Of a stretch of DNA of 64,000 nt, positions 1-64,000 are shown in pieces. How positions within the stretch are numbered: the stretch's first letter is position 1; every line of letters starts with the position of its first letter. Source of the DNA: a bacterium (GTDB lineage: Bacteria > Patescibacteriota > Patescibacteriia > UBA1558 > GWA2-36-10). The DNA lies in NCBI GenBank assembly GCA_018653315.1, contig JABIAL010000016.1, positions 3,433-67,432 on the forward strand, read 5' to 3'. The position numbers and the translations under genes were made by a program. Below the pieces are notes generated by a model that saw only the letters and a program-made list of their open reading frames with translations, was not told the DNA's origin and ran no database searches.

Positions 1-618
1 GCTGTTAATCAGCTGGATAATTATAAATTTGGTACCGTTGGTAAGGCTTTGGACTGCAATAAGGTAAAAATAGCAGAGAATAAAGAGATTATTGTTAGCG
101 GAGACAATGTAATGATGGGTTATTATGATAATCCAGAAGCAACAAAAGAGGTGATTAAAGATGGTTGGTTTTATACTGGTGATTTGGGCTTTATTGATGA
201 GGATGGTTTTTTGACTATTATTGGTAGAGCTAAAGATATCATTGTCTTATCGACAGGTAAGAATATATTTCCTGAGCCGATAGAAAATGCATTAAATGAA
301 AGCAAATATATTAATCAAAGTTTTGTTTATGGCGATAATGATAAGAATCTTTCAGTTTTAATAGTTCCTGATTTTGAAGAGTTAGCTATTTGGTCTCGTA
401 AAAATGATGTAGATTTTTCTTTACCAGATGCTTTAAAGAATAGCAAGGTTTTGATTCTGTATAAAAAGAAAATAGATAAGTGGTTGAAGGGTTTTTCTGA
501 GATTGAAAAAGTACAAAATTTTATTTTAGTTAGTGAGGAATTTAGTCAGGAGAATGGCTTATTGACTCCAACTTTAAAGTTGAGAAGAAAAATGATTAAA
601 GGTAAGTTTGATTTATGA
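1..618 (+). CDS. AMP-dependent synthetase/ligase (acyl-CoA synthetase-like), C-terminal part; 5' end lies outside the window
   Basis: Frame 1 is open from base 1. The translation contains the C-terminal AMP-binding motifs (GEI.V.G..VM.GY...PE.T......DGWFYTGDLG..DEDG.L.I.GR.KD.I...G.NI.P..IE) typical of acyl-CoA ligases. Confidence 0.75.
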   Translation, partial: AVNQLDNYKFGTVGKALDCNKVKIAENKEIIVSGDNVMMGYYDNPEATKEVIKDGWFYTGDLGFIDEDGFLTIIGRAKDIIVLSTGKNIFPEPIENALNESKYINQSFVYGDNDKNLSVLIVPDFEELAIWSRKNDVDFSLPDALKNSKVLILYKKKIDKWLKGFSEIEKVQNFILVSEEFSQENGLLTPTLKLRRKMIKGKFDL

Positions 619-639
619 TGATTTAATTAATTTTTAAAT

Positions 640-1332
640 ATGGGCATACAAAATATAAGTATTCTTATTATCAGTTCTCTTACCATATTGTTAGGATTTT
701 TGGTATTAAGAAAAAAATATAAAAATCCTGGTAATACATGGTATTTTTTAATGTGCCTTTTCGGTGGTGGTTGGGGAGTTATGAAAGCGATAGAGCTTTC
801 TTCAACGAGCGTCTATTGGCATGATTTTGTGTTTAAATTTGTTATGTTTTTTGGTATAATGGCACCATTGGCATATTTTATGTTAGCGTATAATTTTATT
901 TATAAAGTCAAAAATTTACCTAAAATATTATTATATTTCATATCTTCTGTTACTATAGTATTAGCTATTTTAAGTTTCGCGGGAGTATTAAAGTATGTTG
1001 ATGCTGCTATCATAGACGGTGTATTGTATAGAAATATTATTTTTTGGGATTATTTAATTTTTGTAGTTTACTTTTTTGTTTATGTATTCTTAGGACTTAT
1101 TATTTTGTTTAAAAAATATACCACAGCAGAAGGCACACATAAGAATCAATTTAGGTATTTAATAATCGGTACTGCTTTAACATTTTTGGTAACAGGCGTT
1201 GTAAGTGTAATTTTTTTATTGTTTAATAATTTTACATATGATTGGCTTGGCGCGATATTTTTGTCAATTCATTTATTGATTATTAGTCATTTTTTGTTTA
1301 TTAAACCAAAGATAGTCGCAAGTAGGGAGTGA
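640..1332 (+). CDS. polytopic membrane protein, standalone paralog of the N-terminal 7TM sensor domain of the downstream histidine kinase
   Basis: 230 aa with 6-7 hydrophobic helices. Blocks LGFLVLRKK, APLAYFMLAYNFIYK and LGLIILFKKYT...FRYLIIGTALTFL align with FGFFVLLKR, APLFLFFVFYFIYK and LGFILLIKKYT...IKYILIGTVISSL in the 2734..5547 protein. Confidence 0.6.
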   Translation: MGIQNISILIISSLTILLGFLVLRKKYKNPGNTWYFLMCLFGGGWGVMKAIELSSTSVYWHDFVFKFVMFFGIMAPLAYFMLAYNFIYKVKNLPKILLYFISSVTIVLAILSFAGVLKYVDAAIIDGVLYRNIIFWDYLIFVVYFFVYVFLGLIILFKKYTTAEGTHKNQFRYLIIGTALTFLVTGVVSVIFLLFNNFTYDWLGAIFLSIHLLIISHFLFIKPKIVASRE

Positions 1333-1338
1333 TATTTT

Positions 1339-2064
1339 ATGAAATATGAGTTAGAAGAAAAATTTTGGTTAAAGTATTTTAATGTTTATGATGCATTAGT
1401 TAATTTGATTCCTTACCAAAATGTTTTAGAAGACATTATATCTCTTTTGCCTAGTAAGAATTTAAAAATTTTAGAAACAGGATGTGGAACTGGTAATTTA
1501 ATTTTTTACATAGCTGATAATGTAAAGTATAAAAGATTAGTAGGAGTAGATTATTCTCTTGCGGCATTGACATTGGCTAATAAAAAAATAGAAAATAGAA
1601 AAAATATCATATTTAAATATGCTGACATAAGACAACATTTTGTATTTAAGGATGAAGAATTTGAAGTAATAGTTATGAATAATGTTTTGTATACATTGCC
1701 CGTTTCTAAGAGACAGGATTTAATACATGAAGTTTATAGGATGCTTAAACCAGGAGGTATTTTTATATTATCAAATATTAATATTCATTTTAAACCAATG
1801 TTGATATATAAAACACATATTTTAAAATCTATAAAAAAGAAAGGTTTCATTGTTACTATTACGCAGGTTTTTCAATTGATATATCCGACTGTAATGATTT
1901 TTTATTATAATTTTTTAATAAAAAAATCTAATAAGGGAGGTTTATATGATTTTATCAAACAAGGTGAACAGGCGGATTTATTGAGAAATAGTAAATTTAA
2001 AATAAATATTAATGATAAGCTAACTTATGCAGGAAGTGCATTTTTATCTAAAGGAACAAAATGA
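1339..2064 (+). CDS. class I SAM-dependent methyltransferase
   Basis: Motif I LETGCGTGNL, followed by a post-I acidic residue (VDYS) and motif II/III (LKPGGIFILS). The 241-aa length fits the family. Confidence 0.7.
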   Translation: MKYELEEKFWLKYFNVYDALVNLIPYQNVLEDIISLLPSKNLKILETGCGTGNLIFYIADNVKYKRLVGVDYSLAALTLANKKIENRKNIIFKYADIRQHFVFKDEEFEVIVMNNVLYTLPVSKRQDLIHEVYRMLKPGGIFILSNINIHFKPMLIYKTHILKSIKKKGFIVTITQVFQLIYPTVMIFYYNFLIKKSNKGGLYDFIKQGEQADLLRNSKFKININDKLTYAGSAFLSKGTK

Positions 2065-2747
2065 TTGTATTAAAAAAGTATAATGTTAATTGTCTTGGTA
2101 TAACAGACAATCTCTTAGTCTTTATTCCTAATACTTATATTGAAAAACAAAAAATGTATAAATTTCGATATAACGTTTATTTAAAAAAACATTATATTAC
2201 ACCAAACTTAGATATGTTGGATATAGATATTTATGACAAAGAAAATGGTGTAATATATATAAACGTATTTAGTGTTAAATTGAAAAAGATATTAGGTTCG
2301 GTAAGGATAATAACTAGACAAAATTTACCAATATTAAAAGATTGTTTTAATTTTAAAGAACCGCTTAGTATTAAATTATTTGCTAAACATAATATTGCTG
2401 AGTTGAGCCGCTTAATTATAATGCCATATACGAAAAATAAATTTTTACCTAGGCATTTAATATTAATCATTATGATAAAGGAGGTTTTACAGATACTTAA
2501 AGATAAAAAAATATTTTTTGTATATGCATTTATTAAAAGTAAATTATACTTTAAATTTAAAAAAATAAAATTGCCATTTTACAGCATCAAAAATTATAAT
2601 ATGAAATATAATGATGGTGTATTGAAAGAATATTTTAATCAAAAAAATGATCCGGTTTTACCTGTGTACTTTAATTATTTTTTTGTTAAATTATTTTTAG
2701 TACTTACATACGTAAAAATAAAAAAATATATAAATGTTATTGATTAA
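2061..2747 (+). CDS. GNAT-fold acyltransferase resembling autoinducer-synthase/FeeM-type N-acyl amino acid synthases (PF13444-like)
   Basis: The pattern F(R/K)YNVY...D.LD.D.YD......I.V......G.VRI.......LP.......F.......AELSRLII.PY matches the LuxI-like N-acyltransferase fold signature. The gene is translationally coupled to the MTase (ATGA overlap) and to the HK. Confidence 0.45.
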   Translation: MIVLKKYNVNCLGITDNLLVFIPNTYIEKQKMYKFRYNVYLKKHYITPNLDMLDIDIYDKENGVIYINVFSVKLKKILGSVRIITRQNLPILKDCFNFKEPLSIKLFAKHNIAELSRLIIMPYTKNKFLPRHLILIIMIKEVLQILKDKKIFFVYAFIKSKLYFKFKKIKLPFYSIKNYNMKYNDGVLKEYFNQKNDPVLPVYFNYFFVKLFLVLTYVKIKKYINVID

Positions 2748-5547
2748 TTTTTTATTACTAATTTCTTTTTTGATTAATCTTTTTTTTGGATTTTTTGTAT
2801 TATTAAAGAGAAAATCAGTAGATTATACCAGGTTAATTCTAGGCTTAATTTCAGTTGTAGTAGCCTTTTGGTGCCTTTCTTTATATCTTTATAGATTGAA
2901 TAGCGATGTTTTTCATATTGAATTGTGGGGTAAGATAGCACATATATTTGGTGCACTATTAGCACCATTGTTTTTATTTTTTGTATTTTATTTTATATAC
3001 AAGAATGTTATTAAGCGTATATTATTTAAAATAGTATTACCATCAATTTTATTTATTATAGTTGCTATATTATTATTGTTTACAGATTGGATCATAGGTG
3101 GTGGCTATGTGGTGAATAACGTTAATAATGTAGAATTATTTTTTGGATATTATATTTATATATTTTATTTGGTCATTCATTTTAATTTAGGTTTTATATT
3201 GTTAATAAAAAAATATACACATAGTAACGCATTAGAAAAAGAACAAATAAAATATATTTTAATAGGTACTGTTATTTCTTCATTGGGTGCTATAATTTTT
3301 GATTTAGTATATCCAATTTTTGTTGATTTTTCATTAAATTGGGTGGGTCCAGTTGTTACTATAACCATGGTAGTATCCATGGCATATGCTATCATTAGAT
3401 ATCGTTTAATGAATATTAAATTAATATTGGCACGTAGTATTCTTTATACCATTTTAGTTGGTACTGTGGCTAGTTTTTTTGCTTTTTTGCTTTTTTATAT
3501 TGGTCCGATATTATTTGGAGACACTAACAAAGGGCGTGTTATTAGCACTATTATTAGTTCTATTTTGATTGTTTTACTTTTGGATCCAATCAAGCGAGTT
3601 TGGGCAAAAATAACGGATAGTATTTTTTATAAAGATAAAATTAATTATCAACAAGTATTGCGTCATACTAGTGGTGTTATAGCCCGTGAGATTGATTTAG
3701 ATGATTTATTAGCTAATTTGACTAAGTTATTAGCTACAGAATTGAAGTTGAAACAAACCTTGGTGTTAATGCCAAGAGATAATAATTTCACTTTGATAGC
3801 GAGTTCAGCAGGAGTTAAATCACAGGTACAAATTACTAAACAGACCACTCAATATTTTGTTGATAACCATGGTTTTTTGATTACAGAAGAATTAATAAAA
3901 TTGCATGATGATTTTCATGATCAGAAAAAACAGCAGGAGTTAAATCATGTTATTCAGGAATTAGAACAAATTAAAGCAGAGATGGTGATTCCAATTGTTG
4001 AAGCAGATAAAACAGTAGCTTTGCTTGTTTTGGATCGTAAACTTTCTGGGGATATTTATGATAGTGCAGATATTGATTTTTTCAAGATTTTAGCTCCACA
4101 GATCGCTACGGCTATTGAGAAGTCTAAATTATATGAAGAAGTACAGGAATTAAACCGTGACTTACAAGCCAAGGTGGATGAGCGCACCAAGAGCTTAGAA
4201 CAGGCTAATGCAGATTTAGAATCGCGTAATCGTTATTTGACTACTATGCAGGTAATTCTAAATATGATTAGTCGTAGCTTAGATCTAAAAAAAGTTACCC
4301 AGATGATCGCCGATAGCATTGCTTCTGAGCTTGGCTATATTGGCGGTGTTTTAAGTTTTGTCAACGGCGATGGTAAATTACGAGTGAAGGCAGTAACACA
4401 GAATCATAAGGCCAAAACAGCTATAGATCTTTTGCCAGAAGATATATTTAAGTATAAAGCAGATTTAAAACATGGCTATAATCTAGGGGTGGATACTGTT
4501 TTGTCTGCTAAGATTAATTTTTCTCCCAAAATGACTGATTTTTTCTCACCGCCAGTTGATGAGGGAGTTATCGATAAAATTCAAGAACACCTTGGTGTAA
4601 AAACGATTATTGGCATTCCTATTTTTTCAGAAGATAAAATTATCGGTATTGTTCATTTTTTAGTCGCTGTAGAGAGAGAAAAAATTTCTTCTTTGGATAT
4701 TGAAATGATGACATCTTTGACCAATCAGGTAGGAATAGTTTCTCGTAATTTAGAGCTATACGAAAATTTACAAAAAGTAAATAAAGATTTACATGAAGCT
4801 AATACTCATCTAAAAGTTTTGGATAAAGCAAAGTCAGAATTTTTATCTATTGCCTCTCATCAATTACGTACGCCAATTTCCGCTATTAAAGGCTATCTAT
4901 CTATGATGATTGATGGTGATTTTGGTAAGATTCCAAATAATATCAGCAAATTAATTAGTGATTTATTTGAAAGTGCTTCTCGTTTAGCTAGAACTATTAA
5001 TGTCTTTTTAAATGTTTCTCGTATTGAAGCTGGACGTTTAAAATTAGATAAACATGCTGTGCAAATCGATACTATGGTTACTAGCGTTATCACTGAATTA
5101 CAAAATGCAGCTATTAATAAAGGCATTAAATTGAGTTATATAAAATCAAAGCAAGAAGTTCCCTTGATTTATGCAGATAATGATAAATTGCGAGAAGTAG
5201 TTTTGAATTTAATAGACAATGCTATTAAATATACTCCAAAAGGGTCAATAGAAGTTTTTTTAGAATTTAATGAGCAAGTTTTGACTTTTATTTCTCGTGA
5301 TACAGGCATTGGTATTCACACAGAAGAAGCACGGACTTTGTTTAGAAAATTTGTGCGTGGTGACGGAGTAGCTCAAATTCATACTGGCGGTTCTGGTTTA
5401 GGTTTATTTATTGCTCAGAAGATAGTCAAAGAGCATGATGGTCGTATTTGGGTAGAAAGCGAAGGCAAAGGTAAGGGTAGTGTTTTTAAATTTGAAGTAC
5501 CAATAGCAACTGAAAAGCAAATAGCTGACGCATCAGCCGAAGAATAA
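2734..5547 (+). CDS. sensor histidine kinase: N-terminal 7TM sensor domain, GAF domains, HisKA and HATPase_c
   Basis: Multi-TM N-terminus; H-box SHQLRTPISAIKGY; N-box LIDNAIKYT; G1 DTGIGI; G2 GGSGLGL. No response regulator gene lies adjacent. Confidence 0.85.
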   Translation: MLLINFLLLISFLINLFFGFFVLLKRKSVDYTRLILGLISVVVAFWCLSLYLYRLNSDVFHIELWGKIAHIFGALLAPLFLFFVFYFIYKNVIKRILFKIVLPSILFIIVAILLLFTDWIIGGGYVVNNVNNVELFFGYYIYIFYLVIHFNLGFILLIKKYTHSNALEKEQIKYILIGTVISSLGAIIFDLVYPIFVDFSLNWVGPVVTITMVVSMAYAIIRYRLMNIKLILARSILYTILVGTVASFFAFLLFYIGPILFGDTNKGRVISTIISSILIVLLLDPIKRVWAKITDSIFYKDKINYQQVLRHTSGVIAREIDLDDLLANLTKLLATELKLKQTLVLMPRDNNFTLIASSAGVKSQVQITKQTTQYFVDNHGFLITEELIKLHDDFHDQKKQQELNHVIQELEQIKAEMVIPIVEADKTVALLVLDRKLSGDIYDSADIDFFKILAPQIATAIEKSKLYEEVQELNRDLQAKVDERTKSLEQANADLESRNRYLTTMQVILNMISRSLDLKKVTQMIADSIASELGYIGGVLSFVNGDGKLRVKAVTQNHKAKTAIDLLPEDIFKYKADLKHGYNLGVDTVLSAKINFSPKMTDFFSPPVDEGVIDKIQEHLGVKTIIGIPIFSEDKIIGIVHFLVAVEREKISSLDIEMMTSLTNQVGIVSRNLELYENLQKVNKDLHEANTHLKVLDKAKSEFLSIASHQLRTPISAIKGYLSMMIDGDFGKIPNNISKLISDLFESASRLARTINVFLNVSRIEAGRLKLDKHAVQIDTMVTSVITELQNAAINKGIKLSYIKSKQEVPLIYADNDKLREVVLNLIDNAIKYTPKGSIEVFLEFNEQVLTFISRDTGIGIHTEEARTLFRKFVRGDGVAQIHTGGSGLGLFIAQKIVKEHDGRIWVESEGKGKGSVFKFEVPIATEKQIADASAEE

Positions 5548-5561
5548 TAGTTTTAAAATAA

Positions 5562-5607
5562 AAACCACGTAGTCTTATTTGATAAGATTTACGTGGTTTT
5601 TTGTTAT
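5562..5607 (+). terminator. intrinsic terminator after the histidine kinase gene
   Basis: Stem aaaccacgta / tacgtggttt with an inner tctta/taaga stem, followed by tttttgtt. Confidence 0.6.
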
Positions 5608-5627
5608 TATTTATGCACAATTTATCT

Positions 5628-5656
5628 TTGTTTTTGGGCGTTAGTTATGTTATAAT
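5628..5656 (+). promoter_or_regulatory. sigma70-like promoter with extended -10 (TGtTATAAT) for the 5683 gene / pgk-eno-gpm operon
   Basis: -35-like ttgttt at 5628-5633, a 17-nt spacer, and tg-t-tataat at 5648-5656. Confidence 0.45.
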
Positions 5657-5682
5657 AGCATTAATAATTATATAAATTTTTT

Positions 5683-6057
5683 ATGAAAACTAGCAATTCA
5701 ATTTGGCTGTTTCTTTTGATTTTTGTCTTTGTTATTGGTCTTTTTTTATTTTTAAATAAATCTACTGTCCAAGATAAAACACAGCTAACGCTAGCTGATG
5801 TATCTGAGTGTCAATCAGAGAAGATTGAAATATCTGTTTGGCAATTACCTGCTAATACGATTTTACTTAATACTTTTATTAGTTTTAAAAGTTTTCCTTT
5901 GGCTGAAGAATTAAAAGATAAGATAACTAATTGGGGGATCGCCTTAGATGAAAATTCTTTAATTTTTGATTATCTATGGGCCAGTATTCCAGTTGAACAT
6001 TTATGTGATTTAGTAGAATTAGATGAAGTTACTTCTGTTTTTACTTTAAATAAATAA
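5683..6057 (+). CDS. hypothetical membrane-anchored/secreted small protein
   Basis: 124-aa ORF with an N-terminal hydrophobic segment (IWLFLLIFVFVIGLFLFL). It sits directly upstream of pgk. Confidence 0.5.
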   Translation: MKTSNSIWLFLLIFVFVIGLFLFLNKSTVQDKTQLTLADVSECQSEKIEISVWQLPANTILLNTFISFKSFPLAEELKDKITNWGIALDENSLIFDYLWASIPVEHLCDLVELDEVTSVFTLNK

Positions 6058-6058
6058 G

Positions 6059-7222
6059 ATGAAACTAAAAAGTATCAAACAAATCAAAAATCTTAAAGCT
6101 AAGCGAATTTTATTACGCTTGGATTTAAATGTGCCGATTAAAAAAGGAAAGATCAGACAAGCAGACACTTGGCGTTTAGAGCAAGCTGTCTCGACTATAA
6201 ATTATTTGGCTAATAAGGGGGCTAAGGTTATTATTTTGGCTCACTTGGGTCGTCCAAATGGAAAGAAAATTAGAGCACTTTCTCTGCGTCCAGTGGCAGA
6301 ATATTTATCCAAATTAACTGGCCGGGCAATTAATTTATGGACAGAAGATTTAACAAATTATCAGACGGCTAGTCAAGAATTAGCAGTTGGTCAAGTCGTG
6401 ATGTTGGAAAATATTCGTTTTCATCCACGGGAAAAGAAAAATTGTAAACGTTTGGCTAAGACGCTTAGTAAATTAGCAGATATTTATGTTAACGATGCTT
6501 TTGGTAATGTACATCGTCAAGATACTTCAATGCTTGCTATTACTGAATTTTTACCTAGTTACGCTGGTTTGAGATTAATAGAAGAGATTAAGCAGTTGAC
6601 TAATATTTTACAAACTAAAAAAGGTTTAATTCTTTTATTGGGTGGTGCTAAAGTAGCTACTAAAATTGAATTATTAAAAAAATTTATTAGGAAAGCAGAC
6701 CATGTTTTGTTAGGCGGTATGCTGGCAAATACTTTTTTAGTAGCTCGAGGATATGATTTAGGGCATTCTTTATTAAACAAAGAAGAGCTAATAGTAGCTA
6801 AAAAGTTGACCAGTAAGAAATTAGTTTTACCTTTAGATGCAACTATGGCCAATAGCTTGCAAGCTAAGAAGTGTTTTATAGCTGATATTGATCAGATACC
6901 TGCTAAAATGATGGCTGTAGACATTGGTCCTAAAACATTACTTGAGTATAGTAAGATTTTAGCTAAGGCTAAAGTAGTGGTTTGGAACGGTCCTTTGGGT
7001 TATTTTGAAAATGATAAAGTTATAGATAATTCTGTAAAATTAGCCAAAAAATTAAGTAAGATAAAAGCCAAAACTATTGTTGGTGGCGGAGAGACAGTAG
7101 CCATGATTAGTCGTTTTGGTTTACGTCAAAAATTTGATTTTGTCTCTACTGGTGGTGGATCAATGATAGCTTTTTTAGAGGGACACAAATTACCGGTGTT
7201 AGAAAAATTAAAAATTAAATAA
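6059..7222 (+). CDS. pgk: phosphoglycerate kinase
   Basis: RLDLNVP N-terminal motif, a glycine-rich C-terminal domain (GGGETVA...GGGS), and a 387-aa length. Confidence 0.9.
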   Translation: MKLKSIKQIKNLKAKRILLRLDLNVPIKKGKIRQADTWRLEQAVSTINYLANKGAKVIILAHLGRPNGKKIRALSLRPVAEYLSKLTGRAINLWTEDLTNYQTASQELAVGQVVMLENIRFHPREKKNCKRLAKTLSKLADIYVNDAFGNVHRQDTSMLAITEFLPSYAGLRLIEEIKQLTNILQTKKGLILLLGGAKVATKIELLKKFIRKADHVLLGGMLANTFLVARGYDLGHSLLNKEELIVAKKLTSKKLVLPLDATMANSLQAKKCFIADIDQIPAKMMAVDIGPKTLLEYSKILAKAKVVVWNGPLGYFENDKVIDNSVKLAKKLSKIKAKTIVGGGETVAMISRFGLRQKFDFVSTGGGSMIAFLEGHKLPVLEKLKIK

Positions 7223-7236
7223 CATTTTTAGTGTGT

Positions 7237-8508
7237 ATGCCAGATAAAATAAAAAAAATAACGGCTTTAGAAATATTAGATTCACGTGGTGAACCAACTT
7301 TGCAAGTAGAAGTAGAATTATCCAATGGAACAATTGGACAGGCTTCCGTGCCATCTGGTGCTTCAACCGGACGTTTTGAGGCCTACGAATTAAGAGATGA
7401 CGATGCTTTTCGTTATGGTGGAAAAGGCGTTTTGAAGGCTGTGGATAATGTAAATAAAATTTTAAATAAAGAGCTCAATGGCTTACGAGTGGTAGAACAA
7501 AAACAAATTGATGACTTAATGCTTAGTATAGACGGCACTAAAAATAAGAGTAAATTAGGAGCAAATGCTATTTTAGGTGTTTCTCTAGCAGTAGCTCATA
7601 CTGCTGCTAAGTCAACTGGACAACCGTTATATAAATATTTACGTCAGCTTTATAAGCCAGAATTAAAAACATATAATTTACCAACGCCGGTTGTTAATGT
7701 TATTAATGGTGGTAAACATGCTAGTACTAATATTGATTTGCAAGAATTTTGGATCGTACCTCATAAAGCAACTAAGTTTAAAGATAAATTACAGCAGGCT
7801 AGTAATATTTTTCATGCTTTAGGTGAATTATTACATTCAGTTGGCTATGATACTGATTTAGGCAATGAAGGTGGTTATGCACCAAATGTAAAATCACATC
7901 GCGAGATTTTTGATATGATTATGCAGGCAATAAATTCAGCGGGGCTTGAACCGGACAAGGATATTATTCTAGGAATTGACGCTGGTGCTTCAGTATTTTA
8001 TAACGCAGAAACAAAAACTTACGATCTTAATTTAGATAAATTAAGCATGAGCAGTGAAGAGATGGTTGATTATTATTTGGATCTAATAACAGAATATCCA
8101 TTAAGACTTTTGGAAGATCCATTTGAGGAAGAAGATTGGGCTACTTGGACTTTATTGAATAAAAATTCATTGATTAAGGATTATAAAATTAAAGTGATTG
8201 GTGATGATTTATTTGTTACGAATGTAAAACGTTTACAAAAAGGTTTGGAATTACAAGCAGCTAATTCTATTTTGATTAAACCAAACCAAATTGGTACATT
8301 ATCTGAGACTTTTGATGCTATTCGTTTGGCCCAGGATAATGATTACCAGATAATTATTTCTCATCGTAGTGGCGAGACAACTGATACGACTATTGCTGAT
8401 TTAGCTGTAGCAGTTGATGCTCAGTTTATTAAAACAGGTTCTACAGCTAGAGGTGAGAGGATCGCCAAATACAATCGTTTATTAAAAATTGAAGAAGATT
8501 TAAAATAA
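7237..8508 (+). CDS. eno: enolase (phosphopyruvate hydratase)
   Basis: MPDKIKKITALEILDSRGEPTLQVEV N-terminus and the SHRSGETTDTTIADLAV motif. The ATG at 7237 is preferred over the GTG at 7231. Confidence 0.93.
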   Translation: MPDKIKKITALEILDSRGEPTLQVEVELSNGTIGQASVPSGASTGRFEAYELRDDDAFRYGGKGVLKAVDNVNKILNKELNGLRVVEQKQIDDLMLSIDGTKNKSKLGANAILGVSLAVAHTAAKSTGQPLYKYLRQLYKPELKTYNLPTPVVNVINGGKHASTNIDLQEFWIVPHKATKFKDKLQQASNIFHALGELLHSVGYDTDLGNEGGYAPNVKSHREIFDMIMQAINSAGLEPDKDIILGIDAGASVFYNAETKTYDLNLDKLSMSSEEMVDYYLDLITEYPLRLLEDPFEEEDWATWTLLNKNSLIKDYKIKVIGDDLFVTNVKRLQKGLELQAANSILIKPNQIGTLSETFDAIRLAQDNDYQIIISHRSGETTDTTIADLAVAVDAQFIKTGSTARGERIAKYNRLLKIEEDLK

Positions 8509-8509
8509 C

Positions 8510-10087
8510 ATGCCTAAAAATATAAAAAATAAAACAACAAATACACCATTAGTTTTGGTTATTTTGGATGGTTGGGGTTTATGGAAAGAAACAGAAGGCA
8601 ATGCCATTGCTCAAGCCAAGACGCCGGTAATGGATGGCTTGTATAAGCAATATCCTCATACAAAAATAAATGCTTCAGAAAAAGAAGTTGGTTTATCTAA
8701 GAACCAGCCAGGAAATTCAGAAGCAGGACATATGAACATTGGTGCGGGAAGAGTAGTTGAACAAGATTCTATTAGTATTTCTAAGAGCATCAATAATGGT
8801 ACTTTTTTTAAGAATCCAGCTTTTTTGCAAGCAGCTACTCAGGTTACTAAAAATAAATCAGATATTCATCTAATTGGCTTACTATCTGATAAGTCTAGTC
8901 CACATGCTGATAATGATCATATTTTGTCCTTGTTAAGTTTTTTTGTAAATAAAACAGATCGTAATATTTATTTGCATTTGTTTACTGATGGTCGTGATAG
9001 TCCGCAATTTGCAGCTGCTCGTATTTTGGAAAAATATAAAATTATTTTTGATCGCAAACGAATAAAGATAGCTACTATTATGGGTCGTTTTTACGCCATG
9101 GATCGTAAAAAGACTTGGGATCGAACTGAGACTGCCTATAAGGCTATGGTTTTAGGTCAAGGCATAGAAGTGGAAAGTGCATCAGAAGCTGTTAATCAAG
9201 CCTATAATAGAGGAGAGAGCGATGAGTTTATTCAGCCAACTGTTATTGTTAAAAATAAAAAACCAATAGCCACTATAAAAGATAAAGACGCAGTAATATT
9301 CTTTAATTTGCGTTCAGATCGAGCACGACAATTAGCCAAGGTATTTGCTCAAACTAATTTTGAAAAGAAAAATAAAGGAGCTTTTAAACCCAAGAAAAAA
9401 TTTAAGAATTTATTATTTGTAGCTTTGACTGATTTTGGTCCTGATTTGGATAATATCTTAACTGCTTTCCCGGGTATTGATATACCAGAGACATTGCCAT
9501 TTACCTTGCGTGATTTACGTCAATTATATATTGCTGAAACAGAAAAATATGCCCATGTTACTTATTTTTTTAACGGTGGTTATGACCATGTGATAGCCGG
9601 TGAGGACAGAGTAGAAATTCCATCAAAGGATGTTGATTCTTATTCTACAGTGCCCGCTATGAGCACCAAGGAGGTTAATATACATGTTAGGAAAGTCATT
9701 AAGGAAGATAAATATGATTTTATTTGTGTAAATTTTGCTAGCCCAGATATGGTTGCTCATACAGGTGATTTGGTAGCTGGTATAAAAGCAGTGGAAGTAG
9801 TTGATACAGAATTAGGCAAGTTGGTAAATACTGTTTTGAAGAAAAATGGCACTATTATTGTTACGGCTGATCATGGCAATATTGAAGAGATGATAAATTT
9901 AGAAACTAAAGAAATCGATACTAAGCATTCTATTAATCCGGTGCCTTTGATTGTAATAAATCATATAAAATATAAATTAAGAAAAAATGGTAAATTAGCA
10001 GATATTGCACCTACCATTTTAGATATTTTAGACTTGCCAAAACCAAAATTGATGCAAGCAAAATCTTTAATAAAATCGAGAGTATGA
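8510..10087 (+). CDS. gpmI: 2,3-bisphosphoglycerate-independent phosphoglycerate mutase (copy 1)
   Basis: LVILDGWG, catalytic-serine motif PGNSEAGHMNIGAGR, FTDGRDSP and TADHGN. Confidence 0.9.
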   Translation: MPKNIKNKTTNTPLVLVILDGWGLWKETEGNAIAQAKTPVMDGLYKQYPHTKINASEKEVGLSKNQPGNSEAGHMNIGAGRVVEQDSISISKSINNGTFFKNPAFLQAATQVTKNKSDIHLIGLLSDKSSPHADNDHILSLLSFFVNKTDRNIYLHLFTDGRDSPQFAAARILEKYKIIFDRKRIKIATIMGRFYAMDRKKTWDRTETAYKAMVLGQGIEVESASEAVNQAYNRGESDEFIQPTVIVKNKKPIATIKDKDAVIFFNLRSDRARQLAKVFAQTNFEKKNKGAFKPKKKFKNLLFVALTDFGPDLDNILTAFPGIDIPETLPFTLRDLRQLYIAETEKYAHVTYFFNGGYDHVIAGEDRVEIPSKDVDSYSTVPAMSTKEVNIHVRKVIKEDKYDFICVNFASPDMVAHTGDLVAGIKAVEVVDTELGKLVNTVLKKNGTIIVTADHGNIEEMINLETKEIDTKHSINPVPLIVINHIKYKLRKNGKLADIAPTILDILDLPKPKLMQAKSLIKSRV

Positions 10088-11661
10088 ACAGACCACGTCC
10101 AGTTGTTTTAATAGTGTTAGATGGTTTTGGTTTGGCTCCACCGTCACGAGCCAATGCTATTTCTTTGGCTAAAACACCCAATTTTGATAAGTATATGAGT
10201 AATTATCCGGTCATGCCAGTATCTGCTGCTGGAGGAGCGGTTGGTTTAAATTGGGGTGAAATTGGTAATTCAGAAGTGGGTCATTTATCTTTGGGTTCTG
10301 GTACTATTTGTTACCAGAATTTGCCACGGATCACAAAGTCTATTTCCGAGGGTGATTTTTTTTCTAATGAAGCTTTTATTTCTGCTTGCAAACATGTTAA
10401 AGAAAAAGGGTCTAGTTTGCATTTGATGGGTCTGATGTCTTCAGGTGGTGTGCATAGTTTTAATGAGCATCTGTATGCTTTAGTAGAATTAGCTAAGAAA
10501 GAGAAAGTAGAGCGAGTTTATATTCATGCATTTTTGGATGGTCGTGATGTTCCTTATAGTAGCGGTCTAAATTTTATTGCTAAATTGCAGGAAAAATTAA
10601 AAATAATTGGCTTAGGTGCAATAGCTTCAATTAGTGGTCGTTTTTATGCTATGGATCGTGATAATAATTGGGATCGAATAGAGAAAGCATATCGGGCTAT
10701 TGTTGACGGCAAGAATGAAATAAAATATGAAGATCCAGTAGAGGCTATCAAAGCGTCTTATAATCAAGGTATCTATGATGAAGAATTTGTACCAACTGCT
10801 ATCGTTGACGACAGACAGCAGGCTAAAGGTAAGATTCAAGACGGTGATGGTATTATTTTTTTCAATTTTCGTTCAGATCGAGCACGACAATTAACCAAAG
10901 CCTTGGTTTTACCAGGGTTTGAAAAATTTAAATGTCAATATTTTCAAAACTTATTTATGGTTACTATGACAGAATATGAAAAAGATTTACCAGTAACCAT
11001 TGCTTTTCCGCCAATAGTAATAAAAACTCCATTAGCTAAGGTTATTGCTGATGCTGGTTTAAAGCAATTACATACAGCGGAGACAGAGAAATTCGCTCAT
11101 GTTACTTATTTCTTTAATGGTGGTAGTGACATAATTTTTGATAATGAAGACAGAGAATTAATACCATCTCCTCATGTGCCTTCTTATGATCAGAAACCAG
11201 CCATGTCGGCTAGAGAAATTACCAATAAATTAGTGCAGAAAATAAAAGAGGGGAATTATGATTTTATAGTAGTTAATTATGCCAATGCGGACATGGTCGG
11301 ACATACTGGTAATTTGAATGCTACAATTGAAGCAGTAGAGATTCTAGATAAATTAATAGGAGAATTAGTAGATACTATTTTATCTTATAATGGCGTGGCA
11401 TTAATCACAGCTGATCATGGCAATGCAGAAGTTATGTATGATTTACAAACAGGTGAAATCAGCAAAGAACATTCTAATAATCCGGTGCCGTTATTTGTTA
11501 TTGGACAGCAATTTGCTGGTAAGAGTGTCTTGCCTGGTTTGTCGGGTAGAGATCTAAGTCAAATAACGCCAGTAGGTGTATTGGCAGATATAGCGCCAAC
11601 TGTTTTGAAAATCATGGGATTGAAAAAACCAGCCAAAATGACTGGTAGTTCGTTAGTTTAA
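10084..11661 (+). CDS. gpmI: 2,3-bisphosphoglycerate-independent phosphoglycerate mutase (copy 2, tandem paralog)
   Basis: VLDGFG, IGNSEVGHLSLGSGT, FLDGRDVP and TADHGN. It overlaps copy 1 by 4 nt (ATGA) and is 525 aa, the same length as copy 1. Confidence 0.9.
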   Translation: MNRPRPVVLIVLDGFGLAPPSRANAISLAKTPNFDKYMSNYPVMPVSAAGGAVGLNWGEIGNSEVGHLSLGSGTICYQNLPRITKSISEGDFFSNEAFISACKHVKEKGSSLHLMGLMSSGGVHSFNEHLYALVELAKKEKVERVYIHAFLDGRDVPYSSGLNFIAKLQEKLKIIGLGAIASISGRFYAMDRDNNWDRIEKAYRAIVDGKNEIKYEDPVEAIKASYNQGIYDEEFVPTAIVDDRQQAKGKIQDGDGIIFFNFRSDRARQLTKALVLPGFEKFKCQYFQNLFMVTMTEYEKDLPVTIAFPPIVIKTPLAKVIADAGLKQLHTAETEKFAHVTYFFNGGSDIIFDNEDRELIPSPHVPSYDQKPAMSAREITNKLVQKIKEGNYDFIVVNYANADMVGHTGNLNATIEAVEILDKLIGELVDTILSYNGVALITADHGNAEVMYDLQTGEISKEHSNNPVPLFVIGQQFAGKSVLPGLSGRDLSQITPVGVLADIAPTVLKIMGLKKPAKMTGSSLV

Positions 11662-11675
11662 TAAATTTTTAAAGA

Positions 11676-12113
11676 CTAGGGCCAAATATTAATTAGCCAA
11701 TAGCTCAGTATAATACCTACGATAATACCCGCTATTACTTCGACGGTTTTATGGCCAAATTTTTCTCCTAAGACAGGAAATTTGTATTCTTGTTCATCTG
11801 GCAGTTCTTTGACTAAATTATTTATCACTTTACCTTGTTGGCCAATAGCCTGACGGAAACCAAATGCATCTCTAATGATGATTAGGGCTAGTATAAGAGT
11901 GATTGCAAATGTGGATGATTGTAAACCATCATAATAACCAGTGATCACTGCTAAAGAGGTTACCATAGCAGCATGAGAAGAAGGCATGCCACCGTAAGTA
12001 TTGATTCTGCTTAATCTTTTCCAAGTCCACCCATCTTTAGTGTGAGTAAAAATTTTTAACACTTGAACGATAAACATTACGGCTAGGGGAATTAAAAATA
12101 ACTGATAATTCAT
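11676..12113 (-). CDS. divergent PAP2-family (DUF212-like) membrane protein
   Basis: 145 aa with 4 TM segments and the GGMPSSHAAMVTSLA motif characteristic of the acid-phosphatase/vanadium-haloperoxidase-related divergent PAP2 family. Confidence 0.45.
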   Translation of the reverse strand: MNYQLFLIPLAVMFIVQVLKIFTHTKDGWTWKRLSRINTYGGMPSSHAAMVTSLAVITGYYDGLQSSTFAITLILALIIIRDAFGFRQAIGQQGKVINNLVKELPDEQEYKFPVLGEKFGHKTVEVIAGIIVGIILSYWLINIWP

Positions 12114-12175
12114 AAATTTATTTTAATTATATTCACATTCGTGTATAGTATATCAAAATTAATCAAAATTAGAAA

Positions 12176-12934
12176 ATGGATATTTGGCAAACAATGATTT
12201 TAGGGACAGTACAAGGAATCGCAGAATGGCTCCCTATTTCTTCTAGTGGGCATTTAGTTTTGTTTGAACATTGGCTTGGTATCAAAGAAGCAGTAATAGA
12301 ATTTGATATTTTTTTACATTTAGCTAGTTTTTTTGTAGTTATTATATTTTTTCGGAAGCAGTTACGACAGGTTATTCAAGATTTTTTTGCGCCTAAAAAG
12401 TTTTTTCACCGATCAAGGCGTCTTTGGGGTTGGTATATTATAATCAGCACGATTGTTACTGGTGTTCTAGGTTGGATGTTTTATCAGCAGATAGAGTTAT
12501 TTAGAACCCCTGAATCAGTAGCTGGTTGGCTAATGGTAACTACCTTGTTGTTGCTAGCTACTATTTTTAGGAAAGAGAAAGGACATTTTGGTTTTTCGCA
12601 CGCTATTATTTTAGGATTAATGCAAGGACTAGCGGTGTTACCAGGACTTTCTCGTAGCGGAGCAGTGATTGCAATGGCGCTTATTTTGGGTCTTAAGAAA
12701 AAAGATGCTTTTGATTATGCTTTTTTGTTAGCAATTCCTGCTATTGGCGGTTCATTTTTGCTATCTCTAAATAATTTTAGCTGGCAGTGGATTTATTTGT
12801 CAGGATTTATAGTAGCCTTTGCTGTTGGTTATGCTTCTTTGATTTTATTGAAAAAAATAATTGATAGTAATTATTTTCATTGGTTTTTTGTTTACACTTT
12901 GTTATTATCTTTATTAGTTTTTAGCTTATCTTAA
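12176..12934 (+). CDS. uppP: undecaprenyl-diphosphate phosphatase
   Basis: The N-terminal GIAEWLPISSSGHLVLF motif and the later GLSRSGAVIAMALILG motif are diagnostic of UppP/BacA. Confidence 0.85.
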   Translation: MDIWQTMILGTVQGIAEWLPISSSGHLVLFEHWLGIKEAVIEFDIFLHLASFFVVIIFFRKQLRQVIQDFFAPKKFFHRSRRLWGWYIIISTIVTGVLGWMFYQQIELFRTPESVAGWLMVTTLLLLATIFRKEKGHFGFSHAIILGLMQGLAVLPGLSRSGAVIAMALILGLKKKDAFDYAFLLAIPAIGGSFLLSLNNFSWQWIYLSGFIVAFAVGYASLILLKKIIDSNYFHWFFVYTLLLSLLVFSLS

Positions 12935-14025
12935 TGTTATATCCAATTATCTTAGCCGGAGGTAGTGGTCAAAGATTATGGCCATTATCCACCATTAATA
13001 ATCCAAAACAAGTTAACGCTTTATTAGGTGAGGAAAGTTTATTGCAGGCTACTTATCAACGTTTGTTGTCTGGTTTTAAAGTTGAAGATATTTTTGTTGT
13101 AACTACAGGCGATTTAGTGTCGATGCTTCAAAAGCAGGTAGATTTTGATGAGGTGCATATGATCGCAGAGCCAGCTCGACGAGATACAGCTATGGCTATT
13201 GGTTTAGCGGCGGTGCATTTGTTTCATCATGACACAGAAGCTATTATGGTTACTGTGAATAGTGATGCTTTTATTAAAGAAACAGAGGAGTATCTTAAAA
13301 TTTTGAAATCAGCCGGACAAATAGTTCAAAATAATCCGGATAAATTTTTGTTAGTAGGGATTAAGCCAGAATACCCAGAAACGGGCTATGGTTATATAGA
13401 AATGTTTAAAGATAAAATAGACACTATTGATGGTCGTGATGTTTATCAGGTGAAGACTTTTAAAGAAAAACCAGATCTAGCCACGGCTGAAAAATATGTA
13501 GCTCAGCCAAATTTTTTGTGGAATCCTGCTATGTTTGTTTTTAAAGTTAGTAGTTTATTTGAGTGGTATAAAAAGTTTTTACCGGATATCTATCAGGGCT
13601 TAATGGAAATAAAACTTGCCTTAGAGAGCGGAGATAATAAGCAATATCAAGATGTTTTAGCTGATGTTTATGATAAAGTTGAGCCAGTATCAATTGATTA
13701 TGGCTTATTAGAAAAAATGACCGATATGTTGGTAATGCCAGTTAATTTGACTTGGGCAGACATTGGTCATTGGCGGGCTTTGCGTGATGTACAATTATCT
13801 GCTACTGATTTAGCTAATGTTAGCAATAGTCAGCATATTGATCTTGATAGTAAAGATAACTTGTTATATTCTTCTAGTGGTAAGTTAATTGCTACTTTGG
13901 GAGTAAAAGATATGGTCCTGGTAGAGACTAAAGACGTAATCTTTTTATGCTCAGCCAAACGGGCGCAAGATATTAAACATTTATTAAAAAAGTTTTCAGA
14001 TAAAGATTTGAAGAAATATTTATGA
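12934..14025 (+). CDS. mannose-1-phosphate guanylyltransferase-like nucleotidyltransferase
   Basis: ILAGGSGQRLWPLS N-terminal nucleotide-binding motif and a 363-aa length (no PMI domain). Confidence 0.75.
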   Translation: MLYPIILAGGSGQRLWPLSTINNPKQVNALLGEESLLQATYQRLLSGFKVEDIFVVTTGDLVSMLQKQVDFDEVHMIAEPARRDTAMAIGLAAVHLFHHDTEAIMVTVNSDAFIKETEEYLKILKSAGQIVQNNPDKFLLVGIKPEYPETGYGYIEMFKDKIDTIDGRDVYQVKTFKEKPDLATAEKYVAQPNFLWNPAMFVFKVSSLFEWYKKFLPDIYQGLMEIKLALESGDNKQYQDVLADVYDKVEPVSIDYGLLEKMTDMLVMPVNLTWADIGHWRALRDVQLSATDLANVSNSQHIDLDSKDNLLYSSSGKLIATLGVKDMVLVETKDVIFLCSAKRAQDIKHLLKKFSDKDLKKYL

Positions 14026-15017
14026 TAAAGATAATCAAATTTATTATATTAATTGCCATTATTATAGCAGCTTGGTTTTTTTTGGTATTAAATAGAGGGA
14101 ATGATATAGAGCAAAAATCTTTTATTATAAAATCTGGACAAGGTGTTAATGAAATTAGTGGTAATTTAAAAGATGCTGATTTGATCAAGAATAAATTAGT
14201 TTTTGAAACTTGGCTTTGGCTTAATAAAGTAGAGGATGATGTTAAAGCTGGTATTTATGTAATGCCGGCAGATATTTCTATTCGTCGTTTAGCTAATCTG
14301 ATTTTAAATATACCAGCTAATCAGCAACAGACATTTACCATTATTGAGGGTTGGCATCGCCGTTGGCCACAATTAAAAGATTTATTAGTAGAACATAATT
14401 TTACCCATGATAATTTTTTGTCTTTGACTGACAGCAAGCAGGATTGGCAAGATGAGTATGATTTTTTAATTGATGCAACTAGTAACGCTACCTTAGAGGG
14501 TTATTTATATCCAGATACATATTTCATTGATGCTAATACTAGTTTGGAGAGTTTAATCCGTAAATCTTTGAATAATTTTGATAAGAAATTAACAGCAGAT
14601 TTACGAGCAGAAATTGCCCACCAAAACAAAAGTATTTTTGAAATTTTAACCCTAGCCTCTATCGTAGAAAGGGAAGTGTCAGGACTAGCTGATAAAAAAA
14701 TGGTAGCAGATATTTTTTGGAAAAGAATTAAGGCTGGAATCGGTTTGCAGTCAGATGCTACAGTTAATTTTGTGACCGGTAAGGGTTTGGCTCAGCCAAC
14801 TTTTGCTGATTTAGAGATTGATTCCCTATATAATACCTATAAGTACCGTGGATTGCCACCAGGGCCTATTTCTAGCCCTAGCATTGAAACTATTGAAGCA
14901 GTGATCTATCCAACAGCCAATGAATATTATTATTTTTTAACTACTCCGGAAGGGGAGGCAATTTATAGTAAAACTTATGATGAGCATTTGCAAAATAAAT
15001 ATAAATATTTAGATTAA
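14022..15017 (+). CDS. mltG: endolytic murein transglycosylase MltG (YceG-like)
   Basis: N-terminal TM segment and the YceG-like motifs (...ASIVEREV..., YNTYKYRGLPPGPISSPS). Confidence 0.8.
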   Translation: MIKIIKFIILIAIIIAAWFFLVLNRGNDIEQKSFIIKSGQGVNEISGNLKDADLIKNKLVFETWLWLNKVEDDVKAGIYVMPADISIRRLANLILNIPANQQQTFTIIEGWHRRWPQLKDLLVEHNFTHDNFLSLTDSKQDWQDEYDFLIDATSNATLEGYLYPDTYFIDANTSLESLIRKSLNNFDKKLTADLRAEIAHQNKSIFEILTLASIVEREVSGLADKKMVADIFWKRIKAGIGLQSDATVNFVTGKGLAQPTFADLEIDSLYNTYKYRGLPPGPISSPSIETIEAVIYPTANEYYYFLTTPEGEAIYSKTYDEHLQNKYKYLD

Positions 15018-15035
15018 GAGTTTGTCAAGATATAT

Positions 15036-15064
15036 TTGACATATTTAGATAATTACTATATAAT
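15036..15064 (+). promoter_or_regulatory. consensus sigma70 promoter (TTGACA-17-TATAAT) for rplJ-rplL
   Basis: ttgaca at 15036-15041, an exact 17-nt spacer, and tataat at 15059-15064. Confidence 0.6.
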
Positions 15065-15207
15065 ATTGATACAAATTAAATAAATTTACCAAAGATAGTG
15101 GGTTTTTTAGCTAATATTAGCTAGAATATAAATCCTGCCGAGGTGAGAATATTAGTCATTTTTCATTGTCTGCGGTAAATTCGCAGATTTTTTTAATAAA
15201 AAAATAT
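15065..15207 (+). promoter_or_regulatory. rplJ leader with a perfect 16-nt palindrome (tagctaatattagcta, 15110-15125) and an attenuator-like hairpin plus T-run (tctgcg-gtaaat-tcgcaga, 15169-15195)
   Basis: Structured 143-nt leader between the promoter and the rplJ start. L10(L12)4 autoregulatory leaders are established for rplJL operons. The structure itself is read from the sequence. Confidence 0.35.
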
Positions 15208-15735
15208 ATGCCAAAAACTAAAGAACAAAAGAAAGAAGCATTAAAAAGCATTCAAGATAAGTTGAATGACAGTAAATCAGTGGTTTTTTCCTCAGACAAT
15301 GGTTTGGGTGTGAAAACAGCTGAAGATTTACGAAAAGAATTAAAAAAGGTCGGAGGAGAATACTTAGTAGTCAAAAAGACTTTGTTAAAAAAAGTATTAG
15401 CTGAAATGGAAGGCTCAGATCAAATCAATGATTTGTCTGGCTCAGTAGCTTTATCTTTTTCTTATGACGATGAGGTTGCGGCTGCTAGTGTTTTAAATAA
15501 ATTTTCTAAAGGAAACGAAACCTTAAGTATTGGTGGAGGAATTTTGGAAAATAAATTGATTTTACCGGAAATGGTAAAACGATTGGCTACTTTACCATCT
15601 AAAGAAGAATTATTATCCAAAGTTGTTGGCAGCTTGCAAGCTCCAATTTCTGGTATGGTAAATGTATTACATGGTAATTTACGTAATTTAGTTGGCGTTC
15701 TAAGCGCTATTAAAGATAATAAACCTACAGAATAA
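15208..15735 (+). CDS. rplJ: 50S ribosomal protein L10
   Basis: MPKTKEQKKEALKSIQDKL... aligns with L10 from its start. The TTG at 15166 lies inside the leader hairpin. The start has no SD and an A-rich upstream region. Confidence 0.8.
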   Translation: MPKTKEQKKEALKSIQDKLNDSKSVVFSSDNGLGVKTAEDLRKELKKVGGEYLVVKKTLLKKVLAEMEGSDQINDLSGSVALSFSYDDEVAAASVLNKFSKGNETLSIGGGILENKLILPEMVKRLATLPSKEELLSKVVGSLQAPISGMVNVLHGNLRNLVGVLSAIKDNKPTE

Positions 15736-15764
15736 TTTTAATTTATTAATAAATCAATAATATT

Positions 15765-16172
15765 ATGTCAGAAGAAGTAAAAAAAGAAGTAGAGGTACCT
15801 GCAAAATTTAAAGGTATTATCGAAGAAATCGAAAAAATGTCAGTGCTTGATTTATCTGAATTGGTAACAATTTTAGAAGATAAATTTGGTGTTTCAGCCG
15901 CTGCTCCAGTTGCTGTTGCTGCCGCTGGTGCTCCAGCTGGCGAAGAAGCTGCTGAAGAAAAATCAGCATTTAATGTTGAATTAACCGCCGCTGGTGACAA
16001 AAAAATCAGTGTTATCAAAGCAGTTAGAGAAATTACTCAACTAGGCTTAAAAGAAGCTAAAGATATGGTTGATGGTGCTCCAGTAGTTATCAAAGAAGGT
16101 GTTAAAAAAGAAGAAGCTGAAGAAATGAAAGCTAAAATCACCGAAGCTGGTGGTACTGTAACTTTGAAATAA
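15765..16172 (+). CDS. rplL: 50S ribosomal protein L7/L12
   Basis: Ala-rich hinge ([13 protein letters not shown]) and C-terminal domain ([22 protein letters not shown]...EAGG.V.LK). Confidence 0.95.
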
Positions 16173-16191
16173 GAATTTTCAAAAATAAAAA

Positions 16192-16220
16192 ACAAGCTCG
16201 TAAATGAGCTTGTTTTTTTG
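16192..16220. terminator. bidirectional intrinsic terminator between rplL and the convergent 16229..18340 gene
   Basis: acaagctc-gtaaat-gagcttgt followed by ttttttt, with an A-run on the other side. Confidence 0.75.
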
Positions 16221-16228
16221 TACTTTAA

Positions 16229-18340
16229 TTATTCATTAATAGCTAATAGATATAGATGATTACCATTGAGTAAATAAATAGCTTTTTCTTCTTGGTCTAT
16301 TGCTAGATCAACTAGATTATCAAATTTAAGTGAAGTGTATTGATCTTTGATGTTGCCTTCTTTGTCCAAAATAGCTACTCGTTGGTTATCTGGATCAATA
16401 ATATATAGATAATCAGAATCTGTGAATGTTTTGAGAATTGCTTTGGAGCCTAATTTTGGATGTGGTTGATGATAATTAAAAATATCCCGAGAGCCTTTGC
16501 GAAGTTTTAGTATTTGTCCGCTGTTAAACATGACGTACATATCGCCATCTAAAGTAAAACTATTAGCATCACTTAGATCAATATCATCTTGCAGCCAGTT
16601 AACGCCATTACTGAATGATTGACCACGTTCCGGGTATTTGAATATTTGGCTAGCTATAGTGTCTAACACGTATAGATTGTTGCTATAAATAGACATGTCT
16701 TGCACGCTAGTATTGCCGACACTTTGAGTAAAGCTAAATGAGTCTATTTGCTGATCATCTAAGTTAAAAATAACATATTCTTGATCGCCACTTATAATAA
16801 GTTGATTTTTATTTGGCCAATCAGCTAGTGTTTTTCCATTAGGATAACTAGTTAAAACACGTGGTGATTGTTCCTCGAGAATATATAAATTTTCTTGATC
16901 TAAAATATAAAATTGTCCGTCTTTTTGGACGATTTGTTTTGATTGATTAAGTTCACTAAGATCAAATAATTCCAAAGGAGAATCGACATAATTAATATGA
17001 CGAACTTTATTAAGCATGCGGACAGCTTGTTCTTTGGCGGTGTTTAGTTCTTCTTCTTGACTTGGTGAGCTAGACTCTAAGCTGTCTAGCATATCTTGAA
17101 TGTTTAGTAATAATTCTTCTGCTCTTTTTTCATCATCATAAATCAAACTAGCTTCTACTTCATTAAGACTATTATTGATTGCCTGAATTGATTTGTCATA
17201 GGCATCTTCTTGTTTGTTGATGGCTTGTTTTTGGGTTAAAAATACTAAACTTTGTAAAAATATCAATAACACAGCAATTACACTAATTAGTAACACTTTT
17301 TTTTGCCAGCTTAAATTACTAAACCAATTGACACGTTTGTTAATTGATTTTTGACTTGTTTGTAAGATGTTGCTTTCTCTGTCTTGTCGATATTGGCTAG
17401 AAAAGATAAATAGCCAAGCATTTTTGATATAGTGTCCAGTAGTAGTAAATATTTTAGCTACAAAATTAAAATATATTTTAGCAAATTGCCATATTTGAAC
17501 GAATATTTGAAAGATTTTGATATTTTTTAGACCATCTTTATCAAAAACAAGTTTAGTACGGGTTGATTTGCGATGTTTTGTTTTATGATCTTTTGTTTGA
17601 ATTGTACTCTGTGCTTCAATAATACCATCATTATCGTTATCATCGTCAGATTGTACGCTGATTTGTGTTTGTTCATTTGGTATATCTAAATCATGTCCAC
17701 TAGGGCGTTTGATTACTAATGAATTGAAAGTAACAAAATCAGGAACGGTGTCTAGTAGTTGTTTAAATTGGACAACTGCCGCTTGAGGGGTGTATTTTTT
17801 GATGATTCTTTTAATTTTTTCTTCGGAAATGTAATCAAATAAAGCGTTAGTAGATATAATTAAAGCATCTCCAGTGTCTAATTGACCAGAAACTATATCT
17901 GTAAAAATTTTGCTAGGATCAAAATCTGTATTTGCCTCTAGAATTTGAGTGGTCTGGTTACTGTGGATTAATAAACCGCCGACATTTCCAATGCTGGCTA
18001 AATAAACACTGTCTTGATGTATGATGCCAACAACAATATCTAGTGTTTGTAGCCAATTTTTAATTTTATGGGTATTTAATTCTGGTAAAATTTGGTTAAG
18101 TTCTTGTAAAATTTCTTCTAATAATAATTCTGGATCATCTTGAGGACTAGAAATAAAATGATGCGTTAAAGCCTCAATGATTTGGTCGATCATTGGTTGT
18201 TGATTGATTTTATTTTTAGGAGTTTCCAAGATTAAAAATAGTTGTCCACGCTCACTAGCATCACTAAAATAAACCTCGGATAATTCACGAGCATTTATGT
18301 GGTCATGTACAAAAAGTTTGTTATATTCTAAGTGAGACAT
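16229..18340 (-). CDS. membrane signalling protein: N-terminal degenerate PP2C-like domain, one TM helix, coiled-coil, C-terminal beta-propeller-like repeats
   Basis: 703 aa. The N-terminal domain has HQDSVYLASIGNVGG and GDALIISTNALFDYISEEKIKRI, which resemble PPM motifs (GDSRaYL..., GD.lllcSDGL...). TM segment VLLISVIAVLLIFLQSLVFL. The C-terminal half carries repeated YILD/YVLD/YIID/YLL blade-like units. Confidence 0.55.
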   Translation of the reverse strand: MSHLEYNKLFVHDHINARELSEVYFSDASERGQLFLILETPKNKINQQPMIDQIIEALTHHFISSPQDDPELLLEEILQELNQILPELNTHKIKNWLQTLDIVVGIIHQDSVYLASIGNVGGLLIHSNQTTQILEANTDFDPSKIFTDIVSGQLDTGDALIISTNALFDYISEEKIKRIIKKYTPQAAVVQFKQLLDTVPDFVTFNSLVIKRPSGHDLDIPNEQTQISVQSDDDNDNDGIIEAQSTIQTKDHKTKHRKSTRTKLVFDKDGLKNIKIFQIFVQIWQFAKIYFNFVAKIFTTTGHYIKNAWLFIFSSQYRQDRESNILQTSQKSINKRVNWFSNLSWQKKVLLISVIAVLLIFLQSLVFLTQKQAINKQEDAYDKSIQAINNSLNEVEASLIYDDEKRAEELLLNIQDMLDSLESSSPSQEEELNTAKEQAVRMLNKVRHINYVDSPLELFDLSELNQSKQIVQKDGQFYILDQENLYILEEQSPRVLTSYPNGKTLADWPNKNQLIISGDQEYVIFNLDDQQIDSFSFTQSVGNTSVQDMSIYSNNLYVLDTIASQIFKYPERGQSFSNGVNWLQDDIDLSDANSFTLDGDMYVMFNSGQILKLRKGSRDIFNYHQPHPKLGSKAILKTFTDSDYLYIIDPDNQRVAILDKEGNIKDQYTSLKFDNLVDLAIDQEEKAIYLLNGNHLYLLAINE

Positions 18341-18399
18341 TTTACATTTCTTTCAAATAATATTATACTATATTTAGTCTATTTAGTAAATAAATCAAT

Positions 18400-19005
18400 A
18401 TGCTTGAACAAATACTTGGTTCAACTATTCGTACAAAAATTATTAATTATTTTTGCTTGCATTTGGATGAGCAAATTTTTGTGCGTGAATTAACTAAGAA
18501 TTTAGGTGGCCAACTTAACTCTGTAAGACGAGAACTTGATAATTTGGTCAAATTTGGCTTGCTGAAATCCGAGATTAAGAAAGGTAAAAAGTCTTATTTT
18601 GCTAATAAAGACTTCGCTTTATTAAGTGAGTTGAAAAATCTAGTTTTTAAGGCAATTACCTTAGAAGAGATGCATATTGCTGATAAAATGTCTAAATTAT
18701 CTGGTCTTAGTTTGTTAATTTTTACTGGAAATTTGTCTAATATACCGACTAAGACCGATGTGTTGATCGTAGGTAAAGTAAAAAAGGCAGATTTCTATAA
18801 ATTTTTAGAGAAAATTGCTGAAGGGATGATAGAGAATTTACGCTATACCTTTATGTCTAAAAGTGATTATATCTATAGAGTGGAAATAACTGATAAGTTT
18901 ATTTATGATATTTTATCTCAAGAACATATTGTGATAGTTGATAAAATATCTAAAAATCTTAAGAAAAAACAATTAGATGAATTTGATTTTAAACATTTTA
19001 GATAA
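18400..19005 (+). CDS. winged-helix DNA-binding protein (putative transcriptional regulator)
   Basis: N-terminal wHTH-like segment (FVRELTKNLGGQLNSVRRELDNLVKFGLL). It is divergently arranged from the 16229..18340 gene. Confidence 0.45.
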   Translation: MLEQILGSTIRTKIINYFCLHLDEQIFVRELTKNLGGQLNSVRRELDNLVKFGLLKSEIKKGKKSYFANKDFALLSELKNLVFKAITLEEMHIADKMSKLSGLSLLIFTGNLSNIPTKTDVLIVGKVKKADFYKFLEKIAEGMIENLRYTFMSKSDYIYRVEITDKFIYDILSQEHIVIVDKISKNLKKKQLDEFDFKHFR

Positions 19006-19393
19006 TAATAGCGCTGAATGGATTTTGGTAGATGAGATAGAGAAAAAGCATCGATTTGCCATGCAGCAAGGCCAAGAAAATATTCTAGCTGAGCTAGATG
19101 TTTTTTTGGGTAAAGAAAAAGTAAAGTTAGGCGATATAGATGGTTTAGGTCTAGCTATAAAGCAAGCTAGCTTAACACAAGTTAAAGTACAGGTGACTAT
19201 TATCAATACCTTGGGTTGGCAATTAAACATATCCACAGTAGCTGATTTTTATTATAAAGATGACTTAAAGATAGAGGGTCTTGTAACTCAAATAAAGAAA
19301 CAAAAGCATTTTCAAGCAATTAAACCAGAATATCAGCGAGAAGCTGAAATAACGATAAGTAAAAAAACACCAAAATTTACTATAAGTAAATAA
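18977..19393 (+). CDS. short TsaB/YeaZ-like protein (Kae1/TsaD-fold N-terminal domain only)
   Basis: MNLILNILDNNSAEWILVD...ILAELDVFLGKEKVKLGDIDGLGLAIKQASLTQVKVQVTIINTLGWQLNI parallels the YeaZ N-terminus (M.ILAIDT....VALL....IL.......L....IDA.A...GPGSFTGVRIG...A.GLA..LN.). It is 138 aa and overlaps the previous ORF by 29 nt. Confidence 0.35.
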   Translation: MNLILNILDNNSAEWILVDEIEKKHRFAMQQGQENILAELDVFLGKEKVKLGDIDGLGLAIKQASLTQVKVQVTIINTLGWQLNISTVADFYYKDDLKIEGLVTQIKKQKHFQAIKPEYQREAEITISKKTPKFTISK

Positions 19394-19413
19394 ATTTAAT
19401 AAACATTATTTAG

Positions 19414-19440
19414 AAAACAGCTAAAGAGGCTGTTTTTTTA
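19414..19440 (+). terminator. intrinsic terminator
   Basis: aaacagc-taaagag-gctgttt followed by ttttt. Confidence 0.65.
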
Positions 19441-19459
19441 GTTTTCCACAGCATCTTGA

Positions 19460-19489
19460 TTGACACTGTGTATTATGGTGGAGTATAAT
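19460..19489 (+). promoter_or_regulatory. sigma70 promoter of the dcw cluster (TTGACA-18-TATAAT)
   Basis: ttgaca at 19460-19465 and tataat at 19484-19489. Confidence 0.55.
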
Positions 19490-19504
19490 GGTATTAATAA
19501 CCTA

Positions 19505-19525
19505 AAAAGTGGGGAAAAGTGGGGG
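19505..19525 (+). promoter_or_regulatory. candidate MraZ operator: tandem AAAAGTGGGG decamers (GTGGG repeats with 10-bp phase) between the promoter and mraZ
   Basis: aaaagtgggg-aaaagtggggg occurs directly downstream of the -10. Established MraZ operators are GTGGG-type direct repeats at 10-bp spacing. A third, degenerate gtgga lies at 19542. Confidence 0.45.
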
Positions 19526-19551
19526 ATTAATAATGGTAGCTGTGGATAAGT

Positions 19552-19983
19552 ATGTTTATTGGAGAGTACAACTACAATTTAGATGATAAAAATCGTTTAG
19601 CGGTACCGACCAAGTTTCGTAAATTTTTTAATGATGGGGCAATTATTACCAAAGGTTTAGATAATTGTCTATTTATTTATACTAAAAAAGAGTGGGATAA
19701 ATTAGTAAAACGTTTAGCTGATCTACCAATTAGCCAAGCTAAGTCTCGAGCATTTTCTCGTTTGATGTTAGCTGGAGCAATGGATGTTAATGTAGATAAA
19801 CAAGGACGAATGATAATGCCTGATTATCTCAAAAAGTTTGCTGGTTTAAATAAAAAGATAATTTTAGCTGGTTTGTATAATCGTTTAGAAGTTTGGGACG
19901 AGAAAGTTTGGAATAAGTATCAATCTGTTACAGATAAAGATAGTGGTGATATTGCCGAAGGCTTGGTTGATTTGGGTATTTAA
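19552..19983 (+). CDS. mraZ: transcriptional regulator MraZ
   Basis: NLDDKNRLAVPTKFRK plus a second DxxxR-type half (VNVDKQGRMIMP), and a 143-aa length. Confidence 0.9.
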   Translation: MFIGEYNYNLDDKNRLAVPTKFRKFFNDGAIITKGLDNCLFIYTKKEWDKLVKRLADLPISQAKSRAFSRLMLAGAMDVNVDKQGRMIMPDYLKKFAGLNKKIILAGLYNRLEVWDEKVWNKYQSVTDKDSGDIAEGLVDLGI

Positions 19984-19985
19984 TT

Positions 19986-20951
19986 ATGAATTCAGATTAT
20001 CAGCATCAGAGCGTGCTATTGGAGGAGGTAGTGCAGTTTTTACAGCCACAGAGCGGACAGCACTTTATTGATGGCACTTTGGGTGGTGGAGGACATACAG
20101 AAGCCTTATTAAAAAAGAATGGGCCAGAGGGCAAAGTTTTAGCTTTCGAACTTGATCAGCGAGCAATTAAGGCTTCAGAAAAAAGATTAAAAGATTATCA
20201 AGATAGATTGTTCATTATAAATAAAAGTTACGTTAATTTAAAAATAGAATTAGAAAAACTACATACAGAGCTACCGGTAATTCAGGGAATAATTTTTGAT
20301 CTTGGTCTATCATCAGATCAACTAGATAAAGCAGATAGAGGTTTTTCTTTTAAAGACGACGGACCATTGGATATGCGTTTTGATGATCAGAATCAAACTT
20401 TGACTGCAGCTGATATTGTCCTAACTTGGTCTGAAGATGATTTAATCAAAATCTTCCGAGAGTATGGCGAAGAACCAAAAGCCCGACGCCTGGCAACAGG
20501 CATCATTAAATATAGAAGTTCGTGGATAAAACAAAAACAAAAATTTACAACTTCCATGTTCGTCTCCGTCATACTCGGGATTTTGCATATAAAGAACACG
20601 GCACGCTTTAAAACTCATCCGGCTACACGTATATTCCAAGCATTGCGTATTGCTGTTAATGAAGAATTGACCAATGTAAAAGAGGTTTTACCGCAAGCCA
20701 TTGAAATATTACCAGTTGGTGGACGCTTGGTAGTTATTAGCTTCCATTCTTTAGAAGACCGGATAGTAAAGAGATATTTCAAAGAACAGGCAGCAACCTG
20801 TATTTGTCCAATAGACGCTCCAGTTTGTATCTGTGATAAAGAAGCAAAAGTAAAACGTATTACTAAAAAAGGTATTAAGCCAACAGAAGTAGAGGTTAAA
20901 AAGAATTGGCGTAGTCGTAGTGCAATATTAAGAGTAATAGAAAAAATTTAA
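19986..20951 (+). CDS. rsmH: 16S rRNA (cytosine1402-N4)-methyltransferase
   Basis: HQSVLLEEV, FIDGTLGGGGHTEALL and FDLGLSSDQLD motifs. Confidence 0.9.
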   Translation: MNSDYQHQSVLLEEVVQFLQPQSGQHFIDGTLGGGGHTEALLKKNGPEGKVLAFELDQRAIKASEKRLKDYQDRLFIINKSYVNLKIELEKLHTELPVIQGIIFDLGLSSDQLDKADRGFSFKDDGPLDMRFDDQNQTLTAADIVLTWSEDDLIKIFREYGEEPKARRLATGIIKYRSSWIKQKQKFTTSMFVSVILGILHIKNTARFKTHPATRIFQALRIAVNEELTNVKEVLPQAIEILPVGGRLVVISFHSLEDRIVKRYFKEQAATCICPIDAPVCICDKEAKVKRITKKGIKPTEVEVKKNWRSRSAILRVIEKI

Positions 20952-20971
20952 AATAAAAAACAAAAACAAAA

Positions 20972-21283
20972 ATGAAATTTATCAAATTACAAACAATCTT
21001 TCCATTTATGCATAAGATAAAAAAATTATCGTTAGTAGGTTTAGTTTGTTTGTGGCTAGTTTACATGGTATCTATTAATCATGCTGCTAATCAAAGTTTT
21101 GAAGTGGATAGTTTTAAACAAGAAATTAAAGGATTAGAACATAATATTTTGGTATTAAACGTAGAGGCAACTAGCCTGCAAACTATTGAAAGAATTGAAG
21201 ATATGAGTAAAGGTTTAAGTTTTGTACAGACAGAAGATATTTATTATTTGACCGACAGCAAAGAGGCAATGGCTCTAAGATAA
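20972..21283 (+). CDS. ftsL: FtsL-like cell-division membrane protein
   Basis: 103-aa single-TM protein with a coiled-coil tail at the canonical position between rsmH and ftsI. Sequence support is weak. Confidence 0.45.
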   Translation: MKFIKLQTIFPFMHKIKKLSLVGLVCLWLVYMVSINHAANQSFEVDSFKQEIKGLEHNILVLNVEATSLQTIERIEDMSKGLSFVQTEDIYYLTDSKEAMALR

Positions 21284-21293
21284 TTTATTTATA

Positions 21294-23132
21294 ATGTATT
21301 TTACCAGACGAAATAATAACCGGTATTTAATTAGTAATTTTCGTATTAATATCCTACAGTGGGTTATTTTTTTGTTAGTTATGTCCATTATTGGGCGTCT
21401 TTTTTATTTACAAATTTTACAACACGATAAATATACGCAAATAGCAGCTAGACAACATCAGGCCATAGAGAATATTTTACCAGAAAGAGGAGAGATTTTT
21501 GCCTTAACTAATAATAAGCAAGATAGCGGATATTATCCTTTGGCAATTAATCAGATTACTTATGAGGTTTATGCCAATCCAACAGAAATAATCCGACCAC
21601 AAAATATTACAGATATTTTGGTAGAGGTTTTAGAGCTTGATTCTGTCTTCGACTCCGAGGTCGCTCAGACTCGAGGAGAACTTATTTTAGATAAATTAAA
21701 AAAAGGCAATGACAAATATGAAGGAATAAAAAAGAATGTTACGGAAAGTCAGGTTAAAAATTTGGAAGAAAAATTAGCTGTACTTATTGATGATATTAAT
21801 ATTAATAAATTAGAAAAAGATAAAGTTTATACAGCTGGCATTCATTGGAACAAAGAAATATTGCGATATTATCCAGACAAAGAAATTGGTGCACATATTT
21901 TGGGATTTTTAGGTTATGATCAAGATGGTGTTAATAGAGTTGGTAAATATGGCGTAGAAGGATTTTGGCAGGAAGAATTAGCAGGCACTGGTAGCCAAAT
22001 GATCGCCGATCGAGCTGGCGGAGGTCGTTTGTTGCCATTTTCTAGTTTACAAGCATATGCCAAAGATGGTGCGGATTTGGTTTTAACCATTGATCGCACT
22101 GTTCAATACCAGGCCTGTAAGTCATTGGAAAAAGCAGTGGCTTTGTATGATGCAGAAGGTGGTAGTGTGCTCATCATGGAAACTGACACCGGAGCTATTC
22201 GAGCGATGTGCACTTTCCCTAGTTTTGATCCTAATCAATATAATCAGGTAGAAACGGTTGATGTATATAATAATCAAGCAGTCTATCATGCTTATGAACC
22301 GGGATCAGTGATGAAAGCTGTAGCTATGGCTATTGCTATTGATACTGGTAAAGTAACAGCAGATACTATTTATGAAGATAAGGGTGAAATAAAATTTGCC
22401 GGTGGTTTTACTGTTAGAAATTCAGACCGCAAGGCTCATGGTATGGTCGATATGACAGAAGTATTAGCTGCCTCTTTGAATACGGGTGTTATTTTTGCTA
22501 CTCAAGATATTAAAAATAAAATATACGAAAATTATATGGAGAAATTTGGTTTTGGCCAAATAACTGGTTTATCAATTTCTCAAGAAAGCAAAGGAGATAT
22601 TTTCTCTTTGTCTAAACGAGGTGATACATATAAAGCCACTGCTTCTTATGGTCAAGGTATTACAGCTACACCTTTGCAAATGTTAAATTCTTTCAATGCT
22701 TTAGCTAATCGTGGTAATTTAGTGCAACCGTATTTAGTTGAGCAAGTAAAATTTAGTAATGGTAAAATCGATGGTGTTGAGCCAAAAATTATTCGCAAGG
22801 TAGTAAGTGAAAGTACGGCAGCTACCTTAGCAGCTATGTTGGTACAAGTGGTAGATAGTGGCCATGCTGGTAAGGCAGCTGTGCCTGGATATTATGTGGC
22901 TGGTAAAACAGGAACTGCTCAAGTAGCCGATCCAGAAACAAAAGGATATTCAATAGATAAGACTATTCATAATTTTATTGGTTTTGCACCAGTGGAGAAT
23001 CCAAAATTTACTATGATCACCAAGTTAGATTTTCCAACAGCAGCTAGATTTTCAGCTGATACAGCTGCGCCATTATTTGGCGAAATTGCTAAATTTCTGC
23101 TAGAATATTACCAGATTCCACCAAATCGTTAG
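21294..23132 (+). CDS. ftsI: penicillin-binding protein (FtsI/PBP2-type D,D-transpeptidase)
   Basis: N-terminal TM segment, then SxxK (SVMK), SxN (SLNTG) and KTG (KTGTA) motifs. Confidence 0.85.
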   Translation: MYFTRRNNNRYLISNFRINILQWVIFLLVMSIIGRLFYLQILQHDKYTQIAARQHQAIENILPERGEIFALTNNKQDSGYYPLAINQITYEVYANPTEIIRPQNITDILVEVLELDSVFDSEVAQTRGELILDKLKKGNDKYEGIKKNVTESQVKNLEEKLAVLIDDININKLEKDKVYTAGIHWNKEILRYYPDKEIGAHILGFLGYDQDGVNRVGKYGVEGFWQEELAGTGSQMIADRAGGGRLLPFSSLQAYAKDGADLVLTIDRTVQYQACKSLEKAVALYDAEGGSVLIMETDTGAIRAMCTFPSFDPNQYNQVETVDVYNNQAVYHAYEPGSVMKAVAMAIAIDTGKVTADTIYEDKGEIKFAGGFTVRNSDRKAHGMVDMTEVLAASLNTGVIFATQDIKNKIYENYMEKFGFGQITGLSISQESKGDIFSLSKRGDTYKATASYGQGITATPLQMLNSFNALANRGNLVQPYLVEQVKFSNGKIDGVEPKIIRKVVSESTAATLAAMLVQVVDSGHAGKAAVPGYYVAGKTGTAQVADPETKGYSIDKTIHNFIGFAPVENPKFTMITKLDFPTAARFSADTAAPLFGEIAKFLLEYYQIPPNR

Positions 23133-23135
23133 ATT

Positions 23136-24395
23136 ATGAAGAAAATACTATATTTTACCCTAAAATTGCTAAGTATAGCGGTAATTAAGAAATATCAGCC
23201 CAAAATCATTGGGATTACTGGTAGCGTCGGAAAAACCTCTTCAAAAGAGGCGATTTTTTCTGTTATAAAGAAAAATTGGCGAGTTCGACGTAGTATCAAA
23301 AACTATAATAACGAGATTGGTGTGCCATTAACTATTTTAAATCAAGACACTGGTGGTAAGAGTATTGTAGCTTGGATTAAGATTGTGATTGCTGGCTTGA
23401 AGCTATTAGTGTTTAAAAATAAAAAATATCCTCAGATTTTAGTATTAGAAATGGGAGCAGATAAGCCAGGTGATATAAAATATCTCACATCAATTGCTCC
23501 GCCAGATATTTCAGTTCTAATAGCTATTGGGCGTAGTCATTTACAGAATTTTGGTAAAATTGAAGAAACAGCAAAAGAAAAGGCTAGCATTTTAACACCT
23601 TTAACAAAAAAAGGCTTTGCTATTTTAAATAATGATGATAAAAGAGTAGCTGCTTTAGCTGAACAAACAAAAGGAAATGTTTTGACTTATGGCAAGTCAG
23701 AAGATAGTGATATTCAAATTGACAATATTAAAATTATTAAACAAAAACATATTTACGGTACATCTTTTGATTTAAATTTTGAAGGAGGTACTTGGCCAGT
23801 ATTTTTACCACAAGTATTAGGCAAGCAACATGCCTTAGCTATCGCGTCAGCTTGTACTGTTGGGTTAGCTTTAGGCATGGATCCAGAAAGTATTATTAAG
23901 AACTTGGCTCATTATCAGGCGGCACGTGGTCGGACAAATGTGTTACTTGGAATAAAAAATAGTTTAGTAATTGATGATTCTTATAATTCATCGCCGATGT
24001 CTTCTAAAATGGTAATAGATACTTTAGCTGAAATGAAAACAGAGGGCAGTAAGATAATAGTTTTTGGCGATATGCTAGAATTAGGAGCTTCTACTGAAGA
24101 ACAACATCAAAAGATTGGTAAATATATAGCAGATACAGATGTTGATTATTTATTTGTAGTTGGTGAAAGAGCTAGAGATGTTCGTCGAGGTGCTATCAAG
24201 GCTGGTATGAGTGAGGATAAGATTTATCATTTTCCTTCTACTACACAGGCTGGTTTATTTTTGCAAGATCGCATCAAAGAAGGAGATGTGATTTTGGTCA
24301 AAGGCTCACGAGGCATGAAGATGGAGCAGGTCGTTTATGAGATCATGGCCAGACCTTGGGAGGCTGATGATTTTTTGGTTGGCCCAGTAAGATAG
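23136..24395 (+). CDS. murF: UDP-N-acetylmuramoyl-tripeptide--D-alanyl-D-alanine ligase
   Basis: GITGSVGKTSSKE P-loop, the Mur-ligase central/C-terminal pattern (DDSYNSSP, GDMLELG), and its position in the dcw cluster. Confidence 0.8.
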   Translation: MKKILYFTLKLLSIAVIKKYQPKIIGITGSVGKTSSKEAIFSVIKKNWRVRRSIKNYNNEIGVPLTILNQDTGGKSIVAWIKIVIAGLKLLVFKNKKYPQILVLEMGADKPGDIKYLTSIAPPDISVLIAIGRSHLQNFGKIEETAKEKASILTPLTKKGFAILNNDDKRVAALAEQTKGNVLTYGKSEDSDIQIDNIKIIKQKHIYGTSFDLNFEGGTWPVFLPQVLGKQHALAIASACTVGLALGMDPESIIKNLAHYQAARGRTNVLLGIKNSLVIDDSYNSSPMSSKMVIDTLAEMKTEGSKIIVFGDMLELGASTEEQHQKIGKYIADTDVDYLFVVGERARDVRRGAIKAGMSEDKIYHFPSTTQAGLFLQDRIKEGDVILVKGSRGMKMEQVVYEIMARPWEADDFLVGPVR

Positions 24396-24495
24396 TTGAC
24401 TTTTAGTAGTTTTTTTGTTAAAAATATTCACTCAAGGTCCCTCCGCCTTCGCTAAGGCTTCGGCGAGATAGGGCACTTAGTATGATTTAAATTTA

Positions 24496-24570
24496 GGTCC
24501 CATCGTCTAGTGGCTAGGACGCCAGGTTCTCATCCTGGTAACCGGAGTTCGATTCTCCGTGGGATCACCA
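24496..24570 (+). tRNA. tRNA-Glu (anticodon CUC), CCA encoded
   Basis: Manual cloverleaf: acceptor ggtccca/tgggatc; D-stem gtct; anticodon stem ccagg/cctgg with loop ttCTCat; T-loop ttcgatt. Confidence 0.85.
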
Positions 24571-24640
24571 CTCGACTTCGCTCGTGGTCTTCGACCATAA
24601 AAATTTAGTGTCCTGAGCGAGTGAAACGAGTCGAAGGGCA
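24571..24640 (+). repeat. GC-rich tRNA 3'-trailer element: ctcgacttcgctcg ... gtcctgagcgagtgaaacgagtcgaagggc
   Basis: A member of a recurring motif pair (CTTCGACT.CGCTCAG and inverted GTCCTGAGCG..AGTCGAAGGGC) found immediately 3' of five tRNAs in this window. Confidence 0.6.
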
Positions 24641-24665
24641 AACAGCTATTGTAACTGTTTTTTAA
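24639..24665 (+). terminator. intrinsic terminator after tRNA-Glu
   Basis: aaacag-ctattgtaa-ctgttt followed by ttt. Confidence 0.5.
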
Positions 24666-24937
24666 ATTGACAATGCAGTATCTTTATGGTTTTCTTAATA
24701 TATTATTTGTTATAAAAATATCTTACGAAATTTAAATATTTTATGAAAATGGAAAGAATGTCTTTGGAGAATAATATAGACAATTTAGATCAGGAGGAGG
24801 TTATTGCTTCTGAAGAGGAGGTCGTTGTTGATCAAGCAGAAGTAGAAGTAAAAAAAGAAGAGTTAGAATTGAATCCGGAGAAATTGATAGCAGAAGAAAA
24901 GACATTGTTAGATGTATTTAGAGGAAGGTCTGCTGGT

Positions 24938-26365
24938 ATGGCAAAAGTGCTAACTTTAACTACAGCTTTAATACTTGGTTCAAAATTTGCTCAAGATGCT
25001 CATGCGGAAACACCAGAGACACAAGTCACAGAACAAACAGATGAACAAAAAGAGAAACAAGAGTTTTATAGTTTAGAATTTCGAGATGACGTTGAAAACC
25101 AATTAGATGTCATAGATAAGATAAAATTAATTCGTTTTGTAGTTGTCCATGATAATGAAACAGAGTCTATTATTTTTTCACCAGAAGAATTGCAAAATAA
25201 TCCAACTTTGAGTGTTGAAGGTTATGTTGCTAATGTAATGGTTCTTGGTGACGATGGAATAGAGGTTAGCTTGAATGGTCAAGGTAGTAAAAAAATTGAT
25301 AGAGATCACGATGAAGATTATTTGATACTAGGAGGAACATGTGTACATCCTGAAGAATTGCAGACAGATGAATACTCAGAGGATTTTTTTCATGATCTTA
25401 TAACCAAATCAGAACTTACAGCAGATGAACATGGGAGCACCTATTTGTCTGGAGGACATTATTTTGGACTAGCTACATCAATGGGTTATCTTGGGGAACC
25501 AGTAAACGATGATCAAAATAATATTCTTAAATTTAAAACAAATGATGGGACTTATTCATTTCCAATTAATCAGCATGTTTTTCAAGAATTTGAGCCAGAT
25601 AATATTGAAGACAGTGGAAGAGGTGGTGATTTAGTTTTTGAGTATTTGGGCAATCGTCCAGATCGTATCTCTAATGATGAAGGTGTAGATGAACACATAC
25701 AAGCAATAACTAATGCAATTACCAGAGTTGAGTCGATTTCAGGTTCAAATTTAATAGATAGGGTACGTTTTATAGATTATAATGCGGACAATGCTTTTGC
25801 TGCTCATTATGAAAAAGAGATGACATTTACAATGGATCATTTGGAAGGGAATGATGTTGAAGAAAGCGCAGCAACAGCTGAACATGAGATATTACATAAA
25901 TATGTTGATCAAAAGAAATTTACAGATGATCCAGAAATTAGAACTTTATTTGCAGATTTAAAGGGGTATACTAGTAATAAGAAAACAAGGATAATAAATA
26001 ATGGATGGATTCCTTTTGATGGATTTAATGAAGATTATGATAATAAAATCTTTTTTGATTTCATTGATGAAAAGAGTTTTCTTGGTAGAGGAGGAGGTCA
26101 TTCCAAAGATAATGTCTGGGAGTTTTGCACTTCTTTTATTCATTCCTTAATGTATTTAGATCGCTTAGATGATAATCTACAGGAAATTGGTGATGAAGAA
26201 GAACGTATGAGTGTTTTAGATAATTATATACATACTACTCAGGTTGTGTTAGACAATGTTAGAAATTTACCAGTGATTGGTAAACTTTATGACAACAGAG
26301 AAGAAAAGTTTTTAAAAGATAAATTAGAGCAGATGAAACAACTTAGAGGTAAATTAAATAAATAA
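24938..26365 (+). CDS. secreted hypothetical protein with a HExxH motif (candidate zinc metallopeptidase)
   Basis: Classical signal peptide MAKVLTLTTALILGSKFAQDAHA|ET with an RBS (gaggaagg, 9 nt upstream). HEILH sits in the mature part. The same frame stays open upstream to 24743, where an acidic 65-aa extension gives an alternative start. Confidence 0.5.
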   Translation: MAKVLTLTTALILGSKFAQDAHAETPETQVTEQTDEQKEKQEFYSLEFRDDVENQLDVIDKIKLIRFVVVHDNETESIIFSPEELQNNPTLSVEGYVANVMVLGDDGIEVSLNGQGSKKIDRDHDEDYLILGGTCVHPEELQTDEYSEDFFHDLITKSELTADEHGSTYLSGGHYFGLATSMGYLGEPVNDDQNNILKFKTNDGTYSFPINQHVFQEFEPDNIEDSGRGGDLVFEYLGNRPDRISNDEGVDEHIQAITNAITRVESISGSNLIDRVRFIDYNADNAFAAHYEKEMTFTMDHLEGNDVEESAATAEHEILHKYVDQKKFTDDPEIRTLFADLKGYTSNKKTRIINNGWIPFDGFNEDYDNKIFFDFIDEKSFLGRGGGHSKDNVWEFCTSFIHSLMYLDRLDDNLQEIGDEEERMSVLDNYIHTTQVVLDNVRNLPVIGKLYDNREEKFLKDKLEQMKQLRGKLNK

Positions 26366-26366
26366 T

Positions 26367-26636
26367 ATGGATTTTAACATTATTAAAATTAAAGCGTTGA
26401 TTTTGAAATCAGGTCTTAGTGAAGAAGATCAGCAAAGTCTCTTAAGTTTGTTTGCTCAGGCAAAAGATGGAGATTTAAAAGAAGCTGTGAAATTATTTGA
26501 AAATGACCTGGAAAATGTTAAAATAATGGATGACGTATATAAAGCCAAGCTAAAGGTTTTTGAAAATAAAGATAAAAAAGGATGGAGAGAAATTTTAGAA
26601 GAAGAGCGTAGGAGCTTAGAAGAGATGGAAGAATAG
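26367..26636 (+). CDS. hypothetical small charged protein
   Basis: 89-aa ORF immediately after the previous stop (coupled). Confidence 0.4.
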   Translation: MDFNIIKIKALILKSGLSEEDQQSLLSLFAQAKDGDLKEAVKLFENDLENVKIMDDVYKAKLKVFENKDKKGWREILEEERRSLEEMEE

Positions 26637-26704
26637 ATTTATTGGGTTAATTTAAAAAAGAACTCAGATATTTACCTGAGTTCAAAGTCATAAAGAGGAG
26701 TGTA

Positions 26705-26875
26705 TTAAATAGTAACACTTCGTTGCCAATCTTCTTGCGTTGGATTTTGTGCATCATCCAAAGCTTTTAGTCGTTTTTTTAGACGAGGCATTGCAAGTTT
26801 TAGGCGTAGACTCGCAGCTTCTATTTCTTCAGGAGAAAGAAGTTGTTTTTTTAGTTTTTCTTTATTTTTAGGCAT
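26705..26875 (-). CDS. small Lys/Leu-rich protein (57 aa) not in the ORF track
   Basis: ATG preceded by AAGGAG (taaaaggagtagctcATG). Translation: MPKNKEKLKKQLLSPEEIEAASLRLKLAMPRLKKRLKALDDAQNPTQEDWQRSVTI. It is followed on its own strand by a hairpin (gaactcag/ctgagttc, 26659-26682) plus a T-run. Confidence 0.4.
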   Translation of the reverse strand: MPKNKEKLKKQLLSPEEIEAASLRLKLAMPRLKKRLKALDDAQNPTQEDWQRSVTI

Positions 26876-26930
26876 GAGCTACTCCTTTTAATGTACAGAT
26901 TTAGTTTAATTATACATAATATTAATAACA

Positions 26931-26959
26931 TTGACAAAACAAGCTTTCTTAACTATAAT
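26931..26959 (+). promoter_or_regulatory. consensus sigma70 promoter (TTGACA-17-TATAAT) of the suf operon
   Basis: ttgaca at 26931-26936 and tataat at 26954-26959. Confidence 0.6.
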
Positions 26960-26979
26960 CAAGTCGCTTATAGTTAAGA
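26947..26979 (+). promoter_or_regulatory. perfect 10-bp inverted repeat (cttaactata-N13-tatagttaag) overlapping the -10; candidate Rrf2/IscR operator
   Basis: Seen directly. Rrf2 regulators typically autoregulate via palindromes that overlap their promoters. Confidence 0.45.
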
Positions 26980-26989
26980 AACAGTTAAT

Positions 26990-27391
26990 ATGTTTAATAT
27001 CTCAGCAAAAGCCGATTATGGCTTAATAATCATGCTAGAATTGGCCAAAAATCATGGTCAGGGTTATTTAGCTATGTCTGATATTTCTAGCACCAAAAAA
27101 TTATCTAGTCATTATTTAACTCAAATCACCAAACCTTTGCGTCAGGCTAAATTATTAGCCAGTAAAGAGGGTAAGACTGGTGGCTATACTTTGAGTAAAA
27201 ACCCAGATCAAATCACCGTGTTAGAGATAATAGAGGCCTTGGAGGGTAAGATAAAACTTAATCGTCATGATTGTTCTAGTATCTGTGTTGCTTTTGCTAA
27301 TTGTGAAGCTAAAACCATCTGGCCAACTATTATGATAGATATTAAAAAATTATTACAAGCTAAGACCTTAGCTGATTTGTTAAAAAAATAA
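26990..27391 (+). CDS. Rrf2-family transcriptional regulator (IscR/SufR-like, 3 Cys)
   Basis: Rrf2 wHTH N-terminus (DYGLIIMLELAKNHGQGYLAMSDIS) and a Cys cluster (CSSICVAFANC). Confidence 0.8.
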   Translation: MFNISAKADYGLIIMLELAKNHGQGYLAMSDISSTKKLSSHYLTQITKPLRQAKLLASKEGKTGGYTLSKNPDQITVLEIIEALEGKIKLNRHDCSSICVAFANCEAKTIWPTIMIDIKKLLQAKTLADLLKK

Positions 27392-27399
27392 TCTAACTT

Positions 27400-28158
27400 A
27401 TGAAATTATTATTACAAATTAAAAATTTACATATTGCCGTTGATGATCGAGAGATAATCAAGGGCTTAGATTTAGAAATTAAATCTGGAGAAATACATAT
27501 TATCATGGGACCAAATGGAGCTGGCAAGTCTACTTTGTCAAATGCTTTGTTAGGAGATCCAAGTCTTGATCTTAAACAAGGAAAGATTGTTTTTGTTGAT
27601 AAAAATATTAGTGATTTCAAGACAGAAGATAGAGCCAAACTTGGATTGTTTATGTCTTGGCAACATCCGCCAGAAATTACCGGAGTTAGTTTGGATCAGT
27701 TTTTGTTTTTAGCTTATAAAAATATTATGTTAGCTCAAGATAAAAAATGGCAGGCACCTAGTATTTTTGAGTTTAAACAAAAATTAGAGCAAGAAGCAGC
27801 TAAATTAGAAATTCCAATTAAGTTTTTACAACGCAGTTTAAACGTTGGATTTTCTGGTGGTGAAAAAAAGAAAATTGAAATGTTACAATTAGCTATTTTA
27901 GAACCCAAGCTAGCCATTTTAGATGAAACGGATTCAGGTTTAGATGTTGATGCTATTAAACTTTTACATCAAGCGATTAAGGAATTTAAAGTTAAAGATC
28001 GAGCAGTTCTATTAATCACTCATCATCCAAATATTTTGGATTATATTAAACCAGACTATGTCCATATTATGATTGATGGTCAGATTGTTAAATCTGGTAG
28101 TCAAGATTTAATTAAGGAAGTGCAAAAAGCAGGTTTTAAATCATATGTCCAAAGCTAA
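27400..28158 (+). CDS. sufC: Fe-S cluster assembly ATPase SufC
   Basis: Walker A GPNGAGKST, ABC signature FSGGEKKK, Walker B ILDETDSGLD. Confidence 0.9.
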   Translation: MKLLLQIKNLHIAVDDREIIKGLDLEIKSGEIHIIMGPNGAGKSTLSNALLGDPSLDLKQGKIVFVDKNISDFKTEDRAKLGLFMSWQHPPEITGVSLDQFLFLAYKNIMLAQDKKWQAPSIFEFKQKLEQEAAKLEIPIKFLQRSLNVGFSGGEKKKIEMLQLAILEPKLAILDETDSGLDVDAIKLLHQAIKEFKVKDRAVLLITHHPNILDYIKPDYVHIMIDGQIVKSGSQDLIKEVQKAGFKSYVQS

Positions 28159-29539
28159 AGATACCAAAGAAAAGTTATGGGGCAATGCTAATCCAGCGCC
28201 TTATATGCAAGCTACTAGCCGTGGTTTGACTAAAAAAATTGTTAAACAAATATCGGCTAGTAAACATGAACCAAATTGGATGCTACAACATCGTTTGGAT
28301 AGTTTGGAGTTGTTTAAAAATATGCCAATGCCAAATTGGGGACCTGATTTATCTAAATTAGATTTGGATAAAATTACTTATTTTGCCCAAGCTCATGATC
28401 AGCAAGCTACGGATTGGAAAGATGTGCCGAAAGATATTAAAAATACTTTTGATAAACTAGGCATTCCTCAAGCAGAGCAAAAAGCTTTGGCTGGTGTAGG
28501 TGCTCAATATGAATCAACTGTGATTTATCATAATCTAAAACAACAATGGCAAGACCAGGGCGTTATTTTTGAGGACATGGATGTAGCTTTACAAAAATAC
28601 CCAGAGTTAATGTCTGAATATTTTATGAAAGCAGTACCGTCTCACTTGCATAAGTTTACCGCTTTACACGGCGCTGTTTGGTCTGGTGGTACATTTTTAT
28701 ATGTGCCAAAAGGGGTAAATATTGATTTGCCTTTGCAAGCTTACTTTAGAATGAATGCTAAGGGCATGGGCCAGTTTGAACATACTTTAATTATCGTAGA
28801 GGAGGATGCTCAAGCTCATTATATTGAAGGTTGTAGTGCACCACGATACGGAGTAGATTCTTTGCATGCTGGTTGTGTAGAAATTTATGTAAAAAAGAAT
28901 GCCCGTTTTCGTTACAGTAGTGTTGAAAGTTGGAGTAAAGATGCTTACAATTTAAATACTAAACGAGCGATTGTAGAGGAAAATGCCCGAATAGAATGGG
29001 TTGGAGGTAATTTTGGTAGTAATGTGACCATGCTTTATCCTTGTTCTGTTTTGAAGGGTCTTGGTGCTTCTGCTGATCATCTTGGTTTGGCTTTTGCAAA
29101 TTCAGGACAAATTCAAGATGCTGGAGCTAAAGTTATTCATTTAGCATCACAGACAAGTTCAAATATTGTAATGAAAAGTATTTCTAAAGGCGGGGGCGTG
29201 TCTTTATATCGTGGCTTGGTAGACATTAGTGCTAAGGCAGACAATGTTTCGATTAGCGTCAATTGTGATGCTTTATTACTTGATGATAATTCCCATTCGG
29301 ATACTATACCAGTGATGAAAATAAATAATGCTACAGCTACAGTGGTTCACGAAGCCAGAGCTGGTAAGATTTCAGCCAAGGATTTATTTTATTTACAATC
29401 TCGTGGTTTGAGCGAGGAAGAAGCTATTAATATGATCGTTAATGGTTTTATTGAGCCAATTACACGTGAGTTACCTCTGGAATATGCAGTAGAAATGAAT
29501 AGAATGATAGAGTTAGAAATAGAAGGAGGGATAGGATAG
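28145..29539 (+). CDS. sufB: Fe-S cluster assembly protein SufB
   Basis: 464 aa of SufB/SufD family beta-helix with a conserved C-terminal region. Its position follows sufC. Confidence 0.88.
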   Translation: MSKAKDTKEKLWGNANPAPYMQATSRGLTKKIVKQISASKHEPNWMLQHRLDSLELFKNMPMPNWGPDLSKLDLDKITYFAQAHDQQATDWKDVPKDIKNTFDKLGIPQAEQKALAGVGAQYESTVIYHNLKQQWQDQGVIFEDMDVALQKYPELMSEYFMKAVPSHLHKFTALHGAVWSGGTFLYVPKGVNIDLPLQAYFRMNAKGMGQFEHTLIIVEEDAQAHYIEGCSAPRYGVDSLHAGCVEIYVKKNARFRYSSVESWSKDAYNLNTKRAIVEENARIEWVGGNFGSNVTMLYPCSVLKGLGASADHLGLAFANSGQIQDAGAKVIHLASQTSSNIVMKSISKGGGVSLYRGLVDISAKADNVSISVNCDALLLDDNSHSDTIPVMKINNATATVVHEARAGKISAKDLFYLQSRGLSEEEAINMIVNGFIEPITRELPLEYAVEMNRMIELEIEGGIG

Positions 29540-29540
29540 T

Positions 29541-30317
29541 ATGATAGCTAATAAAAAAATAATCTATATTGAACCACTTAAAAATAAAAAAAGAAACATT
29601 GTAGTAGATGAAGATAGTGTGGTGATAGAAGTGATAGATGAAGATAGTAAAGATTTTGATAAATTCAAAACTAATATTAGCATTGCTGATAACATCAATG
29701 TTGAATATGTTTATTTGTTTAACAAAAATATAACTAGTCCAATTATAGAAGATAGAGAAATTAAATTGGGTATTAATACTCGGTTAAAAAATTATTATTG
29801 TTATTTAGGAAGCAATTTTACTGTTACTTTAAAACAACAATTAGATAGTCATTCAGAGCTTGATCATAATGTAGTATTTTTAGCTGATCAGAAGAATAAT
29901 TTAAATATTCAAGCCAAAAATAATTTTCTTTACCCGAAGGCTAAGGGTGTCTTCACAATTCAAGGCATTGTCAAAGATCAGGCCAGGGCTGGTTATTACA
30001 GTAGTATTATTATTGACCAGATAGCAAAAGATGCAAATGCTAAATTAGAAATGTCGGCTATTAATTTAAGTAAAGAGGCAAAAATTAGTTTAGTTCCCGC
30101 TTTGAAAGTAGCTACTAACCAAGTAAATGCTTCGCACTCTGCTCGAATTAGTAATTTAAGTAAAAAGCAATTATTTTATTTGAATAGTCGGGGAATAGAT
30201 AAGATTCAAGCACAAGAATTATTAATTCAAAGTGTTTTTCAATCTTTCTTAGATAAACTACCAAATGAAGAAATTAAAAATAAAATTGAGGCTTTATTAA
30301 AAAATAAATTATCATGA
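29541..30317 (+). CDS. sufD: SufD-like protein (short SufBD-family member)
   Basis: 258 aa, located between sufB and sufS. The C-terminal region carries a SufBD-like repeat pattern. It is divergent and shorter than canonical SufD. Confidence 0.5.
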   Translation: MIANKKIIYIEPLKNKKRNIVVDEDSVVIEVIDEDSKDFDKFKTNISIADNINVEYVYLFNKNITSPIIEDREIKLGINTRLKNYYCYLGSNFTVTLKQQLDSHSELDHNVVFLADQKNNLNIQAKNNFLYPKAKGVFTIQGIVKDQARAGYYSSIIIDQIAKDANAKLEMSAINLSKEAKISLVPALKVATNQVNASHSARISNLSKKQLFYLNSRGIDKIQAQELLIQSVFQSFLDKLPNEEIKNKIEALLKNKLS

Positions 30318-31531
30318 AAAATATCAGAGCACAATTTCCTATTTTAAAACAAAAGATTAATGGTCAAGATTTAATCTATTTTGATAACGCAGCTACTTCT
30401 CAAAAACCGCAAGTAGTAATAAATGCTGTTAGTGAATTTTATAGTAAATATAATTCTAATATTCATCGTGGTCTGAATCCTTTGGTAGATCAGGCTACTC
30501 AGATGTATGAAGAGGCGAGAATTTCGGTGGCTAAATTTATTAATGCTCAATCTGCTGCAGAGATTATTTTTACTCGTAATACTACGGAAAGCATAAATTT
30601 AGTTGCTCAGAGTTTTGGCCGTAAGTTTTTAAAAGCAGGCGATACAGTTGTTTTATCTATTTGTGAACATCACTCAAACATTGTGCCGTGGCTACAGCTA
30701 AAAGAAGAGTTAAATATAAATTTAGAATTTATAGACTTAAATAAATCTGGTGAGTTAGATTTATCAGAAGCAGAAAAGTTATTAAATAACAAAAAAGTGA
30801 AATTACTAAGTATTCAAAGTGCTTCAAATACTTTGGGTTTAACGCATGATATAGATAAATTACTAGATTTAGCTAAGAAAAATAACGTCGTCAGCTTAGT
30901 TGACGCGGCTCAAAGTATTAGCCATCAACAAATAGACGTACAAAAATTAAATTGTGATTTTTTAGTTTTTTCTGGGCATAAAATGTTTGGCCCAACTGGC
31001 ATTGGTGTTTTATATGGCAAAAAAGATTTATTAAATAAAATGCCAGCTTGGCAAGGCGGAGGAGATATGATTGGCGAAGTATTCTTGGATCATTTTACAG
31101 TAAATGACTTGCCACATAAGTTTGAAGCTGGTACACCAAATATTGTCGGGGCTATTGGCTTAAAAGCAGCTATTGATTTTATTCAAGATATTAGCTGGAA
31201 AGAAATTAAAGCTCAGGAAGTAGATTTAACTAAATATTTATTAACTAAATTGTCGAAACTTGATTTTATAAAGATTTATGGTAGTACAAATTTAGTTAAT
31301 CATTTACCAGTGTTAGCTTTTAATATCAAAGGTGTACATGCTCATGATGTGGCAGATATTTTAGGTGAAAAAGGGATTATGATTAGAGCTGGCCAACATT
31401 GCACCCAGCCTTTACATGATTATTTACAAATTCCAGCTACAGCTAGAGTTAGTTTATCTATTTATAATACCAAACAGGAAGTAGATAAATTAGTAGAAGA
31501 ATTACAAAAAATTTATATTAAATTTAAATAA
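30314..31531 (+). CDS. sufS: cysteine desulfurase SufS (class II aminotransferase)
   Basis: PLP-Lys motif SGHKMFGPTGIGVLYG and the catalytic Cys region RAGQHCTQP. Confidence 0.9.
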   Translation: MKNIRAQFPILKQKINGQDLIYFDNAATSQKPQVVINAVSEFYSKYNSNIHRGLNPLVDQATQMYEEARISVAKFINAQSAAEIIFTRNTTESINLVAQSFGRKFLKAGDTVVLSICEHHSNIVPWLQLKEELNINLEFIDLNKSGELDLSEAEKLLNNKKVKLLSIQSASNTLGLTHDIDKLLDLAKKNNVVSLVDAAQSISHQQIDVQKLNCDFLVFSGHKMFGPTGIGVLYGKKDLLNKMPAWQGGGDMIGEVFLDHFTVNDLPHKFEAGTPNIVGAIGLKAAIDFIQDISWKEIKAQEVDLTKYLLTKLSKLDFIKIYGSTNLVNHLPVLAFNIKGVHAHDVADILGEKGIMIRAGQHCTQPLHDYLQIPATARVSLSIYNTKQEVDKLVEELQKIYIKFK

Positions 31532-31532
31532 G

Positions 31533-31931
31533 ATGGATATATATGCACAAAATGTAATGGATCACTATAAGTGTCCTCGTAATCAAGGAGAAATAGATAA
31601 TCCTAGTATGTCTGGCAAGCAGGTTAATCGTTCTTGTGGAGATACTTTAGTTGTTGATTTAAAAGTAAAAGATGATAAAATTATTGATCTTAAATTTCAA
31701 GGACAAGGCTGTGCTATTTCTCAGGCTGCTATGTCGATATTAAGTGAATCGATAATTGATCAAACTATTGAGCAAGTTTTAATTTTAAAACATAAGGATG
31801 TTTTAAAATTGTTAGGCGTAGAAGTAGGACAACGCAGATTTAAGTGTGTGCTTTTAGGTTTGTTAACTGTACAAAATATTATTTTACGTAAACAAAAAAA
31901 GCCAGAGCGAGTCTGGAATGATTTTGTTTAA
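31533..31931 (+). CDS. sufU: SufU/IscU-like sulfur-transfer / scaffold protein
   Basis: NifU-N-like fold with three Cys (SCGDT, GQGCAIS, KCVLLG). Confidence 0.8.
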   Translation: MDIYAQNVMDHYKCPRNQGEIDNPSMSGKQVNRSCGDTLVVDLKVKDDKIIDLKFQGQGCAISQAAMSILSESIIDQTIEQVLILKHKDVLKLLGVEVGQRRFKCVLLGLLTVQNIILRKQKKPERVWNDFV

Positions 31932-31939
31932 ATAAAAAA

Positions 31940-31979
31940 CCTCGACACTCAACAACTGATGTTGTGTATTGTGTCGAGG
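31940..31979 (-). terminator. intrinsic terminator for the minus-strand lipoprotein gene (also ends the suf operon region)
   Basis: 9-bp stem cctcgacac/gtgtcgagg with an inner hairpin. It is followed by a U-run on the minus strand (aaaaaataaa on plus). Confidence 0.55.
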
Positions 31980-31991
31980 TCCAGCAGGGTA

Positions 31992-32414
31992 TTATCGTCT
32001 GATTAAGTGTAGATTTCGTCGAGAGACTACGCTGCTATCAGATCTTAAGATTGACTCAATTCGATAGAAGCCGCCGTCTAATCCGGCTTGATAGCGAACA
32101 TCTGCTAGTCGTGTAGCAGAGTAATCATTATTTAAGATTTGATGTCGGACATACTGCCAATTTCCTTCATTTGGGTCTACGTAATACTTGTAGATCCGTA
32201 GAAATTTGAGTGGCGGATGCGGGTTATAGATCGAGCAAGTATCTCGAAATGTTTCAGCTGGAAACCACAGGCTATCTGCACTGTATTCAATCAATGAATT
32301 GTTGCCATCTGTTTTGAGTTGAAAATCAAGATCGCCAAGCTTGGCATTAGTTTCGCACCCTAGAATAAGGGTAAAAAGTAGCATGCTCATAAGAATTGTT
32401 TTGAAAAACGTCAT
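31992..32414 (-). CDS. lipoprotein, hypothetical (GC-richer than surroundings)
   Basis: Start MTFFKTILMSMLLFTLILGC (lipobox LILGC) preceded by AGGAG. The ORF track's longer form starts in the signal-less upstream region. Local GC is clearly above genome background. Confidence 0.5.
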   Translation of the reverse strand: MTFFKTILMSMLLFTLILGCETNAKLGDLDFQLKTDGNNSLIEYSADSLWFPAETFRDTCSIYNPHPPLKFLRIYKYYVDPNEGNWQYVRHQILNNDYSATRLADVRYQAGLDGGFYRIESILRSDSSVVSRRNLHLIRR

Positions 32415-32580
32415 GTCTTTCTCCTGCTTTGTGTTGTCAATTGTGCTATTCTTCGGTATTATATCATATTTTATATATATTGTCAATAGCAAGAAAAAAG
32501 GGGATAAAACAGTTGACAATAAGCTTATTTTTTGTTAATCTATGGATACTTTTTTGTAAAAATATTATAAATAGAAAATT

Positions 32581-32898
32581 ATGTTAGCTGTTATTAAAAC
32601 TGGTGGAAAACAATATCAAGTAAAACAAGGTGATGTTTTGAGCATCGAAAAATTACCAGATAATCAAGATGGAGACAAAGTAGTTTTTGATCAAGTTTTA
32701 TTATTGATTGATGATAAGGATAATGTCACTATGGGTGATCCAATAGTAAAATCTGCTAAAGTAGAAGCTAAATTAATCCGTAACTACAAAGATAAAAAAG
32801 TTACCGTGATTAAATACAAAGCTAAAACTCGTTATAAAAAAACAGTTGGTCATCGTCAACACCAAGCTGAGATCAAGATTGAAAAGATTGTAGCTTAA
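32581..32898 (+). CDS. rplU: 50S ribosomal protein L21
   Basis: The MLAVIKTGGKQYQVKQGDVL N-terminus is diagnostic of L21. Confidence 0.9.
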   Translation: MLAVIKTGGKQYQVKQGDVLSIEKLPDNQDGDKVVFDQVLLLIDDKDNVTMGDPIVKSAKVEAKLIRNYKDKKVTVIKYKAKTRYKKTVGHRQHQAEIKIEKIVA

Positions 32899-32922
32899 AT
32901 TAAATTTACTTATATTAAAAAA

Positions 32923-32947
32923 CACCTCAATTGACTGAGGTGTTTTT
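32923..32947. terminator. bidirectional terminator shared by rplU and convergent recR
   Basis: cacctca-attgac-tgaggtg flanked by an A-run and a T-run. Confidence 0.7.
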
Positions 32948-33539
32948 ATATTTTCTTACGATTTTCTAAAGCTGATGATAAAGTAATTTCATCAGTGTAT
33001 TCTATATTGGCACCCATCGGAATGCCACGTGCTAATTGGCTTGTTGTGATATCATATTTTTTTAATAGCTTAGCTAGATAAATAGCCGTAGCTTCACCTT
33101 CCATGCTTTGATCTAAAACTAAAATTATTTCCTTAACTTGTTTATCTACTATTCTTTGTTCTAGTTCACTTATTTTTAGTTTATCGGGTGTGATGCCATC
33201 TAAAGGATTTATTACACCATTAAGTAAATGATAAGTGCCAGTAAATTGTCCGGTTTTTTCTACTGCCTCTACATCTTGGTTATGAGCCACAACACAAACT
33301 ACGGTTTGGTCACGATTTGGATTACCACAGATATTACATAAATCATTATCAGATAGGTTAAAACACTGCGGACAAAGATGAATCTGTCCATGCGCATCGT
33401 TAAGAGCATCGGCAAAAGATTTAATGTCTTCTTTACGATGTAGTAAATCAAAAACTAAGCGGGAGGCAGTTTTTGGTCCAATTCCCGGTAGTTTATCGAA
33501 TTCAGCTATTAGCCTTTGGATGAAATCTGGTAGATGCAC
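32946..33539 (-). CDS. recR: recombination protein RecR
   Basis: HhH N-terminus (KLPGIGPKTASRLVF), C4 zinc finger (CPQC...CNIC) and Toprim domain. Confidence 0.9.
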   Translation of the reverse strand: MHLPDFIQRLIAEFDKLPGIGPKTASRLVFDLLHRKEDIKSFADALNDAHGQIHLCPQCFNLSDNDLCNICGNPNRDQTVVCVVAHNQDVEAVEKTGQFTGTYHLLNGVINPLDGITPDKLKISELEQRIVDKQVKEIILVLDQSMEGEATAIYLAKLLKKYDITTSQLARGIPMGANIEYTDEITLSSALENRKKI

Positions 33540-33606
33540 TATGGTGGATTAAATTAATATTTTAATTTATACTAAATTTTTTGTCATCCCGAACGTAGTT
33601 GAGGGA

Positions 33607-33900
33607 TTATTTCATTCCAGGAAAGTTAAAATCTCCTGATTGTTGCATTTTCATTGCCATTTTTCTTTGTACTTTTTTGATGCATTCAGCTACAGCATCT
33701 TTAATACCTTTTTCTAAGTCAGATTTATTATTAGCAGATAACATTTCTGGTTTGATATCCAAAGTTTTAATTTCTTGGTTACCATCCATGATAATTTTTA
33801 CAGCTTTGTTTTCTACTTCAACGCTTTCTTTAGCCATCATGCTTTTTAAGTCATTGGCTTGTTTTCTTAAATCGTTGAATTGTTTTAGTTTGTTGAACAT
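33607..33900 (-). CDS. ybaB: nucleoid-associated protein YbaB/EbfC
   Basis: 97-aa protein matching the YbaB pattern (MFNKLKQF..LRKQA......E...VEV...AVKI.M.GN.E...L.I.PE). Confidence 0.85.
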   Translation of the reverse strand: MFNKLKQFNDLRKQANDLKSMMAKESVEVENKAVKIIMDGNQEIKTLDIKPEMLSANNKSDLEKGIKDAVAECIKKVQRKMAMKMQQSGDFNFPGMK

Positions 33901-33934
33901 ATTTTTGTTTATTAATAATTTTTAAATTATTTTA

Positions 33935-35377
33935 TTATGTATTAGGTTTTGCATTGTCCTCATTCATATTTTGCCAGCCACCAACTTGTTGAATAGGTGG
34001 TGGCTCATTTTCGACTGGAGGCGGAGTATTAGCATTGATGTGTTGTTTTTCCATGCTACGGAAAGTCACTTTAGTATCATCAAAAAATAAATTGATGATG
34101 CCAGTTGGACCATTACGATGTTTTTCTATGTGTAATTCAACTAAGTTTTTTTCATCTTCAGGACAATCACGAGATTTATCTCTAGATTTACGATAAATAA
34201 ACATAACAATGTCTGCATCTTGTTCAATAGAACCTGATTCACGTAGATCGGCTAATTTTGGAATAGCTGGTGACCTGTTTTCTACTGCTCGAGATAATTG
34301 AGATAATGCTAGTACAGGTATATCTAATTCTTTGGCTAATTGTTTTAAAGCACGGGATATTTCAGAAATTTCTTGGACACGATTTTCATTACTACGTCCT
34401 TCCATTAATTGTAAATAGTCGATAACTAAAAATCCTACGCCATGTTCCATTTTTAAACGACGAGCTTTAGTACGTAATTCCATGATATTAGCTCCAGCTG
34501 AATCGTCGATAAAAATTGGCGCTTCAGATAATACACCCATGGCACGACCAATACGAGGGAAATCATCATCATCTTCTTTGTCGGATAGTTTACCAGTACG
34601 CATGCGCCAAAGATCAACCCCAGCTTCAGTGGCTAATAGTTTATCTACTAATTGTTCCTTAGACATTTCTAAAGAAAAGATGCCAACTGGAATTTTAGAT
34701 TTTACAGCAATAGTACGTAAAATATCTAAAGCTAAAGTAGTTTTACCAACTGAAGGACGAGCCGCTAGGATAATAAGATCAGAGTTTTGGAAACCAGATA
34801 ATAGCTTATCTAAATCATTATAGCCAGTAGGAATACCACGTACACCATTGCCACCGGATTTATGTAGTTCATCAATACGATTAAAGGTATCTTGCAAGAT
34901 ATTTTTGACAGGAATGAAATTTTGCCTTAGTGAGTGTTGGGAAATAGCAAAAAGTTTTTGTTCAGCCTTGTCTAATGTTTTTTCTACATCTTCTTCTTCA
35001 GAAAAAGAAAATTCAGATATTTCTGCGGCTGCTGTCTCTAATTGACGTAAAATAGATTTTTTACGAATAATATTAGCATAAGATTTAACATGAGAGGCGC
35101 TAGGTACAGCGGCTGTTAGTTCTGCTAGATATGCTTTACCACCAATTTGTTCTAGTTGTTTTTTTTCACCTAAACGATTACCAACAGAAAGAATATCTAT
35201 TGGCTCGTGTTTATCTAATAAATCCAAAATAGATTCAAAGATCATGCCGTGCTTATTATTATAAAAGTCATGCGGAGTAATTCCGTCAGCAACTTTAATA
35301 ATAGCTTCTTTGTCTATTAGGATAGCACCTAATAAGGAAGCCTCAGCTTCTAGATTTTGTGGGGGCAATTTACTCAT
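33935..35377 (-). CDS. dnaB: replicative DNA helicase DnaB
   Basis: N-terminal PPQNLEAEASLLGAIL, Walker A GARPSVGKTTLAL and the RecA-like C-terminal domain. Confidence 0.9.
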   Translation of the reverse strand: MSKLPPQNLEAEASLLGAILIDKEAIIKVADGITPHDFYNNKHGMIFESILDLLDKHEPIDILSVGNRLGEKKQLEQIGGKAYLAELTAAVPSASHVKSYANIIRKKSILRQLETAAAEISEFSFSEEEDVEKTLDKAEQKLFAISQHSLRQNFIPVKNILQDTFNRIDELHKSGGNGVRGIPTGYNDLDKLLSGFQNSDLIILAARPSVGKTTLALDILRTIAVKSKIPVGIFSLEMSKEQLVDKLLATEAGVDLWRMRTGKLSDKEDDDDFPRIGRAMGVLSEAPIFIDDSAGANIMELRTKARRLKMEHGVGFLVIDYLQLMEGRSNENRVQEISEISRALKQLAKELDIPVLALSQLSRAVENRSPAIPKLADLRESGSIEQDADIVMFIYRKSRDKSRDCPEDEKNLVELHIEKHRNGPTGIINLFFDDTKVTFRSMEKQHINANTPPPVENEPPPIQQVGGWQNMNEDNAKPNT

Positions 35378-35447
35378 AGTAGACTTAGCTTACTCTATTT
35401 TATTTGATTTTTCAAGGTGTTTTTTATCGACAGTTTATACCCATTTT

Positions 35448-35485
35448 ATCCAAAAAAATAAACCCGTCTACAATAGCAGACGGGT
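35448..35485 (-). terminator. minus-strand intrinsic terminator upstream of dnaB
   Basis: acccgtct-gctattgt-agacgggt, then tttatttttttgg on the minus strand. Confidence 0.6.
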
Positions 35486-35592
35486 GTCTTAAACGTGTTA
35501 TGCAATGCTTTATCAGATTGTTATAGGCTGTTGATCAGCTTAGTTACTGATCAAATCTGATTTTTGCCGGCATTACTGCGGCGCTCGTGTGT

Positions 35593-35658
35593 TTATTTGG
35601 CTTTGTTTGTCGTGGCGTCGAAACGCTGGGTGTTGATCGAAGGGCTAAACACAATCAT
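35593..35658 (-). other. 21-codon ORF with a perfect SD (AAGGAGG-6-ATG) inside a GC-rich repeat-containing region; possible leader peptide or spurious
   Basis: MIVFSPSINTQRFDATTNKAK. It overlaps a copy of the ..cgaaacg..tcgaagggc.aaaca repeat. Confidence 0.2.
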
Positions 35659-35769
35659 AAGCAGCCTCCTTAGAGTTAGCTTCCATTTGCCATTAGACAG
35701 GGCCGGACAGATGTCCGCCGAAAGTACGTTTATGTTCATATCTTAATATATATTTATTATTTTGTAAAT

Positions 35770-35799
35770 AGAAAATAAAAAACAAGGCTTTAACCTTGT
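35770..35799 (-). terminator. terminator of the tRNA-Lys transcription unit
   Basis: The minus strand reads acaagg-ttaaag-ccttgt followed by ttttttatttt. Confidence 0.5.
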
Positions 35800-35913
35800 G
35801 TGTAGATGATGTGTGTCCTTCGATTCCTTCTCGTTATTCTCCGAAGTCACTCAGGACAAGTTTCTCCAAGCTGAAGCGGCTCGACTGAGCTCGCCGTAGT
35901 CCTTGTCGAAGCT

Positions 35914-35989
35914 TGGTGCGCCCAGTAGGATTTGAACCTACGACCATCAGCTTAAAAGGCTGCTGCTCTACCAACTGAGCTATAGGCGC
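35914..35989 (-). tRNA. tRNA-Lys (anticodon UUU), CCA encoded
   Basis: Reverse-complement cloverleaf: acceptor gcgccta/tgggcgc; anticodon loop ctTTTaa; T-loop ttcaaat; discriminator a; CCA. Confidence 0.85.
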
Positions 35990-36009
35990 ATGTGTAAAAT
36001 ACGAGCTTT

Positions 36010-36038
36010 ATTATAGGGTATTTTAGCTTAATTGTCAA
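36010..36038 (-). promoter_or_regulatory. consensus sigma70 promoter (TTGACA-17-TATAAT) driving tRNA-Lys
   Basis: Minus-strand ttgaca (plus 36033-36038) and tataat (plus 36010-36015) with a 17-nt spacer. Confidence 0.6.
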
Positions 36039-36082
36039 AGGGGGTTCAAGGGGGATGTGCCCCCTTGGAACAAAAAATAAAA

Positions 36083-37903
36083 TTACATCACCTCCGGAGC
36101 TTCTATTCCTAATAATTTTAGTCCTTTAGCTAGAATTTTTTTAGTTTGTAGACATAATTGTAAACGAAGATGTTTAGTATTCTCATCATCGGCCTGCAAG
36201 ACAGAATGTTGTTGGTAAAAGTGGTTAAATATTTTAGCGAGTTCAAATAAATATTGAGTTAGAGTAGCAGGATTATAGCTAATAGTAGCTTGAGTAATAG
36301 TTTCAGGGAAGTTTAAAAGTAATTTGAGTAAGATTTTTTCTTCATCATTAAGCTTTAGTTTTTTATCTAAATCTTCTAGCACAGGAATATTAGCTGCTTT
36401 TTTAAGAATATTATTGATCCTAGCATGAGTATATTGAATAAACGGGCCAGTATAACCATCAAAAGAGATTGAAGCTTGCGGATCAAAAGTCATGTCTTTT
36501 TGGGGGTTGGTGCTAAGCATGAAAAATTTTAAAGCACCAAGACCAACCATTTCAGCTGTTTGCTGATCTTGTTTGGCTGTAGTTTTAATCTGTTTTTGGG
36601 CTTTAGCCATGATATCCGTTGCCTTAGTTTTCATCTCTTTGATCATGTCGTCAGCATCAACTACATTGCCTTCTCGAGATTTCATTTTGCCGTCAGGTAG
36701 ATTAACCATACCATAGGCTAGATGATGTAAATTATCTGCCCAATTATATCCTAATTTTTTGAGAATTAAAAATAAGATTTTAAAATGATAATTTTGTTCA
36801 TTGGCAACTACATAGATCATGTTATCTAATTCAAATTCATCATAACGATCTTTAGCTGTACCTAAATCTTGAGTGATATAAACTGATGTTCCGTCACCAC
36901 GTAAAACTAATTTATCATCTAGGTTTTCAGCAGATAGATCAGCCCAAACAGAATTATCCTCTTTTTTATAGAAAACATTTTGTTTTAATCCAGCTTCAAC
37001 CATGTCTTTACCTAAAAGATAAGTGTCACTTTCATAATATACTTTATCAAAAGTAATACCTAGATTTGTATAAGTTTCCTCAAATCCCTGGTAAACCCAG
37101 TCATTCATGGTCTGCCACAGCTGACGAACTTCTTTATTGTTATCTTCCCATTGTTTAAGTATTATTTGTGCCTCTTGCATTAAAGGAGATTGAGCTAAAA
37201 ATTCTTCTTCTGTTTTTCTTTTGTCTAAATCTGAAAGCTTGTCTAAGTTTATTGTATTTTCTATATAATATTGTTCTTTTTCTTTTTTTAGTTCTTGATT
37301 AAATCTAACATAATAAATACCAACAAAATGATCACCTTTAGTTTTAGTAGATTCTGGCGTTTCATTGTTGCCCCATTTTTGGTAGGACAACATACTTTTA
37401 ACAATATGAATGCCACGATCGTTAATAATATTGACTGGAATTACTGAAAAACCACAAGCACGGTGTAGATTTACTAAAGTTTGACCTAAGACATCATTTC
37501 TTACATGACCTAAGTGTTGTGGTTTATTAGTATTTGGTCCAGAAAATTCAATCATTATTTTTTTGTCTTGACCAAAAATATTTTGGCCAAAGTTTTTATC
37601 ATTTAGATCAGCTAAAGATAATTGAGCAAATAGGTTGTTATCTATGGTGATATTTAAATATGGGCCAGCTGCTTTAGCTGAAACTATTAAATCATCTAAT
37701 TTATATTTATCAGCTAGAGTTTTAGCTACTTCATTTGGACTTTGTTTGCTTAGTTTAGCGATATCAAAACAAGCCAGAGCATAATCCCCTAAATCTTTAT
37801 TTGGTGGAAAGTTTAATTCTATTTGTTTTAGTTCAAGACCAATTTTAAAAATATCCGCAATGTTTGTTTGGATATTTGATTTAATAGTATCTAAGACAGT
37901 CAT
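36083..37903 (-). CDS. argS: arginine--tRNA ligase
   Basis: HIGH motif region PNTNKPQHLGHVRN, an ArgRS N-terminal add-1 domain, and a C-terminal DALK-type anticodon-binding domain ending in ...M. Confidence 0.9.
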   Translation of the reverse strand: MTVLDTIKSNIQTNIADIFKIGLELKQIELNFPPNKDLGDYALACFDIAKLSKQSPNEVAKTLADKYKLDDLIVSAKAAGPYLNITIDNNLFAQLSLADLNDKNFGQNIFGQDKKIMIEFSGPNTNKPQHLGHVRNDVLGQTLVNLHRACGFSVIPVNIINDRGIHIVKSMLSYQKWGNNETPESTKTKGDHFVGIYYVRFNQELKKEKEQYYIENTINLDKLSDLDKRKTEEEFLAQSPLMQEAQIILKQWEDNNKEVRQLWQTMNDWVYQGFEETYTNLGITFDKVYYESDTYLLGKDMVEAGLKQNVFYKKEDNSVWADLSAENLDDKLVLRGDGTSVYITQDLGTAKDRYDEFELDNMIYVVANEQNYHFKILFLILKKLGYNWADNLHHLAYGMVNLPDGKMKSREGNVVDADDMIKEMKTKATDIMAKAQKQIKTTAKQDQQTAEMVGLGALKFFMLSTNPQKDMTFDPQASISFDGYTGPFIQYTHARINNILKKAANIPVLEDLDKKLKLNDEEKILLKLLLNFPETITQATISYNPATLTQYLFELAKIFNHFYQQHSVLQADDENTKHLRLQLCLQTKKILAKGLKLLGIEAPEVM

Positions 37904-38000
37904 AATTTTATTGTTAGTTTAGCTTAATCTTACTGATTTTTGAAGAAAAAATCAATCCCGCAGCTTTATCTGCCAAGTTGATTTATTTTTTAGTAAATTA

Positions 38001-38009
38001 TGGTATAAT
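38001..38009 (+). promoter_or_regulatory. extended -10 (TGgTATAAT) six nt upstream of the ATPase ATG; possible leaderless mRNA
   Basis: tggtataat at 38001-38009 and ATG at 38016. Confidence 0.35.
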
Positions 38010-38015
38010 ATTAAC

Positions 38016-40700
38016 ATGAGCAAAACAAAAATTGTTTGGCATAGTTTGGATATCAGTAAAATACTCCAAACTTTAAATACTAAGAAAACTGGCCTGTCGT
38101 CTAAAGAGGCTAGCCAGAGAAATGAAAAATATGGATTAAATATTTTAGCCCAAGCTAAGAAGTTTTCAGCTTGGCGTTTATTTTTTTCTCAGTTTAAAAG
38201 TGCTTTAGTTTATGTACTGTTAATAGCTGGCTTGGTTAGTTTTATTTTTGGTGAGTTTGTTGATGCCTATGTTATTTTTGCAGCTGTTGGTCTAAATGTG
38301 GCTATTGGTTTTTGGCAAGAAAAAAAGGCTAATAGATCTTTAGAGCAATTAAGTAAAGTTGTTAAAAAAGAAGCAATTGTTTTGCGAGATGGTCATGAGA
38401 TAAAAGTAGAAGCTAGGTATTTAGTAGCTGGAGATATTATTTTATTACAAGCTGGTGATCGAGTGCCAGCAGACGGAAGATTGTTGTCTATAAACAACCT
38501 TAAGGTAAATGAAGCAACTTTGACTGGTGAATCTTGGCCAATAGAAAAAGAACTTAAACCATTAGATAAAGGAACTGTTTTAGCGGAAAGGGATAATTCA
38601 GTTTTCATGGGTACTTTGGCAGTAGAAGGCAGAGGATTAGCCGTAATTACCCACATTGGCGTTGATACTGAAATTGGTAAAATCACTACCATGCTCAAAG
38701 AAACAGATGACGAGCAGACACCTTTGCAGAAAAATTTAGATAGTTTTGCTAAAAATATTACGAAAATTATAGTTTTAATTGCCATGACTGTTTTCTTTTT
38801 GGGGTTAATAGAAGGTCAGTCAATGTTAGAAATGTTTACTGTAGCGATAGCTTTAGCGGTATCTGCTATTCCAGAAGGTTTGGTGATCGGTGTAACAATG
38901 ATTTTGACTATGGGCATGCGGCGTATTTTGCAGAACAATGGCTTGGTGCGTAAATTAGTATCTGCTGAGACACTTGGTTCCACTACTCTAATATGTACAG
39001 ATAAAACCGGCACCTTGACTGAAGGTGAAATGCGAGTAACAAAAATTGCTACTAATAAGCATTTAATAGATTTGGCTACTAACTCTCTAAAAGATGAGGC
39101 AAAGGATAAAGAAATTGAAAAGTTATTAGAGATTGCTACTTTATGTAATGATTCTAGTGTTCAAAATATTGATGATGGTTTTGAAGATTGGGTAGTCTTA
39201 GGCAGTCCAACTGAAAAAGCTTTATTGTTATTTAGTGGCTCACAACATAATTTAGATGATTTGCAACGTCGTTATCGTCGGAAAGACGAAATTCCTTTTG
39301 ATTCTCGTTATAAGTACATGGTGACACGACATAGTTATGATAACCGTCATGATATTATTTTTATCAAAGGAGCCCCAGAAAAGATATTAGAATTTTCTTC
39401 TTCTTATCTAAACAATAATAAGAAAAGTAATTTAACAGAGGCTAAGGCAGAGGCTTTTAATAAGACGCTAGAAGATTTTAGTAAAGACGGTTTACGTGTT
39501 TTAGCCGGTGCATATAAATTAATTCCAAAAAAATACCCAGATATAAAATCATGTGAAGACGATCCTTTTGATCTGACTTTTGTTGGTTTATGGGGTTTGT
39601 CTGATCCTTTACGTCCAGAAACCAAAGAAACATTAGACGCAGCCTTGAAAGCGGGCATCCGCACTATTATTATTACTGGGGATAATAAATTTACTGCTAA
39701 AAAAATTGCTTCTGATTTAGGTTTAAAGGTACAGGCAGCTAATATTTTGAGTGGAGATGATTTATTAAAGATTAGTGATGAAGAGCTAGATAAAAGAATC
39801 AAAAACATCCAAGTTTATGCTCGAGTTACTTCAGCCGATAAATTACGAATTATAAAAGCTTGGCAAAAGCGAGGAGAGATAGTTTCGATGACTGGCGATG
39901 GAGTTAATGATGCTCCAGCTTTGAAGGCAGCTGACATTGGTGTGGTAGTTTCTTCTGGATCTGATGTAGCCAAAGAGGTAGCTGATTTGGTTTTGTTGGA
40001 TAATAATTTTAAAACTATAGTGACCGCTATTAAACAAGGGCGGGTTATTTTCGATAACGTACGTAAAGTTATGTTGTATTTGTTATCAGATAGTTTTTCA
40101 GAAATTATTATTATTGTGGTGGCGATGCTTTTAGGTTGGCCTTTACCAATTATTACTGCTCAGATTTTGTGGATAAATTTAGTTAGTGATGGTTTACCGA
40201 ATTTAGCCTTGACCATGGAACCAGAAGATGAAGAGGTGATGAAAGATAGACGGGGAGCCAAGTTTAAGTCTTTGCTTAATTTTGAGGGTAAATTTTTAAT
40301 TGGGGCAATTAGTATTATTACTGCTATGGCTAGCCTAGCTCTCTTCTGGTTTTTATGGAACAGAACTGGTGATCTTGATTTAGCTAGAACAGTAGTCTTT
40401 ACAGCCTTAGGATTAGATACATTATTTTATGTATTTAGCATCCGTAATTTAAAACACAGTATTTTTACTTCACATCCTTTTCAGAATAAATATTTAAATA
40501 TGGCCGTGTTATTTGGCATAGCTTTACAAGTATCAGCTATTTATTTGCCATTTTTAAACAGAGCCCTACATACTGTTCCACTTGGTTGGACTGAATGGGA
40601 GATTATATTATTATTTTTAGTTTTGGTTATTTTAACCATTGAAATTACTAAAGCTTTATTTATACTTTATTATAAGAAACATAAAAAAAAATATGCTTAA
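38016..40700 (+). CDS. P2-type cation-transporting ATPase (Ca2+-ATPase-like)
   Basis: DKTGTLT, TM4 IPEGL, TGDN and GDGVNDAPAL motifs. N-terminal cation_ATPase_N pattern. Confidence 0.85.
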   Translation: MSKTKIVWHSLDISKILQTLNTKKTGLSSKEASQRNEKYGLNILAQAKKFSAWRLFFSQFKSALVYVLLIAGLVSFIFGEFVDAYVIFAAVGLNVAIGFWQEKKANRSLEQLSKVVKKEAIVLRDGHEIKVEARYLVAGDIILLQAGDRVPADGRLLSINNLKVNEATLTGESWPIEKELKPLDKGTVLAERDNSVFMGTLAVEGRGLAVITHIGVDTEIGKITTMLKETDDEQTPLQKNLDSFAKNITKIIVLIAMTVFFLGLIEGQSMLEMFTVAIALAVSAIPEGLVIGVTMILTMGMRRILQNNGLVRKLVSAETLGSTTLICTDKTGTLTEGEMRVTKIATNKHLIDLATNSLKDEAKDKEIEKLLEIATLCNDSSVQNIDDGFEDWVVLGSPTEKALLLFSGSQHNLDDLQRRYRRKDEIPFDSRYKYMVTRHSYDNRHDIIFIKGAPEKILEFSSSYLNNNKKSNLTEAKAEAFNKTLEDFSKDGLRVLAGAYKLIPKKYPDIKSCEDDPFDLTFVGLWGLSDPLRPETKETLDAALKAGIRTIIITGDNKFTAKKIASDLGLKVQAANILSGDDLLKISDEELDKRIKNIQVYARVTSADKLRIIKAWQKRGEIVSMTGDGVNDAPALKAADIGVVVSSGSDVAKEVADLVLLDNNFKTIVTAIKQGRVIFDNVRKVMLYLLSDSFSEIIIIVVAMLLGWPLPIITAQILWINLVSDGLPNLALTMEPEDEEVMKDRRGAKFKSLLNFEGKFLIGAISIITAMASLALFWFLWNRTGDLDLARTVVFTALGLDTLFYVFSIRNLKHSIFTSHPFQNKYLNMAVLFGIALQVSAIYLPFLNRALHTVPLGWTEWEIILLFLVLVILTIEITKALFILYYKKHKKKYA

Positions 40701-41394
40701 AAACAAAACAGTTTTAATTACTGGTGCCGCTAGAGGGATTGGCTGGGCAACGGCTCAGTGGTTAGCTGAGCAAGGTTTTAATTTAATTTTAATAGATAAG
40801 ACTAAAGGCGTTTGGCAAAAACAAGCAGATAAGCTAGCCAAAGATAAACAAGTTCGGGTTTTGACTTATATAATTGATTTAACCAAAGTCAGTGCTATTA
40901 AAAGATTAGCTAGTAAATTAAAGAATGTTAAAGTTGATGTTCTAGTTAACAATGCTGGTGTAGTGGTGGTCGGAGAGTTAGTGGATTATGCGGATAAGAT
41001 GATTGAATTGACTTTGGATGTAAATTTGAAAGCAATGATTTTTATAACAAAGTATCTATTGCCTAATTTGGAAAAAAATAAAGGCTTAGTTATAAATATT
41101 TCTTCGGGAGCGGGATTGGTAGGTAAAAAAGAATTTTCAGTTTATTGTGCTTCTAAGTTTGGTGTAATTGGTTTTAGTCAGGCTTTAGCTAAAGACCTAA
41201 AGAAAGTAAAAGTTTTAAGTCTTACCCCAGGAGCTACTAATACTAATTTATTTAAAAAGGCATTTAAAAAAGGCCGTAAAGCTTTGTATCAGCCAGCAGA
41301 TATCGCTTGTATTATTGGAGAGACAATTATGCATCATAAAAGATATAAAACAGGGGAGATAGTTGATCGTTGTGAACACTTAGAAAGAAAATAA
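40693..41394 (+). CDS. SDR-family oxidoreductase
   Basis: TGAARGIGW Rossmann motif, NNAG, catalytic S...Y..SK (YCASK). The start is placed at the ATG at 40693 rather than the overlapping 40639. Confidence 0.8.
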   Translation: MLKNKTVLITGAARGIGWATAQWLAEQGFNLILIDKTKGVWQKQADKLAKDKQVRVLTYIIDLTKVSAIKRLASKLKNVKVDVLVNNAGVVVVGELVDYADKMIELTLDVNLKAMIFITKYLLPNLEKNKGLVINISSGAGLVGKKEFSVYCASKFGVIGFSQALAKDLKKVKVLSLTPGATNTNLFKKAFKKGRKALYQPADIACIIGETIMHHKRYKTGEIVDRCEHLERK

Positions 41395-41410
41395 AAAAGA
41401 ATAAAATAGA

Positions 41411-41436
41411 AAACCGTGTTAGTACGCGGTTTTTAG
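41411..41436 (+). terminator. intrinsic terminator
   Basis: aaaccgtgt-tagt-acgcggttt with g.u pairs, followed by tttag. Confidence 0.55.
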
Positions 41437-41538
41437 TTTGGGTTGACATATTTTAAAAAATATGTTTTAATCATATATTAGCTCTATACAACTTGATCAC
41501 TCAATAACAACACAGAAGAATAACGGAAAGGCAAGACA

Positions 41539-42375
41539 ATGAAGAACTTGATTTTTTGGCTTTGGATTTTGGTGCTTTCTTTTTCAATTGTGCAAGCAGC
41601 TGAAATAAATGCATCGACTTCACTTGATGTTTATGGCTTTGCCAGTTTGAACGCTGAGACGAATCAGGAATTTGATTATAATTGGCGCTGGGCTCGTATT
41701 GGTTTCAAAGCTCATCCTTACAGTGAGACGCTATCGGATGATTTCATGGTCAGATTTGAGTACGATCTCAGCGCTTCGGCTATGAAGTATGCCTATGCGC
41801 AGTTCGATCGTGATTGGCGTGGCGGCAAAGCTTCACTATTAGCTGGACAATACCTCAATCCAATACAGTACTTCTATCCTGGACCAGCTGGTCTACCTTT
41901 GACGCGTTGGCCAGATGCTGAAGGAAATTTTTCGGTTTACTGTCCGGGAGCAGCGCTGTGGTATGACTTTAGTCTTTTTAACTTCAAGGCAGCTACCTTT
42001 GGTCAGGGTCAATTTGCCACTACTATGAGCTTTGGCTCTTTGGCAATGGGCTGGGAAGAAAGCGTTGGACACACCGTTGTTTTGGCTGGTGATTATCTGG
42101 GCAAGTACCTGGAAAATCTTTTTATCGGTTGGGCACATTTTGATGATGATGACTTAGGTCACGCTTTCTTTGTGCAACATCACTGGAAAATCTGGCATCC
42201 ATCATTGCAGTTGTATGCTCAGTATGATTTCGGTGATCAATTACCAGAGGCCTGGTTGACCGGTTTGTCCTGGTCCTACAGCAAGAATTCGTTTGCCAAG
42301 CTATTTTACGATGCTAAGGCAGGCGATTTGGAAGGAGGTGAACTGAAAGCAGAGATTACCTTTGCCTTCGAATAG
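41539..42375 (+). CDS. secreted aromatic-rich hypothetical protein (beta-barrel/porin-like composition), in a GC-rich island
   Basis: Signal peptide ...SIVQA|AE, alternating aromatic/Gly-rich strands, about 45% GC versus about 30% background. Confidence 0.5.
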   Translation: MKNLIFWLWILVLSFSIVQAAEINASTSLDVYGFASLNAETNQEFDYNWRWARIGFKAHPYSETLSDDFMVRFEYDLSASAMKYAYAQFDRDWRGGKASLLAGQYLNPIQYFYPGPAGLPLTRWPDAEGNFSVYCPGAALWYDFSLFNFKAATFGQGQFATTMSFGSLAMGWEESVGHTVVLAGDYLGKYLENLFIGWAHFDDDDLGHAFFVQHHWKIWHPSLQLYAQYDFGDQLPEAWLTGLSWSYSKNSFAKLFYDAKAGDLEGGELKAEITFAFE

Positions 42376-42395
42376 GTGAATTGTTAATTCAATGT

Positions 42396-42430
42396 CCCCG
42401 TAGCGTGCGTACGCTACGGGGGATTTTTTT
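42396..42430 (+). terminator. strong intrinsic terminator
   Basis: ccccgtagcg-tgcgta-cgctacgggg followed by attttttta. A second hairpin plus T-run on the minus strand (42441-42470) serves the convergent gene. Confidence 0.7.
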
Positions 42431-42492
42431 ATCTAAAAAAAACCGGCAAGTTGTATGACTCACCGGAGAGGCTATTTATTAGCCAGAGTTCT

Positions 42493-42971
42493 TTAGCCAG
42501 GGAAAGAGAAGGGGAATCCACTGCCAAGGCCGATTGCGATGACTTCAACGTGGTGTCCTTTTTTACTCTCCTTGCAACCAACGAGTTGCCAGTTTTCTCG
42601 GATAGCAGTGCTGTCTAAATCAGACATTTGCTCAAAGGTCTGGTATTGAATTGAGGCCCACATAGCATCATTTAGATACCCAGTGATCAAGTCGTTCATC
42701 CGAATGGATGTCAATAGGGTGTCATGACGCTGTTTATGTTCGCTTTTTTTGTCGTCGGCAGGGGCGTCCTCATTGTGAAATTCCCGATGGGTCGTCCTCA
42801 GCTCCTCTGCTTCATGAGCATAGTGATTACGTAGGAACAACAAGCGACGTTGTTCATCATTTCTCCTAGTAACACTTCATCATCTTCAATCTTGTTAGTC
42901 ACCGGACATTGTTCCAGATCGGTCGTGGATAATTTAGCCAATTCTTCGTTGATGCGCTTTCTGAAGCTCAT
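42493..42971 (-). pseudogene. possible frameshifted gene (two overlapping ORFs 42798..42971 and 42493..42843) in a GC-rich island
   Basis: The upstream ORF has a strong RBS (AGGAGG-4-ATG) but ends after 58 aa. A second ORF continues in another frame with no ATG of its own (TTG only). His-rich segments (HYAHEAEEL..H.EFH) occur. Confidence 0.3.
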
Positions 42972-43095
42972 GCTTCCTCCTGTAATTTGTTGATTTGAGA
43001 TTATTAAATGCATGATCCTTACATGCAAAAGAACATTGATTTAGTATTTTAATACATCTATCTAGTATTGTCAATAGTAAGGGCTTGTTTAGGCT

Positions 43096-43118
43096 GTATA
43101 GTATAGACTATTCTATAC
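43096..43118. promoter_or_regulatory. 23-bp near-perfect palindrome gtatagtatag-a-ctattctatac in a divergent intergenic region
   Basis: Seen directly. Candidate regulator binding site. Confidence 0.3.
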
Positions 43119-43264
43119 CTTTTTATTAAAAATTAATGTTTTTATCCAATATTAAATCTATTAAAATCTGGAAATATTTAACTATTATAGTTGGTTTAAA
43201 AGTGATTGTTTTAATTAAGTTGAAGTTAAATATCGAGCTCAAATAATTATATAAAAGACATCTC

Positions 43265-43293
43265 TTGACAAGGTTTGATTTTTGAGGTATAGT
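43265..43293 (+). promoter_or_regulatory. sigma70 promoter (TTGACA-17-TATAGT) upstream of the first repeat-protein gene; a second weaker TTGACA box lies at 43334
   Basis: The duplicated atctcttgaca motif at 43260 and 43329 gives tandem promoters. Confidence 0.5.
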
Positions 43294-43416
43294 TATATAT
43301 TAACATTTTGCCATGAAATCTAGTTTTTATCTCTTGACAATCATGGCATTTAGTGTAAGTTTATGCTATATTTACTCATTAAATAAATACATTAAAATAA
43401 ATTTAAAACCTTCATT

Positions 43417-45393
43417 ATGGAAGAACAAAAAAACACTCAATCAAACATGGACATAAAAACTCCAAATGATAGTGCGTCTATCAACACTAACGCAATAAAC
43501 AATGAACAACCTGAAGAAAGTTCTCCTAAGAAAAAGAAGTTTTTCTTTTGGTTTATAATTGCTTTAGGTCTTTTTGCTTTAATCCAAAGTATTTTGGTAT
43601 TTGGTAAAGATGATAATAAAGACGAAGTAGTAGTTGATGAACCACAGCAAACAATTATTGATGAATTAGTTATTGATGATGAAGAAGAAGAACCTGAAGA
43701 TCAATTAACTTATAACACTTATATTCCTCCAGCCCCTCTGGTGCCTGTAGAGGAAGAGATTGATTTAGTAGAATTAACAATAGATGATTGTATTGAAGCA
43801 GATATTGTTATGGCTGGTATTAATCCAGATGATATTAACGATGCTGTAGTAGAACAGTGTTTAATTCTTTGGGAGGACTTACAAGCTTTATTAGAAGATA
43901 TTGAAGATGAAGAAGTAGCTACTACTACACCTACCACCACACCAAGAAGAGGCGGTGGTTCAAGTGGGGGTGGATCTGTTACATTATCTGATGATGCTAG
44001 TTTAAATTTATTTAAGGTAGATGTCATAGATGCTTTAGTGCTTCCTGATTTAGAAGTAGAAAGTTTTGATGACGCAGGAGCTAAATTATTTGTAGATAAT
44101 CACCTCTGTTCAGATATCGAACTTAGTGCTAATCCTTGTGTTGATCAACTTAAACAGTTAGTAGGGATTTTCTTACAACCAACCGATGAAGATATTACTT
44201 ATATTAAAGTCGAGATTGAAAGACTTAGTCCATTGCCAGTAGAATTAGTTTGGGAAAATGAAGAGATTCTTCAATTGCATGAAAAAAATATTTTAGTTGG
44301 TGATATTATCATGGTAACAGTTATCGCTGAAGATGCTACTAGTCAAAATTTATATAAGCTAAGTATTTTAGGTGATGTTGTAAATGACGCTAGCTTAAGT
44401 CTATTTAATGTTGATTTCATTGATGTTTTACCTTTGGCAGGGTTACAGGTAAATAATTTCAGTGAAGAGGGAGCTAATCTGATTTTGTCAGATTATCAGT
44501 GTGAACGCTCAAGTTTTTCAAATGTCAGATGTATAAGTGAAAAAGATAATTTAACAGGTATTTTTATTGAGCCACGTGATCCAGACTTTAGTTATATTAA
44601 AGTAGAGATCAAAAGACTTAGTTTAATGCCGGTAGAGTTAGTTTGGGAAAACGAAGAGATTCTTCAATTACACACAGAAGATATTTTATTAGGTGATGTA
44701 ATTAGAGTGACTGTAGTTTCTGAAGATGGTAAGACTACAAGTTTATATAAAGTTAACATTAGCGATGAATCATTCATTGATACTTCTCTGAATAAATTTG
44801 CTATTGATAAATATGATATTCTGTCTCTAGAAAATTTAGAAATTAAAGATAAATCTGGCGCTGTATTATATATTAATGATGCAGAAGATTGTCCAGATTG
44901 GTCTGATCATGTTTGCACTACAACTAAATTGAAAGGTTTAATTGTCTCAGCTACTCAATCTGACGTGAGCTATATAGGCGTTTCGCTATTACGTGATAAA
45001 GTTTGGAAACTTTGGGAGAATGACGAAATTCATTTATTAGCCCAAGAGGAATTCTTTATTGATGACGTAGTCTTGGTAAGAGTTGTTTCCAAAAATGCTT
45101 GGCACGAAGCAATGTATAAAGTTACTATCAAAGCAGCTCCAACTGAAATAGAAGAAGTTGTAATCACACCAACTGAGCTCAAGCTTGTAAAAATCAAGCC
45201 TAGATTAGTTGGCGGTGGAGGATCTGCTCCAGCAAAGATAGAAAAAGAGCCAATTAATATTGAGCCAATTCAAATTACACCGGTAGAAAAGATTAAGAAA
45301 GTTCAGGAAAAACCAGTTATAGAAGTAAAAGAAGTGACTAGCATTGATCCAGTGATTGAAGTCAAGAAAACCGAACCAGCTATTATTGAATAA
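43417..45393 (+). CDS. large acidic membrane-anchored repeat protein (surface/adhesin-like), paralog A
   Basis: 658 aa. N-terminal TM anchor (FFFWFIIALGLFALIQSILVF), conserved LTIDDCIEADIVMAGINPDDINDA..QCLILWEDLQ block, Thr/Pro/Gly linker TTTPTTTPRRGGGSSGGGS, four modules of about 120 aa (...F.VD.ID.LP..GL.V..F...GA.L.......C......C...L.GIF..P.D.D.SYIKVEI.R.S..PVELVWENEEI.QLH.....GD.I.VTV.AEDG....LYK..I), and a K/E/P-rich C-terminus. Confidence 0.7.
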   Translation: MEEQKNTQSNMDIKTPNDSASINTNAINNEQPEESSPKKKKFFFWFIIALGLFALIQSILVFGKDDNKDEVVVDEPQQTIIDELVIDDEEEEPEDQLTYNTYIPPAPLVPVEEEIDLVELTIDDCIEADIVMAGINPDDINDAVVEQCLILWEDLQALLEDIEDEEVATTTPTTTPRRGGGSSGGGSVTLSDDASLNLFKVDVIDALVLPDLEVESFDDAGAKLFVDNHLCSDIELSANPCVDQLKQLVGIFLQPTDEDITYIKVEIERLSPLPVELVWENEEILQLHEKNILVGDIIMVTVIAEDATSQNLYKLSILGDVVNDASLSLFNVDFIDVLPLAGLQVNNFSEEGANLILSDYQCERSSFSNVRCISEKDNLTGIFIEPRDPDFSYIKVEIKRLSLMPVELVWENEEILQLHTEDILLGDVIRVTVVSEDGKTTSLYKVNISDESFIDTSLNKFAIDKYDILSLENLEIKDKSGAVLYINDAEDCPDWSDHVCTTTKLKGLIVSATQSDVSYIGVSLLRDKVWKLWENDEIHLLAQEEFFIDDVVLVRVVSKNAWHEAMYKVTIKAAPTEIEEVVITPTELKLVKIKPRLVGGGGSAPAKIEKEPINIEPIQITPVEKIKKVQEKPVIEVKEVTSIDPVIEVKKTEPAIIE

Positions 45394-45404
45394 ACATTTT
45401 TTAT

Positions 45405-45448
45405 AAAACCCCGCCCTGAGCATAGTCGAAGGGCGGGGTTTTTATTTT
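45405..45448 (+). terminator. intrinsic terminator whose loop carries the GTCCTGAGC..AGTCGAAGGGC repeat core
   Basis: aaaaccccgccct-gagcatagtcga-agggcggggtttt followed by tatttt. Confidence 0.7.
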
Positions 45449-45509
45449 GCTATTGTCAAGATGCTATTAAATATAGTATAATTACATCGTTAAAATTTAG
45501 ATTTTTATT

Positions 45510-48314
45510 ATGTCCAATGAACAATTTGCTGGCCAAAACGTCGGCTTTAAACAAAAGTTCACTAAGCGTCGAGTTGTAGTCACAATGTTATTTATGCTTG
45601 GTGCTTATGCAGCTATCCAAAGTGTAGTTAGTTTTGGTAAAACTGAAGACACAGTAGTTGAGCCATCTGATAAAGTGGTAAAACAAGTTGAGGTTAAGAA
45701 AGACATGCTTCATGTTGTTCCTCCAGCTCCAACAAAATTAAAAACTGACAATGAAGGTGATATTGATGTGGAATCTTACGGTTTATTTGGTTACGTGCCA
45801 AATGATAATGTTCCACTGGTCCCAGTTCCAGTAGTTGAAGTTGAAGAAGAGGAATTAGATTTAACAGACTTGACTGTTGATGACTGCATAGAAGCTGATA
45901 TTGTCATGGCTAGTATAAATCCTGAAGACATCAATGATGCTATGGTAGCGCAATGTTTGATTTTATGGGAAGATTTGCAAGATTTATTAGATGAAGTTGA
46001 TGAAGAAGTAGCTACAACAACTCCTACTACTACACCGAGAAGAGGCGGTGGTGGAGGCGGGGGTGGAACTGATAATCCTCCTGAAGAAGATCCGCTATCT
46101 ACTAATTCCGATTTAGGTATTTTCGATGTAGACAAAATAAACATTTTGCCATTTGATGGTTTGCGAGTAGCAGATTTTGATGAAGACGGCGCAACTTTGT
46201 TAGTAGACGATTATTTTTGTAAAGAAACTGAATTAACTGCTTGGCCTTGTTTTCATCCGGGTAAGCCTCTGATGGGTGTTTTTCTGGCTGCTGCTGATGA
46301 AAAGAGTAGTTATGCTAGAGTTGAGATCGAACGTAATAATCCTTTATTGTTAGAATATAGCCCAGCTAGAGTGTGGGAAAATGATGAAATCTCTAAGTTA
46401 GCAAAGGAGGAAATTTTGCCAGGCGACATCATTCGAGTGACTGCCATTGCCGAAGATGGTGTTAGTCAGAGCTTATTTAAATTAAACGTCGATGCCTTAG
46501 CCAGTGATGCTAATTTGAATATTTTTGATGTTGATTTTGTTGATGTGCTACCATTTGATGGTTTGCAAGTTAAAAAATTTGATGATCCAGGTGCCATCTT
46601 AAACATGTATAATTATCTCTGCGATCCATCTGTAGTTGGTCCAGAGCCTTGCGTGGGTGGTATTGGCGAGAGAATTACCTTGAGCGGCCTAATGCTACAA
46701 GCTAGAGATAGAAATATTAGCCATAGTAAGGTTGAAATTGAACGTAGAAGTCCATTTTCTTTTTGGGACACACCAATAAAAATCTGGGAAGGCAAAGAGA
46801 TCGACCAATTAAGAGATATGCAGATTTGGCCAGACGATATCATTAGAGTAACAATTGTTGCTGAAAATGGTCGGGCAGAAAATTTATTTAAATTGAGCGT
46901 TGTCAATCAAACAGATAATGCTGATTTAAGCCAATTTAATATTGGTACCTCTCCAGTTCTAGAGTGGCCAAATATTGAAGTGAAAGATATTAATAGTTTA
47001 GGTGCTATAGCTAATATTTGTCCAGAAAATATAAATGGTGAAGCAAGTCCTTATTTTACTTGTATTACTACTTTGGATGGAGTGTTTATCACACCAGAAG
47101 ATGAAGATGTTAGAAATATTACAGTTTCTATTTATCATGAAAATCTAATCAGTAAAGCTATATTTGTACCAGAAAAGTTTGACTTCTTTGAAGGTGAAGA
47201 AGAAATAAAACAATTAGAAAAATATCAACTTGTGCAAGACGATATGATTTTTGTGCAAGTTACAGCTGAAGATGGAGCCACAATCAAAAATTATAAAATT
47301 CAAGTTATTGAAGGTGATTATACGGAGAATGTAAGTTTGGCAGCATTTACCGTAGGTGGTATTAATGCTTTAGCCTTACCAAATGTAGAAATAGCTGGTT
47401 GGTATGACCAAGGAGCAGTAATTGAACTTTGTAATCCAACTCGTGCTACAGCTGATTGCATAGAAAGTTTAGAAGGCATTATCGTAAAAACAGAAGAAGA
47501 TACAATGTATCGCGGTGTTTATATTGAAAGAGATGGAGATGCAAATTCATTAATTTGGGTCAATGATCAAATAGATGGACTTGTAAACTTTGAAGTTTTA
47601 CCAAACGATATTATTCGTGTAGTGGTTGTAGCTAGCAATGGTAAGGCATTGGGCTTTTATAAGGTATCTGTTATATATCAAACTAGAAATGATATATTAT
47701 TATCTGAATTTACAATAGATACACATAATGCTTTGTTATTACCAGATGTAAAGATAGATAATCTTTCTGATGCTGGCGCTACATTGTTTGTACCAACAGA
47801 AGAAGTTATCCCTTGTTCATCTAATAGAGCCGAAGGTTGCACCACCATTGATCTCACTGGTATTTATGCTGCGCAGGCACTCAAAGATGTGGATATTACA
47901 GTTTATACTTTTCATGATTATTGGTCTACTTGGGTAGGTGAAGAGGGCATAGGTCAATTAGTGGATCATGAATTAGCCATTGGTGATATGGTTGCTGTGC
48001 TACTAAAGGAAGAGAATGGTTTACAGCAAACTTTATATAAAGTTACCATTGCAGAAAAGTCAGTAGAGCCTCTAGTGATCAAGAAATTCTATCCTAGCAA
48101 ATTTATTGGCGGTGGCGGATCAGTAGCACCTGTAAAGAAAAAGCCTTTAGAAGAAACAGATTTTTCTAATATTCAAGATCAGGAATTGAAAAAAGAAGAG
48201 GTTGTTAATGAGATAGAAGTGGAAAAAACTCCAGAACCACAACCTGATACTGATGATGTTAAAATAATCAAAGAGCCTATTGTTGTGAAAGAAACAGAGG
48301 AAACAGAGGAATAA
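45510..48314 (+). CDS. large acidic membrane-anchored repeat protein, paralog B
   Basis: 934 aa with the same architecture as paralog A: TM anchor, LTVDDCIEADIVMASINPEDINDA block, TTTPTTTPRRGGGGGGGGT linker, at least six modules, and an IGGGGS...KKKP C-terminal tail. Confidence 0.7.
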   Translation: MSNEQFAGQNVGFKQKFTKRRVVVTMLFMLGAYAAIQSVVSFGKTEDTVVEPSDKVVKQVEVKKDMLHVVPPAPTKLKTDNEGDIDVESYGLFGYVPNDNVPLVPVPVVEVEEEELDLTDLTVDDCIEADIVMASINPEDINDAMVAQCLILWEDLQDLLDEVDEEVATTTPTTTPRRGGGGGGGGTDNPPEEDPLSTNSDLGIFDVDKINILPFDGLRVADFDEDGATLLVDDYFCKETELTAWPCFHPGKPLMGVFLAAADEKSSYARVEIERNNPLLLEYSPARVWENDEISKLAKEEILPGDIIRVTAIAEDGVSQSLFKLNVDALASDANLNIFDVDFVDVLPFDGLQVKKFDDPGAILNMYNYLCDPSVVGPEPCVGGIGERITLSGLMLQARDRNISHSKVEIERRSPFSFWDTPIKIWEGKEIDQLRDMQIWPDDIIRVTIVAENGRAENLFKLSVVNQTDNADLSQFNIGTSPVLEWPNIEVKDINSLGAIANICPENINGEASPYFTCITTLDGVFITPEDEDVRNITVSIYHENLISKAIFVPEKFDFFEGEEEIKQLEKYQLVQDDMIFVQVTAEDGATIKNYKIQVIEGDYTENVSLAAFTVGGINALALPNVEIAGWYDQGAVIELCNPTRATADCIESLEGIIVKTEEDTMYRGVYIERDGDANSLIWVNDQIDGLVNFEVLPNDIIRVVVVASNGKALGFYKVSVIYQTRNDILLSEFTIDTHNALLLPDVKIDNLSDAGATLFVPTEEVIPCSSNRAEGCTTIDLTGIYAAQALKDVDITVYTFHDYWSTWVGEEGIGQLVDHELAIGDMVAVLLKEENGLQQTLYKVTIAEKSVEPLVIKKFYPSKFIGGGGSVAPVKKKPLEETDFSNIQDQELKKEEVVNEIEVEKTPEPQPDTDDVKIIKEPIVVKETEETEE

Positions 48315-48325
48315 ATTATATTTAG

Positions 48326-48360
48326 AGCCGGCTCCCGCAATGCGGGAGCCGGTCTTTTGT
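48326..48360 (+). terminator. strong GC hairpin terminator
   Basis: gagccggctcccgc-aat-gcgggagccggtc followed by ttttgtttg. Confidence 0.75.
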
Positions 48361-48395
48361 TTGACTCTTCGACTACGCTCAGAGTCTGCGCTAGC

Positions 48396-48425
48396 TTGAC
48401 AAAATTTAGCATTCCTGTTTATATA
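48396..48425 (+). promoter_or_regulatory. sigma70 promoter (TTGACA-18-TATATA) for the structured leader/sRNA and tRNA-Asn
   Basis: ttgaca at 48396-48401 and tatata at 48420-48425. Confidence 0.5.
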
Positions 48426-48431
48426 TAGATA

Positions 48432-48548
48432 TGACTTACCAAAAATACAATAATTCTAATAATAATGATAATAACCGATTGATAGACCGGTAATTTTTGG
48501 TATTTAATTTAAATTGCTAAGCCGGTCTTAAAATGATCGGTTTTTTTG
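48432..48548 (+). ncRNA. candidate structured leader or small RNA immediately upstream of tRNA-Asn
   Basis: A 9-bp long-range stem (accaaaaat / atttttggt) encloses an AT-rich loop. It is followed by the hairpin ccggtc-ttaaaat-gatcgg plus ttttttt, which ends 8 nt before the tRNA. Confidence 0.3.
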
Positions 48549-48555
48549 TATTTAT

Positions 48556-48630
48556 TGCCAGGTAGTTCAATGGTAGAACGCTGCACTGTTAATGCAGATG
48601 TTACAGGTTCGAGTCCTGTCCTGGCAGCCA
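48556..48630 (+). tRNA. tRNA-Asn (anticodon GUU), CCA encoded
   Basis: Acceptor tgccagg/cctggca; anticodon stem ctgca/tgcag with loop ctGTTaa; T-loop ttcgagt; discriminator g. Confidence 0.85.
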
Positions 48631-48713
48631 TCCTTCGACTCCGCTCAGGATGACAAAATTCCTTGTATTTTTCTCTGATTTTAGGTATTATTTAATAAAT
48701 TATTATAAAAATT

Positions 48714-50003
48714 ATGGAACAAGTTTCAATCAAAGATTTGTCACAGTTTGTTGATCAAGAAGTAGAAATTAAAGCTTGGGTATCCAACTTTCGTTCATCT
48801 GGAAAGATTGCCTTTTGGCAATTAAGAGACGGGGCTGGTTTTGCTCAGGCTATTTTAAATTCAACAGATTTAGATGAAGTAAAATGGCAGGAAGCACAAA
48901 AAGTCACTTTAGAGACTTCTGTTAAAATTATTGGTAAAGTTTCTAAACATCCCAAAAAAGAAGAATATGAAATTCAAGTTACAGATTTTGAATTTTATCA
49001 GATAGCAGAGGAGTATCCTATTGCTAAAAAAGACCATGGTGTAGATTTTCTTTTAGATAATAGACATTTATGGTTACGTTCTTCCAAGCAATGGGCAATT
49101 CAAAGAGTACGTAATACTTTGATTTCAGCTACTTATGATTTTTTTAGAGAAAATGATTTTATTAAAATTGATTCTCCAATTTTGACGCCAAATGCTTGTG
49201 AAGGCACAACTGAATTATTTGAGTTAGATTATTTTGATAATACTGCTTATTTATCTCAAAGTGGTCAGCTTTATTTAGAAGCTGCAATTTTTGCTCACAA
49301 GAATGTTTTTGATTTCGGTCCAGTGTTTAGAGCAGAAAAATCTAAGACTCGTCGTCATTTGACTGAGTTTTGGATGATGGATGCAGAAATGGCTTTTATT
49401 GATTTAGCAGAAAACTTGCAAGTGCAAGAAGATTTAGTTCGCTTTATGGTGACGGCTGTTTTAGAGAAGAATAAAGCTGAACTTGAAATTTTAGAAAGAG
49501 ATATTAAACCTTTAGAAAATATTATTAAGCCTTTTTATAAAATAACATACACTGAAGCGGTAAATAAATTACAAGAATTAGGTTCAGATATTAAAGATGG
49601 AGCTGACCTGGGAGCTGATGATGAAACAAAATTAACCCAAGAATATGATAACCCAATTTTTATTACTCATTATCCCGCAGCTATTAAGTCTTTTTATATG
49701 AAAAGAGACGAGCAAGATGAAACAAAGGCTTTGTGTGCCGATTTATTAGCTCCTGAAGGTTATGGAGAGATTAGCGGTGGTTCACAAAGAGAAGATGATT
49801 ATAATGTTTTATTGAAGCGCATTAAAGAACATAAATTATCCGTTGAAGATTTTCAATGGTATTTAGATTTACGTAAATATGGTTCTGTGCCACATGGAGG
49901 ATTTGGCTTTGGTTTAGAGCGTATTGTTACTTGGGTTTGTGGTATTCAACATGTTAGAGAAACCATTCCATTTCCAAGAACAATTTATAGAATTAAACCT
50001 TAG
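48714..50003 (+). CDS. asnS: asparagine--tRNA ligase
   Basis: Class IIb aaRS with OB fold. Motif 2 FRAEKSKTRRHLTEFWMMDAEMAF is AsnRS-type. Motif 3 GGFGFGLERIV. 429 aa. It lies directly after tRNA-Asn. Confidence 0.85.
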   Translation: MEQVSIKDLSQFVDQEVEIKAWVSNFRSSGKIAFWQLRDGAGFAQAILNSTDLDEVKWQEAQKVTLETSVKIIGKVSKHPKKEEYEIQVTDFEFYQIAEEYPIAKKDHGVDFLLDNRHLWLRSSKQWAIQRVRNTLISATYDFFRENDFIKIDSPILTPNACEGTTELFELDYFDNTAYLSQSGQLYLEAAIFAHKNVFDFGPVFRAEKSKTRRHLTEFWMMDAEMAFIDLAENLQVQEDLVRFMVTAVLEKNKAELEILERDIKPLENIIKPFYKITYTEAVNKLQELGSDIKDGADLGADDETKLTQEYDNPIFITHYPAAIKSFYMKRDEQDETKALCADLLAPEGYGEISGGSQREDDYNVLLKRIKEHKLSVEDFQWYLDLRKYGSVPHGGFGFGLERIVTWVCGIQHVRETIPFPRTIYRIKP

Positions 50004-50126
50004 GATAACTCGCTTCGGCGAGTTGACGCCGAGATAGCTCCTGCCTACGCTACCGTGCTTCGCCATAGCGGCTACGCGACGGCAAGAAGCTTAGGCAAGG
50101 CAGGCAGTTGGCGGGGGATAATTTTT

Positions 50127-50203
50127 GCCGATGTAGCTCAGCTGGCTAGAGCAATTCTCTCGTAAAGAATAGGTCACCAGTTCGATTCTGGTCATCGGCT
50201 CCA
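50127..50203 (+). tRNA. tRNA-Thr (anticodon CGU), CCA encoded
   Basis: Acceptor gccgatg/catcggc; anticodon stem attct/agaat with loop ctCGTaa; T-loop ttcgatt. Confidence 0.85.
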
Positions 50204-50233
50204 TTAAATTTAGAAGATTTAGAATAAAATATT

Positions 50234-51646
50234 ATGAAAAATTACATTAAAGAAACAGTAGATTTAAAAGCAGGCGCTGAAGTCAATTTAAAAGGCTGGG
50301 TGCATGTTTACCGTCGGATGGGTAAAATGGGTTTTATAGAACTGAGAGATTCTACTGGAATCATCCAGGTTGTTTGTGTGCCAGGTGAAATGACAGTTGG
50401 TGCAGATATTTTGGATGATGTTCGTCCAGAGTTTGTCGTCAGCATCAAAGGCGTGATCCAAGAACGCGGGGCAAAACAACAACGCGAAGATCAATTAACT
50501 GGTAAGATAGAAATTTTAGCTAAAGAATTATCAGTTATTTCTGAATCTGAAACGCCACCATTTGAAATCGTCAATGAAGATAGACAAGCCAATGAAGAGC
50601 TTAGATTGAAACATAGATATTTAGATTTACGTCATGAAAGAATGGCTAATAATATCAAGATGAGACACAAAGTCATTCATTTTTTTAGAAATTATTTGAC
50701 AGATAATGGTTTCACAGAAGTTCAAACTCCTATTTTGTCCAAGTCTACACCAGAGGGCGCTAGAGATTATTTAGTACCATCTCGTTTACATAAAGGTAGT
50801 TTTTTTGCTTTACCACAAGCTCCGCAGCAATACAAGCAGCTTTTGATGATCGCTGGCTTAGAAAAATATTTTCAAGTTGCTCCATGTTTTAGAGATGAAG
50901 ATGCAAGGGCAGATAGAAGTCCGGGTGAGTTTTATCAATTAGATATGGAAATGTCTTTCATGACCCAGGAAGAAATAATGGATTTAACTGAAGACATGTT
51001 TACTACTATGGTAGAAAAATTATTTCCAGAAAAGAAAATAACGCAAAAACCTTGGCCTAGATTAGATTATGATGATGTGATGAAGGAGTATAGTACTGAT
51101 AAGCCTGATTTGAGAAAAGATAAAAATGATCCAAATGAATTAGCCTTTGCTTGGACTATAAATTTTCCATTATTTGTAAAACAAACCGATGAAGATAAAT
51201 TTATCGGTGCTGGAGATACTTGGGGACCATCTCATAATATGTTTACTGCTCCAAAAGAAGAGGATGTAAAATTATTAGATAAAAGTCCTGAAAAAGTAAA
51301 ATCCTATCAACATGATTTAGTTTTAAACGGATTTGAGGTTGGTGGAGGAGCTGTTCGTATTCATGATATCAAATTGCAAGAAAAGATTTGGGATTTAATT
51401 GGTTTCTCAGAAGAGCAAAAAAAACAATTTCAACATTATCTGGAAGCTTTTAAATATGGTGTGCCACCACACGGCGGCATTGCTCCCGGTATAGATAGAT
51501 TGTTAATGGTTTTATTGGCTGAGAAAAATCTTAAAGAAGTAACCGCCTTTCCTTTGACTTCTGATGGACATGATCCTTTGATGGATTCACCAAGTGAAGT
51601 TTCTAAAGAACAGCTAGATGAATTAGGTTTAAGTTTGAAGAAATAA
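50234..51646 (+). CDS. aspS: aspartate--tRNA ligase (short form lacking the bacterial GAD insertion)
   Basis: Motif 2 CFRDEDARADRSPGEFYQLDMEMSF is AspRS-type. Motif 3 GGIAPGIDRLLM. 470 aa. Confidence 0.85.
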   Translation: MKNYIKETVDLKAGAEVNLKGWVHVYRRMGKMGFIELRDSTGIIQVVCVPGEMTVGADILDDVRPEFVVSIKGVIQERGAKQQREDQLTGKIEILAKELSVISESETPPFEIVNEDRQANEELRLKHRYLDLRHERMANNIKMRHKVIHFFRNYLTDNGFTEVQTPILSKSTPEGARDYLVPSRLHKGSFFALPQAPQQYKQLLMIAGLEKYFQVAPCFRDEDARADRSPGEFYQLDMEMSFMTQEEIMDLTEDMFTTMVEKLFPEKKITQKPWPRLDYDDVMKEYSTDKPDLRKDKNDPNELAFAWTINFPLFVKQTDEDKFIGAGDTWGPSHNMFTAPKEEDVKLLDKSPEKVKSYQHDLVLNGFEVGGGAVRIHDIKLQEKIWDLIGFSEEQKKQFQHYLEAFKYGVPPHGGIAPGIDRLLMVLLAEKNLKEVTAFPLTSDGHDPLMDSPSEVSKEQLDELGLSLKK

Positions 51647-51654
51647 AATAAATA

Positions 51655-52371
51655 ATGCATAAAATTTCTTTAGAGCAATTTGAAGGTCCCTTGGATCTTC
51701 TCTTGCAACTAATCGAAAAACAAAAATTACAAATCACCGAAATTTCTTTAGCCAAGATTACTGATCAGTACTTGGACTATATAGATAACAGTGAGGATAT
51801 TGCCAGCGAAGAAGTGGCAGATTTTTTGTTAATTGCCTCCAAGCTTATTTATTTGAAATCAAAACATTTATTACCGAATTTAGAATTAGAAGCTGACGAA
51901 GATGTTCAGAATTTAGAAAAACAATTGAAGATTTATCGTCAGTACTATGATGCTAGTAAATATATTCAGAAAATGTGGAATACAGATAAGAGAACTTTTG
52001 TTCGTATTACGCCCTACAAGTTACCGAAAGAAGAAGGTTTTGCACCACCGACAAACATAGAAACTAATATCATGGCGGAAGTTTTCCAGATTGTTTTGAA
52101 TAGAATTCAGAGAATAGTGAATTTACCAAAAGTAATAATGGCTAAGGCTATTTCTATTGGAGAGAAAATTTTACATATCAAAGATTTGATTAAAAATAGT
52201 TCTAAACTTACATTTACTCAGCTGATCAATGGCAAAAAAGATAAGACAGAAGCTGTAGTTAGTTTTTTAGCAATGTTAGAATTAGTAAAACAAAGAGAAA
52301 TCGAAGTCAGTCAAGATTCACTTTTTGCTGAAGTAAATATTTCTCACAATGGCGACGGAATTAAATTTTAG
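51655..52371 (+). CDS. scpA: segregation and condensation protein A
   Basis: The N-terminal FEGPLDLLLQLIEKQKLQITEISLAKITDQYLDYI is the ScpA signature. Confidence 0.8.
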   Translation: MHKISLEQFEGPLDLLLQLIEKQKLQITEISLAKITDQYLDYIDNSEDIASEEVADFLLIASKLIYLKSKHLLPNLELEADEDVQNLEKQLKIYRQYYDASKYIQKMWNTDKRTFVRITPYKLPKEEGFAPPTNIETNIMAEVFQIVLNRIQRIVNLPKVIMAKAISIGEKILHIKDLIKNSSKLTFTQLINGKKDKTEAVVSFLAMLELVKQREIEVSQDSLFAEVNISHNGDGIKF

Positions 52372-52378
52372 ATAACAT

Positions 52379-52897
52379 ATGTCAGAAAACAAAAAAATAT
52401 GCATAACATTTGCAGGTGCAGTTGGTAGTTCAAAAACACCAATAGCTAATTATTTAAGCACGAAATTATCGTTACCTGTTTTTAATAATGATGCTATACG
52501 TTCTGAAATAATAGAGGATTTAGGTGTTTTTAATGATAATGAACATGCCAAAAGACGTAACGCCAGATTAGGGGAAATTATCAAAAATGGGCATTTTTTT
52601 ATTTGTGATGCAAGTATTGATAGAGAATGGACAGATTTTAAGGAGCAATTAATTTCGCATGGTTATGATTTTTTTATTATTAGCATCGACTTAAGTAAAA
52701 ATTTATTAACAAAATTTTACAAGGCTAAAAAATATCTTGAGTCTTTAGAACGTATTGATGAATTAATTCAAGATCATGATAATTTCTTAAGTCAGTATTC
52801 AGATGATATTAATATACATATTACAGATAAAAATTTCATAAATAGAATGCAAATTGCTTACGATGAAGTTAGTAAATACTTAGAATCAAAAGATTAA
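52379..52897 (+). CDS. P-loop NTPase, small-kinase-like (AAA_33/zeta-toxin-like fold); hypothetical
   Basis: Walker A GAVGSSKT at residues 13-20; 172 aa. Inserted between scpA and scpB. Confidence 0.5.
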   Translation: MSENKKICITFAGAVGSSKTPIANYLSTKLSLPVFNNDAIRSEIIEDLGVFNDNEHAKRRNARLGEIIKNGHFFICDASIDREWTDFKEQLISHGYDFFIISIDLSKNLLTKFYKAKKYLESLERIDELIQDHDNFLSQYSDDINIHITDKNFINRMQIAYDEVSKYLESKD

Positions 52898-52934
52898 ATT
52901 TTAAATAAAACATAATCCAATAATCAATAAAATT

Positions 52935-53429
52935 ATGAAAAAAACAATTTTAATTTTAGCGGTCATTATTATTCTAGGCGGTGTCTGGTGGTGGCAACAA
53001 CAATCCCCAGTAACAGAAACACAAGATGAGGTTGCTAAAGCAACAGATAGTTGGTTAACTTACGAGCGCAATGAGGAAAATTTTAGAAATTACCAAATAA
53101 AGTATCCTGATACATGGACATTGGTTAAGAGTGATGAAGTACATTTCGAAATTGAAGATGCTCAAGGGTCTACATTGAGTATCAATGTTCCACCACTTGG
53201 ATTTGGTTTTTTAGCAGAATCCTCAGATGGAATAATAATTGATGGTAATAATGCTAGCATGGTTTATTCGTCTTATGGAAAAAATTCAGGGCACGATGGA
53301 ATAAGTGTACAATTTGAAGATGAGAAATTTAATGATATTCAAATCTATTATGATTTTGATGAAAATGAAGTAGATAAATATACAGCTTTACTAGAAGAAA
53401 TGCTGGCTACTTTTAAATTCGTAGAATAA
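52935..53429 (+). CDS. hypothetical secreted/membrane-anchored protein
   Basis: 164 aa with N-terminal anchor ILILAVIIILGGVWWW. Confidence 0.5.
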   Translation: MKKTILILAVIIILGGVWWWQQQSPVTETQDEVAKATDSWLTYERNEENFRNYQIKYPDTWTLVKSDEVHFEIEDAQGSTLSINVPPLGFGFLAESSDGIIIDGNNASMVYSSYGKNSGHDGISVQFEDEKFNDIQIYYDFDENEVDKYTALLEEMLATFKFVE

Positions 53430-53441
53430 TTTTTATAAAAT

Positions 53442-54014
53442 ATGTCAGAAAACAAAAATTTATCAGTTGTAGAAAGTTTATTGCTCGCTGCGGGCAAGCC
53501 TTTGAGTTTCAAAGAAATTGCTAGCGTGGCAGATGTTGATGTGAATAAAGTCTCGGATTTAGCAGAAAGTTTGCAAGAGAAATACAATAAAGATGAAAGT
53601 GGAATTCATGTAACTGTTAATAATAATAAAATTCAGTTTGTAACTAACACTGTTAATACTGATGCTTTGCAATCTTATCTCAAAGATGAAACAACTGGTG
53701 AGTTGAGCAAGCCTTCTTTGGAGACACTGACTATTGTCGCATATCGACAACCAATTTCTAAAGAAGAATTAGAACAAATTCGTGGCGTAAATTGTAGCGT
53801 AATTTTACGTAATTTATTAATCCGCGGTTTAGTAGAAGCTCGAGAGAATAAAGATGATCTAGTGCCCATGTATTCAGTAACAATAGATTTCTTGCGTCAT
53901 TTAGGAATTGATTCAGTAGAACAATTGCCAGATTTTGCCAAATTAAACAGCGATGAAAATTTACAAGCTTTAATAGAAGGAACTAAGTCAGAAGATAAAC
54001 CAGAAGAAGAATGA
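53442..54014 (+). CDS. scpB: segregation and condensation protein B
   Basis: The wHTH tandem (VESLLLAAGKPLSFKEIA...; ...LETLTIVAYRQPISKEELEQIRGV) is typical of ScpB. Confidence 0.8.
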   Translation: MSENKNLSVVESLLLAAGKPLSFKEIASVADVDVNKVSDLAESLQEKYNKDESGIHVTVNNNKIQFVTNTVNTDALQSYLKDETTGELSKPSLETLTIVAYRQPISKEELEQIRGVNCSVILRNLLIRGLVEARENKDDLVPMYSVTIDFLRHLGIDSVEQLPDFAKLNSDENLQALIEGTKSEDKPEEE

Positions 54015-54688
54015 CTGAACGCTTAGCAAAATTTTTGGCAAATCATGGAATTGCTTCTCGTCGTAAAGCTGAGGAATTAATTTTGGCAGGTCAAATAAAA
54101 GTAAATAACAAAATAATTACTGAAGTTGCTACTAAAGTAAGCGCAGAAGACGAAATAAAATTTGATAACAAAATAGTTGGTGATGTTGAAAAAGTTTATT
54201 ATTTATTAAACAAACCAGTTGACTATATTTGTTCAGTCAGTGATCCATATAATGATCAAAATGTTTTAGCGCTTGTGCCAAAAACTCCAGCAGTTTATCC
54301 AGTTGGGCGACTAGATAAAAACAGCCAAGGTTTATTGTTATTAACTAACGACGGAGATTTAACTTATCAATTAACTCATCCCAAGTTTAAGGTTGCTAAA
54401 AAATATTTAGTACGCGTTGATAAAGTTTTAGATAATAATATAATAAAAAAATTAAAAACCGGCATAAAATTAGAAGAAGGATTAGCAAAAGCTGATCAGG
54501 CAAAAATTAAAAACAAATTTGAATTAGAAATCACTTTACATCAAGGTTGGAAAAGACAAATTCGTCGAATGCTAGCAGAACTTAATCTAAAAGTCATTCA
54601 GCTAACTAGACTAAGTGAAGGTAAATTAAGTATAGAAGATTTGCCTCTAGGAAAATATAAAAAAATTAATAAGTCAGATATTATCTAA
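54011..54688 (+). CDS. RsuA/RluB-family pseudouridine synthase
   Basis: S4 domain (RLAKFLANHGIASRRKAEELI), catalytic GRLD motif (YPVGRLDKNSQGLLLLTNDG). Confidence 0.8.
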   Translation: MTERLAKFLANHGIASRRKAEELILAGQIKVNNKIITEVATKVSAEDEIKFDNKIVGDVEKVYYLLNKPVDYICSVSDPYNDQNVLALVPKTPAVYPVGRLDKNSQGLLLLTNDGDLTYQLTHPKFKVAKKYLVRVDKVLDNNIIKKLKTGIKLEEGLAKADQAKIKNKFELEITLHQGWKRQIRRMLAELNLKVIQLTRLSEGKLSIEDLPLGKYKKINKSDII

Positions 54689-55605
54689 TGTGGGAGTTAA
54701 TCGCTAAAGTTTTATTTGGTCTCAATTTATTGACCGTGCCTATCCAGCATGTGCCAAGTTTTAATTTGGAAAATATTGACGATAATTTAAACATTTCAGT
54801 AACGCAACAAAAATTTGAAGGAGAACAAGTTTTACCTCACAAAATAAACCCAGATTCTTTGGGAGTAAAAATTACCTCTCAATATTCTGCAATCATGGAC
54901 AAAGATAGCGGGGCTATTTTATGGCAACATAATGCTGATGAAGTTCGTTCTTTAGCTAGTATTACTAAGTTAATGACTGCCTTGGTTTTTTTGGATCATA
55001 ATCCTGGTTGGCAAACAATCATGACTATGGAGCAAAAAGATGAGATCAATGGCGGTGTGCCACATATAAAAAGAGACGAAAGAGCAAAAGTTAGAGATTT
55101 GTTTTATACTACTTTAATTGCTTCAGATAATACAGCAGCTCGTGCTTTGGTACGTAGTACAGGGATGGATAATGAGCAATTTGTTAAAAAAATGAATGAT
55201 AAAGCTACAGCCTTGGGTCTAAGTAGCACATATTTTGTAGATGTAACAGGTTTAAGCGTAGATAATAAATCGACAGCTTTAGATGTATTAAAGTTAGCTA
55301 AAGAAGCTTTGTCGCAAGAAGATATAAAAGCAGTGACCAGTAAACGAGTGTATAGTTTTACAACGGTTAGTGGACAGGCTCATCGTATTTTTTCAACTAA
55401 TAAATTATTGGACAGCTATCTTGATGTAGTGGCTGGTAAAACAGGTTTTATTACAGCATCAGGATATTGTTTGGTTGCAGAGATTACTGGTGCAGATGGA
55501 CATAATGTCATTGGGGTAGTTTTAGGCTCAGCTACACATGATGATCGTTTTCAAGATTTAAAAATTTTATCAGCTTGGGTGCTAGATAATTTTAGCTGGT
55601 CTTAA
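54688..55605 (+). CDS. D-alanyl-D-alanine carboxypeptidase (peptidase S11, low-molecular-weight PBP)
   Basis: SxxK (SITK), SxN (SDN) and KTG (KTGFI) motifs. Confidence 0.8.
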   Translation: MWELIAKVLFGLNLLTVPIQHVPSFNLENIDDNLNISVTQQKFEGEQVLPHKINPDSLGVKITSQYSAIMDKDSGAILWQHNADEVRSLASITKLMTALVFLDHNPGWQTIMTMEQKDEINGGVPHIKRDERAKVRDLFYTTLIASDNTAARALVRSTGMDNEQFVKKMNDKATALGLSSTYFVDVTGLSVDNKSTALDVLKLAKEALSQEDIKAVTSKRVYSFTTVSGQAHRIFSTNKLLDSYLDVVAGKTGFITASGYCLVAEITGADGHNVIGVVLGSATHDDRFQDLKILSAWVLDNFSWS

Positions 55606-55635
55606 AAGCCTTTTTGTTTTATAATAAATGGTATT

Positions 55636-56118
55636 ATGGATGCATTTTTAAATTTACCACCACAAATAGTTACTTTAATTTTGGCTATGTTGCCGGTGAC
55701 TGAGTTACGTCTTTCTATACCATTTGCTTTAGAGATATTACATTTACCAGTATGGGAGGCTTTTTTTTGGTCTATTATTGGTGATATGGTTTCAGCGGTT
55801 ATCATTGTTTATACCATGCAACCTATTACCAGATGGTTGCGGCGACATTGGCCATGGGCAGATCGAATGCTTGCGCGTGTTTTTATAAAAACTCGTGGTA
55901 GATTTGATAGTAGGTATTCTAAATTAGGTAAAGTGGCTTTGATAGTTTTTGTAGCTATTCCTTTGCCTGGTACTGGAGCCTGGTCTGGTTCAATGGCTGC
56001 TTGGTTATTTGGTATAGAAAAGAAAGAATCAATTGTTTATATATTTTTAGGGGTTATTTTATCTGGTATTTTAGTGACTCTTATTTCTTTAGGCTTTGTT
56101 CAATTGTTTAATTTATAA
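55636..56118 (+). CDS. small polytopic membrane protein (COG2426 / putative small multidrug-export-like family)
   Basis: 160 aa with 4 TM segments; motif PLPGTGAWSGSMAAWLFG. Confidence 0.4.
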   Translation: MDAFLNLPPQIVTLILAMLPVTELRLSIPFALEILHLPVWEAFFWSIIGDMVSAVIIVYTMQPITRWLRRHWPWADRMLARVFIKTRGRFDSRYSKLGKVALIVFVAIPLPGTGAWSGSMAAWLFGIEKKESIVYIFLGVILSGILVTLISLGFVQLFNL

Positions 56119-56123
56119 AAGCT

Positions 56124-56885
56124 ATGTCAAAAAAATTTCTTATTGCTAATTGGAAAATGAAGCTTAACGCCGAAGAATCTATTCAGTTAGCCAAGGATTT
56201 AAAAACTGAAATTAGTAAAGCTAAATTTGGTGCAGACAAAGAAATTGCTGTTGCTCCAGATTTTTTAAGCTGGCAGGCAGTAGCAAAAATATTAAAAAGT
56301 AGTAAAGTTAACATGGCTTGTCAGAATGCTTGGTATGAAGACAAAGGATCTTTTACTGGTGAGATTTCTTTGGCAATGTTAAAAGATTTAGGATGCCAGT
56401 ATGCTATTTTAGGTCATTCAGAAAGAAGAGCATTTTCTGGAGAAACAGATGAGTTGGTAAATAAAAAAGTAGCCACTGCTTTAAAACATGATATGACTCC
56501 AGTTGTTTGTGTTGGTGAGACATTTGAGCAACGTAAAGAAGGCAGAAAAGATGTGGTTATCATGAGGCAAGTACAAGAAGCCTTGCGAGAGATAGATATA
56601 AAACCAGAACAGACTTTGATTGTAGCTTATGAGCCGGTTTGGGCAATCGGTTCTGGTCAAGCAATGAATCCAGCTGAAGCAGAGCATACGGCTATGATTA
56701 TAAAACAAAGTTTAATCGATGTATTAGAGCATCAGGATTTACCTTTAGTAAAAATTGTTTATGGTGGTTCAGTTGACTCCAAAAACGTAGCTTCGTTTAC
56801 TAATATTGATGTTATTGACGGAGCTTTAATTGGCGGGGCAAGTTTAGATGCTAAAGAGTTTATTAATCTAATTAAAAAAGCTTAA
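56124..56885 (+). CDS. tpiA: triosephosphate isomerase
   Basis: ANWKMKLN, catalytic His region (ILGHSERR), AYEPVWAIGSG and GGS. Confidence 0.92.
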   Translation: MSKKFLIANWKMKLNAEESIQLAKDLKTEISKAKFGADKEIAVAPDFLSWQAVAKILKSSKVNMACQNAWYEDKGSFTGEISLAMLKDLGCQYAILGHSERRAFSGETDELVNKKVATALKHDMTPVVCVGETFEQRKEGRKDVVIMRQVQEALREIDIKPEQTLIVAYEPVWAIGSGQAMNPAEAEHTAMIIKQSLIDVLEHQDLPLVKIVYGGSVDSKNVASFTNIDVIDGALIGGASLDAKEFINLIKKA

Positions 56886-56889
56886 AAAT

Positions 56890-57759
56890 ATGATTGTACC
56901 AATTAGTAAAATTCTCACCAAAGCCAAACGACAGGGTTATGCTGTTGGCGCTTTTAATACTTCTAATTTAGAAATTACCTTAGCCATTGTCAGAGCAGCG
57001 GTAGCTCAAAAGTCGCCAGTTATTATTCAGACTTCACAGTCAGCTATTAAGTACTCTAATATTGAGACCTTATTTGGCATCATGACTAATTTGGCTAATA
57101 CTGTTGGCAAGAAAGTGCCAATCGCTATTCATTTGGATCACGGAAAAGATTTTTCTATTATCAAGGATTGTATTAGAGTAGGATATAATTCTGTTCATAT
57201 TGATGCTAGTTTAGAAAAATTTGCTACCAATGTTCGTTTGAGTAAGCAGATAATTAAATTAGCTCATCGTAAAAAATTGTGGGTACAGGCAGAATTGGGG
57301 GCTATTTTAGGCAAGGAAGGCTTAGTAAAATTAAAAACCGGTGAGATAAACATGGAGGAAATGATGACTGATCCAGTTGAAGCAGCTGATTTTGTGGCTC
57401 AAACTAAAGTTGACACCTTAGCCATCGCTGTCGGCACTATTCATGGACATTTTAAAGGCATTGAAAAAGTTGATCAAGTACGCTTGAAAAAAATTGCTAA
57501 TTTAGTTAAAGTACCTCTTATACTGCATGGTGGTAGTGGTTTATCTGCTCCAGTCTTTAAAAAGGCTATAAAAAATGGTGTTTCTGCTATTAATATTGAT
57601 ACTAACTTAAGGATAGCCTTTAGAAATGCCTTAAAAAAGAATATTAATACCAAGACTGATATGATTGATCCGCGTAAGATTTTGGCTCCATCTACAGATG
57701 CTATGCAGGCAGAAGTAGAAAAAACAATCAAGATTTTTGGCAGTAATAATAAAGCTTAA
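56890..57759 (+). CDS. fba: class II fructose/tagatose-bisphosphate aldolase
   Basis: GAFN, HLDHG and LHGGSG metal-binding motifs; 289 aa. Confidence 0.85.
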   Translation: MIVPISKILTKAKRQGYAVGAFNTSNLEITLAIVRAAVAQKSPVIIQTSQSAIKYSNIETLFGIMTNLANTVGKKVPIAIHLDHGKDFSIIKDCIRVGYNSVHIDASLEKFATNVRLSKQIIKLAHRKKLWVQAELGAILGKEGLVKLKTGEINMEEMMTDPVEAADFVAQTKVDTLAIAVGTIHGHFKGIEKVDQVRLKKIANLVKVPLILHGGSGLSAPVFKKAIKNGVSAINIDTNLRIAFRNALKKNINTKTDMIDPRKILAPSTDAMQAEVEKTIKIFGSNNKA

Positions 57760-57767
57760 GATTATTT

Positions 57768-58655
57768 ATGTTTAATATTGTATTTACAATTTTAATCATT
57801 GCCTCGCTTATATTTATTATTTGGTTAATAATTCAAAAATTACCAAAATTAATAAATATCAATGTAGCTAATTTGCCACATTTTCAAGTGAAGCAAAAAA
57901 AAGAAGATATTCTAAAGACTCGTATTAAAAGAGATTTAGTAAAGGTGTTTTCTAGTTGGCGACATATTTCATTACCGGCTCGTGATAGAGTTTTTGATTG
58001 GTTCAAAAATAATTATAGTAAACTAAAAGAATTAGAAAAAGATTTACGTCGTCGTAGTTTGCAACAATTTAGTTCAAGCCTTGATAAATCACAGACAGTT
58101 GATGAATTGTTATTAGAGGCAAAAAACGCTATTAATAACGAAGAGTACGATAAGGCAGAAAATTTATTATTAGAAGTTTTGGCAATTGACCAATACAGTA
58201 TAGAATCTTATAAAATATTAGCAGAGGTTTATCGAGATAAAAAAGAATACGAGCAAGCTAAAGAAACTTTGCAATATTTATTAAAGTTAACCCACAATGA
58301 AGATGCAGGAGTTTTTACTTCTCTAGCAGAGCTAGCACATACTCGTGGTAATCTAAAGCAGGCTGAAGATGAATATTTGCGTTCTATATCTTTGGCTGAG
58401 GATAATTATCTTAATTTTTTATCATTAGCAGAAGTATATATAGAGTTAGATGATCAAGAAAGTGCTTTAGAATCAGCTCAAAGAGCATTGTCGTTAGCTC
58501 CAAATAACCCTAAGGTTCTTGACTTTTTGATAAATATCAGTATAATTATTCAAGATAAAGAACTAGCCAAGAAGTATTTAGGTAGATTGAAAGAGGTAAA
58601 TCCAGAGAATCAGAAGATAGCTCATTTTATAGAGAATATTGATAAATTACATTAA
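57768..58655 (+). CDS. TPR-repeat protein with N-terminal TM anchor
   Basis: TM helix IVFTILIIASLIFIIWLI followed by several 34-aa TPR-like repeats (A...Y....G....A...Y). Confidence 0.6.
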   Translation: MFNIVFTILIIASLIFIIWLIIQKLPKLININVANLPHFQVKQKKEDILKTRIKRDLVKVFSSWRHISLPARDRVFDWFKNNYSKLKELEKDLRRRSLQQFSSSLDKSQTVDELLLEAKNAINNEEYDKAENLLLEVLAIDQYSIESYKILAEVYRDKKEYEQAKETLQYLLKLTHNEDAGVFTSLAELAHTRGNLKQAEDEYLRSISLAEDNYLNFLSLAEVYIELDDQESALESAQRALSLAPNNPKVLDFLINISIIIQDKELAKKYLGRLKEVNPENQKIAHFIENIDKLH

Positions 58656-58676
58656 TCATAATACAATTATATTGTG

Positions 58677-58712
58677 AGTTGGCTAGTGTTTTAGTCAACT
58701 TTTATTTTTTAC
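58677..58712 (+). terminator. intrinsic terminator
   Basis: gagttggct-agtgttt-agtcaactt (with g.u pairs) followed by ttatttttt. Confidence 0.5.
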
Positions 58713-58713
58713 A

Positions 58714-58819
58714 TGGGTCTGGTATCCTTCGGCGTTGCTCAGGATTACCGGACAATAATTTTTATATGGGTCTGGTATCCTTCGGCGTTGCTCAGGATTA
58801 CCGGACAATAATTTTTATA
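58714..58819 (+). repeat. two tandem 53-nt direct repeats whose 5' ends mimic the tRNA-Tyr 5' end (pseudo-tRNA fragments plus duplicated leader/promoter)
   Basis: tgggtctggtatccttcggcgttgctcaggattaccggacaataatttttata occurs at 58714 and 58767. A third phase begins at 58820 with the genuine tRNA-Tyr (gggtcggtaccgaagcgg). Confidence 0.7.
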
Positions 58820-58820
58820 T

Positions 58821-58906
58821 GGGTCGGTACCGAAGCGGTCAAACGGGGCAGACTGTAAATCTGCTGGCTTTCGCCTTCGGGGGTTCGAATCCCTCCCGGC
58901 CCACCA
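58821..58906 (+). tRNA. tRNA-Tyr (anticodon GUA), type II with long variable arm, CCA encoded
   Basis: Close to canonical bacterial tRNA-Tyr: ...ccgaagcggtcaaacggggcagacTGTAaatctgc..., long variable arm, T-loop ttcgaat, acceptor gggtcgg/ccggccc. Confidence 0.85.
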
Positions 58907-59049
58907 CTCGATTCGCTTTTTGCTTCGCAAAAGCTCACTCGTGGTCGCCGGTGCTTGATAGCACCTTTGACCTTTCTTTTTAAAGAATCGAGTGTCCCGA
59001 GCGAACGAAGAGAGTCGAGGGACATTCAAATAGGATAAAAAGAAAAGCA

Positions 59050-59301
59050 ATGAAGAAATACTATATTTATCTAGCTAGATGTAATGATCAAACCCTCTAT
59101 ACGGGATACACAAGTAATTTAATACAAAGAGAGGCTAAGCACAATGCAGGAGAAGGTGCGAAATACACCAGGGCTAGACGTCCAATACGAATTATTTATT
59201 CTGAGAAATTTAATACAATAAGCGAGGCCATGATAAGAGAATGCCAAATAAAGAGCTGGACAAAATTGAAGAAAGAAAAATTAATTAAGAAACAACCATA
59301 A
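59050..59301 (+). CDS. GIY-YIG nuclease-family protein (UPF0213-like, 83 aa)
   Basis: YYIYLARCNDQTLYTGYTSNLIQREAKHN contains the GIY...YIG motifs and the catalytic Arg/Glu pattern. Confidence 0.8.
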   Translation: MKKYYIYLARCNDQTLYTGYTSNLIQREAKHNAGEGAKYTRARRPIRIIYSEKFNTISEAMIRECQIKSWTKLKKEKLIKKQP

Positions 59302-59306
59302 TCTGT

Positions 59307-59381
<75 letters not shown>

Positions 59382-59487
59382 TTCGACTGCGTTTTACTCC
59401 ATAAAACTCCGCTCATGGCCGTTGGCCACTTACTATAACATTTTATATATATCAAAGTCGAATGTCCTGAGCGTAGCCGAAGGGCGT
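59382..59487 (+). repeat. tRNA 3'-trailer element: ttcgactgcg...ctccgctcatgg ... agtcgaatgtcctgagcgtagccgaagggcg
   Basis: Same motif pair as after tRNA-Glu, tRNA-Tyr, tRNA-Asn and tRNA-Lys. Confidence 0.6.
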
Positions 59488-59496
59488 TACAATAAC

Positions 59497-59517
59497 CAGC
59501 CGAAAGGCTGTTTTTTT
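59497..59517 (+). terminator. intrinsic terminator (GNRA-loop hairpin)
   Basis: cagcc-gaaa-ggctg followed by ttttttt. Confidence 0.7.
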
Positions 59518-59543
59518 ATACCTAAACATGCTATTTTGATGAT

Positions 59544-60401
59544 ATGCCAGAATTACCAGAAGTAGAAACAATTAGGCAAGATCTTAGTCAAAAGATTATT
59601 AATAAAAAGATTAAGTTAGTTGAAGTTCATAAAACTAACATGATTAAAGATGTTAAATCTAAGTTTATTAATAATTTAAAAAATAATCAGATAATCAGAG
59701 CTGATCGAATCGGCAAGTTGTTGATTTTTGATTTGGCTTCTGGAAATCATTTATTAGTTCATTTGAGAATGACTGGACAGCTTATCTATGTCTTAAAAAA
59801 TGATGTTACAGCTGGAGGACATGATTGGCCACAAGTAGATAGTCTACCAAATAAATATTCACATATTATTTTTCATTTTAGTGATAATTCTAAACTATTT
59901 TTCAATGATTTACGGCAGTTTGGTTATATGCAAATAGTAAATAGCCAAACTAAAGATGAAATTAAAAAGAAATTTGGTATTGAGCCATTACAAAGTGATT
60001 TTACTTGGAATAATTTTAAAAAATTATTAGCTAAGAAAAAAAGCATTTTAAAACTATTTTTATTAAATCAGCAAATGATTTCTGGTATTGGTAATATCTA
60101 TGCCGATGAAATTTGTTTTCGAGCTGGTGTGTTGCCAGACAGAAGATTGAATACCTTAACTGAGACTGAAAAGAAAAAAATATTTCAAACTTGCCAGTAT
60201 ATTATTAAAAAAGCGATAGAAAAAAGAGGAACAACTTTTAGTAATTACGTAGATAGCGATGCTAAAAGTGGAAACTTTTCAGATCAGCTCAAAGTTTATG
60301 GCAGAGGAGGAGAAAGATGTTTAAGTTGTCGACAAGAAATTATAAAAAAGGTAAGATTAGGAGGTAGGGGAACAACTTTTTGTCCTAATTGTCAAAAATA
60401 A
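59544..60401 (+). CDS. mutM: formamidopyrimidine-DNA glycosylase
   Basis: MPELPEVETIRQDL N-terminus (catalytic Pro2/Glu3), H2TH domain, C4 zinc finger CLSC...CPNC. Confidence 0.9.
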   Translation: MPELPEVETIRQDLSQKIINKKIKLVEVHKTNMIKDVKSKFINNLKNNQIIRADRIGKLLIFDLASGNHLLVHLRMTGQLIYVLKNDVTAGGHDWPQVDSLPNKYSHIIFHFSDNSKLFFNDLRQFGYMQIVNSQTKDEIKKKFGIEPLQSDFTWNNFKKLLAKKKSILKLFLLNQQMISGIGNIYADEICFRAGVLPDRRLNTLTETEKKKIFQTCQYIIKKAIEKRGTTFSNYVDSDAKSGNFSDQLKVYGRGGERCLSCRQEIIKKVRLGGRGTTFCPNCQK

Positions 60402-60416
60402 ATTAAAATAAATATT

Positions 60417-61064
60417 ATGAAAGCTAAACATTGGAATTATTTATCATGGCTAGTGATTTTGATCACTATTTTTGCTTCTGCTTATTTTTATGACAAATTA
60501 CCAGATCAAGTAGTCACTCATTGGAATGCGGCTGGTGAGCCAGATGGCTGGGGTAGTAAAAACTTCGTCACATTTTTTATACCAGGTTTATTGATAGGAA
60601 TGTATTTATTATTTCAATGGTTACCAAAACTTGATCCCAAAAAAGCAAATTATGCTAAATTTTTTAATATTTATAAAATATTTCAGTTTGTCATAATTGC
60701 ATTTTTAAGTTTTATGTATTTTATTACCACTCTATACAACATAGGTTGGAAAATTGACATTGGCGCTACCATTAGTATCGTTGTTGGTTTGATGATGGTC
60801 ATCTTTGGCTCTAACATGAAAAAGATCAAAACAAATTGGTTTATTGGTATTCGTACACCCTGGACATTATCTAGTGAAGTTGTTTGGAAAAAAACTCATG
60901 AATTTGCTGCCAAAATCTTTGTTTTTGGTGGCTTATTATTTATTATCATTAGTTTTTTACCAGCAGAGTGGTTTATGTGGTTATTGATATTAATTATTTT
61001 AGTATTGTTAAGTCCAGCTGTGTATTCTTATTTTATTTTTCGTGATATTAAAGAAAAGAGCTAA
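60417..61064 (+). CDS. DUF1648/SdpI-like membrane protein
   Basis: N-terminal VTHWNAAGEPDGWGSK motif typical of DUF1648, followed by SdpI-like TM helices. Confidence 0.5.
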   Translation: MKAKHWNYLSWLVILITIFASAYFYDKLPDQVVTHWNAAGEPDGWGSKNFVTFFIPGLLIGMYLLFQWLPKLDPKKANYAKFFNIYKIFQFVIIAFLSFMYFITTLYNIGWKIDIGATISIVVGLMMVIFGSNMKKIKTNWFIGIRTPWTLSSEVVWKKTHEFAAKIFVFGGLLFIIISFLPAEWFMWLLILIILVLLSPAVYSYFIFRDIKEKS

Positions 61065-61087
61065 TTTTAGCTAAAATGTCAATAAAA

Positions 61088-61118
61088 ACAATAGATAAAA
61101 GTCTATTGTTTTGTGTTT
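61088..61118 (+). terminator. intrinsic terminator
   Basis: caataga-taaaag-tctattg followed by ttttgtgttt. Confidence 0.5.
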
Positions 61119-61121
61119 AGG

Positions 61122-61150
61122 TTGACAAAAACGTAAATATATGCTATGAT
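61122..61150 (+). promoter_or_regulatory. sigma70 promoter (TTGACA-17-TATGAT)
   Basis: ttgaca at 61122-61127 and tatgat at 61145-61150. Confidence 0.55.
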
Positions 61151-61248
61151 TATATATCATTCAGAGAATTGCATATATCGTATTTTCTGAGATGTGCACC
61201 TTAAAAAAAGAACAAGAACAAGAAAATAAAGAAAGAAGGAGAAAGAAA

Positions 61249-62667
61249 ATGGAAACCTTACAGAGTTTTCTCATGAATTTGGGCTGGGGTCAGTCCATTA
61301 GTCACGGTATCGCTTGGGTTATGATTTGGATCGGCGTAGCGGCTGTTATTGCTTTGGTGCTATACAAAGTTTTGGCAGAACTTTTGACGTCAATGGATCT
61401 GTCAAAGAAGAAGAATAAACAAATTCTAGCACGTCTAAACGCCGCCTTTAGTGTTGCTTGGTTACTGTATTTTGTCATCCTACTTTGGATGCATAAGACT
61501 GGTAACTCAGTAGATGCAATTGTGCCAGAAATTGGAACGCCAAAATTTTCAATTCCTTGGTGGAAACTATTGTTTTCATCAATAGTTGTATTATCTGTTA
61601 TGCCGTTGTGGATTAAAACCCTTAGATCAAGTTTCTTTATTGACTTAAGGAACATCATCCAAGGTCAAGATCCTAAGTCAACTAACCCACCAAAACCGCA
61701 CTGGTTATCACTAGCTTCTGTCGTGTTATTAGTCTTAGGTCTGCTTTCTATTTTTTGGTTAGGCAAGGCGAGTATATATGTCTTACCATTAAGTTTGGCA
61801 GTTTCTTATTGGCTTGGTGGTATCATCATGGTGCCAATCAAGGAATACTACTTGCCTGTCTGGACTGAACAACCAATGTCTCTTATGGGCGATCTTGTTT
61901 CCAAGAAAGGTAAAGATCGTTATCATATCTTTAAGAGTGGTTTTCATTGGTTCTGGATTCCTACATGGTTTCCATGGTTCAAGATTTTCATGCTAAGACA
62001 TGAATCTGTGGAGCGTGTAGGTATCACTGCACAGGTGCCTACAGCACAGGCTGACGCTGGTGAGAGTGAGGATGATGCTGTTGATGCTAATATCATCGGT
62101 GCAACTATTGCTACTACCTTTCGTCTGACTTTAATGATTGGTCATGTGCCTAGTGTATTTTTGGACATGTCAAACGAGGAACAGGCTAGTATTTTGTTGG
62201 TGGCGATTCGTATCACCGAGGGTTGGTTAGCGAAGAATTATCGGGTTAAAAATATCCAAGAGATTATCTCTTGGGATCCGATGAAGCCTGAGTCTCCAGA
62301 AGACACTGCAGTCTTAGAAGATCTGAAGAATCTTTTATTACAGCGTATTGGTTGCAAGTTTGTTGGCATCCAGTTTATGGATCACAATCCAGCAGCAGAA
62401 CTGGAAGATGCATCTAATAAGTTGGCTGCAGTTCGAGCAGAAAAGCAACGAGAGGGCATTCTCGGTGAAGCTGCTGGTTTGCATCTTAATCAGGAGATTA
62501 AGCAGGTACTTAGTTTAATTGCAGTTGACCCTGAGCACCCTACTGCTGAAGAAAAAAGCTCTGCAATGAGATACATCATTGAGCGTGACGAGGCTTCTCG
62601 TTCAGCACATATTATGCCACGTGGTAGTGGTGGCGCTGGTGTGATGGTCAATCACCCTGGACAGTAA
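61249..62667 (+). CDS. polytopic membrane protein with C-terminal SPFH/band-7-like domain; GC-richer than background
   Basis: Start METLQSF preceded by AAGGAG-8-ATG (the ORF-track start at 61192 has no RBS). Four or more TM helices, then an SPFH-like core (...VERVGITAQVP....DAVDANIIGATIATTFRL....NEEQASILLVAIRITEGWL...) and a coiled-coil. Confidence 0.45.
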   Translation: METLQSFLMNLGWGQSISHGIAWVMIWIGVAAVIALVLYKVLAELLTSMDLSKKKNKQILARLNAAFSVAWLLYFVILLWMHKTGNSVDAIVPEIGTPKFSIPWWKLLFSSIVVLSVMPLWIKTLRSSFFIDLRNIIQGQDPKSTNPPKPHWLSLASVVLLVLGLLSIFWLGKASIYVLPLSLAVSYWLGGIIMVPIKEYYLPVWTEQPMSLMGDLVSKKGKDRYHIFKSGFHWFWIPTWFPWFKIFMLRHESVERVGITAQVPTAQADAGESEDDAVDANIIGATIATTFRLTLMIGHVPSVFLDMSNEEQASILLVAIRITEGWLAKNYRVKNIQEIISWDPMKPESPEDTAVLEDLKNLLLQRIGCKFVGIQFMDHNPAAELEDASNKLAAVRAEKQREGILGEAAGLHLNQEIKQVLSLIAVDPEHPTAEEKSSAMRYIIERDEASRSAHIMPRGSGGAGVMVNHPGQ

Positions 62668-62686
62668 ATATTTTTTGTTCTTAACC

Positions 62687-62722
62687 ACACCCCAGATTAG
62701 AGGATCTGGGGTGTTTTTTTAT
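62687..62722 (+). terminator. intrinsic terminator
   Basis: acaccccagat-tagagg-atctggggtgt followed by ttttttt. Confidence 0.75.
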
Positions 62723-62766
62723 CCAGCACTCACTTTTATTTTTTAGAAAAAAGTGAGCGCTGGATT
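62723..62766. repeat. 17-bp-arm inverted repeat (tccagcactcactttt..aaaagtgagcgctgga) directly after the terminator
   Basis: Seen directly; one mismatch in the arms. Confidence 0.5.
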
Positions 62767-62834
62767 TATTTTGCCAATATTAAGATTTATGGTATAGTTA
62801 ATTCAATAATATTTTAATAATTTAAAGTAAAATT

Positions 62835-63152
62835 ATGCCTCAACAACAAGAATTTGATATCTTAAAAGAACTTGGTTTAGACGATTTGCCAGAAGAAAAA
62901 AAGCAAGCTTTACGAGAACAAATTGTAGATGTAATCGAATCTCGATTTAATAGAGCTTTGCTAAATGCTATGTCTGAAGAAGACAAGAAAGGATTTGATA
63001 AAGTTTTGGAAAAAGGTGAAGGAGTAGATGAATTTATCCAAGCTAAAGTTCCAAATTTTGTGGAATTACATCAAGAAATTATAGCTGACCTTAAACAAGA
63101 AATGTTAAAAATGAACGAAGAAGTTTTTAATAATCCTCCAAAGGCGGAGTAA
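62835..63152 (+). CDS. hypothetical small acidic protein
   Basis: 105-aa ORF with coiled-coil character. Confidence 0.4.
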   Translation: MPQQQEFDILKELGLDDLPEEKKQALREQIVDVIESRFNRALLNAMSEEDKKGFDKVLEKGEGVDEFIQAKVPNFVELHQEIIADLKQEMLKMNEEVFNNPPKAE

Positions 63153-63164
63153 ACAAAAGATTAA

Positions 63165-63332
63165 ATGACTGATCAAGAAAGAATCAAAAAAATAGAAGAG
63201 ATTTACCAGATTTTTTTGACTGAATTAAGAGAATTAAAAGATAAAGCCGGTGCTAATACACAGGCTAAGATTAAATCTATTGAAAAAAAAGAAATAGATA
63301 AGATTTTAAATAAAATTCATAACCAATTATAA
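63165..63332 (+). CDS. hypothetical small protein (55 aa), not in the ORF track
   Basis: ATG...TAA ORF giving MTDQERIKKIEEIYQIFLTELRELKDKAGANTQAKIKSIEKKEIDKILNKIHNQL, in a compact array with its neighbours. Confidence 0.3.
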   Translation: MTDQERIKKIEEIYQIFLTELRELKDKAGANTQAKIKSIEKKEIDKILNKIHNQL

Positions 63333-63334
63333 TT

Positions 63335-64000
63335 ATGCGACAAGAAAAAGATGATCCAAGGCAAATAGCGACCGCTGAGGAATTAAAAAATTATAACTTA
63401 GAAGATAGAGATGGTAATGAACGCGGAGAAAACACTCTTGAAGATTTTAGTGAAGAAACATTGGTAAATATTAACAGTGAGGCAAGTGATACTAGAGCAG
63501 CATTACCAAAAGAAACTGTTGTTATTGACGGAATAGAGAATAAAGCCGTAGATGGAGTACATAATGTGTTAAGTGATAAAGAACAGAGAGATCAAGAAAT
63601 GAATTCAGCTTGGAACGACAAGGCTGAAGAAGGAAAAACAAAAGAGAAAAAAAAGGAAAAACAAAAGAGAAAGCAAGAAAATAAAGCTTGGAATATTAAG
63701 AAAAAGGAAGAGGCTCTAACTGAGGAGCAGAAGAAGAAAGACACAGAAAGGGCTTATGAATTCAATGAACATGAAAAAGCAGAAGAAAAGGAAAAATTAA
63801 GTGAATTACTGGGAGATGATGCAGAGGTAGATTTTAGTCCAAAGCATTCAACGGAGACCGTTAAAGATAGCGGCGAAGTCCCTATTGAAACAGGCAGTGA
63901 ATTAGCACCTGATTCTGAGTTAGGTTCTACTGAAATAGATAGTACTGGCAATGAATCAGTAGATAATCAAGAAACAATAACGGAGTTACGAGAATTAGAA
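63335..64000 (+). CDS. hypothetical highly charged low-complexity protein, 3' end beyond the window
   Basis: Open frame from the ATG at 63335 to the window end (222 codons, no stop). K/E-rich (KEKKKEKQKRKQENK). Confidence 0.4.
   Translation, partial: MRQEKDDPRQIATAEELKNYNLEDRDGNERGENTLEDFSEETLVNINSEASDTRAALPKETVVIDGIENKAVDGVHNVLSDKEQRDQEMNSAWNDKAEEGKTKEKKKEKQKRKQENKAWNIKKKEEALTEEQKKKDTERAYEFNEHEKAEEKEKLSELLGDDAEVDFSPKHSTETVKDSGEVPIETGSELAPDSELGSTEIDSTGNESVDNQETITELRELE

What the first reader, a model, noticed from the sequence alone, without database searches (positions are those of the whole stretch)
1..5547. Candidate acyl-signal synthesis-and-sensing locus: acyl-activating enzyme, standalone 7TM sensor, methyltransferase, LuxI/FeeM-fold-like N-acyltransferase, orphan 7TM-GAF histidine kinase
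Five co-directional, tightly packed genes begin the window. The ATGA overlap at 2061-2064 and the overlap at 2734-2747 imply translational coupling.
- Gene 2061..2747 shows the residue pattern of autoinducer-synthase-fold N-acyl amino acid synthases: FRYNVY near the N-terminus, a D.LD.D.YD acidic stretch, G.VRI....LP, and AELSRLII.PY.
- It sits after an AMP-binding acyl-activating enzyme (1..618), a frequent partner of FeeM-type synthases in established examples, and after a SAM methyltransferase.
- The 937-aa kinase (2734..5547) has no response regulator within at least 55 kb downstream.
- Its 7TM sensor module is duplicated as a standalone gene (640..1332).
Together this looks like a small-molecule (N-acylated, possibly methylated) signal synthesis-plus-sensing module, which would be unusual in a reduced genome.
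Basis: partly seen in the sequence, partly recalled or inferred. Interest (0 to 1): 0.65.

Follow-up and report, generated by a model that had tools for sequence, protein, structure and literature searches.

The report
Acyl-lipid synthase coupled to membrane kinase
A tiny-genome (Patescibacteria) bacterium carries a conserved gene set, made of a LuxI/FeeM-type N-acyltransferase, a methyltransferase and a seven-helix membrane sensor kinase plus fatty-acid-handling enzymes, that probably makes and senses a methylated N-acyl lipid; the synthase-kinase pairing was already noted computationally in 2020, and neither the product nor the function has been shown.

Summary
All five ORFs, both overlaps and the quoted motifs are at the stated coordinates.

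The 228-aa protein belongs to the LuxI/FeeM branch of GNAT acyltransferases:
- Pfam FeeM scores 27.3 bits against a cutoff of 27.
- The AlphaFold model has pLDDT 96.8.
- Residues matching the LuxI signature are near-invariant across 108 homologs.

The ligase is a FadD-type fatty-acid ligase, not acetyl-CoA synthetase. No receiver domain occurs anywhere in the 64 kb.

New findings:
- Methyltransferase, synthase and HisKA_7TM kinase sit together in all 16 related loci fetched, in permuted order.
- Synthase-methyltransferase fusion proteins exist in both orders.
- The locus extends upstream, with two more 7TM paralogs, an alpha/beta-hydrolase and the full ligase, and lies between gap/cysS and pgk.

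The organism is a Parcubacteria-type Patescibacterium.

The best reading is a self-made methylated N-acyl lipid sensed by the kinase. A serious rival is membrane aminolipid synthesis, because PlsC-type acyltransferases flank the module in several relatives.

Bernard et al. 2020 already reported LuxI-homolog/kinase synteny in CPR genomes, so this is a new variant of a known kind. The chemistry is untested.

The parts
1..618 (+). C-terminal 205 aa of a 567-aa FadD-type fatty-acid--CoA (AMP-forming) ligase; the gene starts upstream of the window.
   Evidence: Pfam AMP-binding_C_3 at 9.8e-8. NCBIfam FadD11 at 3.5e-31, with many long-chain ligase models also matching. The full-length gene is recovered in L001 6855-8558: AMP-binding 263 bits, and FadD11 aligned end to end. 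It is conserved next to the module in L011.
640..1332 (+). Standalone HisKA_7TM membrane protein (230 aa) with no output domain.
   Evidence: Pfam HisKA_7TM 45.1 bits, residues 8-214. It is 32% identical over 142 aa to the kinase sensor. Standalone copies recur in L010, L012, L017 and L022.
1339..2064 (+). Class I SAM-dependent methyltransferase (241 aa), overlapping the next gene by ATGA.
   Evidence: Pfam Methyltransf_25/11/31 at 67-73 bits. The closest solved relatives by sequence are phosphoethanolamine N-methyltransferases, 4e-13, covering the Rossmann part only. It is present in all 16 related loci and is fused to the synthase in P0045, P0058 and P0068.
2061..2747 (+). LuxI/FeeM-fold N-acyltransferase (228 aa). 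Predicted catalytic Glu114. Signature residues R36, Y40, Y45, D54, D56, D59, R82, S116, R117.
2734..5547 (+). Sensor histidine kinase (937 aa) whose start overlaps the synthase gene by 14 nt.
   Evidence: Pfam HisKA_7TM, GAF (two stretches), HisKA and HATPase_c. The H-box SHQLRTP and the N, G1 and G2 boxes are visible in the translation. Orthologous kinases follow the synthase and methyltransferase in every related locus.
2752..3417 (+). HisKA_7TM sensor module of the kinase (residues 7-228).
   Evidence: Pfam 45.4 bits. This is the only sensor part kept in all orthologs, since the 535-551-aa kinases in L011 and L020 lack GAF. It has no match to NCBIfam sensor families or to PDB sequences.
3694..4119 (+). 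First GAF domain (residues 321-462). A second GAF stretch lies between it and HisKA.
   Evidence: Pfam GAF 56 bits in two stretches, plus GAF_2 and GAF_3.
4828..5505 (+). Kinase core: HisKA (residues 699-767) and HATPase_c (residues 815-924).
   Evidence: Pfam 51.6 and 88.5 bits. Many NCBIfam kinase models match at 1e-30 to 1e-50.
5683..6057 (+). 124-aa protein with an N-terminal hydrophobic segment, between the kinase and pgk. Its membership in the module is uncertain.
   Evidence: No Pfam or NCBIfam family matches. It is conserved at the same position only in the close relative L007, 1e-38, and is absent from the more distant loci.

Best explanation
This is the local copy of a conserved Patescibacteria module. 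Its core is a LuxI/FeeM-fold N-acyltransferase, a class I SAM methyltransferase and a histidine kinase whose sensor is a HisKA_7TM membrane domain.

In this lineage the core is extended by a FadD-type fatty-acid ligase, an alpha/beta-hydrolase and three further 7TM paralogs. One of those carries a GAF domain but no kinase.

Proposed mechanism, with shown and inferred steps marked:
1. The hydrolase frees fatty acids and the ligase activates them, probably from host lipids (inferred).
2. The acyltransferase moves the acyl group onto an amine, with Glu114 as the base. The amine is most likely an amino acid or a similar small amine. The fold and the active-site residues are shown; the substrates are inferred.
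3. The methyltransferase methylates that product, for example to a neutral methyl ester or an N-methyl head group. The linkage is shown by universal synteny and by fusions; the chemistry is inferred.
4. The hydrophobic product partitions into the membrane and is perceived by the 7TM domain of the translationally coupled kinase. This would be an autoinducer-like synthase/receptor circuit, analogous to LuxM/LuxN, CqsA/CqsS or PhcB/PhcS (inferred).
5. The kinase signals to a response regulator encoded elsewhere (inferred).
For: Fold and family:
- Searches place the protein with LuxI-type synthases and FeeM.

Active site: R36, D56, D59, R82, E114 and R117 are kept in 105-108 of 108 homologs. In the profile alignment they align with the conserved R, D, D, R, E and R of RpaI, EsaI and BjaI. 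[quoted passage not shown]

Linkage:
- Methyltransferase, synthase and 7TM kinase are adjacent in all 16 related loci, at 20-50% protein identity and in two gene orders.
- Fusions exist as synthase-MT and as MT-synthase.
- The genes overlap by 4 and 14 nt here.

Only the 7TM part of the sensor is kept in all orthologs, which fits a membrane-borne ligand.

The FadD-type ligase and the hydrolase are conserved with the module in L011.

Precedents for a synthase gene next to a membrane kinase receptor, and for methyl-ester signals or analogues:
- PhcB/PhcS (PMC8578825).
- N-acyl alanine methyl esters (PMC11580390).

Independent in-silico report of LuxI homologs next to sensory kinases in CPR genomes: PMC7567580.
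Against: - No product, substrate or ligand has been measured for any member of this family.
- PlsC-type O-acyltransferases sit beside the module in L013, L014 and L019 and near it in L020, where there is also an MMPL transporter. This points to a diacylated membrane lipid rather than a diffusible signal.
- The methyltransferase's closest solved relatives are lipid head-group N-methyltransferases.
- The 7TM domain has no detectable similarity to known autoinducer-sensing domains.
- No cognate regulator lies within 64 kb, so the output is unknown.
- The purpose of several standalone 7TM paralogs is unexplained.
Confidence: 0.4

Rival explanations
1. Membrane aminolipid synthesis. The N-acyltransferase makes an N-acyl amino acid (a lyso-aminolipid), as OlsB or GlsB do. 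A second acyltransferase adds an ester-linked fatty acid: PlsC-type in some relatives, and possibly the alpha/beta-hydrolase here, as OlsI does. The methyltransferase N-methylates the head group, as OlsG does. The ligase supplies scavenged fatty acids. The 7TM kinase and its paralogs monitor or regulate membrane composition rather than a secreted signal.
For: - A PlsC-type acyltransferase (Pfam PF01553, 70-71 bits) lies directly upstream of the module in L013 and L014, adjacent in L019, and 2 kb away in L020 next to an MMPL transporter.
- Of 108 homologs, 83 hit Acetyltransf_5, and 2 hit the NCBIfam OlsB models.
- The operon OlsH (adenylating), OlsG (N-methyltransferase) and OlsI (alpha/beta-hydrolase O-acyltransferase) makes methylated ornithine lipid (PMC12493201). 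The same three enzyme classes occur here.
- The methyltransferase's nearest solved sequences are phosphoethanolamine and phosphatidylethanolamine N-methyltransferases.
Against: - A second acyltransferase is absent from most of the 16 loci.
- The hydrolase here matches the OlsI model only at E 0.004, 16.7 bits against a cutoff of 385.
- The family scores better against FeeM, exosort_acyl and Autoind_synth than against OlsB-type models.
- Lipid-synthesis operons are not usually locked gene-by-gene to a sensor kinase. Here the kinase is present in 16 of 16 loci and is translationally coupled.
- The methyltransferase similarity covers only the SAM-binding part.
Confidence: 0.3
2. Canonical acyl-homoserine-lactone quorum sensing. 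The 228-aa protein is a true LuxI-type synthase that uses SAM and acyl-CoA, as BjaI, RpaI and MesI do, with the ligase providing acyl-CoA. The kinase replaces LuxR as the receptor, as LuxN does in Vibrio.
For: - JGI/IMG already names the protein N-acyl-L-homoserine lactone synthetase.
- The ten classic LuxI signature positions are kept or conservatively replaced, with F to Y, W to Y and E to D. PMC7567580 notes the same aromatic replacement in CPR homologs.
- The top structural neighbours are AHL synthases, including the CoA-dependent ones.
Against: - The protein itself does not reach Pfam Autoind_synth at all, and its best profile matches are FeeM and exosort_acyl.
- From established knowledge of these Pfam families, the same acidic and arginine motif is shared by non-AHL members of the superfamily, so it does not prove SAM use.
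- An obligatory, sometimes fused methyltransferase has no role in AHL synthesis.
- There is no LuxR-type gene among the neighbours.
Confidence: 0.1
3. Peptide or other macromolecule acylation. The GNAT enzyme lipidates a ribosomal peptide or a protein, which is then methylated. The kinase belongs to a peptide-signal circuit.
For: - A radical-SAM/SPASM gene lies within the cassette neighbourhood in L015 and L017.
[quoted passage not shown] 2011, as cited in PMC4897644).
Against: - Radical-SAM genes are present in only 2 of 16 loci and absent here.
- No precursor-peptide candidate, exosortase or peptide exporter was seen among the neighbours.
- The close structural relatives all act on small amines.
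Confidence: 0.05

Closest known systems
LuxI-type acyl-homoserine-lactone synthases (LasI, TofI, EsaI; CoA-dependent BjaI, RpaI, MesI)
   Different: Only 10-16% identity. There is no Pfam Autoind_synth hit for this protein. Trp34 is replaced by Tyr. It is always paired with a methyltransferase and a membrane kinase instead of a LuxR-type receptor. Use of SAM as the amine donor is unproven.
[quoted passage not shown]
   Different: The score is far below the TIGR03694 cutoff (35 against 112 bits). There is no exosortase, PEP-CTERM or acyl-carrier-protein gene in the locus. The methyltransferase and 7TM-kinase coupling is not described for those synthases.
Synthase/membrane-kinase quorum-sensing pairs (LuxM/LuxN, CqsA/CqsS, PhcB/PhcS)
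   Same: The synthase gene lies next to a polytopic membrane histidine kinase. A lipid-like product is expected. A SAM methyltransferase takes part, as PhcB does (PMC8578825).
   Different: The synthase belongs to another enzyme family than LuxM, CqsA or PhcB. The 7TM sensor shows no detectable homology to those receptors. No HPt protein or response regulator is nearby.
CPR LuxI-homolog/sensory-kinase pairs reported by Bernard et al. 2020 (PMC7567580)
   Same: The same kind of synteny in the same superphylum: 18 LuxI homologs adjacent to a putative sensory kinase. The aromatic replacement of Trp35 was noted there too.
   Different: That study did not describe the obligatory methyltransferase, the fusions, the HisKA_7TM identity of the sensor, the standalone 7TM paralogs or the lipid-handling accessory genes. 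I did not verify that its proteins belong to exactly this family.
Aminolipid pathways OlsB/OlsA, GlsB/GlsA and OlsH-OlsG-OlsI
   Same: The first step is N-acylation of an amino acid by an enzyme of the same superfamily (OlsB/GlsB, from established knowledge). Gene sets combining an adenylating enzyme, a methyltransferase and an alpha/beta-hydrolase or PlsC-type acyltransferase are shared (PMC12493201).
   Different: The match to OlsB models is weak (2 of 108). A second acyltransferase is missing in most loci. A kinase is always attached.

Membership tests
LuxI-type AHL synthase (Pfam PF00765 Autoind_synth) | LuxI-type alpha/beta/alpha GNAT-like fold | tested here: met
LuxI-type AHL synthase (Pfam PF00765 Autoind_synth) | Match to the family profile at its curated threshold | tested here: not met
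   No Autoind_synth hit for the window protein even at E<=1. Of 108 homologs, 76 hit at E<=1e-3.
LuxI-type AHL synthase (Pfam PF00765 Autoind_synth) | Conserved residues R24, F28, W34, E43, D45, D48, R68, E101, S103, R104 (numbering from established literature) | tested here: met
   The equivalents are R36, Y40, Y45, D54, D56, D59, R82, E114, S116 and R117. Three are conservative replacements. They are kept in 98-108 of 108 homologs.
LuxI-type AHL synthase (Pfam PF00765 Autoind_synth) | Uses SAM as the amine donor and forms a homoserine lactone | not testable with these tools
   This needs an enzyme assay or LC-MS.
[quoted passage not shown] | Match to the Pfam FeeM profile at the gathering score | tested here: met
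   27.3 bits against a cutoff of 27.0, which is marginal. 107 of 108 homologs hit, best 4.7e-17.
[quoted passage not shown] | Match to TIGR03694 at its cutoff, and linkage to exosortase/PEP-CTERM genes | tested here: not met
   35.2 bits against a cutoff of 111.95. None of the genes within 10 kb is an exosortase.
[quoted passage not shown] | Catalytic glutamate (FeeM Glu95, Nas354 Glu103; PMC4897644) | tested here: met
   E114 lies within the matched FeeM stretch (residues 32-131). It is Glu in 106 and Asp in 2 of 108 homologs.
[quoted passage not shown] | [quoted passage not shown] | not testable with these tools
   This needs heterologous expression and LC-MS.
OlsB/GlsB-type aminolipid pathway | N-acyltransferase matching Acetyltransf_5 or the OlsB models | tested here: not met
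   Acetyltransf_5 scores 20.1 bits against a cutoff of 22.4 for this protein. 83 of 108 homologs hit Acetyltransf_5, but only 2 of 108 hit the OlsB models.
OlsB/GlsB-type aminolipid pathway | Partner O-acyltransferase (PlsC-type OlsA/GlsA, or alpha/beta-hydrolase OlsI) | tested here: inconclusive
   PlsC-type genes are adjacent in L013, L014 and L019 and near in L020, but not in the other loci. The hydrolase here matches the OlsI model only at E 0.004, 16.7 bits against a cutoff of 385.
Autoinducer synthase / membrane receptor-kinase pair (LuxM/N, CqsA/S, PhcB/S type) | Synthase gene adjacent to a polytopic membrane histidine kinase, conserved across genomes | tested here: met
   16 of 16 related loci.
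Autoinducer synthase / membrane receptor-kinase pair (LuxM/N, CqsA/S, PhcB/S type) | Sensor domain homologous to a known autoinducer receptor | tested here: not met
   The N-terminal 320 aa give no NCBIfam hit at E<=1, and orthologs give only a weak LIC10906 family hit. There is no PDB sequence match.
Autoinducer synthase / membrane receptor-kinase pair (LuxM/N, CqsA/S, PhcB/S type) | Cognate response regulator or phosphorelay partner nearby | tested here: not met
   No receiver domain was found in the 64-kb window or in 10 kb upstream. Among the related loci, a single-domain regulator was found only in L014, directly after the kinase.
HisKA_7TM sensor histidine kinase (Pfam PF16927) | N-terminal 7TM domain plus an intact HisKA/HATPase_c core | tested here: met
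   HisKA_7TM 45.4, HisKA 51.6 and HATPase_c 88.5 bits. The H, N, G1 and G2 boxes are present in the translation.

The most novel reading that the evidence does not exclude
The module makes a so far undescribed class of bacterial signal: a methylated N-acyl amino acid or amine, a neutral analogue of acyl-homoserine lactones built from host-derived fatty acids. HisKA_7TM would then be a dedicated lipid-signal receptor domain. That would give ultra-small, host-dependent Patescibacteria a self-contained cell-cell or symbiont-host communication circuit. The standalone 7TM paralogs would act as co-receptors or modulators.
Probability: 0.3. Interest if true: 0.8.

Novelty: new variant of a known kind. 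Interest (0 to 1): 0.55.

Why it matters
Patescibacteria (CPR) are abundant, mostly uncultured, host-dependent bacteria with about 1-Mb genomes. How they perceive hosts or each other is largely unknown.

A three-gene module kept across many of their lineages is a concrete and cheap-to-test candidate for a signalling or membrane-adaptation system. The synthase and methyltransferase can be expressed in E. coli and the product read out by LC-MS.

Success would also give:
- a first ligand for the widespread but uncharacterised HisKA_7TM sensor domain;
- a clearer chemical range for the LuxI/FeeM enzyme superfamily, that is AHL versus N-acyl amino acid versus aminolipid.

If the aminolipid rival is right instead, it would show how bacteria that are thought to lack fatty-acid synthesis build non-phospholipid membrane lipids from scavenged acyl chains.

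Tried and rejected
- **Shallow structure model.** The first AF2 run used only three sequences and gave pLDDT 55, which is unusable. It was replaced by the 108-sequence run.
- **Shallow PDB profile.** The three-sequence profile found nothing in the PDB. The deep profile did.
- **Locus search.** A 6-sequence alignment worked, but it used the only genome scan, so the taxonomic spread comes from just 7 genome loci plus 9 metagenome loci.
- **afdb50.** This fold library was not available.
- **Recent horizontal island.** I considered this because of the low GC (24.5-27% in 1-4000 against 33% for the whole window) and the insertion between gap/cysS and pgk. I rejected it because the same position next to pgk and enolase is kept in L007 at about 50% protein identity. 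The low GC fits Phe/Ile/Lys/Asn-rich membrane proteins.
- **Anti-phage defence.** PADLOC gives a mad2 (MADS) hit to the methyltransferase (2e-22) and a weak PDC-M43B hit to the ATPase part of the kinase. I treat both as generic domain similarity: no other defence components matched, and the synthase and 7TM proteins had no hit.
- **PrsK-like kinase of the exosortase system.** Only a GAF-region hit at E 0.0034, so rejected.
- **Promoter and terminator scans.** No better than shuffles in this AT-rich DNA.
- **Rfam.** Only tRNAs.
- **Craig et al. 2011 (PMC3187218).** Could not be read.

Full report
**Observation**

The ORF list reproduces the five co-directional genes exactly:
- 1..618, cut by the window start;
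- 640..1332;
- 1339..2064;
- 2061..2747;
- 2734..5547.

The ATGA overlap at 2061-2064 and the 14-nt overlap at 2734-2747 are real.

Pfam and NCBIfam confirm each domain call:
- an AMP-binding C-terminus of the FadD type;
- HisKA_7TM, 45 bits, in the standalone 230-aa protein;
- a class I SAM methyltransferase;
- FeeM for the 228-aa protein (27.3 bits against a cutoff of 27; Acetyltransf_5 at 20.1 bits is below threshold; exosort_acyl TIGR03694 at 8e-9 is far below its cutoff);
- HisKA_7TM, two GAF stretches, HisKA and HATPase_c in the 937-aa kinase.

**The 228-aa protein**

The word-based search found only two full-length relatives (48-51% identity) and one fragment. An exhaustive HMMER scan of 1.84 billion representatives found 247 proteins at E<=1e-3 and 41 at E<=1e-30, mostly 245-250 aa long.

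Among 108 aligned members:
- 107 hit Pfam FeeM, 83 Acetyltransf_5 and 76 Autoind_synth;
- 104 hit NCBIfam exosort_acyl below its cutoff, 15 hit an AHL-synthase (TraI) model and 2 hit OlsB.

The family profile matches the sequences of solved LuxI-type synthases (RpaI, EsaI, BjaI, MesI, LasI, TofI) at 6e-8 to 3e-5.

Residue conservation across the 108 members:

| Residue | Members keeping it |
|---|---|
| R36 | 106 |
| Y40 | 106 |
| Y45 | 98 |
| D/E54 | 107 |
| D56 | 108 |
| D59 | 108 |
| R82 | 108 |
| E114 | 106 |
| S/G116 | 107 |
| R117 | 105 |

In the profile alignment these residues sit opposite the conserved R, aromatic, W, E/D, D, D, R, E, S and R of LuxI enzymes. The numbering of that signature is from established literature.

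The Glu equivalent to E114 is the proposed base in FeeM and was shown to be essential in Nas354 (PMC4897644).

The fold and the active site are therefore shown. The amine and acyl substrates are not.

**Neighbours and the true extent of the locus**

Exact-sequence look-up found the same genes on 18 contigs. One is a 44-kb contig that extends upstream of the window. In order it carries:
- GAPDH;
- a 136-aa membrane protein;
- CysRS;
- a 454-aa HisKA_7TM-GAF protein without a kinase;
- a 233-aa HisKA_7TM protein;
- a 325-aa asparaginase-like protein;
- a 186-aa unknown protein;
- a 263-aa alpha/beta-hydrolase (Hydrolase_4);
- the full 567-aa ligase;
- then the window genes, followed by pgk, eno and two iPGM genes.

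The ligase aligns end to end with FadD11 and other long-chain fatty-acid ligases, and with no acetyl-CoA synthetase model.

The four 7TM modules are old paralogs at 25-32% identity.

**Conservation**

I compared the proteins of this locus with every ORF of 16 related loci. These were close relatives L007-L009, seven genome loci L010-L016, and six loci of more distant family members L017-L022. The methyltransferase, the synthase and a HisKA_7TM kinase are adjacent in all of them, as MT-synthase-kinase or synthase-MT-kinase.

Four long family members are fusions:
- synthase-methyltransferase: P0045 and P0058;
- methyltransferase-synthase: P0068;
- synthase fused to a class I/II aminotransferase-fold (alpha-oxoamine-synthase-type) domain: P0064.

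The fusions and the universal synteny are strong evidence that synthase and methyltransferase act in one pathway.

The kinases in L011 and L020 are only 535-551 aa and lack GAF. The conserved sensor is therefore the 7TM domain.

Accessory genes vary between loci:
- hydrolase plus ligase in L011;
- one to three standalone 7TM genes in L010, L012, L017 and L022;
- a PlsC-type acyltransferase next to the module in L013, L014 and L019 and near it in L020, beside an MMPL transporter;
- radical-SAM/SPASM genes in L015 and L017;
- a single-domain response regulator directly after the kinase, seen only in L014.

**Response regulator**

phmmer and an HMM built from CheY, PhoB, Spo0F and NarL find no receiver domain in any frame of the 64-kb window or in L001. 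They do find the L014 regulator at 1.5e-19. The kinase is orphan within the available sequence.

**Organism**

The enolase next to the locus is closest to proteins labelled Candidatus Nomurabacteria (77%), Parcubacteria group (73%), Patescibacteria group and Komeilibacteria.

The genome loci are labelled Staskawiczbacteria, Parcubacteria and Patescibacteria. Three carry Gammaproteobacteria or Lysobacteraceae labels that fit poorly with their 26-41% GC.

The window is therefore from a Parcubacteria-type Patescibacterium. NCBI calls the protein hypothetical, and JGI/IMG calls it N-acyl-L-homoserine lactone synthetase.

**How it most likely works**

- *Shown:* a LuxI/FeeM-fold acyltransferase with an intact active site; obligatory genetic coupling to a SAM methyltransferase and to a kinase with a 7TM sensor and an intact kinase core; and, in this lineage, a fatty-acid ligase, a hydrolase and extra 7TM paralogs.
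- *Inferred:* fatty acids are activated by the ligase and transferred to an amine. The product is methylated, and the resulting hydrophobic molecule is sensed in the membrane by the 7TM kinase.

This layout mirrors known pairs of a synthase and a membrane kinase receptor. In the Ralstonia PhcB/PhcS system a SAM methyltransferase makes a fatty-acid methyl ester signal (PMC8578825, PMC11960443).

N-acyl alanine methyl esters are known natural analogues of AHLs, although there they are reported not to take part in AHL signalling (PMC11580390).

I give this reading 0.4.

**Main rival**

The same first reaction starts aminolipid synthesis. In planctomycetes, an operon of an adenylating enzyme, an N-methyltransferase and an alpha/beta-hydrolase O-acyltransferase makes methylated ornithine lipid (PMC12493201).

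Three observations fit a diacylated membrane lipid whose level the kinase monitors:
- the PlsC-type genes beside the module in several relatives;
- the hydrolase and ligase in this lineage;
- the methyltransferase's nearest solved relatives, which are head-group N-methyltransferases.

Against it:
- most loci lack a second acyltransferase;
- the OlsI match is negligible;
- the family is closer to FeeM, exosort_acyl and LuxI profiles than to OlsB;
- a kinase locked to the enzymes in 16 of 16 loci is more typical of signal circuits.

I give it 0.3. True AHL synthesis gets 0.1 and peptide lipidation gets 0.05.

**Prior knowledge and novelty**

Bernard et al. 2020 (PMC7567580) mined CPR genomes. 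They reported LuxI homologs with conserved key residues, with Trp35 replaced by Tyr or Phe. Eighteen of these sat next to a putative sensory kinase, and the authors proposed them as complete quorum-sensing systems. The synthase-kinase idea is therefore not new, and it has not been tested experimentally.

What this analysis adds:
- the obligatory and sometimes fused methyltransferase;
- the identification of the sensor as HisKA_7TM, with free-standing paralogs;
- the fatty-acid-handling accessory genes, and the aminolipid alternative they raise;
- the full extent of this locus.

I rate it a new variant of a known kind, with interest 0.55. It is a well-defined, testable candidate in an important uncultured group. 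It is partly anticipated in the literature and its function is unresolved.

Noticed in passing
window 8510-10087 and 10084-11661: Two tandem, overlapping genes both encode 525-aa cofactor-independent phosphoglycerate mutases. They are only 44% identical, and both keep the GNSE(A/V)GH active-site motif. The pair is also present on other contigs carrying the same sequence (L001-L003). Why a reduced genome keeps two divergent copies is unexplained.
   Followed up: partly
L001 1-2180 and window 6059-8508: The module lies between gap/cysS and pgk-eno, so glycolytic genes lie on both sides of it. The position next to pgk and eno is kept in a relative with about 50% protein identity (L007), so it is not a recent insertion.
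   Followed up: partly
L001 4357-5903 (upstream of the window): A 325-aa asparaginase-like protein lies inside the extended locus. It matches the Pfam Asparaginase N-terminal domain at 46 bits and the NCBIfam type I asparaginase model at 3e-15, well below its cutoff. A 186-aa protein with no family match follows it. Neither was found in the other loci. Their link to the module is unknown.
   Followed up: partly
L001 2290-3654 (upstream of the window): A 454-aa protein with HisKA_7TM followed by a GAF domain but no kinase core. It looks like a kinase-less copy of the sensor half of the 937-aa kinase (26% identity over 262 aa). L022 has a similar 480-aa protein.
   Followed up: partly
window 1-64000: GC skew is positive in every 2-kb bin, and about 50 of the 60 ORFs of at least 110 aa are on the + strand, including all the long ones outside 32-38 kb. 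Skew dips to near zero at 32-38 kb, where several long ORFs are on the - strand. This is consistent with a single replichore with strong leading-strand gene bias.
   Followed up: no
L013, L010, L014: Public records label these contigs Lysobacteraceae or Gammaproteobacteria. Their GC is 26%, 33% and 41%, and they carry the Patescibacteria-type module. The taxonomic labels look like binning or classification errors.
   Followed up: partly
P0064 (family member, not in the window): One homolog fuses the LuxI/FeeM-like domain to a class I/II aminotransferase-fold domain. From established knowledge, this is the family of alpha-oxoamine synthases such as CqsA, AONS and serine palmitoyltransferase. 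It hints that some members N-acylate a long-chain amine, which would be ceramide-like chemistry.
   Followed up: no
window 1339-2064: The methyltransferase hits the PADLOC model mad2 of the MADS defence system at 2e-22. No other defence component matched, so I regard it as generic methyltransferase-domain similarity.
   Followed up: partly

What the first reader, a model, noticed from the sequence alone, without database searches (positions are those of the whole stretch)
640..1332. Standalone paralog of the histidine kinase's 7TM sensor domain
The 230-aa membrane protein aligns block by block with the first 230 residues of the downstream kinase: LGFLVLRKK/FGFFVLLKR, APLAYFMLAYNFIYK/APLFLFFVFYFIYK, LIILFKKYT..FRYLIIGTALTFL/FILLIKKYT..IKYILIGTVISSL. 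It lacks any GAF or kinase part. A detached sensor module could heteromerise with the kinase's membrane domain to modulate signalling, or it may be a decoy left by a partial duplication.
Basis: seen in the sequence. Interest (0 to 1): 0.5.

Follow-up and report, generated by a model that had tools for sequence, protein, structure and literature searches.

The report
Free-standing 7TM sensor paralog beside kinase
A small membrane protein that copies only the seven-helix sensor part of a nearby bacterial signalling kinase is real, ancient and conserved. It belongs to a tandem family of such GPCR-shaped proteins that, in candidate-phyla-radiation (CPR) bacteria, always sit with that kinase and with enzymes that join fatty acids to amino acids.

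Summary
**Observation: confirmed.** ORF 640..1332 (230 aa) is a complete, stand-alone HisKA_7TM (PF16927) domain. It is homologous over about 220 residues to the first 235 residues of the kinase at 2734..5547:
- 29% identity
- z = 12–16 against shuffles
- profile–profile probability 99.1%

**Not a recent partial duplicate or a decaying decoy.**
- Orthologs are 46–71% identical in more than 24 Patescibacteria loci.
- It is as conserved as the kinase itself.
- It carries its own invariant polar residues.

**Context.** A contig identical to the window start shows the full cluster: cysS, 7TM-GAF, 7TM, asparaginase-like, unknown, α/β-hydrolase, FadD-like ligase, this 7TM, methyltransferase, FeeM/LuxI-like synthase, 7TM-GAF-GAF-kinase. 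In relatives the synthase is replaced by a CqsA/serine-palmitoyltransferase-type α-oxoamine synthase. Stand-alone 7TM genes occur in tandem arrays of 2–3.

**Best reading (inferred, about 0.45).** It is a ligand-binding co-receptor subunit that signals through the kinase's membrane domain and senses lipid–amino-acid products. Heteromerisation could not be tested.

It is a new variant of a known sensor domain.

The parts
1..618 (+). 3' end of a FadD-like AMP-forming acyl ligase. The gene starts 1085 bases before the window (L018 8276-9979).
   Evidence: NCBIfam best hits are fatty acid-CoA ligases such as FadD11, E 3.5e-27. Pfam finds AMP-binding_C_3. The full 567-aa gene lies on the 100%-identical contig L018, with AMP-binding at E 3.6e-78.
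640..1332 (+). The finding: a free-standing HisKA_7TM protein of 230 aa, called 's3' here. It has seven TM helices, N-terminus out and C-terminus in, and a beta-hairpin between TM4 and TM5. It ends 9 residues after TM7.
   Evidence: Pfam PF16927 only. AF2 model with pLDDT 85.8 and pTM 0.83. K+R count of 11 inside against 2 outside. Orthologs.
1339..2064 (+). SAM-dependent methyltransferase (241 aa). It starts 6 nt after the 7TM gene.
   Evidence: Methyltransf_25 E 2.5e-20, Methyltransf_11 E 8.7e-19. The same gene occupies the same position in L004, L007, L013 and L015.
2061..2747 (+). FeeM/LuxI-superfamily N-acyl synthase-like GNAT (228 aa). It overlaps both neighbouring genes.
   Evidence: PF21926 FeeM scores 27.3 bits against a cut-off of 27, and TIGR03694 gives E 8.3e-9. 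Orthologs P0176 and P0177 pass the Pfam cut-offs for FeeM and for PF00765 Autoind_synth.
2734..5547 (+). Sensor histidine kinase (937 aa): HisKA_7TM (residues 7-228), two further TM helices, 2 GAF domains, HisKA and HATPase_c.
   Evidence: Pfam. Orthologs sit at the end of the cluster in L001, L004, L007, L008, L010, L011, L015, L020, L023, L025 and L027.
2734..3438 (+). The kinase's own 7TM module (residues 1-235), the paralog partner of 640..1332. It ends in the YAIIRYRLMNI motif, which the stand-alone protein lacks.
   Evidence: Alignments. The invariant columns Y218 A219 I220 R224 L225 M226 N227 I228 are in A2.

Best explanation
ORF 640..1332 encodes a functional, free-standing receptor-type membrane protein. 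It is a HisKA_7TM domain with a GPCR-like seven-helix fold, N-terminus outside, no cytoplasmic output domain and its own conserved polar pocket residues.

It is one of several old paralogs arrayed in a Patescibacteria (CPR, candidate phyla radiation) gene cluster:
- two 7TM-only proteins
- one 7TM-GAF protein
- one 7TM-GAF-GAF-histidine kinase

Most likely mechanism (inferred):
- Each 7TM module binds an amphiphilic small molecule in or at the membrane.
- Because the stand-alone modules have no output, they act by lateral helix-helix contact with the membrane domain of the kinase, the only module with catalytic output. They add or tune ligand inputs, as a co-receptor or modulator subunit.
- The likely ligands are fatty-acyl-amino-acid conjugates made or processed by the co-encoded enzymes. 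These are a FadD-like ligase, an alpha/beta-hydrolase, a methyltransferase plus a FeeM/LuxI-like synthase here, and a CqsA/SPT-type alpha-oxoamine synthase in relatives.

Shown: homology, conservation, synteny, predicted fold and topology, and absence of an output domain.

Inferred: ligand binding, ligand class, and physical contact with the kinase.
For: 1. **Whole-domain homology to the kinase's sensor.**
2. **Purifying selection.** There are 23 full-length orthologs at 46-72% identity with 25 invariant columns. Conservation is 55-62% against 46-53% for the adjacent enzymes and 54-56% for the kinase's 7TM.
3. **Group-specific invariant residues.**
   - TM2: C39, G42, G43, G46, K49, Q52.
   - ECL2 hairpin: R131.
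   - TM5: Y148.
   - TM6: T181, T185, S189.
   - ECL3: N196, D201.
   - TM7: H211.
   - By position in the helices these lie mostly in the outer half, which suggests a specialised pocket of its own.
4. **Synteny.** The kinase follows the stand-alone 7TM gene in the window and in L001, L004, L007, L008, L010, L011, L015, L020, L023, L025 and L027. Genes are tightly packed or overlapping.
5. **Full cluster in the same organism.** L018 is identical over 1714 bases and adds a 7TM-GAF protein and another 7TM-only protein upstream. This gives a graded series 7TM / 7TM-GAF / 7TM-GAF-GAF-kinase.
6. **No output motif.** The kinase and the 7TM-GAF proteins keep the YAIxRYRLMNI motif after TM7 and the stand-alone proteins do not.
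7. **Two modules can work in one protein.** Kinases of 957-1095 aa carry two tandem HisKA_7TM modules.
9. **Ligand class.** The slot between this gene and the kinase holds either a FeeM/LuxI-like synthase plus methyltransferase, or a BioF/Kbl/SPT/CqsA-family PLP acyltransferase (TIGR01825 E 1e-117), or a GNAT plus phosphatidylserine decarboxylase. All of these join or modify an acyl group and an amino acid or lipid head group.
Against:
- The protein is closer to other stand-alone 7TMs than to the kinase's module.
- Both modules of the tandem kinases are kinase-type, so there is no specific fusion of this subfamily to a kinase.
- Two or three stand-alone copies per locus, and translational coupling to the acyl ligase in some loci (L010), fit a role in the metabolic pathway equally well.
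- About one third of the nearest 150 cluster representatives are stand-alone proteins whose contexts I could not inspect.
- No response regulator was found in the 64-kb window or in L001, L004 and L007 by tblastn with CheY and PhoB, so the kinase's output is unknown.
- The window's copy departs from near-invariant residues at three positions: E52 for Q, Y138 for F, and H217 for Y. The last is conserved in all groups.
- The GPCR-like fold rests on a prediction, and Foldseek E-values are only about 1e-3.
Confidence: 0.45

Rival explanations
1. Pathway component rather than co-receptor. The stand-alone 7TM proteins use the same lipid-binding fold to export, flip, import or chemically modify the acyl-amino-acid or lipid product of the cluster, independently of the kinase. 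The kinase's homologous domain merely senses the same class of molecule.
For: - The gene directly follows the FadD-like ligase and in L010 overlaps it by 4 nt.
- Several copies per locus, with up to 3 adjacent.
- Subfamily-specific invariant polar or ionisable residues inside helices (C39, K49, S189, D201, H211) could form a catalytic or translocation site.
- It is closer to other stand-alone proteins than to the kinase module.
- The cluster has a lipid theme: alpha/beta-hydrolase, acyl ligase and PS decarboxylase.
Against: - The domain family is known only as a sensor module of kinases (PMC5847659, PMC6944256).
- In L011, L020 and L021 the 7TM genes sit with the kinase or with each other and without the ligase nearby. 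Linkage to the kinase is therefore tighter than linkage to the ligase.
- Only one conserved histidine is present, so there is no metal-site motif.
Confidence: 0.3
2. Dominant-negative regulator. The truncated receptor pairs with the kinase's 7TM domain only to block its dimerisation or signalling, as a constitutive brake without any ligand binding of its own.
For: - It has no output domain.
- Synteny with the kinase is conserved.
- The shared family core residues W45, G204, Q170 and Y173 are retained.
Against: - A simple brake would not need 20 or more subfamily-specific invariant residues.
- It would also not need several diverged subfamilies kept side by side.
- Interaction is untested.
Confidence: 0.12
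3. Non-functional remnant or decoy from a recent partial duplication of the kinase gene.
For: Same domain, same strand, and only 1.4 kb from the kinase.
Against: - Only 24-29% identical to the kinase but 46-71% identical to orthologs elsewhere.
- The ORF is intact, at 225-234 aa, in 23 cluster representatives.
- It is as conserved as the kinase.
- The only disrupted copy seen is in L014/L038.
Confidence: 0.03
4. The resemblance is only hydrophobic composition shared by any two polytopic membrane proteins.
For: Low-GC genome, with Phe/Ile/Leu-rich helices in both proteins.
Against: - z = 12.3 against shuffles that keep each helix and loop.
- True score 210, against 67 for the reversed sequence and 44 for BacA.
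- Both proteins independently pass the Pfam PF16927 cut-off.
- hhalign probability 99.1%.
Confidence: 0.01

Closest known systems
HisKA_7TM sensor domain (Pfam PF16927) of bacterial and archaeal histidine kinases
   Same: Significant match over the whole domain (45.1 bits). It has seven TM helices, and the family core positions are conserved: W in TM2, the KKY...Q..Y loop before TM6, and WxG before TM7.
   Different: Here the domain is the entire protein. It lacks the conserved post-TM7 motif YAIxRYRLMNI and has no HisKA or HATPase part. It has its own invariant residues. The domain's ligand is unknown in any protein; the literature only lists it as a sensor domain.
Sensory rhodopsin plus Htr transducer of haloarchaea (from established knowledge)
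   Same: A free-standing 7TM receptor with no output domain would pass its signal laterally within the membrane to a partner that controls a histidine kinase. This is the mechanism proposed here.
CqsA/CqsS (Vibrio) and LqsA/LqsS (Legionella) alpha-hydroxyketone quorum sensing
   Same: An acyl-plus-amino-acid condensing synthase is encoded next to a polytopic membrane histidine kinase that binds the lipid-like product inside its TM domain (PMC13174287; PMC3376566). Relatives of this cluster carry a BioF/Kbl/SPT/CqsA-family enzyme in that position.
   Different: The window has a FeeM/LuxI-like synthase plus a methyltransferase instead. The kinase sensor is a 7TM HisKA_7TM domain, not the CqsS six-helix domain. 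Extra stand-alone receptor paralogs have no counterpart in Cqs or Lqs. No product is known.
Eukaryotic GPCRs, especially class C heterodimers such as GABA-B1/B2
   Different: Sequence identity is 6-15%. There is no DRY or NPxxY motif (read) and no G proteins. The similarity rests on a predicted model. GPCR-like folds of prokaryotic kinase 7TM domains have already been noted (PMC13581589).
LIC10906 family membrane protein (NCBIfam NF047679, Leptospira)
   Same: Another stand-alone polytopic protein family with weak similarity (E 1.9e-5, residues 18-199).
   Different: The score of 24.3 bits is far below the family cut-off of 200, so this protein is not a member. The function of that family is also unknown.

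Membership tests
HisKA_7TM (PF16927) | Match to the family HMM above the gathering score | tested here: met
   45.1 bits against 28.6, residues 8-214 on profile positions 2-210 of 224.
HisKA_7TM (PF16927) | Seven transmembrane helices with the N-terminus outside | tested here: met
   The AF2 model has helices at 3-25, 30-54, 58-85, 95-114, 135-162, 166-194 and 201-221. K+R count is 11 on the inferred inside and 2 outside. This rests on prediction only.
HisKA_7TM (PF16927) | Located N-terminal to a histidine kinase core in the same polypeptide (the family's name and description) | tested here: not met
   No HisKA, HATPase_c or GAF match. The protein ends 9 residues after TM7. It is a domain member with a different architecture.
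HisKA_7TM (PF16927) | Post-TM7 motif Y-A-I-x-[RK]-[YH]-[RK]-L-[ML]-N-I, seen in every kinase-linked module examined | tested here: not met
   It is invariant in the kinase N-termini (A2) and after each module of the tandem kinases. It is absent from the stand-alone proteins.
G-protein-coupled receptors | GPCR-type packing and order of seven helices | tested here: met
G-protein-coupled receptors | Class signature motifs (DRY in TM3, NPxxY in TM7) | tested here: not met
   Neither motif occurs in the 230-aa sequence (read directly).
G-protein-coupled receptors | Coupling to heterotrimeric G proteins or arrestins | not testable with these tools
   No such test is available here. From general knowledge, bacteria lack these partners.
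Microbial (sensory) rhodopsins | Retinal-binding lysine in TM7 | tested here: not met
CqsS/LqsS-type autoinducer receptor systems | CqsA-type PLP-dependent synthase encoded beside the membrane kinase | tested here: inconclusive
   Relatives L001 and L008 carry a BioF/Kbl/SPT/CqsA-family enzyme. TIGR01825 gives E 1e-117 or better, and the CqsA model NF005526 gives E 3e-52 but scores below its cut-off. The window itself has a FeeM/LuxI-like enzyme instead.
CqsS/LqsS-type autoinducer receptor systems | CqsS-type sensor domain | tested here: not met
   The first 300 residues of the kinase match no NCBIfam model at E <= 1. Pfam assigns HisKA_7TM.
PEP-CTERM system kinase PrsK with TIGR03694 acyltransferase | Kinase matches PrsK (TIGR02916), and the acyltransferase matches TIGR03694 above its cut-off | tested here: not met
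   The kinase N-terminus has no NCBIfam hit. The GNAT scores 35.2 bits against a cut-off of 111.95 for TIGR03694.
7TMR-DISM_7TM (PF07695) | Match to the family HMM | tested here: not met
   There is no hit at E <= 0.1 for this protein. One distant relative, P0123, gives a sub-threshold 23 bits.

The most novel reading that the evidence does not exclude
Patescibacteria (CPR) carry a modular lipid-signal sensing system with three components:
- A tandemly diversifying repertoire of free-standing, GPCR-fold 7TM receptors.
- A single 7TM-GAF-histidine kinase into which those receptors feed by intramembrane contact.
- A swappable signal-synthase cassette, either LuxI/FeeM-like or CqsA/SPT-like, that makes fatty-acyl-amino-acid signals from scavenged lipids.

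This would be a previously undescribed quorum- or host-sensing circuit. It would also be a prokaryotic case of multi-subunit signalling by GPCR-like receptors.
Probability: 0.2. Interest if true: 0.8.

Novelty: new variant of a known kind. Interest (0 to 1): 0.55.

Why it matters
- HisKA_7TM is a widespread sensor domain with no known ligand and no solved structure. I found no PDB relative by sequence.
- The domain occurs here as independent, conserved, tandemly diversified proteins. This shows the 7TM module is a functional unit on its own.
- These proteins are small (about 230 aa) and suitable for expression, for ligand screening and for structure work on a prokaryotic GPCR-like fold.
- The linked enzymes point to a testable ligand class: N-acyl amino acids or their esters, or alpha-amino-ketone lipids.
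- CPR bacteria depend on host lipids and have few recognised signalling systems. A lipid-sensing receptor array in these reduced genomes would bear on how they perceive hosts or kin.

Tried and rejected
- **AlphaFold database search.** The afdb50 library was not installed.
- **Structure of the FeeM-like enzyme.** Only 3 sequences were available and the model had pLDDT 54.9, so I did not use it for a fold search.
- **PDB relatives by sequence.** None were found for the 7TM family or the FeeM-like family.
- **PrsK / PEP-CTERM link.** This was suggested by the TIGR03694 hit, but the kinase N-terminus matches no NCBIfam model.
- **Response regulator.** tblastn with CheY and PhoB found none in the window or in L001, L004 and L007. 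No second kinase or 7TM gene exists elsewhere in the window.
- **Promoter and terminator scan.** Counts were no higher than in shuffles, so it was uninformative.
- **Rosetta-stone argument.** Tandem 7TM-7TM kinases exist, but both modules are kinase-type, so the argument holds only at family level.
- **dN/dS.** I did not attempt it. Orthologs are at most 71% identical, so synonymous sites are saturated; I used relative conservation against neighbouring genes instead.
- **Literature.** Only two papers mention the domain, and both merely list it. Two other searches returned nothing.
Full report
**1.

- The + strand ORF 640..1332 encodes 230 aa. The open frame begins at 631 and the first start codon is the ATG at 640.
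- Pfam finds a single family in it, PF16927 HisKA_7TM. The match covers residues 8-214 at 45.1 bits against a gathering score of 28.6.
- The 937-aa protein at 2734..5547 has the same family at residues 7-228, followed by two GAF domains, HisKA and HATPase_c.
- BLASTP aligns residues 134-206 with kinase residues 135-207 at 32% identity, E 2e-11.
- A global alignment to kinase residues 1-240 gives 64 identities in 223 columns (29%), z = 15.6 against 500 shuffles.
- Plain shuffling destroys the helix layout, so I added controls that keep it:
  - true local score 210
  - reversed kinase sequence 67
  - unrelated polytopic BacA of this window 44
  - 1000 shuffles confined within each helix or loop: mean 69.4, sd 11.4, max 119 (z = 12.3)
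- Ortholog profiles of the two proteins align over 212 columns with probability 99.1% and E 1.2e-18.
- The resemblance is homology over the whole domain, not composition.

**2. It is an old, conserved gene, not a remnant**

- A search of 5.8 billion proteins returned 25 clusters. Those that are full length are 213-234 aa, carry only PF16927, and are 46-71% identical to this protein. The single named one is from Candidatus Komeilibacteria.
- Twenty-three full-length sequences share 25 invariant and 35 nearly invariant columns.
- Against the same two genomes (L004, L007) the protein is 55-62% identical. The methyltransferase is 46-53%, the FeeM-like enzyme 46%, the kinase's 7TM 54-56% and the rest of the kinase 58%.
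- Within one genome the 7TM modules are only 17-27% identical to each other, while each is 48-62% identical to its ortholog elsewhere. The duplications therefore predate these lineages.
- The protein's profile is closer to the other stand-alone group (E 2.1e-28, 231 columns) than to the kinase's module (E 1.2e-18).
- A profile search of 1.84 billion cluster representatives gave 1704 hits at E <= 0.001, 274 at <= 1e-10 and 11 at <= 1e-30. Of the best 149, 50 are 200-250 aa and 70 are longer than 400 aa. The eight of those that I scanned against Pfam comprised six complete kinases, one 7TM-GAF protein and one with 7TM only.
- In 185,579 species-representative genomes the subfamily occurs in four loci. 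Three are Parcubacteria, Komeilibacteria or Patescibacteria MAGs. The fourth is a 2.4-kb contig binned as 'Neisseria' that carries the same CPR gene order and is probably misbinned.

**3. The surroundings**

In the window the genes are tightly packed on one strand:
- the 3' end of a FadD-like acyl ligase (..618)
- the 7TM protein (640..1332)
- a SAM methyltransferase (1339..2064)
- a FeeM-like GNAT (2061..2747, overlapping both neighbours)
- the kinase (2734..5547)

A metagenome contig, L018, is identical to window positions 1-1714 with 0 mismatches. It supplies the part cut off by the window edge. Its order is cysS, a 454-aa HisKA_7TM+GAF protein, a 233-aa HisKA_7TM-only protein, an asparaginase-like protein, a 186-aa protein with no family, an alpha/beta-hydrolase (Hydrolase_4) and the full 567-aa ligase, followed by the gene under study.

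The organism therefore has four HisKA_7TM modules in one co-directional cluster between cysS and pgk. They form a graded series: 7TM, 7TM, 7TM-GAF, and 7TM-GAF-GAF-kinase.

The same layout recurs in L001, L004, L007, L008, L010, L025 and others.
- The kinase lies downstream of this gene in 12-13 of 15 loci with enough sequence.
- The exceptions are L034, which is short, and L014/L038, where the gene is frameshifted.
- Stand-alone 7TM genes usually occur as two or three neighbours.
- Across 31 non-redundant loci, 72 complete ORFs carry the module. At 40% identity the stand-alone ones fall into this subfamily (25 members), a second subfamily (16) and at least five small ones.

**4. The variable slot between this gene and the kinase**

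The slot holds different enzymes in different loci:
- Methyltransferase plus FeeM-like GNAT in the window, L004, L007, L013 and L015. Orthologs P0176 and P0177 pass Pfam cut-offs for both FeeM and the LuxI-type Autoind_synth family.
- A PLP-dependent alpha-oxoamine synthase of the BioF/Kbl/serine-palmitoyltransferase/CqsA family in L001, L008, L011, L020, L023 and L025. I confirmed this with NCBIfam for L001 and L008 (TIGR01825 E 1e-117 and 4e-124). The other loci were assigned by BLAST to the L001 protein.
- A GNAT plus a phosphatidylserine-decarboxylase-like protein in L010.

All of these join or modify an acyl chain and an amino acid or lipid head group. The conserved upstream ligase and hydrolase fit acyl activation and release.

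A syntenic relative, L016, has the same pgk-eno-iPGM-iPGM-bacA genes downstream. It carries a stand-alone 7TM of the second subfamily and an apparently split kinase, with quite different enzymes: carbamoyltransferase, DHQ-synthase-like and NUDIX. The constant elements are the 7TM proteins and the kinase. The chemistry cassette varies.

**5. Structure and topology**

- AlphaFold2 on the 23-sequence alignment gives pLDDT 85.8 and pTM 0.83. The model has seven helices, a beta-hairpin at 120-133 between helices 4 and 5, and a short helix after helix 7.
- Lys+Arg counts are 11 on one side and 2 on the other. This places the N-terminus outside and the C-terminus inside. The kinase needs the same orientation, since it has two more helices before its cytoplasmic GAF domains.
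- Foldseek agrees on ranking but weakly, with best E 1.2e-3 and TMq 0.5-0.65.
- A 2026 survey of AlphaFold models already lists prokaryotic histidine kinases and diguanylate cyclases among GPCR-like 7TM folds (PMC13581589). The fold itself is therefore not a new finding.
- The literature on HisKA_7TM only lists it as a sensor domain with no known ligand (PMC5847659, PMC6944256).
- No PDB entry is related by sequence.

**6. What distinguishes the stand-alone protein**

- Residues shared by all groups are W45, F86, L156, G204 and Y217. Q170 and Y173 are shared with the kinase group.
- Residues invariant only in this subfamily:
  - TM2: C39, G42, G43, G46, K49, Q52
  - the hairpin: L129, R131
  - TM5: F141, F146, Y148
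  - TM6: T181, F182, T185, G186, S189
  - ECL3 and the start of TM7: N196, D201
  - TM7: H211
- By position along the helices most of these lie in the outer half, where GPCRs bind ligands. I could not check this on coordinates.
- The kinase group and the second stand-alone group have an Asp where this group has S189.
- Every kinase-linked module, including both modules of the tandem kinases and the 7TM-GAF proteins, continues after helix 7 with Y-A-I-x-R/K-Y/H-R/K-L-M/L-N-I. The stand-alone proteins stop within about 10 residues. They therefore have no cis output.

**7. Mechanism**

Shown:
- a conserved, intact, output-less receptor-type module
- it is encoded with a kinase that bears the homologous module
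- acyl-amino-acid enzymes are co-encoded

Inferred:
- it binds a membrane-soluble ligand
- it acts through lateral contact with the kinase's membrane domain as a co-receptor or modulator

Support for cooperation between modules is at family level only. Kinases of 957-1095 aa carry two HisKA_7TM modules in tandem, but both modules are of the kinase type.

The main rival is a role in handling the cluster's product (export, flipping or modification). This is favoured by adjacency to the ligase and by the multiple copies. It is disfavoured by loci where the 7TM genes stay with the kinase and not the ligase (L011, L020).

I put the co-receptor reading at about 0.45, the pathway reading at 0.3, a pure dominant-negative brake at 0.12, and a remnant or a compositional artefact at 0.04 together.

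The kinase has no response regulator in the 64-kb window, so its output is unknown.

**8. Comparison with known systems**

- **HisKA_7TM.** The protein is a member at the domain level, but it fails the family's usual architecture (no kinase) and lacks the post-TM7 motif.
- **Sensory rhodopsin and Htr.** It may work like this pair, a free 7TM receptor signalling laterally. It is not a rhodopsin, because TM7 has no lysine and no rhodopsin appears among the top fold hits.
- **CqsA/CqsS and LqsA/LqsS.** The cluster resembles these in pairing an acyl-amino-acid condensing enzyme with a polytopic kinase that binds the lipid in its membrane domain (PMC13174287). The sensor domain is different, and extra free receptors have no counterpart there.
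- **PrsK/TIGR03694.** Not supported.

**9. Verdict**

The 'decoy or partial duplication' reading is wrong. The 'modulatory partner' reading is plausible but untested.

The larger picture is a tandem repertoire of free-standing GPCR-fold sensor modules. They are tied to one kinase and to a swappable lipid-amino-acid enzyme cassette in CPR bacteria. To my knowledge this is undescribed. I class it as a new variant of a known kind, of moderate interest.

Noticed in passing
L018 3711-5778 (upstream of window position 1; L018 position = window position + 9361): The same organism encodes two more HisKA_7TM proteins just before the window. One is a 454-aa 7TM+GAF protein without a kinase part, and the other is a 233-aa 7TM-only protein.
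   Followed up: yes
window 1339-2747, compared with L001 8699-11005, L008 7680-8930, L010 4924-6398: The slot between the 7TM gene and the kinase varies among relatives. It holds methyltransferase + FeeM/LuxI-like GNAT, or an alpha-oxoamine synthase (BioF/Kbl/SPT/CqsA family) with or without an Amidohydro_2 protein, or a GNAT + phosphatidylserine-decarboxylase-like protein.
   Followed up: partly
P0125, P0129, P0143, P0168, P0085 (public proteins, not in the window): Histidine kinases of 957-1095 aa carry two tandem HisKA_7TM modules joined by one extra helix, followed by the kinase core (with GAF and PAS domains in P0125, the only one of the four ~1080-aa proteins scanned; none detected in P0085). 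Each module ends in the YAIxRxRLMNI-type motif.
   Followed up: partly
window 2734-5547 and the whole window: The kinase is an orphan. tblastn with CheY and PhoB finds no receiver domain in the 64-kb window or in L001, L004 and L007. The window has no second kinase core.
   Followed up: partly
window 1-4000: GC content is 24.5-27% across the sensor cluster, against 30-37% in the rest of the window. This could reflect membrane-protein codon bias or a different origin.
   Followed up: no
window 8510-10087 and 10084-11661: Two adjacent 525-aa paralogs of cofactor-independent phosphoglycerate mutase (iPGM_N + Metalloenzyme) follow pgk and eno. The same doublet occurs in the syntenic relative L016.
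   Followed up: partly
L016 10001-12821; L014 1361-1865 (= L038 1349-1844): In L016 the kinase appears split into three ORFs (481 aa 7TM+GAF, 224 aa GAF+HisKA, 75 aa HATPase). In L014/L038 the ortholog of the gene under study is split into two overlapping frames. These could be pseudogenes or assembly errors.
   Followed up: no
window 640-1332, residues 52, 138, 217: The window's copy departs from near-invariant family residues at three positions: E52 for Q, Y138 for F and H217 for Y. The last is conserved in all three 7TM groups.
   Followed up: no
window 5683-6057: A 124-aa protein with a hydrophobic N-terminus and no Pfam family lies right after the kinase. A 124-aa ORF holds the same position in L015, also before pgk.
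   Followed up: no
L018 6764-7324 (orthologs at L004 4847-5416, L008 1142-1711, L010 1016-1573): A conserved protein of about 186-199 aa sits between the asparaginase-like gene and the alpha/beta-hydrolase in every full cluster. It has no Pfam match and no meaningful NCBIfam match.
   Followed up: no
window 16229-18340 (-) and 45510-48314 (+): Two large ORFs (703 and 934 aa) have no Pfam match at E <= 1e-5.
   Followed up: no
L013 (CAYZUJ010000169.1, 2439 bp): A contig binned as 'uncultured Neisseria sp.' carries the CPR-type order 7TM, 7TM, methyltransferase, FeeM-like. It is probably a misbinned Patescibacteria fragment.
   Followed up: no

What the first reader, a model, noticed from the sequence alone, without database searches (positions are those of the whole stretch)
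16229..18340. Transmembrane protein combining a degenerate PP2C-like cytoplasmic domain with an extracytoplasmic beta-propeller-like domain
The N-terminal domain (about 210 aa) resembles PPM phosphatase motifs: HQDSVYLASIGNVGG (compare aNvGDSRaYL) and GDALIISTNALFDYISEEKIKRI (compare GD.lllcSDGLtd.v...i..i). It appears to lack the metal-binding DGxGG and SDG aspartates, so it may be a pseudophosphatase. It is followed by one TM helix, a coiled-coil, and roughly six blade-like repeats containing YILD, YVLD and YIID. A PP2C-like domain with a TM and a sensor propeller is a receptor-type signalling architecture. It is divergently paired with a wHTH regulator gene (18400..19005).
Basis: partly seen in the sequence, partly recalled or inferred. 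Interest (0 to 1): 0.5.

Follow-up and report, generated by a model that had tools for sequence, protein, structure and literature searches.

The report
Membrane receptor with dead-phosphatase fold
This gene encodes a membrane-spanning protein of a large, unnamed family from ultra-small (Patescibacteria) bacteria and Chloroflexota, with a phosphatase-shaped domain inside the cell that has lost most of its catalytic residues and a six-bladed propeller outside, so it probably acts as a sensor or scaffold rather than an enzyme.

Summary

- **Catalytic set is degenerate:** PstP D38 aligns to E39, D118 to N119, D191 to N165 and D229 to D201. Across 126 diverged relatives only 4 keep three acidic ligands.
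- **Middle region:** a disordered linker, two amphipathic helices, one TM helix (347-368, N-in by charge) and a helical stalk.

The family is large: 2,269 clusters at 50% identity, nearly all 690-790 aa. It is found in Patescibacteria and Anaerolineae, always labelled "hypothetical", with no Pfam or NCBIfam model.

In Patescibacteria the gene lies between rplJ-rplL and the dcw cluster. It is divergently paired with a wHTH gene through two overlapping promoters whose hexamers are invariant in 22 loci.

Most likely it is a non-catalytic receptor or scaffold linked to the cell envelope. An active PstP-like phosphatase is not excluded for the close subfamily. It is a new variant of known kinds, of moderate interest.

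The parts
17693..18340 (-). Residues 1-216: cytoplasmic PP2C/PPM-fold domain without a flap and with a degenerate metal site (E39, N119, N165, D201 at the positions of PstP D38, D118, D191, D229)
17543..17692 (-). Residues 217-266: disordered linker of variable length, acidic then basic
   Evidence: pLDDT below 50 for residues 222-266. The region is gap-rich and unconserved in alignment A1.
17318..17542 (-). Residues 267-341: two long juxtamembrane helices. The first (275-313) is hydrophobic-amphipathic and probably membrane-surface associated
   Evidence: DSSP helices 275-313 and 315-341. Eisenberg mean hydrophobicity 0.34-0.45 with hydrophobic moment 0.37-0.44, and below the TM threshold in Kyte-Doolittle.
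17237..17302 (-). Residues 347-368: the single transmembrane helix, oriented N-in/C-out
   Evidence: It is the only 19-residue window with Kyte-Doolittle above 1.4. Across 48 homologues the mean net charge is +2.9 in the 20 residues before it and 0.0 after it.
17003..17236 (-). Residues 369-446: extracytoplasmic helical stalk. The TM helix continues to residue 400, followed by helices 404-420 and 426-446
   Evidence: DSSP of the full-length model, pLDDT 82-93.
16232..16975 (-). Residues 456-703: extracytoplasmic six-bladed NHL-type beta-propeller. Each blade has a hYhh(D/N) second strand, and strand 456-460 probably closes the last blade
18362..18390 (-). Promoter-like site of the target gene: TTTACT, 17 nt, TATAAT
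   Evidence: Consensus scan. Both hexamers are invariant in 22 orthologous loci while the spacer varies.
18341..18369 (+). Promoter-like site of the wHTH operon: TTTACA, 17 nt, TATACT. Its -10 box overlaps the target's -10 box at 18364-18367
   Evidence: Consensus scan. Invariant blocks TATAGTATAATAT and GTAA in alignment A5.
16187..16218 (.). Bidirectional terminator-like hairpin between the convergent rplL gene and the target gene
   Evidence: Terminator scan, 13-14 bp stem with T-runs on both strands.
18400..19005 (+). Divergent partner gene: 201-aa protein with an N-terminal ArsR/MarR-type winged helix and an uncharacterised C-terminal domain
   Evidence: It lies divergently adjacent to the target in 38 of 39 Patescibacteria loci, including those where the target is only 25-35% identical.

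Best explanation
The gene encodes a bitopic (N-in, C-out) membrane protein of a large, unnamed family found in Patescibacteria and Anaerolineae.

**Shown:**
- A cytoplasmic domain with a PP2C-phosphatase fold.
- A flexible linker and amphipathic juxtamembrane helices.
- One TM helix and an extracytoplasmic helical stalk.
- A six-bladed NHL-type propeller of the kind M. tuberculosis PknD uses as its extracellular sensor.
- The residues that bind the two catalytic metals in real PP2C enzymes are not conserved across the family.

**Inferred:**
- The PP2C-like domain is a pseudoenzyme. It docks or allosterically controls a cytoplasmic partner rather than dephosphorylating it.
- The highly conserved propeller binds a conserved extracytoplasmic ligand or partner, most plausibly a component of the cell's own envelope.
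- The protein couples the two sides of the membrane, either as a receptor or as a positional scaffold.
- In Patescibacteria its transcription is tied to that of a divergent wHTH/TsaB-like operon through overlapping promoters.
For: - **Fold assignments:**
- **Degenerate site in the query:** E39, N119, N165 and D201 stand at the positions of PstP D38, D118, D191 and D229.
- **Degenerate site in 126 diverged representatives:** position 39 is acidic in 84%, position 165 in 29% and position 201 in 6%. All three are acidic in only 4 of 126. In the close subfamily the figure is 7 of 48.
- **What stays invariant in the N-domain:** the PP2C scaffold motifs (E75, N82, G118, K144, F146, G152, D169, Y170, K175).
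- **Propeller conservation:** the propeller is the most conserved part. That argues for a conserved ligand rather than a variable host surface.
- **Topology:**
- **Envelope-related neighbourhoods in two phyla:** UppP/BacA, ManC, MltG, then mraZ-rsmH-ftsL-ftsI-murE in Patescibacteria. An LCP ligase directly downstream in two Chloroflexota genomes, with an M23 peptidase further downstream in one of them.
- **No signalling partners nearby:** no Hanks kinase, FHA or canonical PP2C among any ORF of at least 110 aa in the 64-kb window.
Against: - **No direct evidence:** nothing here identifies a ligand, a partner or signalling.
- **Site not empty:** the query and its close relatives keep an acidic residue at two of the three core ligand positions (E39, D201). 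They also keep an invariant Arg (R18) that may correspond to the phosphate-binding R20 of PstP. Residual metal binding or activity is therefore possible.
- **Unresolved alignment:** the first 64 residues (RxxNED region) could not be aligned reliably.
- **Incomplete kinase census:** only a 64-kb window was examined, not the whole genome.
- **Weak neighbourhood evidence:** one Chloroflexota locus (L044) shows no envelope context.
Confidence: 0.55

Rival explanations
1. It is an active receptor-type Ser/Thr (PPM) phosphatase, a functional analogue of mycobacterial PstP. It would use an altered metal site (E39, N165, D201 plus backbone or water ligands), with activity controlled by the extracytoplasmic propeller.
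For: The architecture matches PstP: a cytoplasmic PP2C domain, a juxtamembrane region, one TM helix and an extracellular domain (PMC3052367). The fold match to active bacterial PP2Cs is very strong. In the close subfamily E39 is present in 47 of 48 sequences, D201 is Asp in 42 of 48 (Asp or Glu in 45), and D13 and R18 are invariant. Seven of 48 even have Asp at position 165.
Against: Positions 165 and 201 drift freely among orthologues that keep the whole architecture, and only 4 of 126 have all three acidic ligands. The glycine-rich DGxGG loop is replaced by E-(T/L/I)-P-K, the GDSR Asp is lost, and the flap is largely deleted. In PstP, single substitutions of D38 or D229 remove more than 90% of activity (PMC3052367). 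No kinase or FHA gene lies in the window.
Confidence: 0.22
2. The propeller is the working part, acting as an extracytoplasmic enzyme. Six-bladed propellers include lactonases, phytases, DFPase and PAL. In this reading the PP2C-like domain is only an anchor or a relic.
Against: The best matches are non-enzymatic NHL binding domains (Brat, Mei-P26, PknD sensor, TRIM2/71). The invariant residues fall in the repeat-scaffold pattern (hYhhD..N.R..h.d..G; R654, K660, G662) rather than in a recognisable metal-ligand set. The cytoplasmic domain is itself under strong constraint (65% mean column identity in A2), which an anchor or relic would not need.
Confidence: 0.08
3. The propeller is an adhesin or host sensor used by episymbiotic Patescibacteria to recognise their host cell.
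For: Cultivated Patescibacteria are episymbionts (abstract of PMC11623550, listed). The domain is surface-exposed and carried on a stalk.
Against: The propeller is the most conserved part across very diverse lineages, whereas host-recognition modules usually diversify. Full-length homologues occur in Anaerolineae genomes of 2-4.5 Mb, which are much larger than Patescibacteria genomes and, by inference, probably not episymbionts.
Confidence: 0.07

Closest known systems
PstP (Rv0018c), the membrane PP2C phosphatase of Mycobacterium tuberculosis
   Different: PstP has the full ligand set (D38, D118, D191, D229) and three Mn2+ ions. Here these positions are E39, N119, N165 and D201, and they are not conserved family-wide. 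PstP's 191-aa extracellular domain was not among the propeller matches found here. PstP sits in an operon with pknA/pknB and FHA genes (from established knowledge), and none were found in this window.
Extracellular sensor domain of the Ser/Thr kinase PknD (PDB 1RWI)
   Different: The cytoplasmic module of PknD is a Hanks kinase, whereas here it is a PP2C-fold domain. Here a stalk of about 80 helical residues separates the membrane from the propeller. Sequence identity is only 13%.
PP2C-fold pseudophosphatases (eukaryotic TAB1; C-terminal domain of the adaptor RssB)
   Different: Those proteins are soluble and have no TM helix or propeller. There is no detectable sequence relationship beyond the fold.
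Stp1/PrpC/PppA-type soluble bacterial PP2C phosphatases
   Different: They are active metalloenzymes with DGMGG, GDSR, SDG and DN motifs and a flap. They are not membrane receptors.
SpoIIE of Bacillus subtilis
   Different: SpoIIE has ten N-terminal TM helices and a C-terminal, active PP2C domain. It has no extracytoplasmic propeller.

Membership tests
PPM/PP2C protein phosphatases | PP2C fold (central beta-sandwich flanked by helix pairs) | tested here: met
PPM/PP2C protein phosphatases | Conserved acidic metal ligands (Asp of DGxGG, Asp of SDG, Asp of the C-terminal DN motif; in bacteria also the GDSR Asp) | tested here: not met
   The query has E39, N165, D201 and N119 at these positions. 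Across 126 representatives, 4 have all three core positions acidic. Position 165 is Asp in 4 and position 201 is Asp in 3.
PPM/PP2C protein phosphatases | Score above the curated cut-off of a PP2C-family HMM (Pfam PP2C/PP2C_2/SpoIIE, NCBIfam Stp1) | tested here: not met
   SpoIIE 13.5 bits vs 25. Stp1_PP2C_phos 21.1 bits vs 230. A Chloroflexota homologue scores 17.0 bits vs 20.3 on PF00481.
PPM/PP2C protein phosphatases | Mn2+/Mg2+-dependent phospho-Ser/Thr hydrolysis | not testable with these tools
   This needs an enzyme assay and metal analysis of the recombinant 1-216 domain.
NHL-repeat six-bladed beta-propellers | Six four-stranded blades forming a closed propeller | tested here: met
NHL-repeat six-bladed beta-propellers | NHL repeat sequence signature recognised by family HMMs | tested here: inconclusive
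   There is no Pfam NHL hit. The family profile reaches Brat only at E 0.057-0.074 over residues 641-664, and reaches designed PQQ-like propellers at E 2.6e-6. Distant members give sub-threshold DUF5128 '6-bladed beta-propeller' hits.
PstP-like receptor-type PP2C | Cytoplasmic PP2C domain, single TM helix, extracytoplasmic domain | tested here: met
   PstP architecture from PMC3052367.
PstP-like receptor-type PP2C | Genomic linkage to Hanks kinases and FHA proteins | tested here: not met
   No Pkinase or FHA hit in any ORF of at least 110 aa in the window, nor in the called genes of the homologous loci. The whole genome was not examined.
PknD-type receptor kinases | Cytoplasmic Hanks-type kinase domain | tested here: not met
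   The cytoplasmic domain has a PP2C fold. There is no Pkinase match.

The most novel reading that the evidence does not exclude
This could be an ancient class of bacterial transmembrane receptor in which a catalytically dead PP2C-fold domain is the cytoplasmic output. It would be shared by Patescibacteria and Anaerolineae. It would report the state of the cell envelope, sensed by an NHL propeller on a stalk, to the cytoplasm without any phosphotransfer, possibly acting on division or wall-synthesis machinery.
Probability: 0.3. Interest if true: 0.7.

Novelty: new variant of a known kind. Interest (0 to 1): 0.5.

Why it matters
Patescibacteria make up a large share of bacterial diversity, and most of their conserved proteins have no assigned function. 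This family is large (2,269 clusters at 50% identity) and keeps its architecture across very wide divergence. It sits at a fixed place next to ribosomal and cell-division genes, and no Pfam or NCBIfam model recognises it. Both folds are known, but this combination did not turn up in the paper searches run here: a PstP-like layout, a PknD-like sensor and a degenerate catalytic site. If the PP2C-like domain is a true pseudoenzyme output, the family would be a bacterial example of receptor signalling through a dead enzyme. It would also give a testable handle on envelope control in organisms that cannot be grown alone. Its presence in Anaerolineae offers organisms that may be easier to study, and it adds a shared character between Chloroflexota and Patescibacteria.

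Tried and rejected
- **AlphaFold database search:** the afdb50 library was not available, so annotated structural neighbours in UniProt could not be listed.
- **Literature:** searches for Patescibacteria with PP2C, propeller, pseudophosphatase or dcw found nothing on this family. The one paper mentioning a pseudophosphatase (PMC13622651) concerns a host-side actinobacterial system.
- **Taxonomy of distant members:** a cluster look-up of ten distant representatives gave almost no names.
- **RxxNED region:** the first 64 residues could not be aligned reliably to PstP. Local hhalign stops at residue 65, and the forced alignment is low-confidence. E39 = D38 therefore rests on that weak alignment plus the strand/helix register. 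The equivalents of R20 and D25 are left open.
- **My own correction:** I first paired T164 with the SDG aspartate. Recounting both the HMMER and the hhalign alignments shows the aspartate aligns to N165 and the serine to T164.
- **Extra TM helices:** I considered that helix 275-313 forms additional TM segments. It stays below the hydropathy threshold and is amphipathic, with charges conserved in homologues. A re-entrant hairpin is not excluded and would not change the topology.
- **wHTH operator:** I considered that the invariant 13-mer TATAGTATAATAT is an operator for the wHTH protein. It cannot be separated from the two overlapping -10 boxes it contains, so no operator is claimed.
- **Promoter significance:** promoter-like matches are not enriched in this AT-rich region (23 found vs 20 expected). 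Only the cross-locus conservation supports them.
- **t6A link:** a TsaB-like gene follows the wHTH gene in Patescibacteria, and TsaD lies two genes downstream in one Chloroflexota locus. This is recorded as an observation, not used as evidence.

Full report
**Observation.** The window holds an ATG-initiated ORF of 703 aa at 16229..18340 on the - strand. The YILD, YVLD and YIID motifs are at 478, 557 and 646, with equivalent YVIF, YVMF and YLLN at 522, 602 and 689. The gene is real. A word-indexed search found 89 homologues, most of them full-length (about 680-725 aa), at 41-77% identity. All are from Patescibacteria/Parcubacteria-type assemblies, all are called 'hypothetical protein', and none has a precomputed Pfam domain. 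Single-sequence HMM scans give only sub-threshold hints: Pfam SpoIIE E 0.072 and NCBIfam Stp1_PP2C_phos E 1.8e-4 over residues 144-186.

**N-terminal domain: fold.** An AlphaFold2 model built from a 48-sequence alignment (A1) is confident outside the linker (mean pLDDT 83). The isolated domain 1-216 gives pLDDT 89 and pTM 0.86.
- The next 36 hits are also PPM/PP2C proteins: PppA, S. aureus Stp1, tPphA, PPM1K, PstP, SpoIIE, RsbX, the pseudophosphatase TAB1 and the RssB C-domain.
- Foldseek on the full model agrees (PstP E 2e-9).
- A profile of the domain (A2) reaches S. aureus Stp1 at E 3.5e-5.

The PP2C fold is therefore established.

**N-terminal domain: catalytic residues.** I recalled the PstP catalytic-domain sequence from memory. 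It proved 100% identical to PDB 2cm1 chain A. The tPphA sequence was read from the same output.
- HMMER and hhalign against PstP+tPphA (E 5e-4) agree on three pairs. The GDSR aspartate (PstP D118) aligns to N119. The SDG aspartate (D191) aligns to N165, with the serine at T164. The C-terminal PDNVT aligns to P200-D201-F-V-T, so D229 aligns to D201.
- In the low-confidence N-terminal extension of the alignment, and by strand/helix register, DGMGG aligns to E39-T-P-K, so D38 aligns to E39.
- D38 and D229 are Mn2+ ligands whose substitution removes more than 90% of PstP activity (PMC3052367).

The query thus keeps a Glu and an Asp at two core positions and has Asn at the third. Conservation is the decisive evidence. 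In the close subfamily position 165 is N, S, D, G or H, and only 7 of 48 sequences are acidic at all three positions. In 126 diverged representatives that keep the whole architecture, position 39 is acidic in 84%, position 165 in 29% and position 201 in 6%. All three are acidic in 4 of 126. What stays invariant is the PP2C scaffold: E75, N82, G118, K144, F146, G152, D169, Y170 and K175. The flap between the K-I-F motif and the GD strand is reduced to about 20 residues. The equivalents of R20 and D25 could not be assigned.

**Middle region and topology.**
- Residues 222-266 are disordered (pLDDT below 50) and variable.
- Helices 275-313 and 315-341 follow. The first is hydrophobic-amphipathic.
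- Residues 347-368 are the only segment above the transmembrane hydropathy threshold.
- That helix continues outside the membrane to residue 400, followed by helices 404-420 and 426-446.
- The mean net charge over 48 homologues is +2.9 in the 20 residues before the TM helix and about 0 after it. There is no signal peptide-like N-terminus. This places the PP2C-like domain in the cytoplasm and the C-terminus outside (inference from the positive-inside rule).

**C-terminal domain.** The model has 24 strands in six groups of four between residues 469 and 700. Strand 456-460 is in a position to close the last blade.
- Foldseek gives Lin41, Thin, Brat and TRIM71 NHL domains at E about 1e-10 to 1e-9.
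- The family profile matches designed propellers at E 2.6e-6.

**Family.** An exhaustive HMMER search with the N-domain profile finds 2,269 representative clusters (50% identity) at E of 1e-3 or better, and 1,164 at 1e-10 or better. Nearly all of the best 150 are 690-790 aa with the domain at the N-terminus. Distant members that I read keep the same order of parts. Full-length homologues also occur in Chloroflexota/Anaerolineae genomes with contigs up to 4.46 Mb. They are again unannotated and again have degenerate motifs.

**Genomic context.** The gene order around the target is:
- upstream on the + strand, uppP(bacA), manC-like, mltG, rplJ and rplL;
- the target, convergent with rplL;
- then wHTH, a TsaB-like ORF, mraZ, rsmH, ftsL, ftsI and murE.

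tblastn against the 39 loci that carry full-length Patescibacteria homologues shows wHTH divergently adjacent in 38. rplL-rplJ is convergently adjacent wherever the contig extends far enough. This includes loci whose target protein is only 25-35% identical.

The 59-bp intergenic region contains two overlapping promoter-like sites:
- TTTACT-17-TATAAT for the target on the - strand, at 18390-18362;
- TTTACA-17-TATACT for wHTH on the + strand, at 18341-18369.

Such matches are not enriched in this AT-rich DNA. In 22 orthologous loci, however, exactly these hexamers are invariant (TTTACT; TATAGTATAATAT; GTAA) while the spacers vary. This supports two face-to-face promoters with overlapping -10 boxes.

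A bidirectional terminator (16187-16218) closes the target. Another terminator (19412-19438) and a perfect TTGACA-18-TATAAT (19460-19489) separate the wHTH/TsaB-like pair from mraZ. The target is therefore probably monocistronic.

The wHTH protein gives ArsR/MarR-type matches over residues 5-72 only. Its C-terminal 130 residues are unassigned. ORF 18977-19393 is a truncated TsaB/YeaZ-like protein (profile vs 3r6m E 4.2e-6).

In two Chloroflexota genomes an LCP (LytR-CpsA-Psr) gene follows the homologue on the same strand. In one of them an M23 peptidase lies further downstream. A third Chloroflexota locus has no informative context.

**Mechanism.**
- **Shown:** the architecture and the non-conservation of the catalytic set.
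- **Inferred:** a non-catalytic cytoplasmic PP2C-like docking or allosteric module is coupled, through helices that could dimerise, to a propeller that binds a conserved extracytoplasmic ligand, probably related to the envelope. I put this at about 0.55.
- **Main rival (0.22):** a PstP-like active phosphatase with an altered site. This is most plausible for the close subfamily, which keeps E39, D201, D13 and R18.
- **Minor rivals:** an enzymatic propeller (0.08) and a host adhesin or sensor (0.07). The latter is disfavoured by the strong conservation of the propeller and by its presence in large Anaerolineae genomes.
- No Hanks kinase, FHA or canonical PP2C is encoded by any ORF of at least 110 aa in the window. 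A 64-kb window cannot settle this question.

**Comparison with what is known, and novelty.** In layout the protein resembles PstP. In its sensor it resembles PknD. In its degenerate site it resembles PP2C-fold pseudoenzymes such as TAB1 and the RssB C-domain. It fails the defining catalytic-residue and HMM-threshold tests for PPM phosphatases, so it should be filed as 'PP2C-fold, PPM-like' and not as a PPM phosphatase. It meets the structural test for NHL-type propellers, while the sequence-signature test is inconclusive. No curated family covers it, and the paper searches found no description. I rate it a new variant of known kinds with moderate interest (0.5). The interest comes from the size and depth of the family, its fixed genomic position and the pseudoenzyme-receptor idea. 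It is limited because both folds are familiar and the function remains inferred.

**Limits.** The afdb50 library was unavailable. The taxonomic range beyond the named assemblies is inferred from a few source names.

Noticed in passing
window 18341-18399: There are two face-to-face sigma-70-like promoters with overlapping -10 boxes, one for the target on the - strand and one for the wHTH operon on the + strand. Their hexamers are invariant in 22 loci whose proteins are only 41-77% identical, while the spacers vary. The predicted 5' ends of the two transcripts would overlap by about 20 nt.
   Followed up: partly
window 18977-19393 (+): This 138-aa ORF overlaps the 3' end of the wHTH gene by 29 nt. 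It is a truncated TsaB/YeaZ-like protein carrying only the N-terminal half of the fold (profile vs PDB 3r6m, E 4.2e-6). It follows the wHTH gene in most Patescibacteria loci. A TsaD-family domain or gene also lies near the homologue in a distant Patescibacteria locus (L046 3078-4676) and in a Chloroflexota locus (L042 2843-4054).
   Followed up: partly
window 18400-19005 (+), residues about 95-201: The C-terminal two-thirds of the wHTH protein is well conserved (invariant T109, G110, D120, V124, G125, R160, D165, F167, Y169) but matches no Pfam or PDB sequence family. By eye, the pattern 'LLIFTG...TDVLIVG' recalls a degenerate minimal nucleotidyltransferase motif. This was not tested.
   Followed up: no
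window 8510-10087 and 10084-11661 (+): Two tandem 525-aa paralogues of cofactor-independent phosphoglycerate mutase (iPGM_N + Metalloenzyme) lie next to pgk and eno. The same duplication is present in a related genome (L001).
   Followed up: partly
window 640-5547 (+): This is a cluster of four genes: a stand-alone HisKA_7TM membrane protein (640-1332), a SAM methyltransferase (1339-2064), a FeeM-like N-acyl amino acid synthase (2061-2747, E 3.6e-6) and a 937-aa 7TM-GAF-HisKA-HATPase histidine kinase (2734-5547). It may be a small signalling or lipid-amide module.
   Followed up: no
window 24743-26365, 41539-42375, 43417-45393, 45510-48314 (+): Four sizeable ORFs (540, 278, 658 and 934 aa) have no significant Pfam family. 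The two largest give only sub-threshold 'Cadherin-like beta sandwich' hints, so they may be surface proteins.
   Followed up: no
window 48714-50003 and 50234-51646 (+): Two adjacent class-II aminoacyl-tRNA synthetase genes of the Asp/Asn/Lys type (tRNA-synt_2 + OB anticodon domain), of 429 and 470 aa.
   Followed up: no
window 16187-16218 and 19412-19489: A 13-14 bp hairpin with T-runs on both strands sits between the convergent rplL and target genes. A terminator-like hairpin follows the TsaB-like ORF, and after it comes a perfect TTGACA-18-TATAAT upstream of mraZ.
   Followed up: partly
L043 6655-8136; L045 10293-11750 and 16088-17401: In two Chloroflexota genomes the homologue is directly followed, on the same strand, by an LCP (LytR_cpsA_psr + LytR_C) gene and a PPC-domain protein. 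In one genome a Tricorn/PD40 propeller protein and an M23 peptidase follow as well.
   Followed up: partly
loci L004, L008-L010, L020-L024 and others (record titles): Many MAG records that carry clear Patescibacteria-type loci (same synteny, 41-77% identity) are titled 'uncultured Gammaproteobacteria bacterium'. These are most likely placeholder or wrong taxonomic labels in the deposited assemblies.
   Followed up: no
window 61192-62667 (+): A 491-aa ORF has a weak, sub-threshold bacteriorhodopsin-like match (E 8e-4, 19.3 bits vs cut-off 24.6) over residues 14-98.
   Followed up: no
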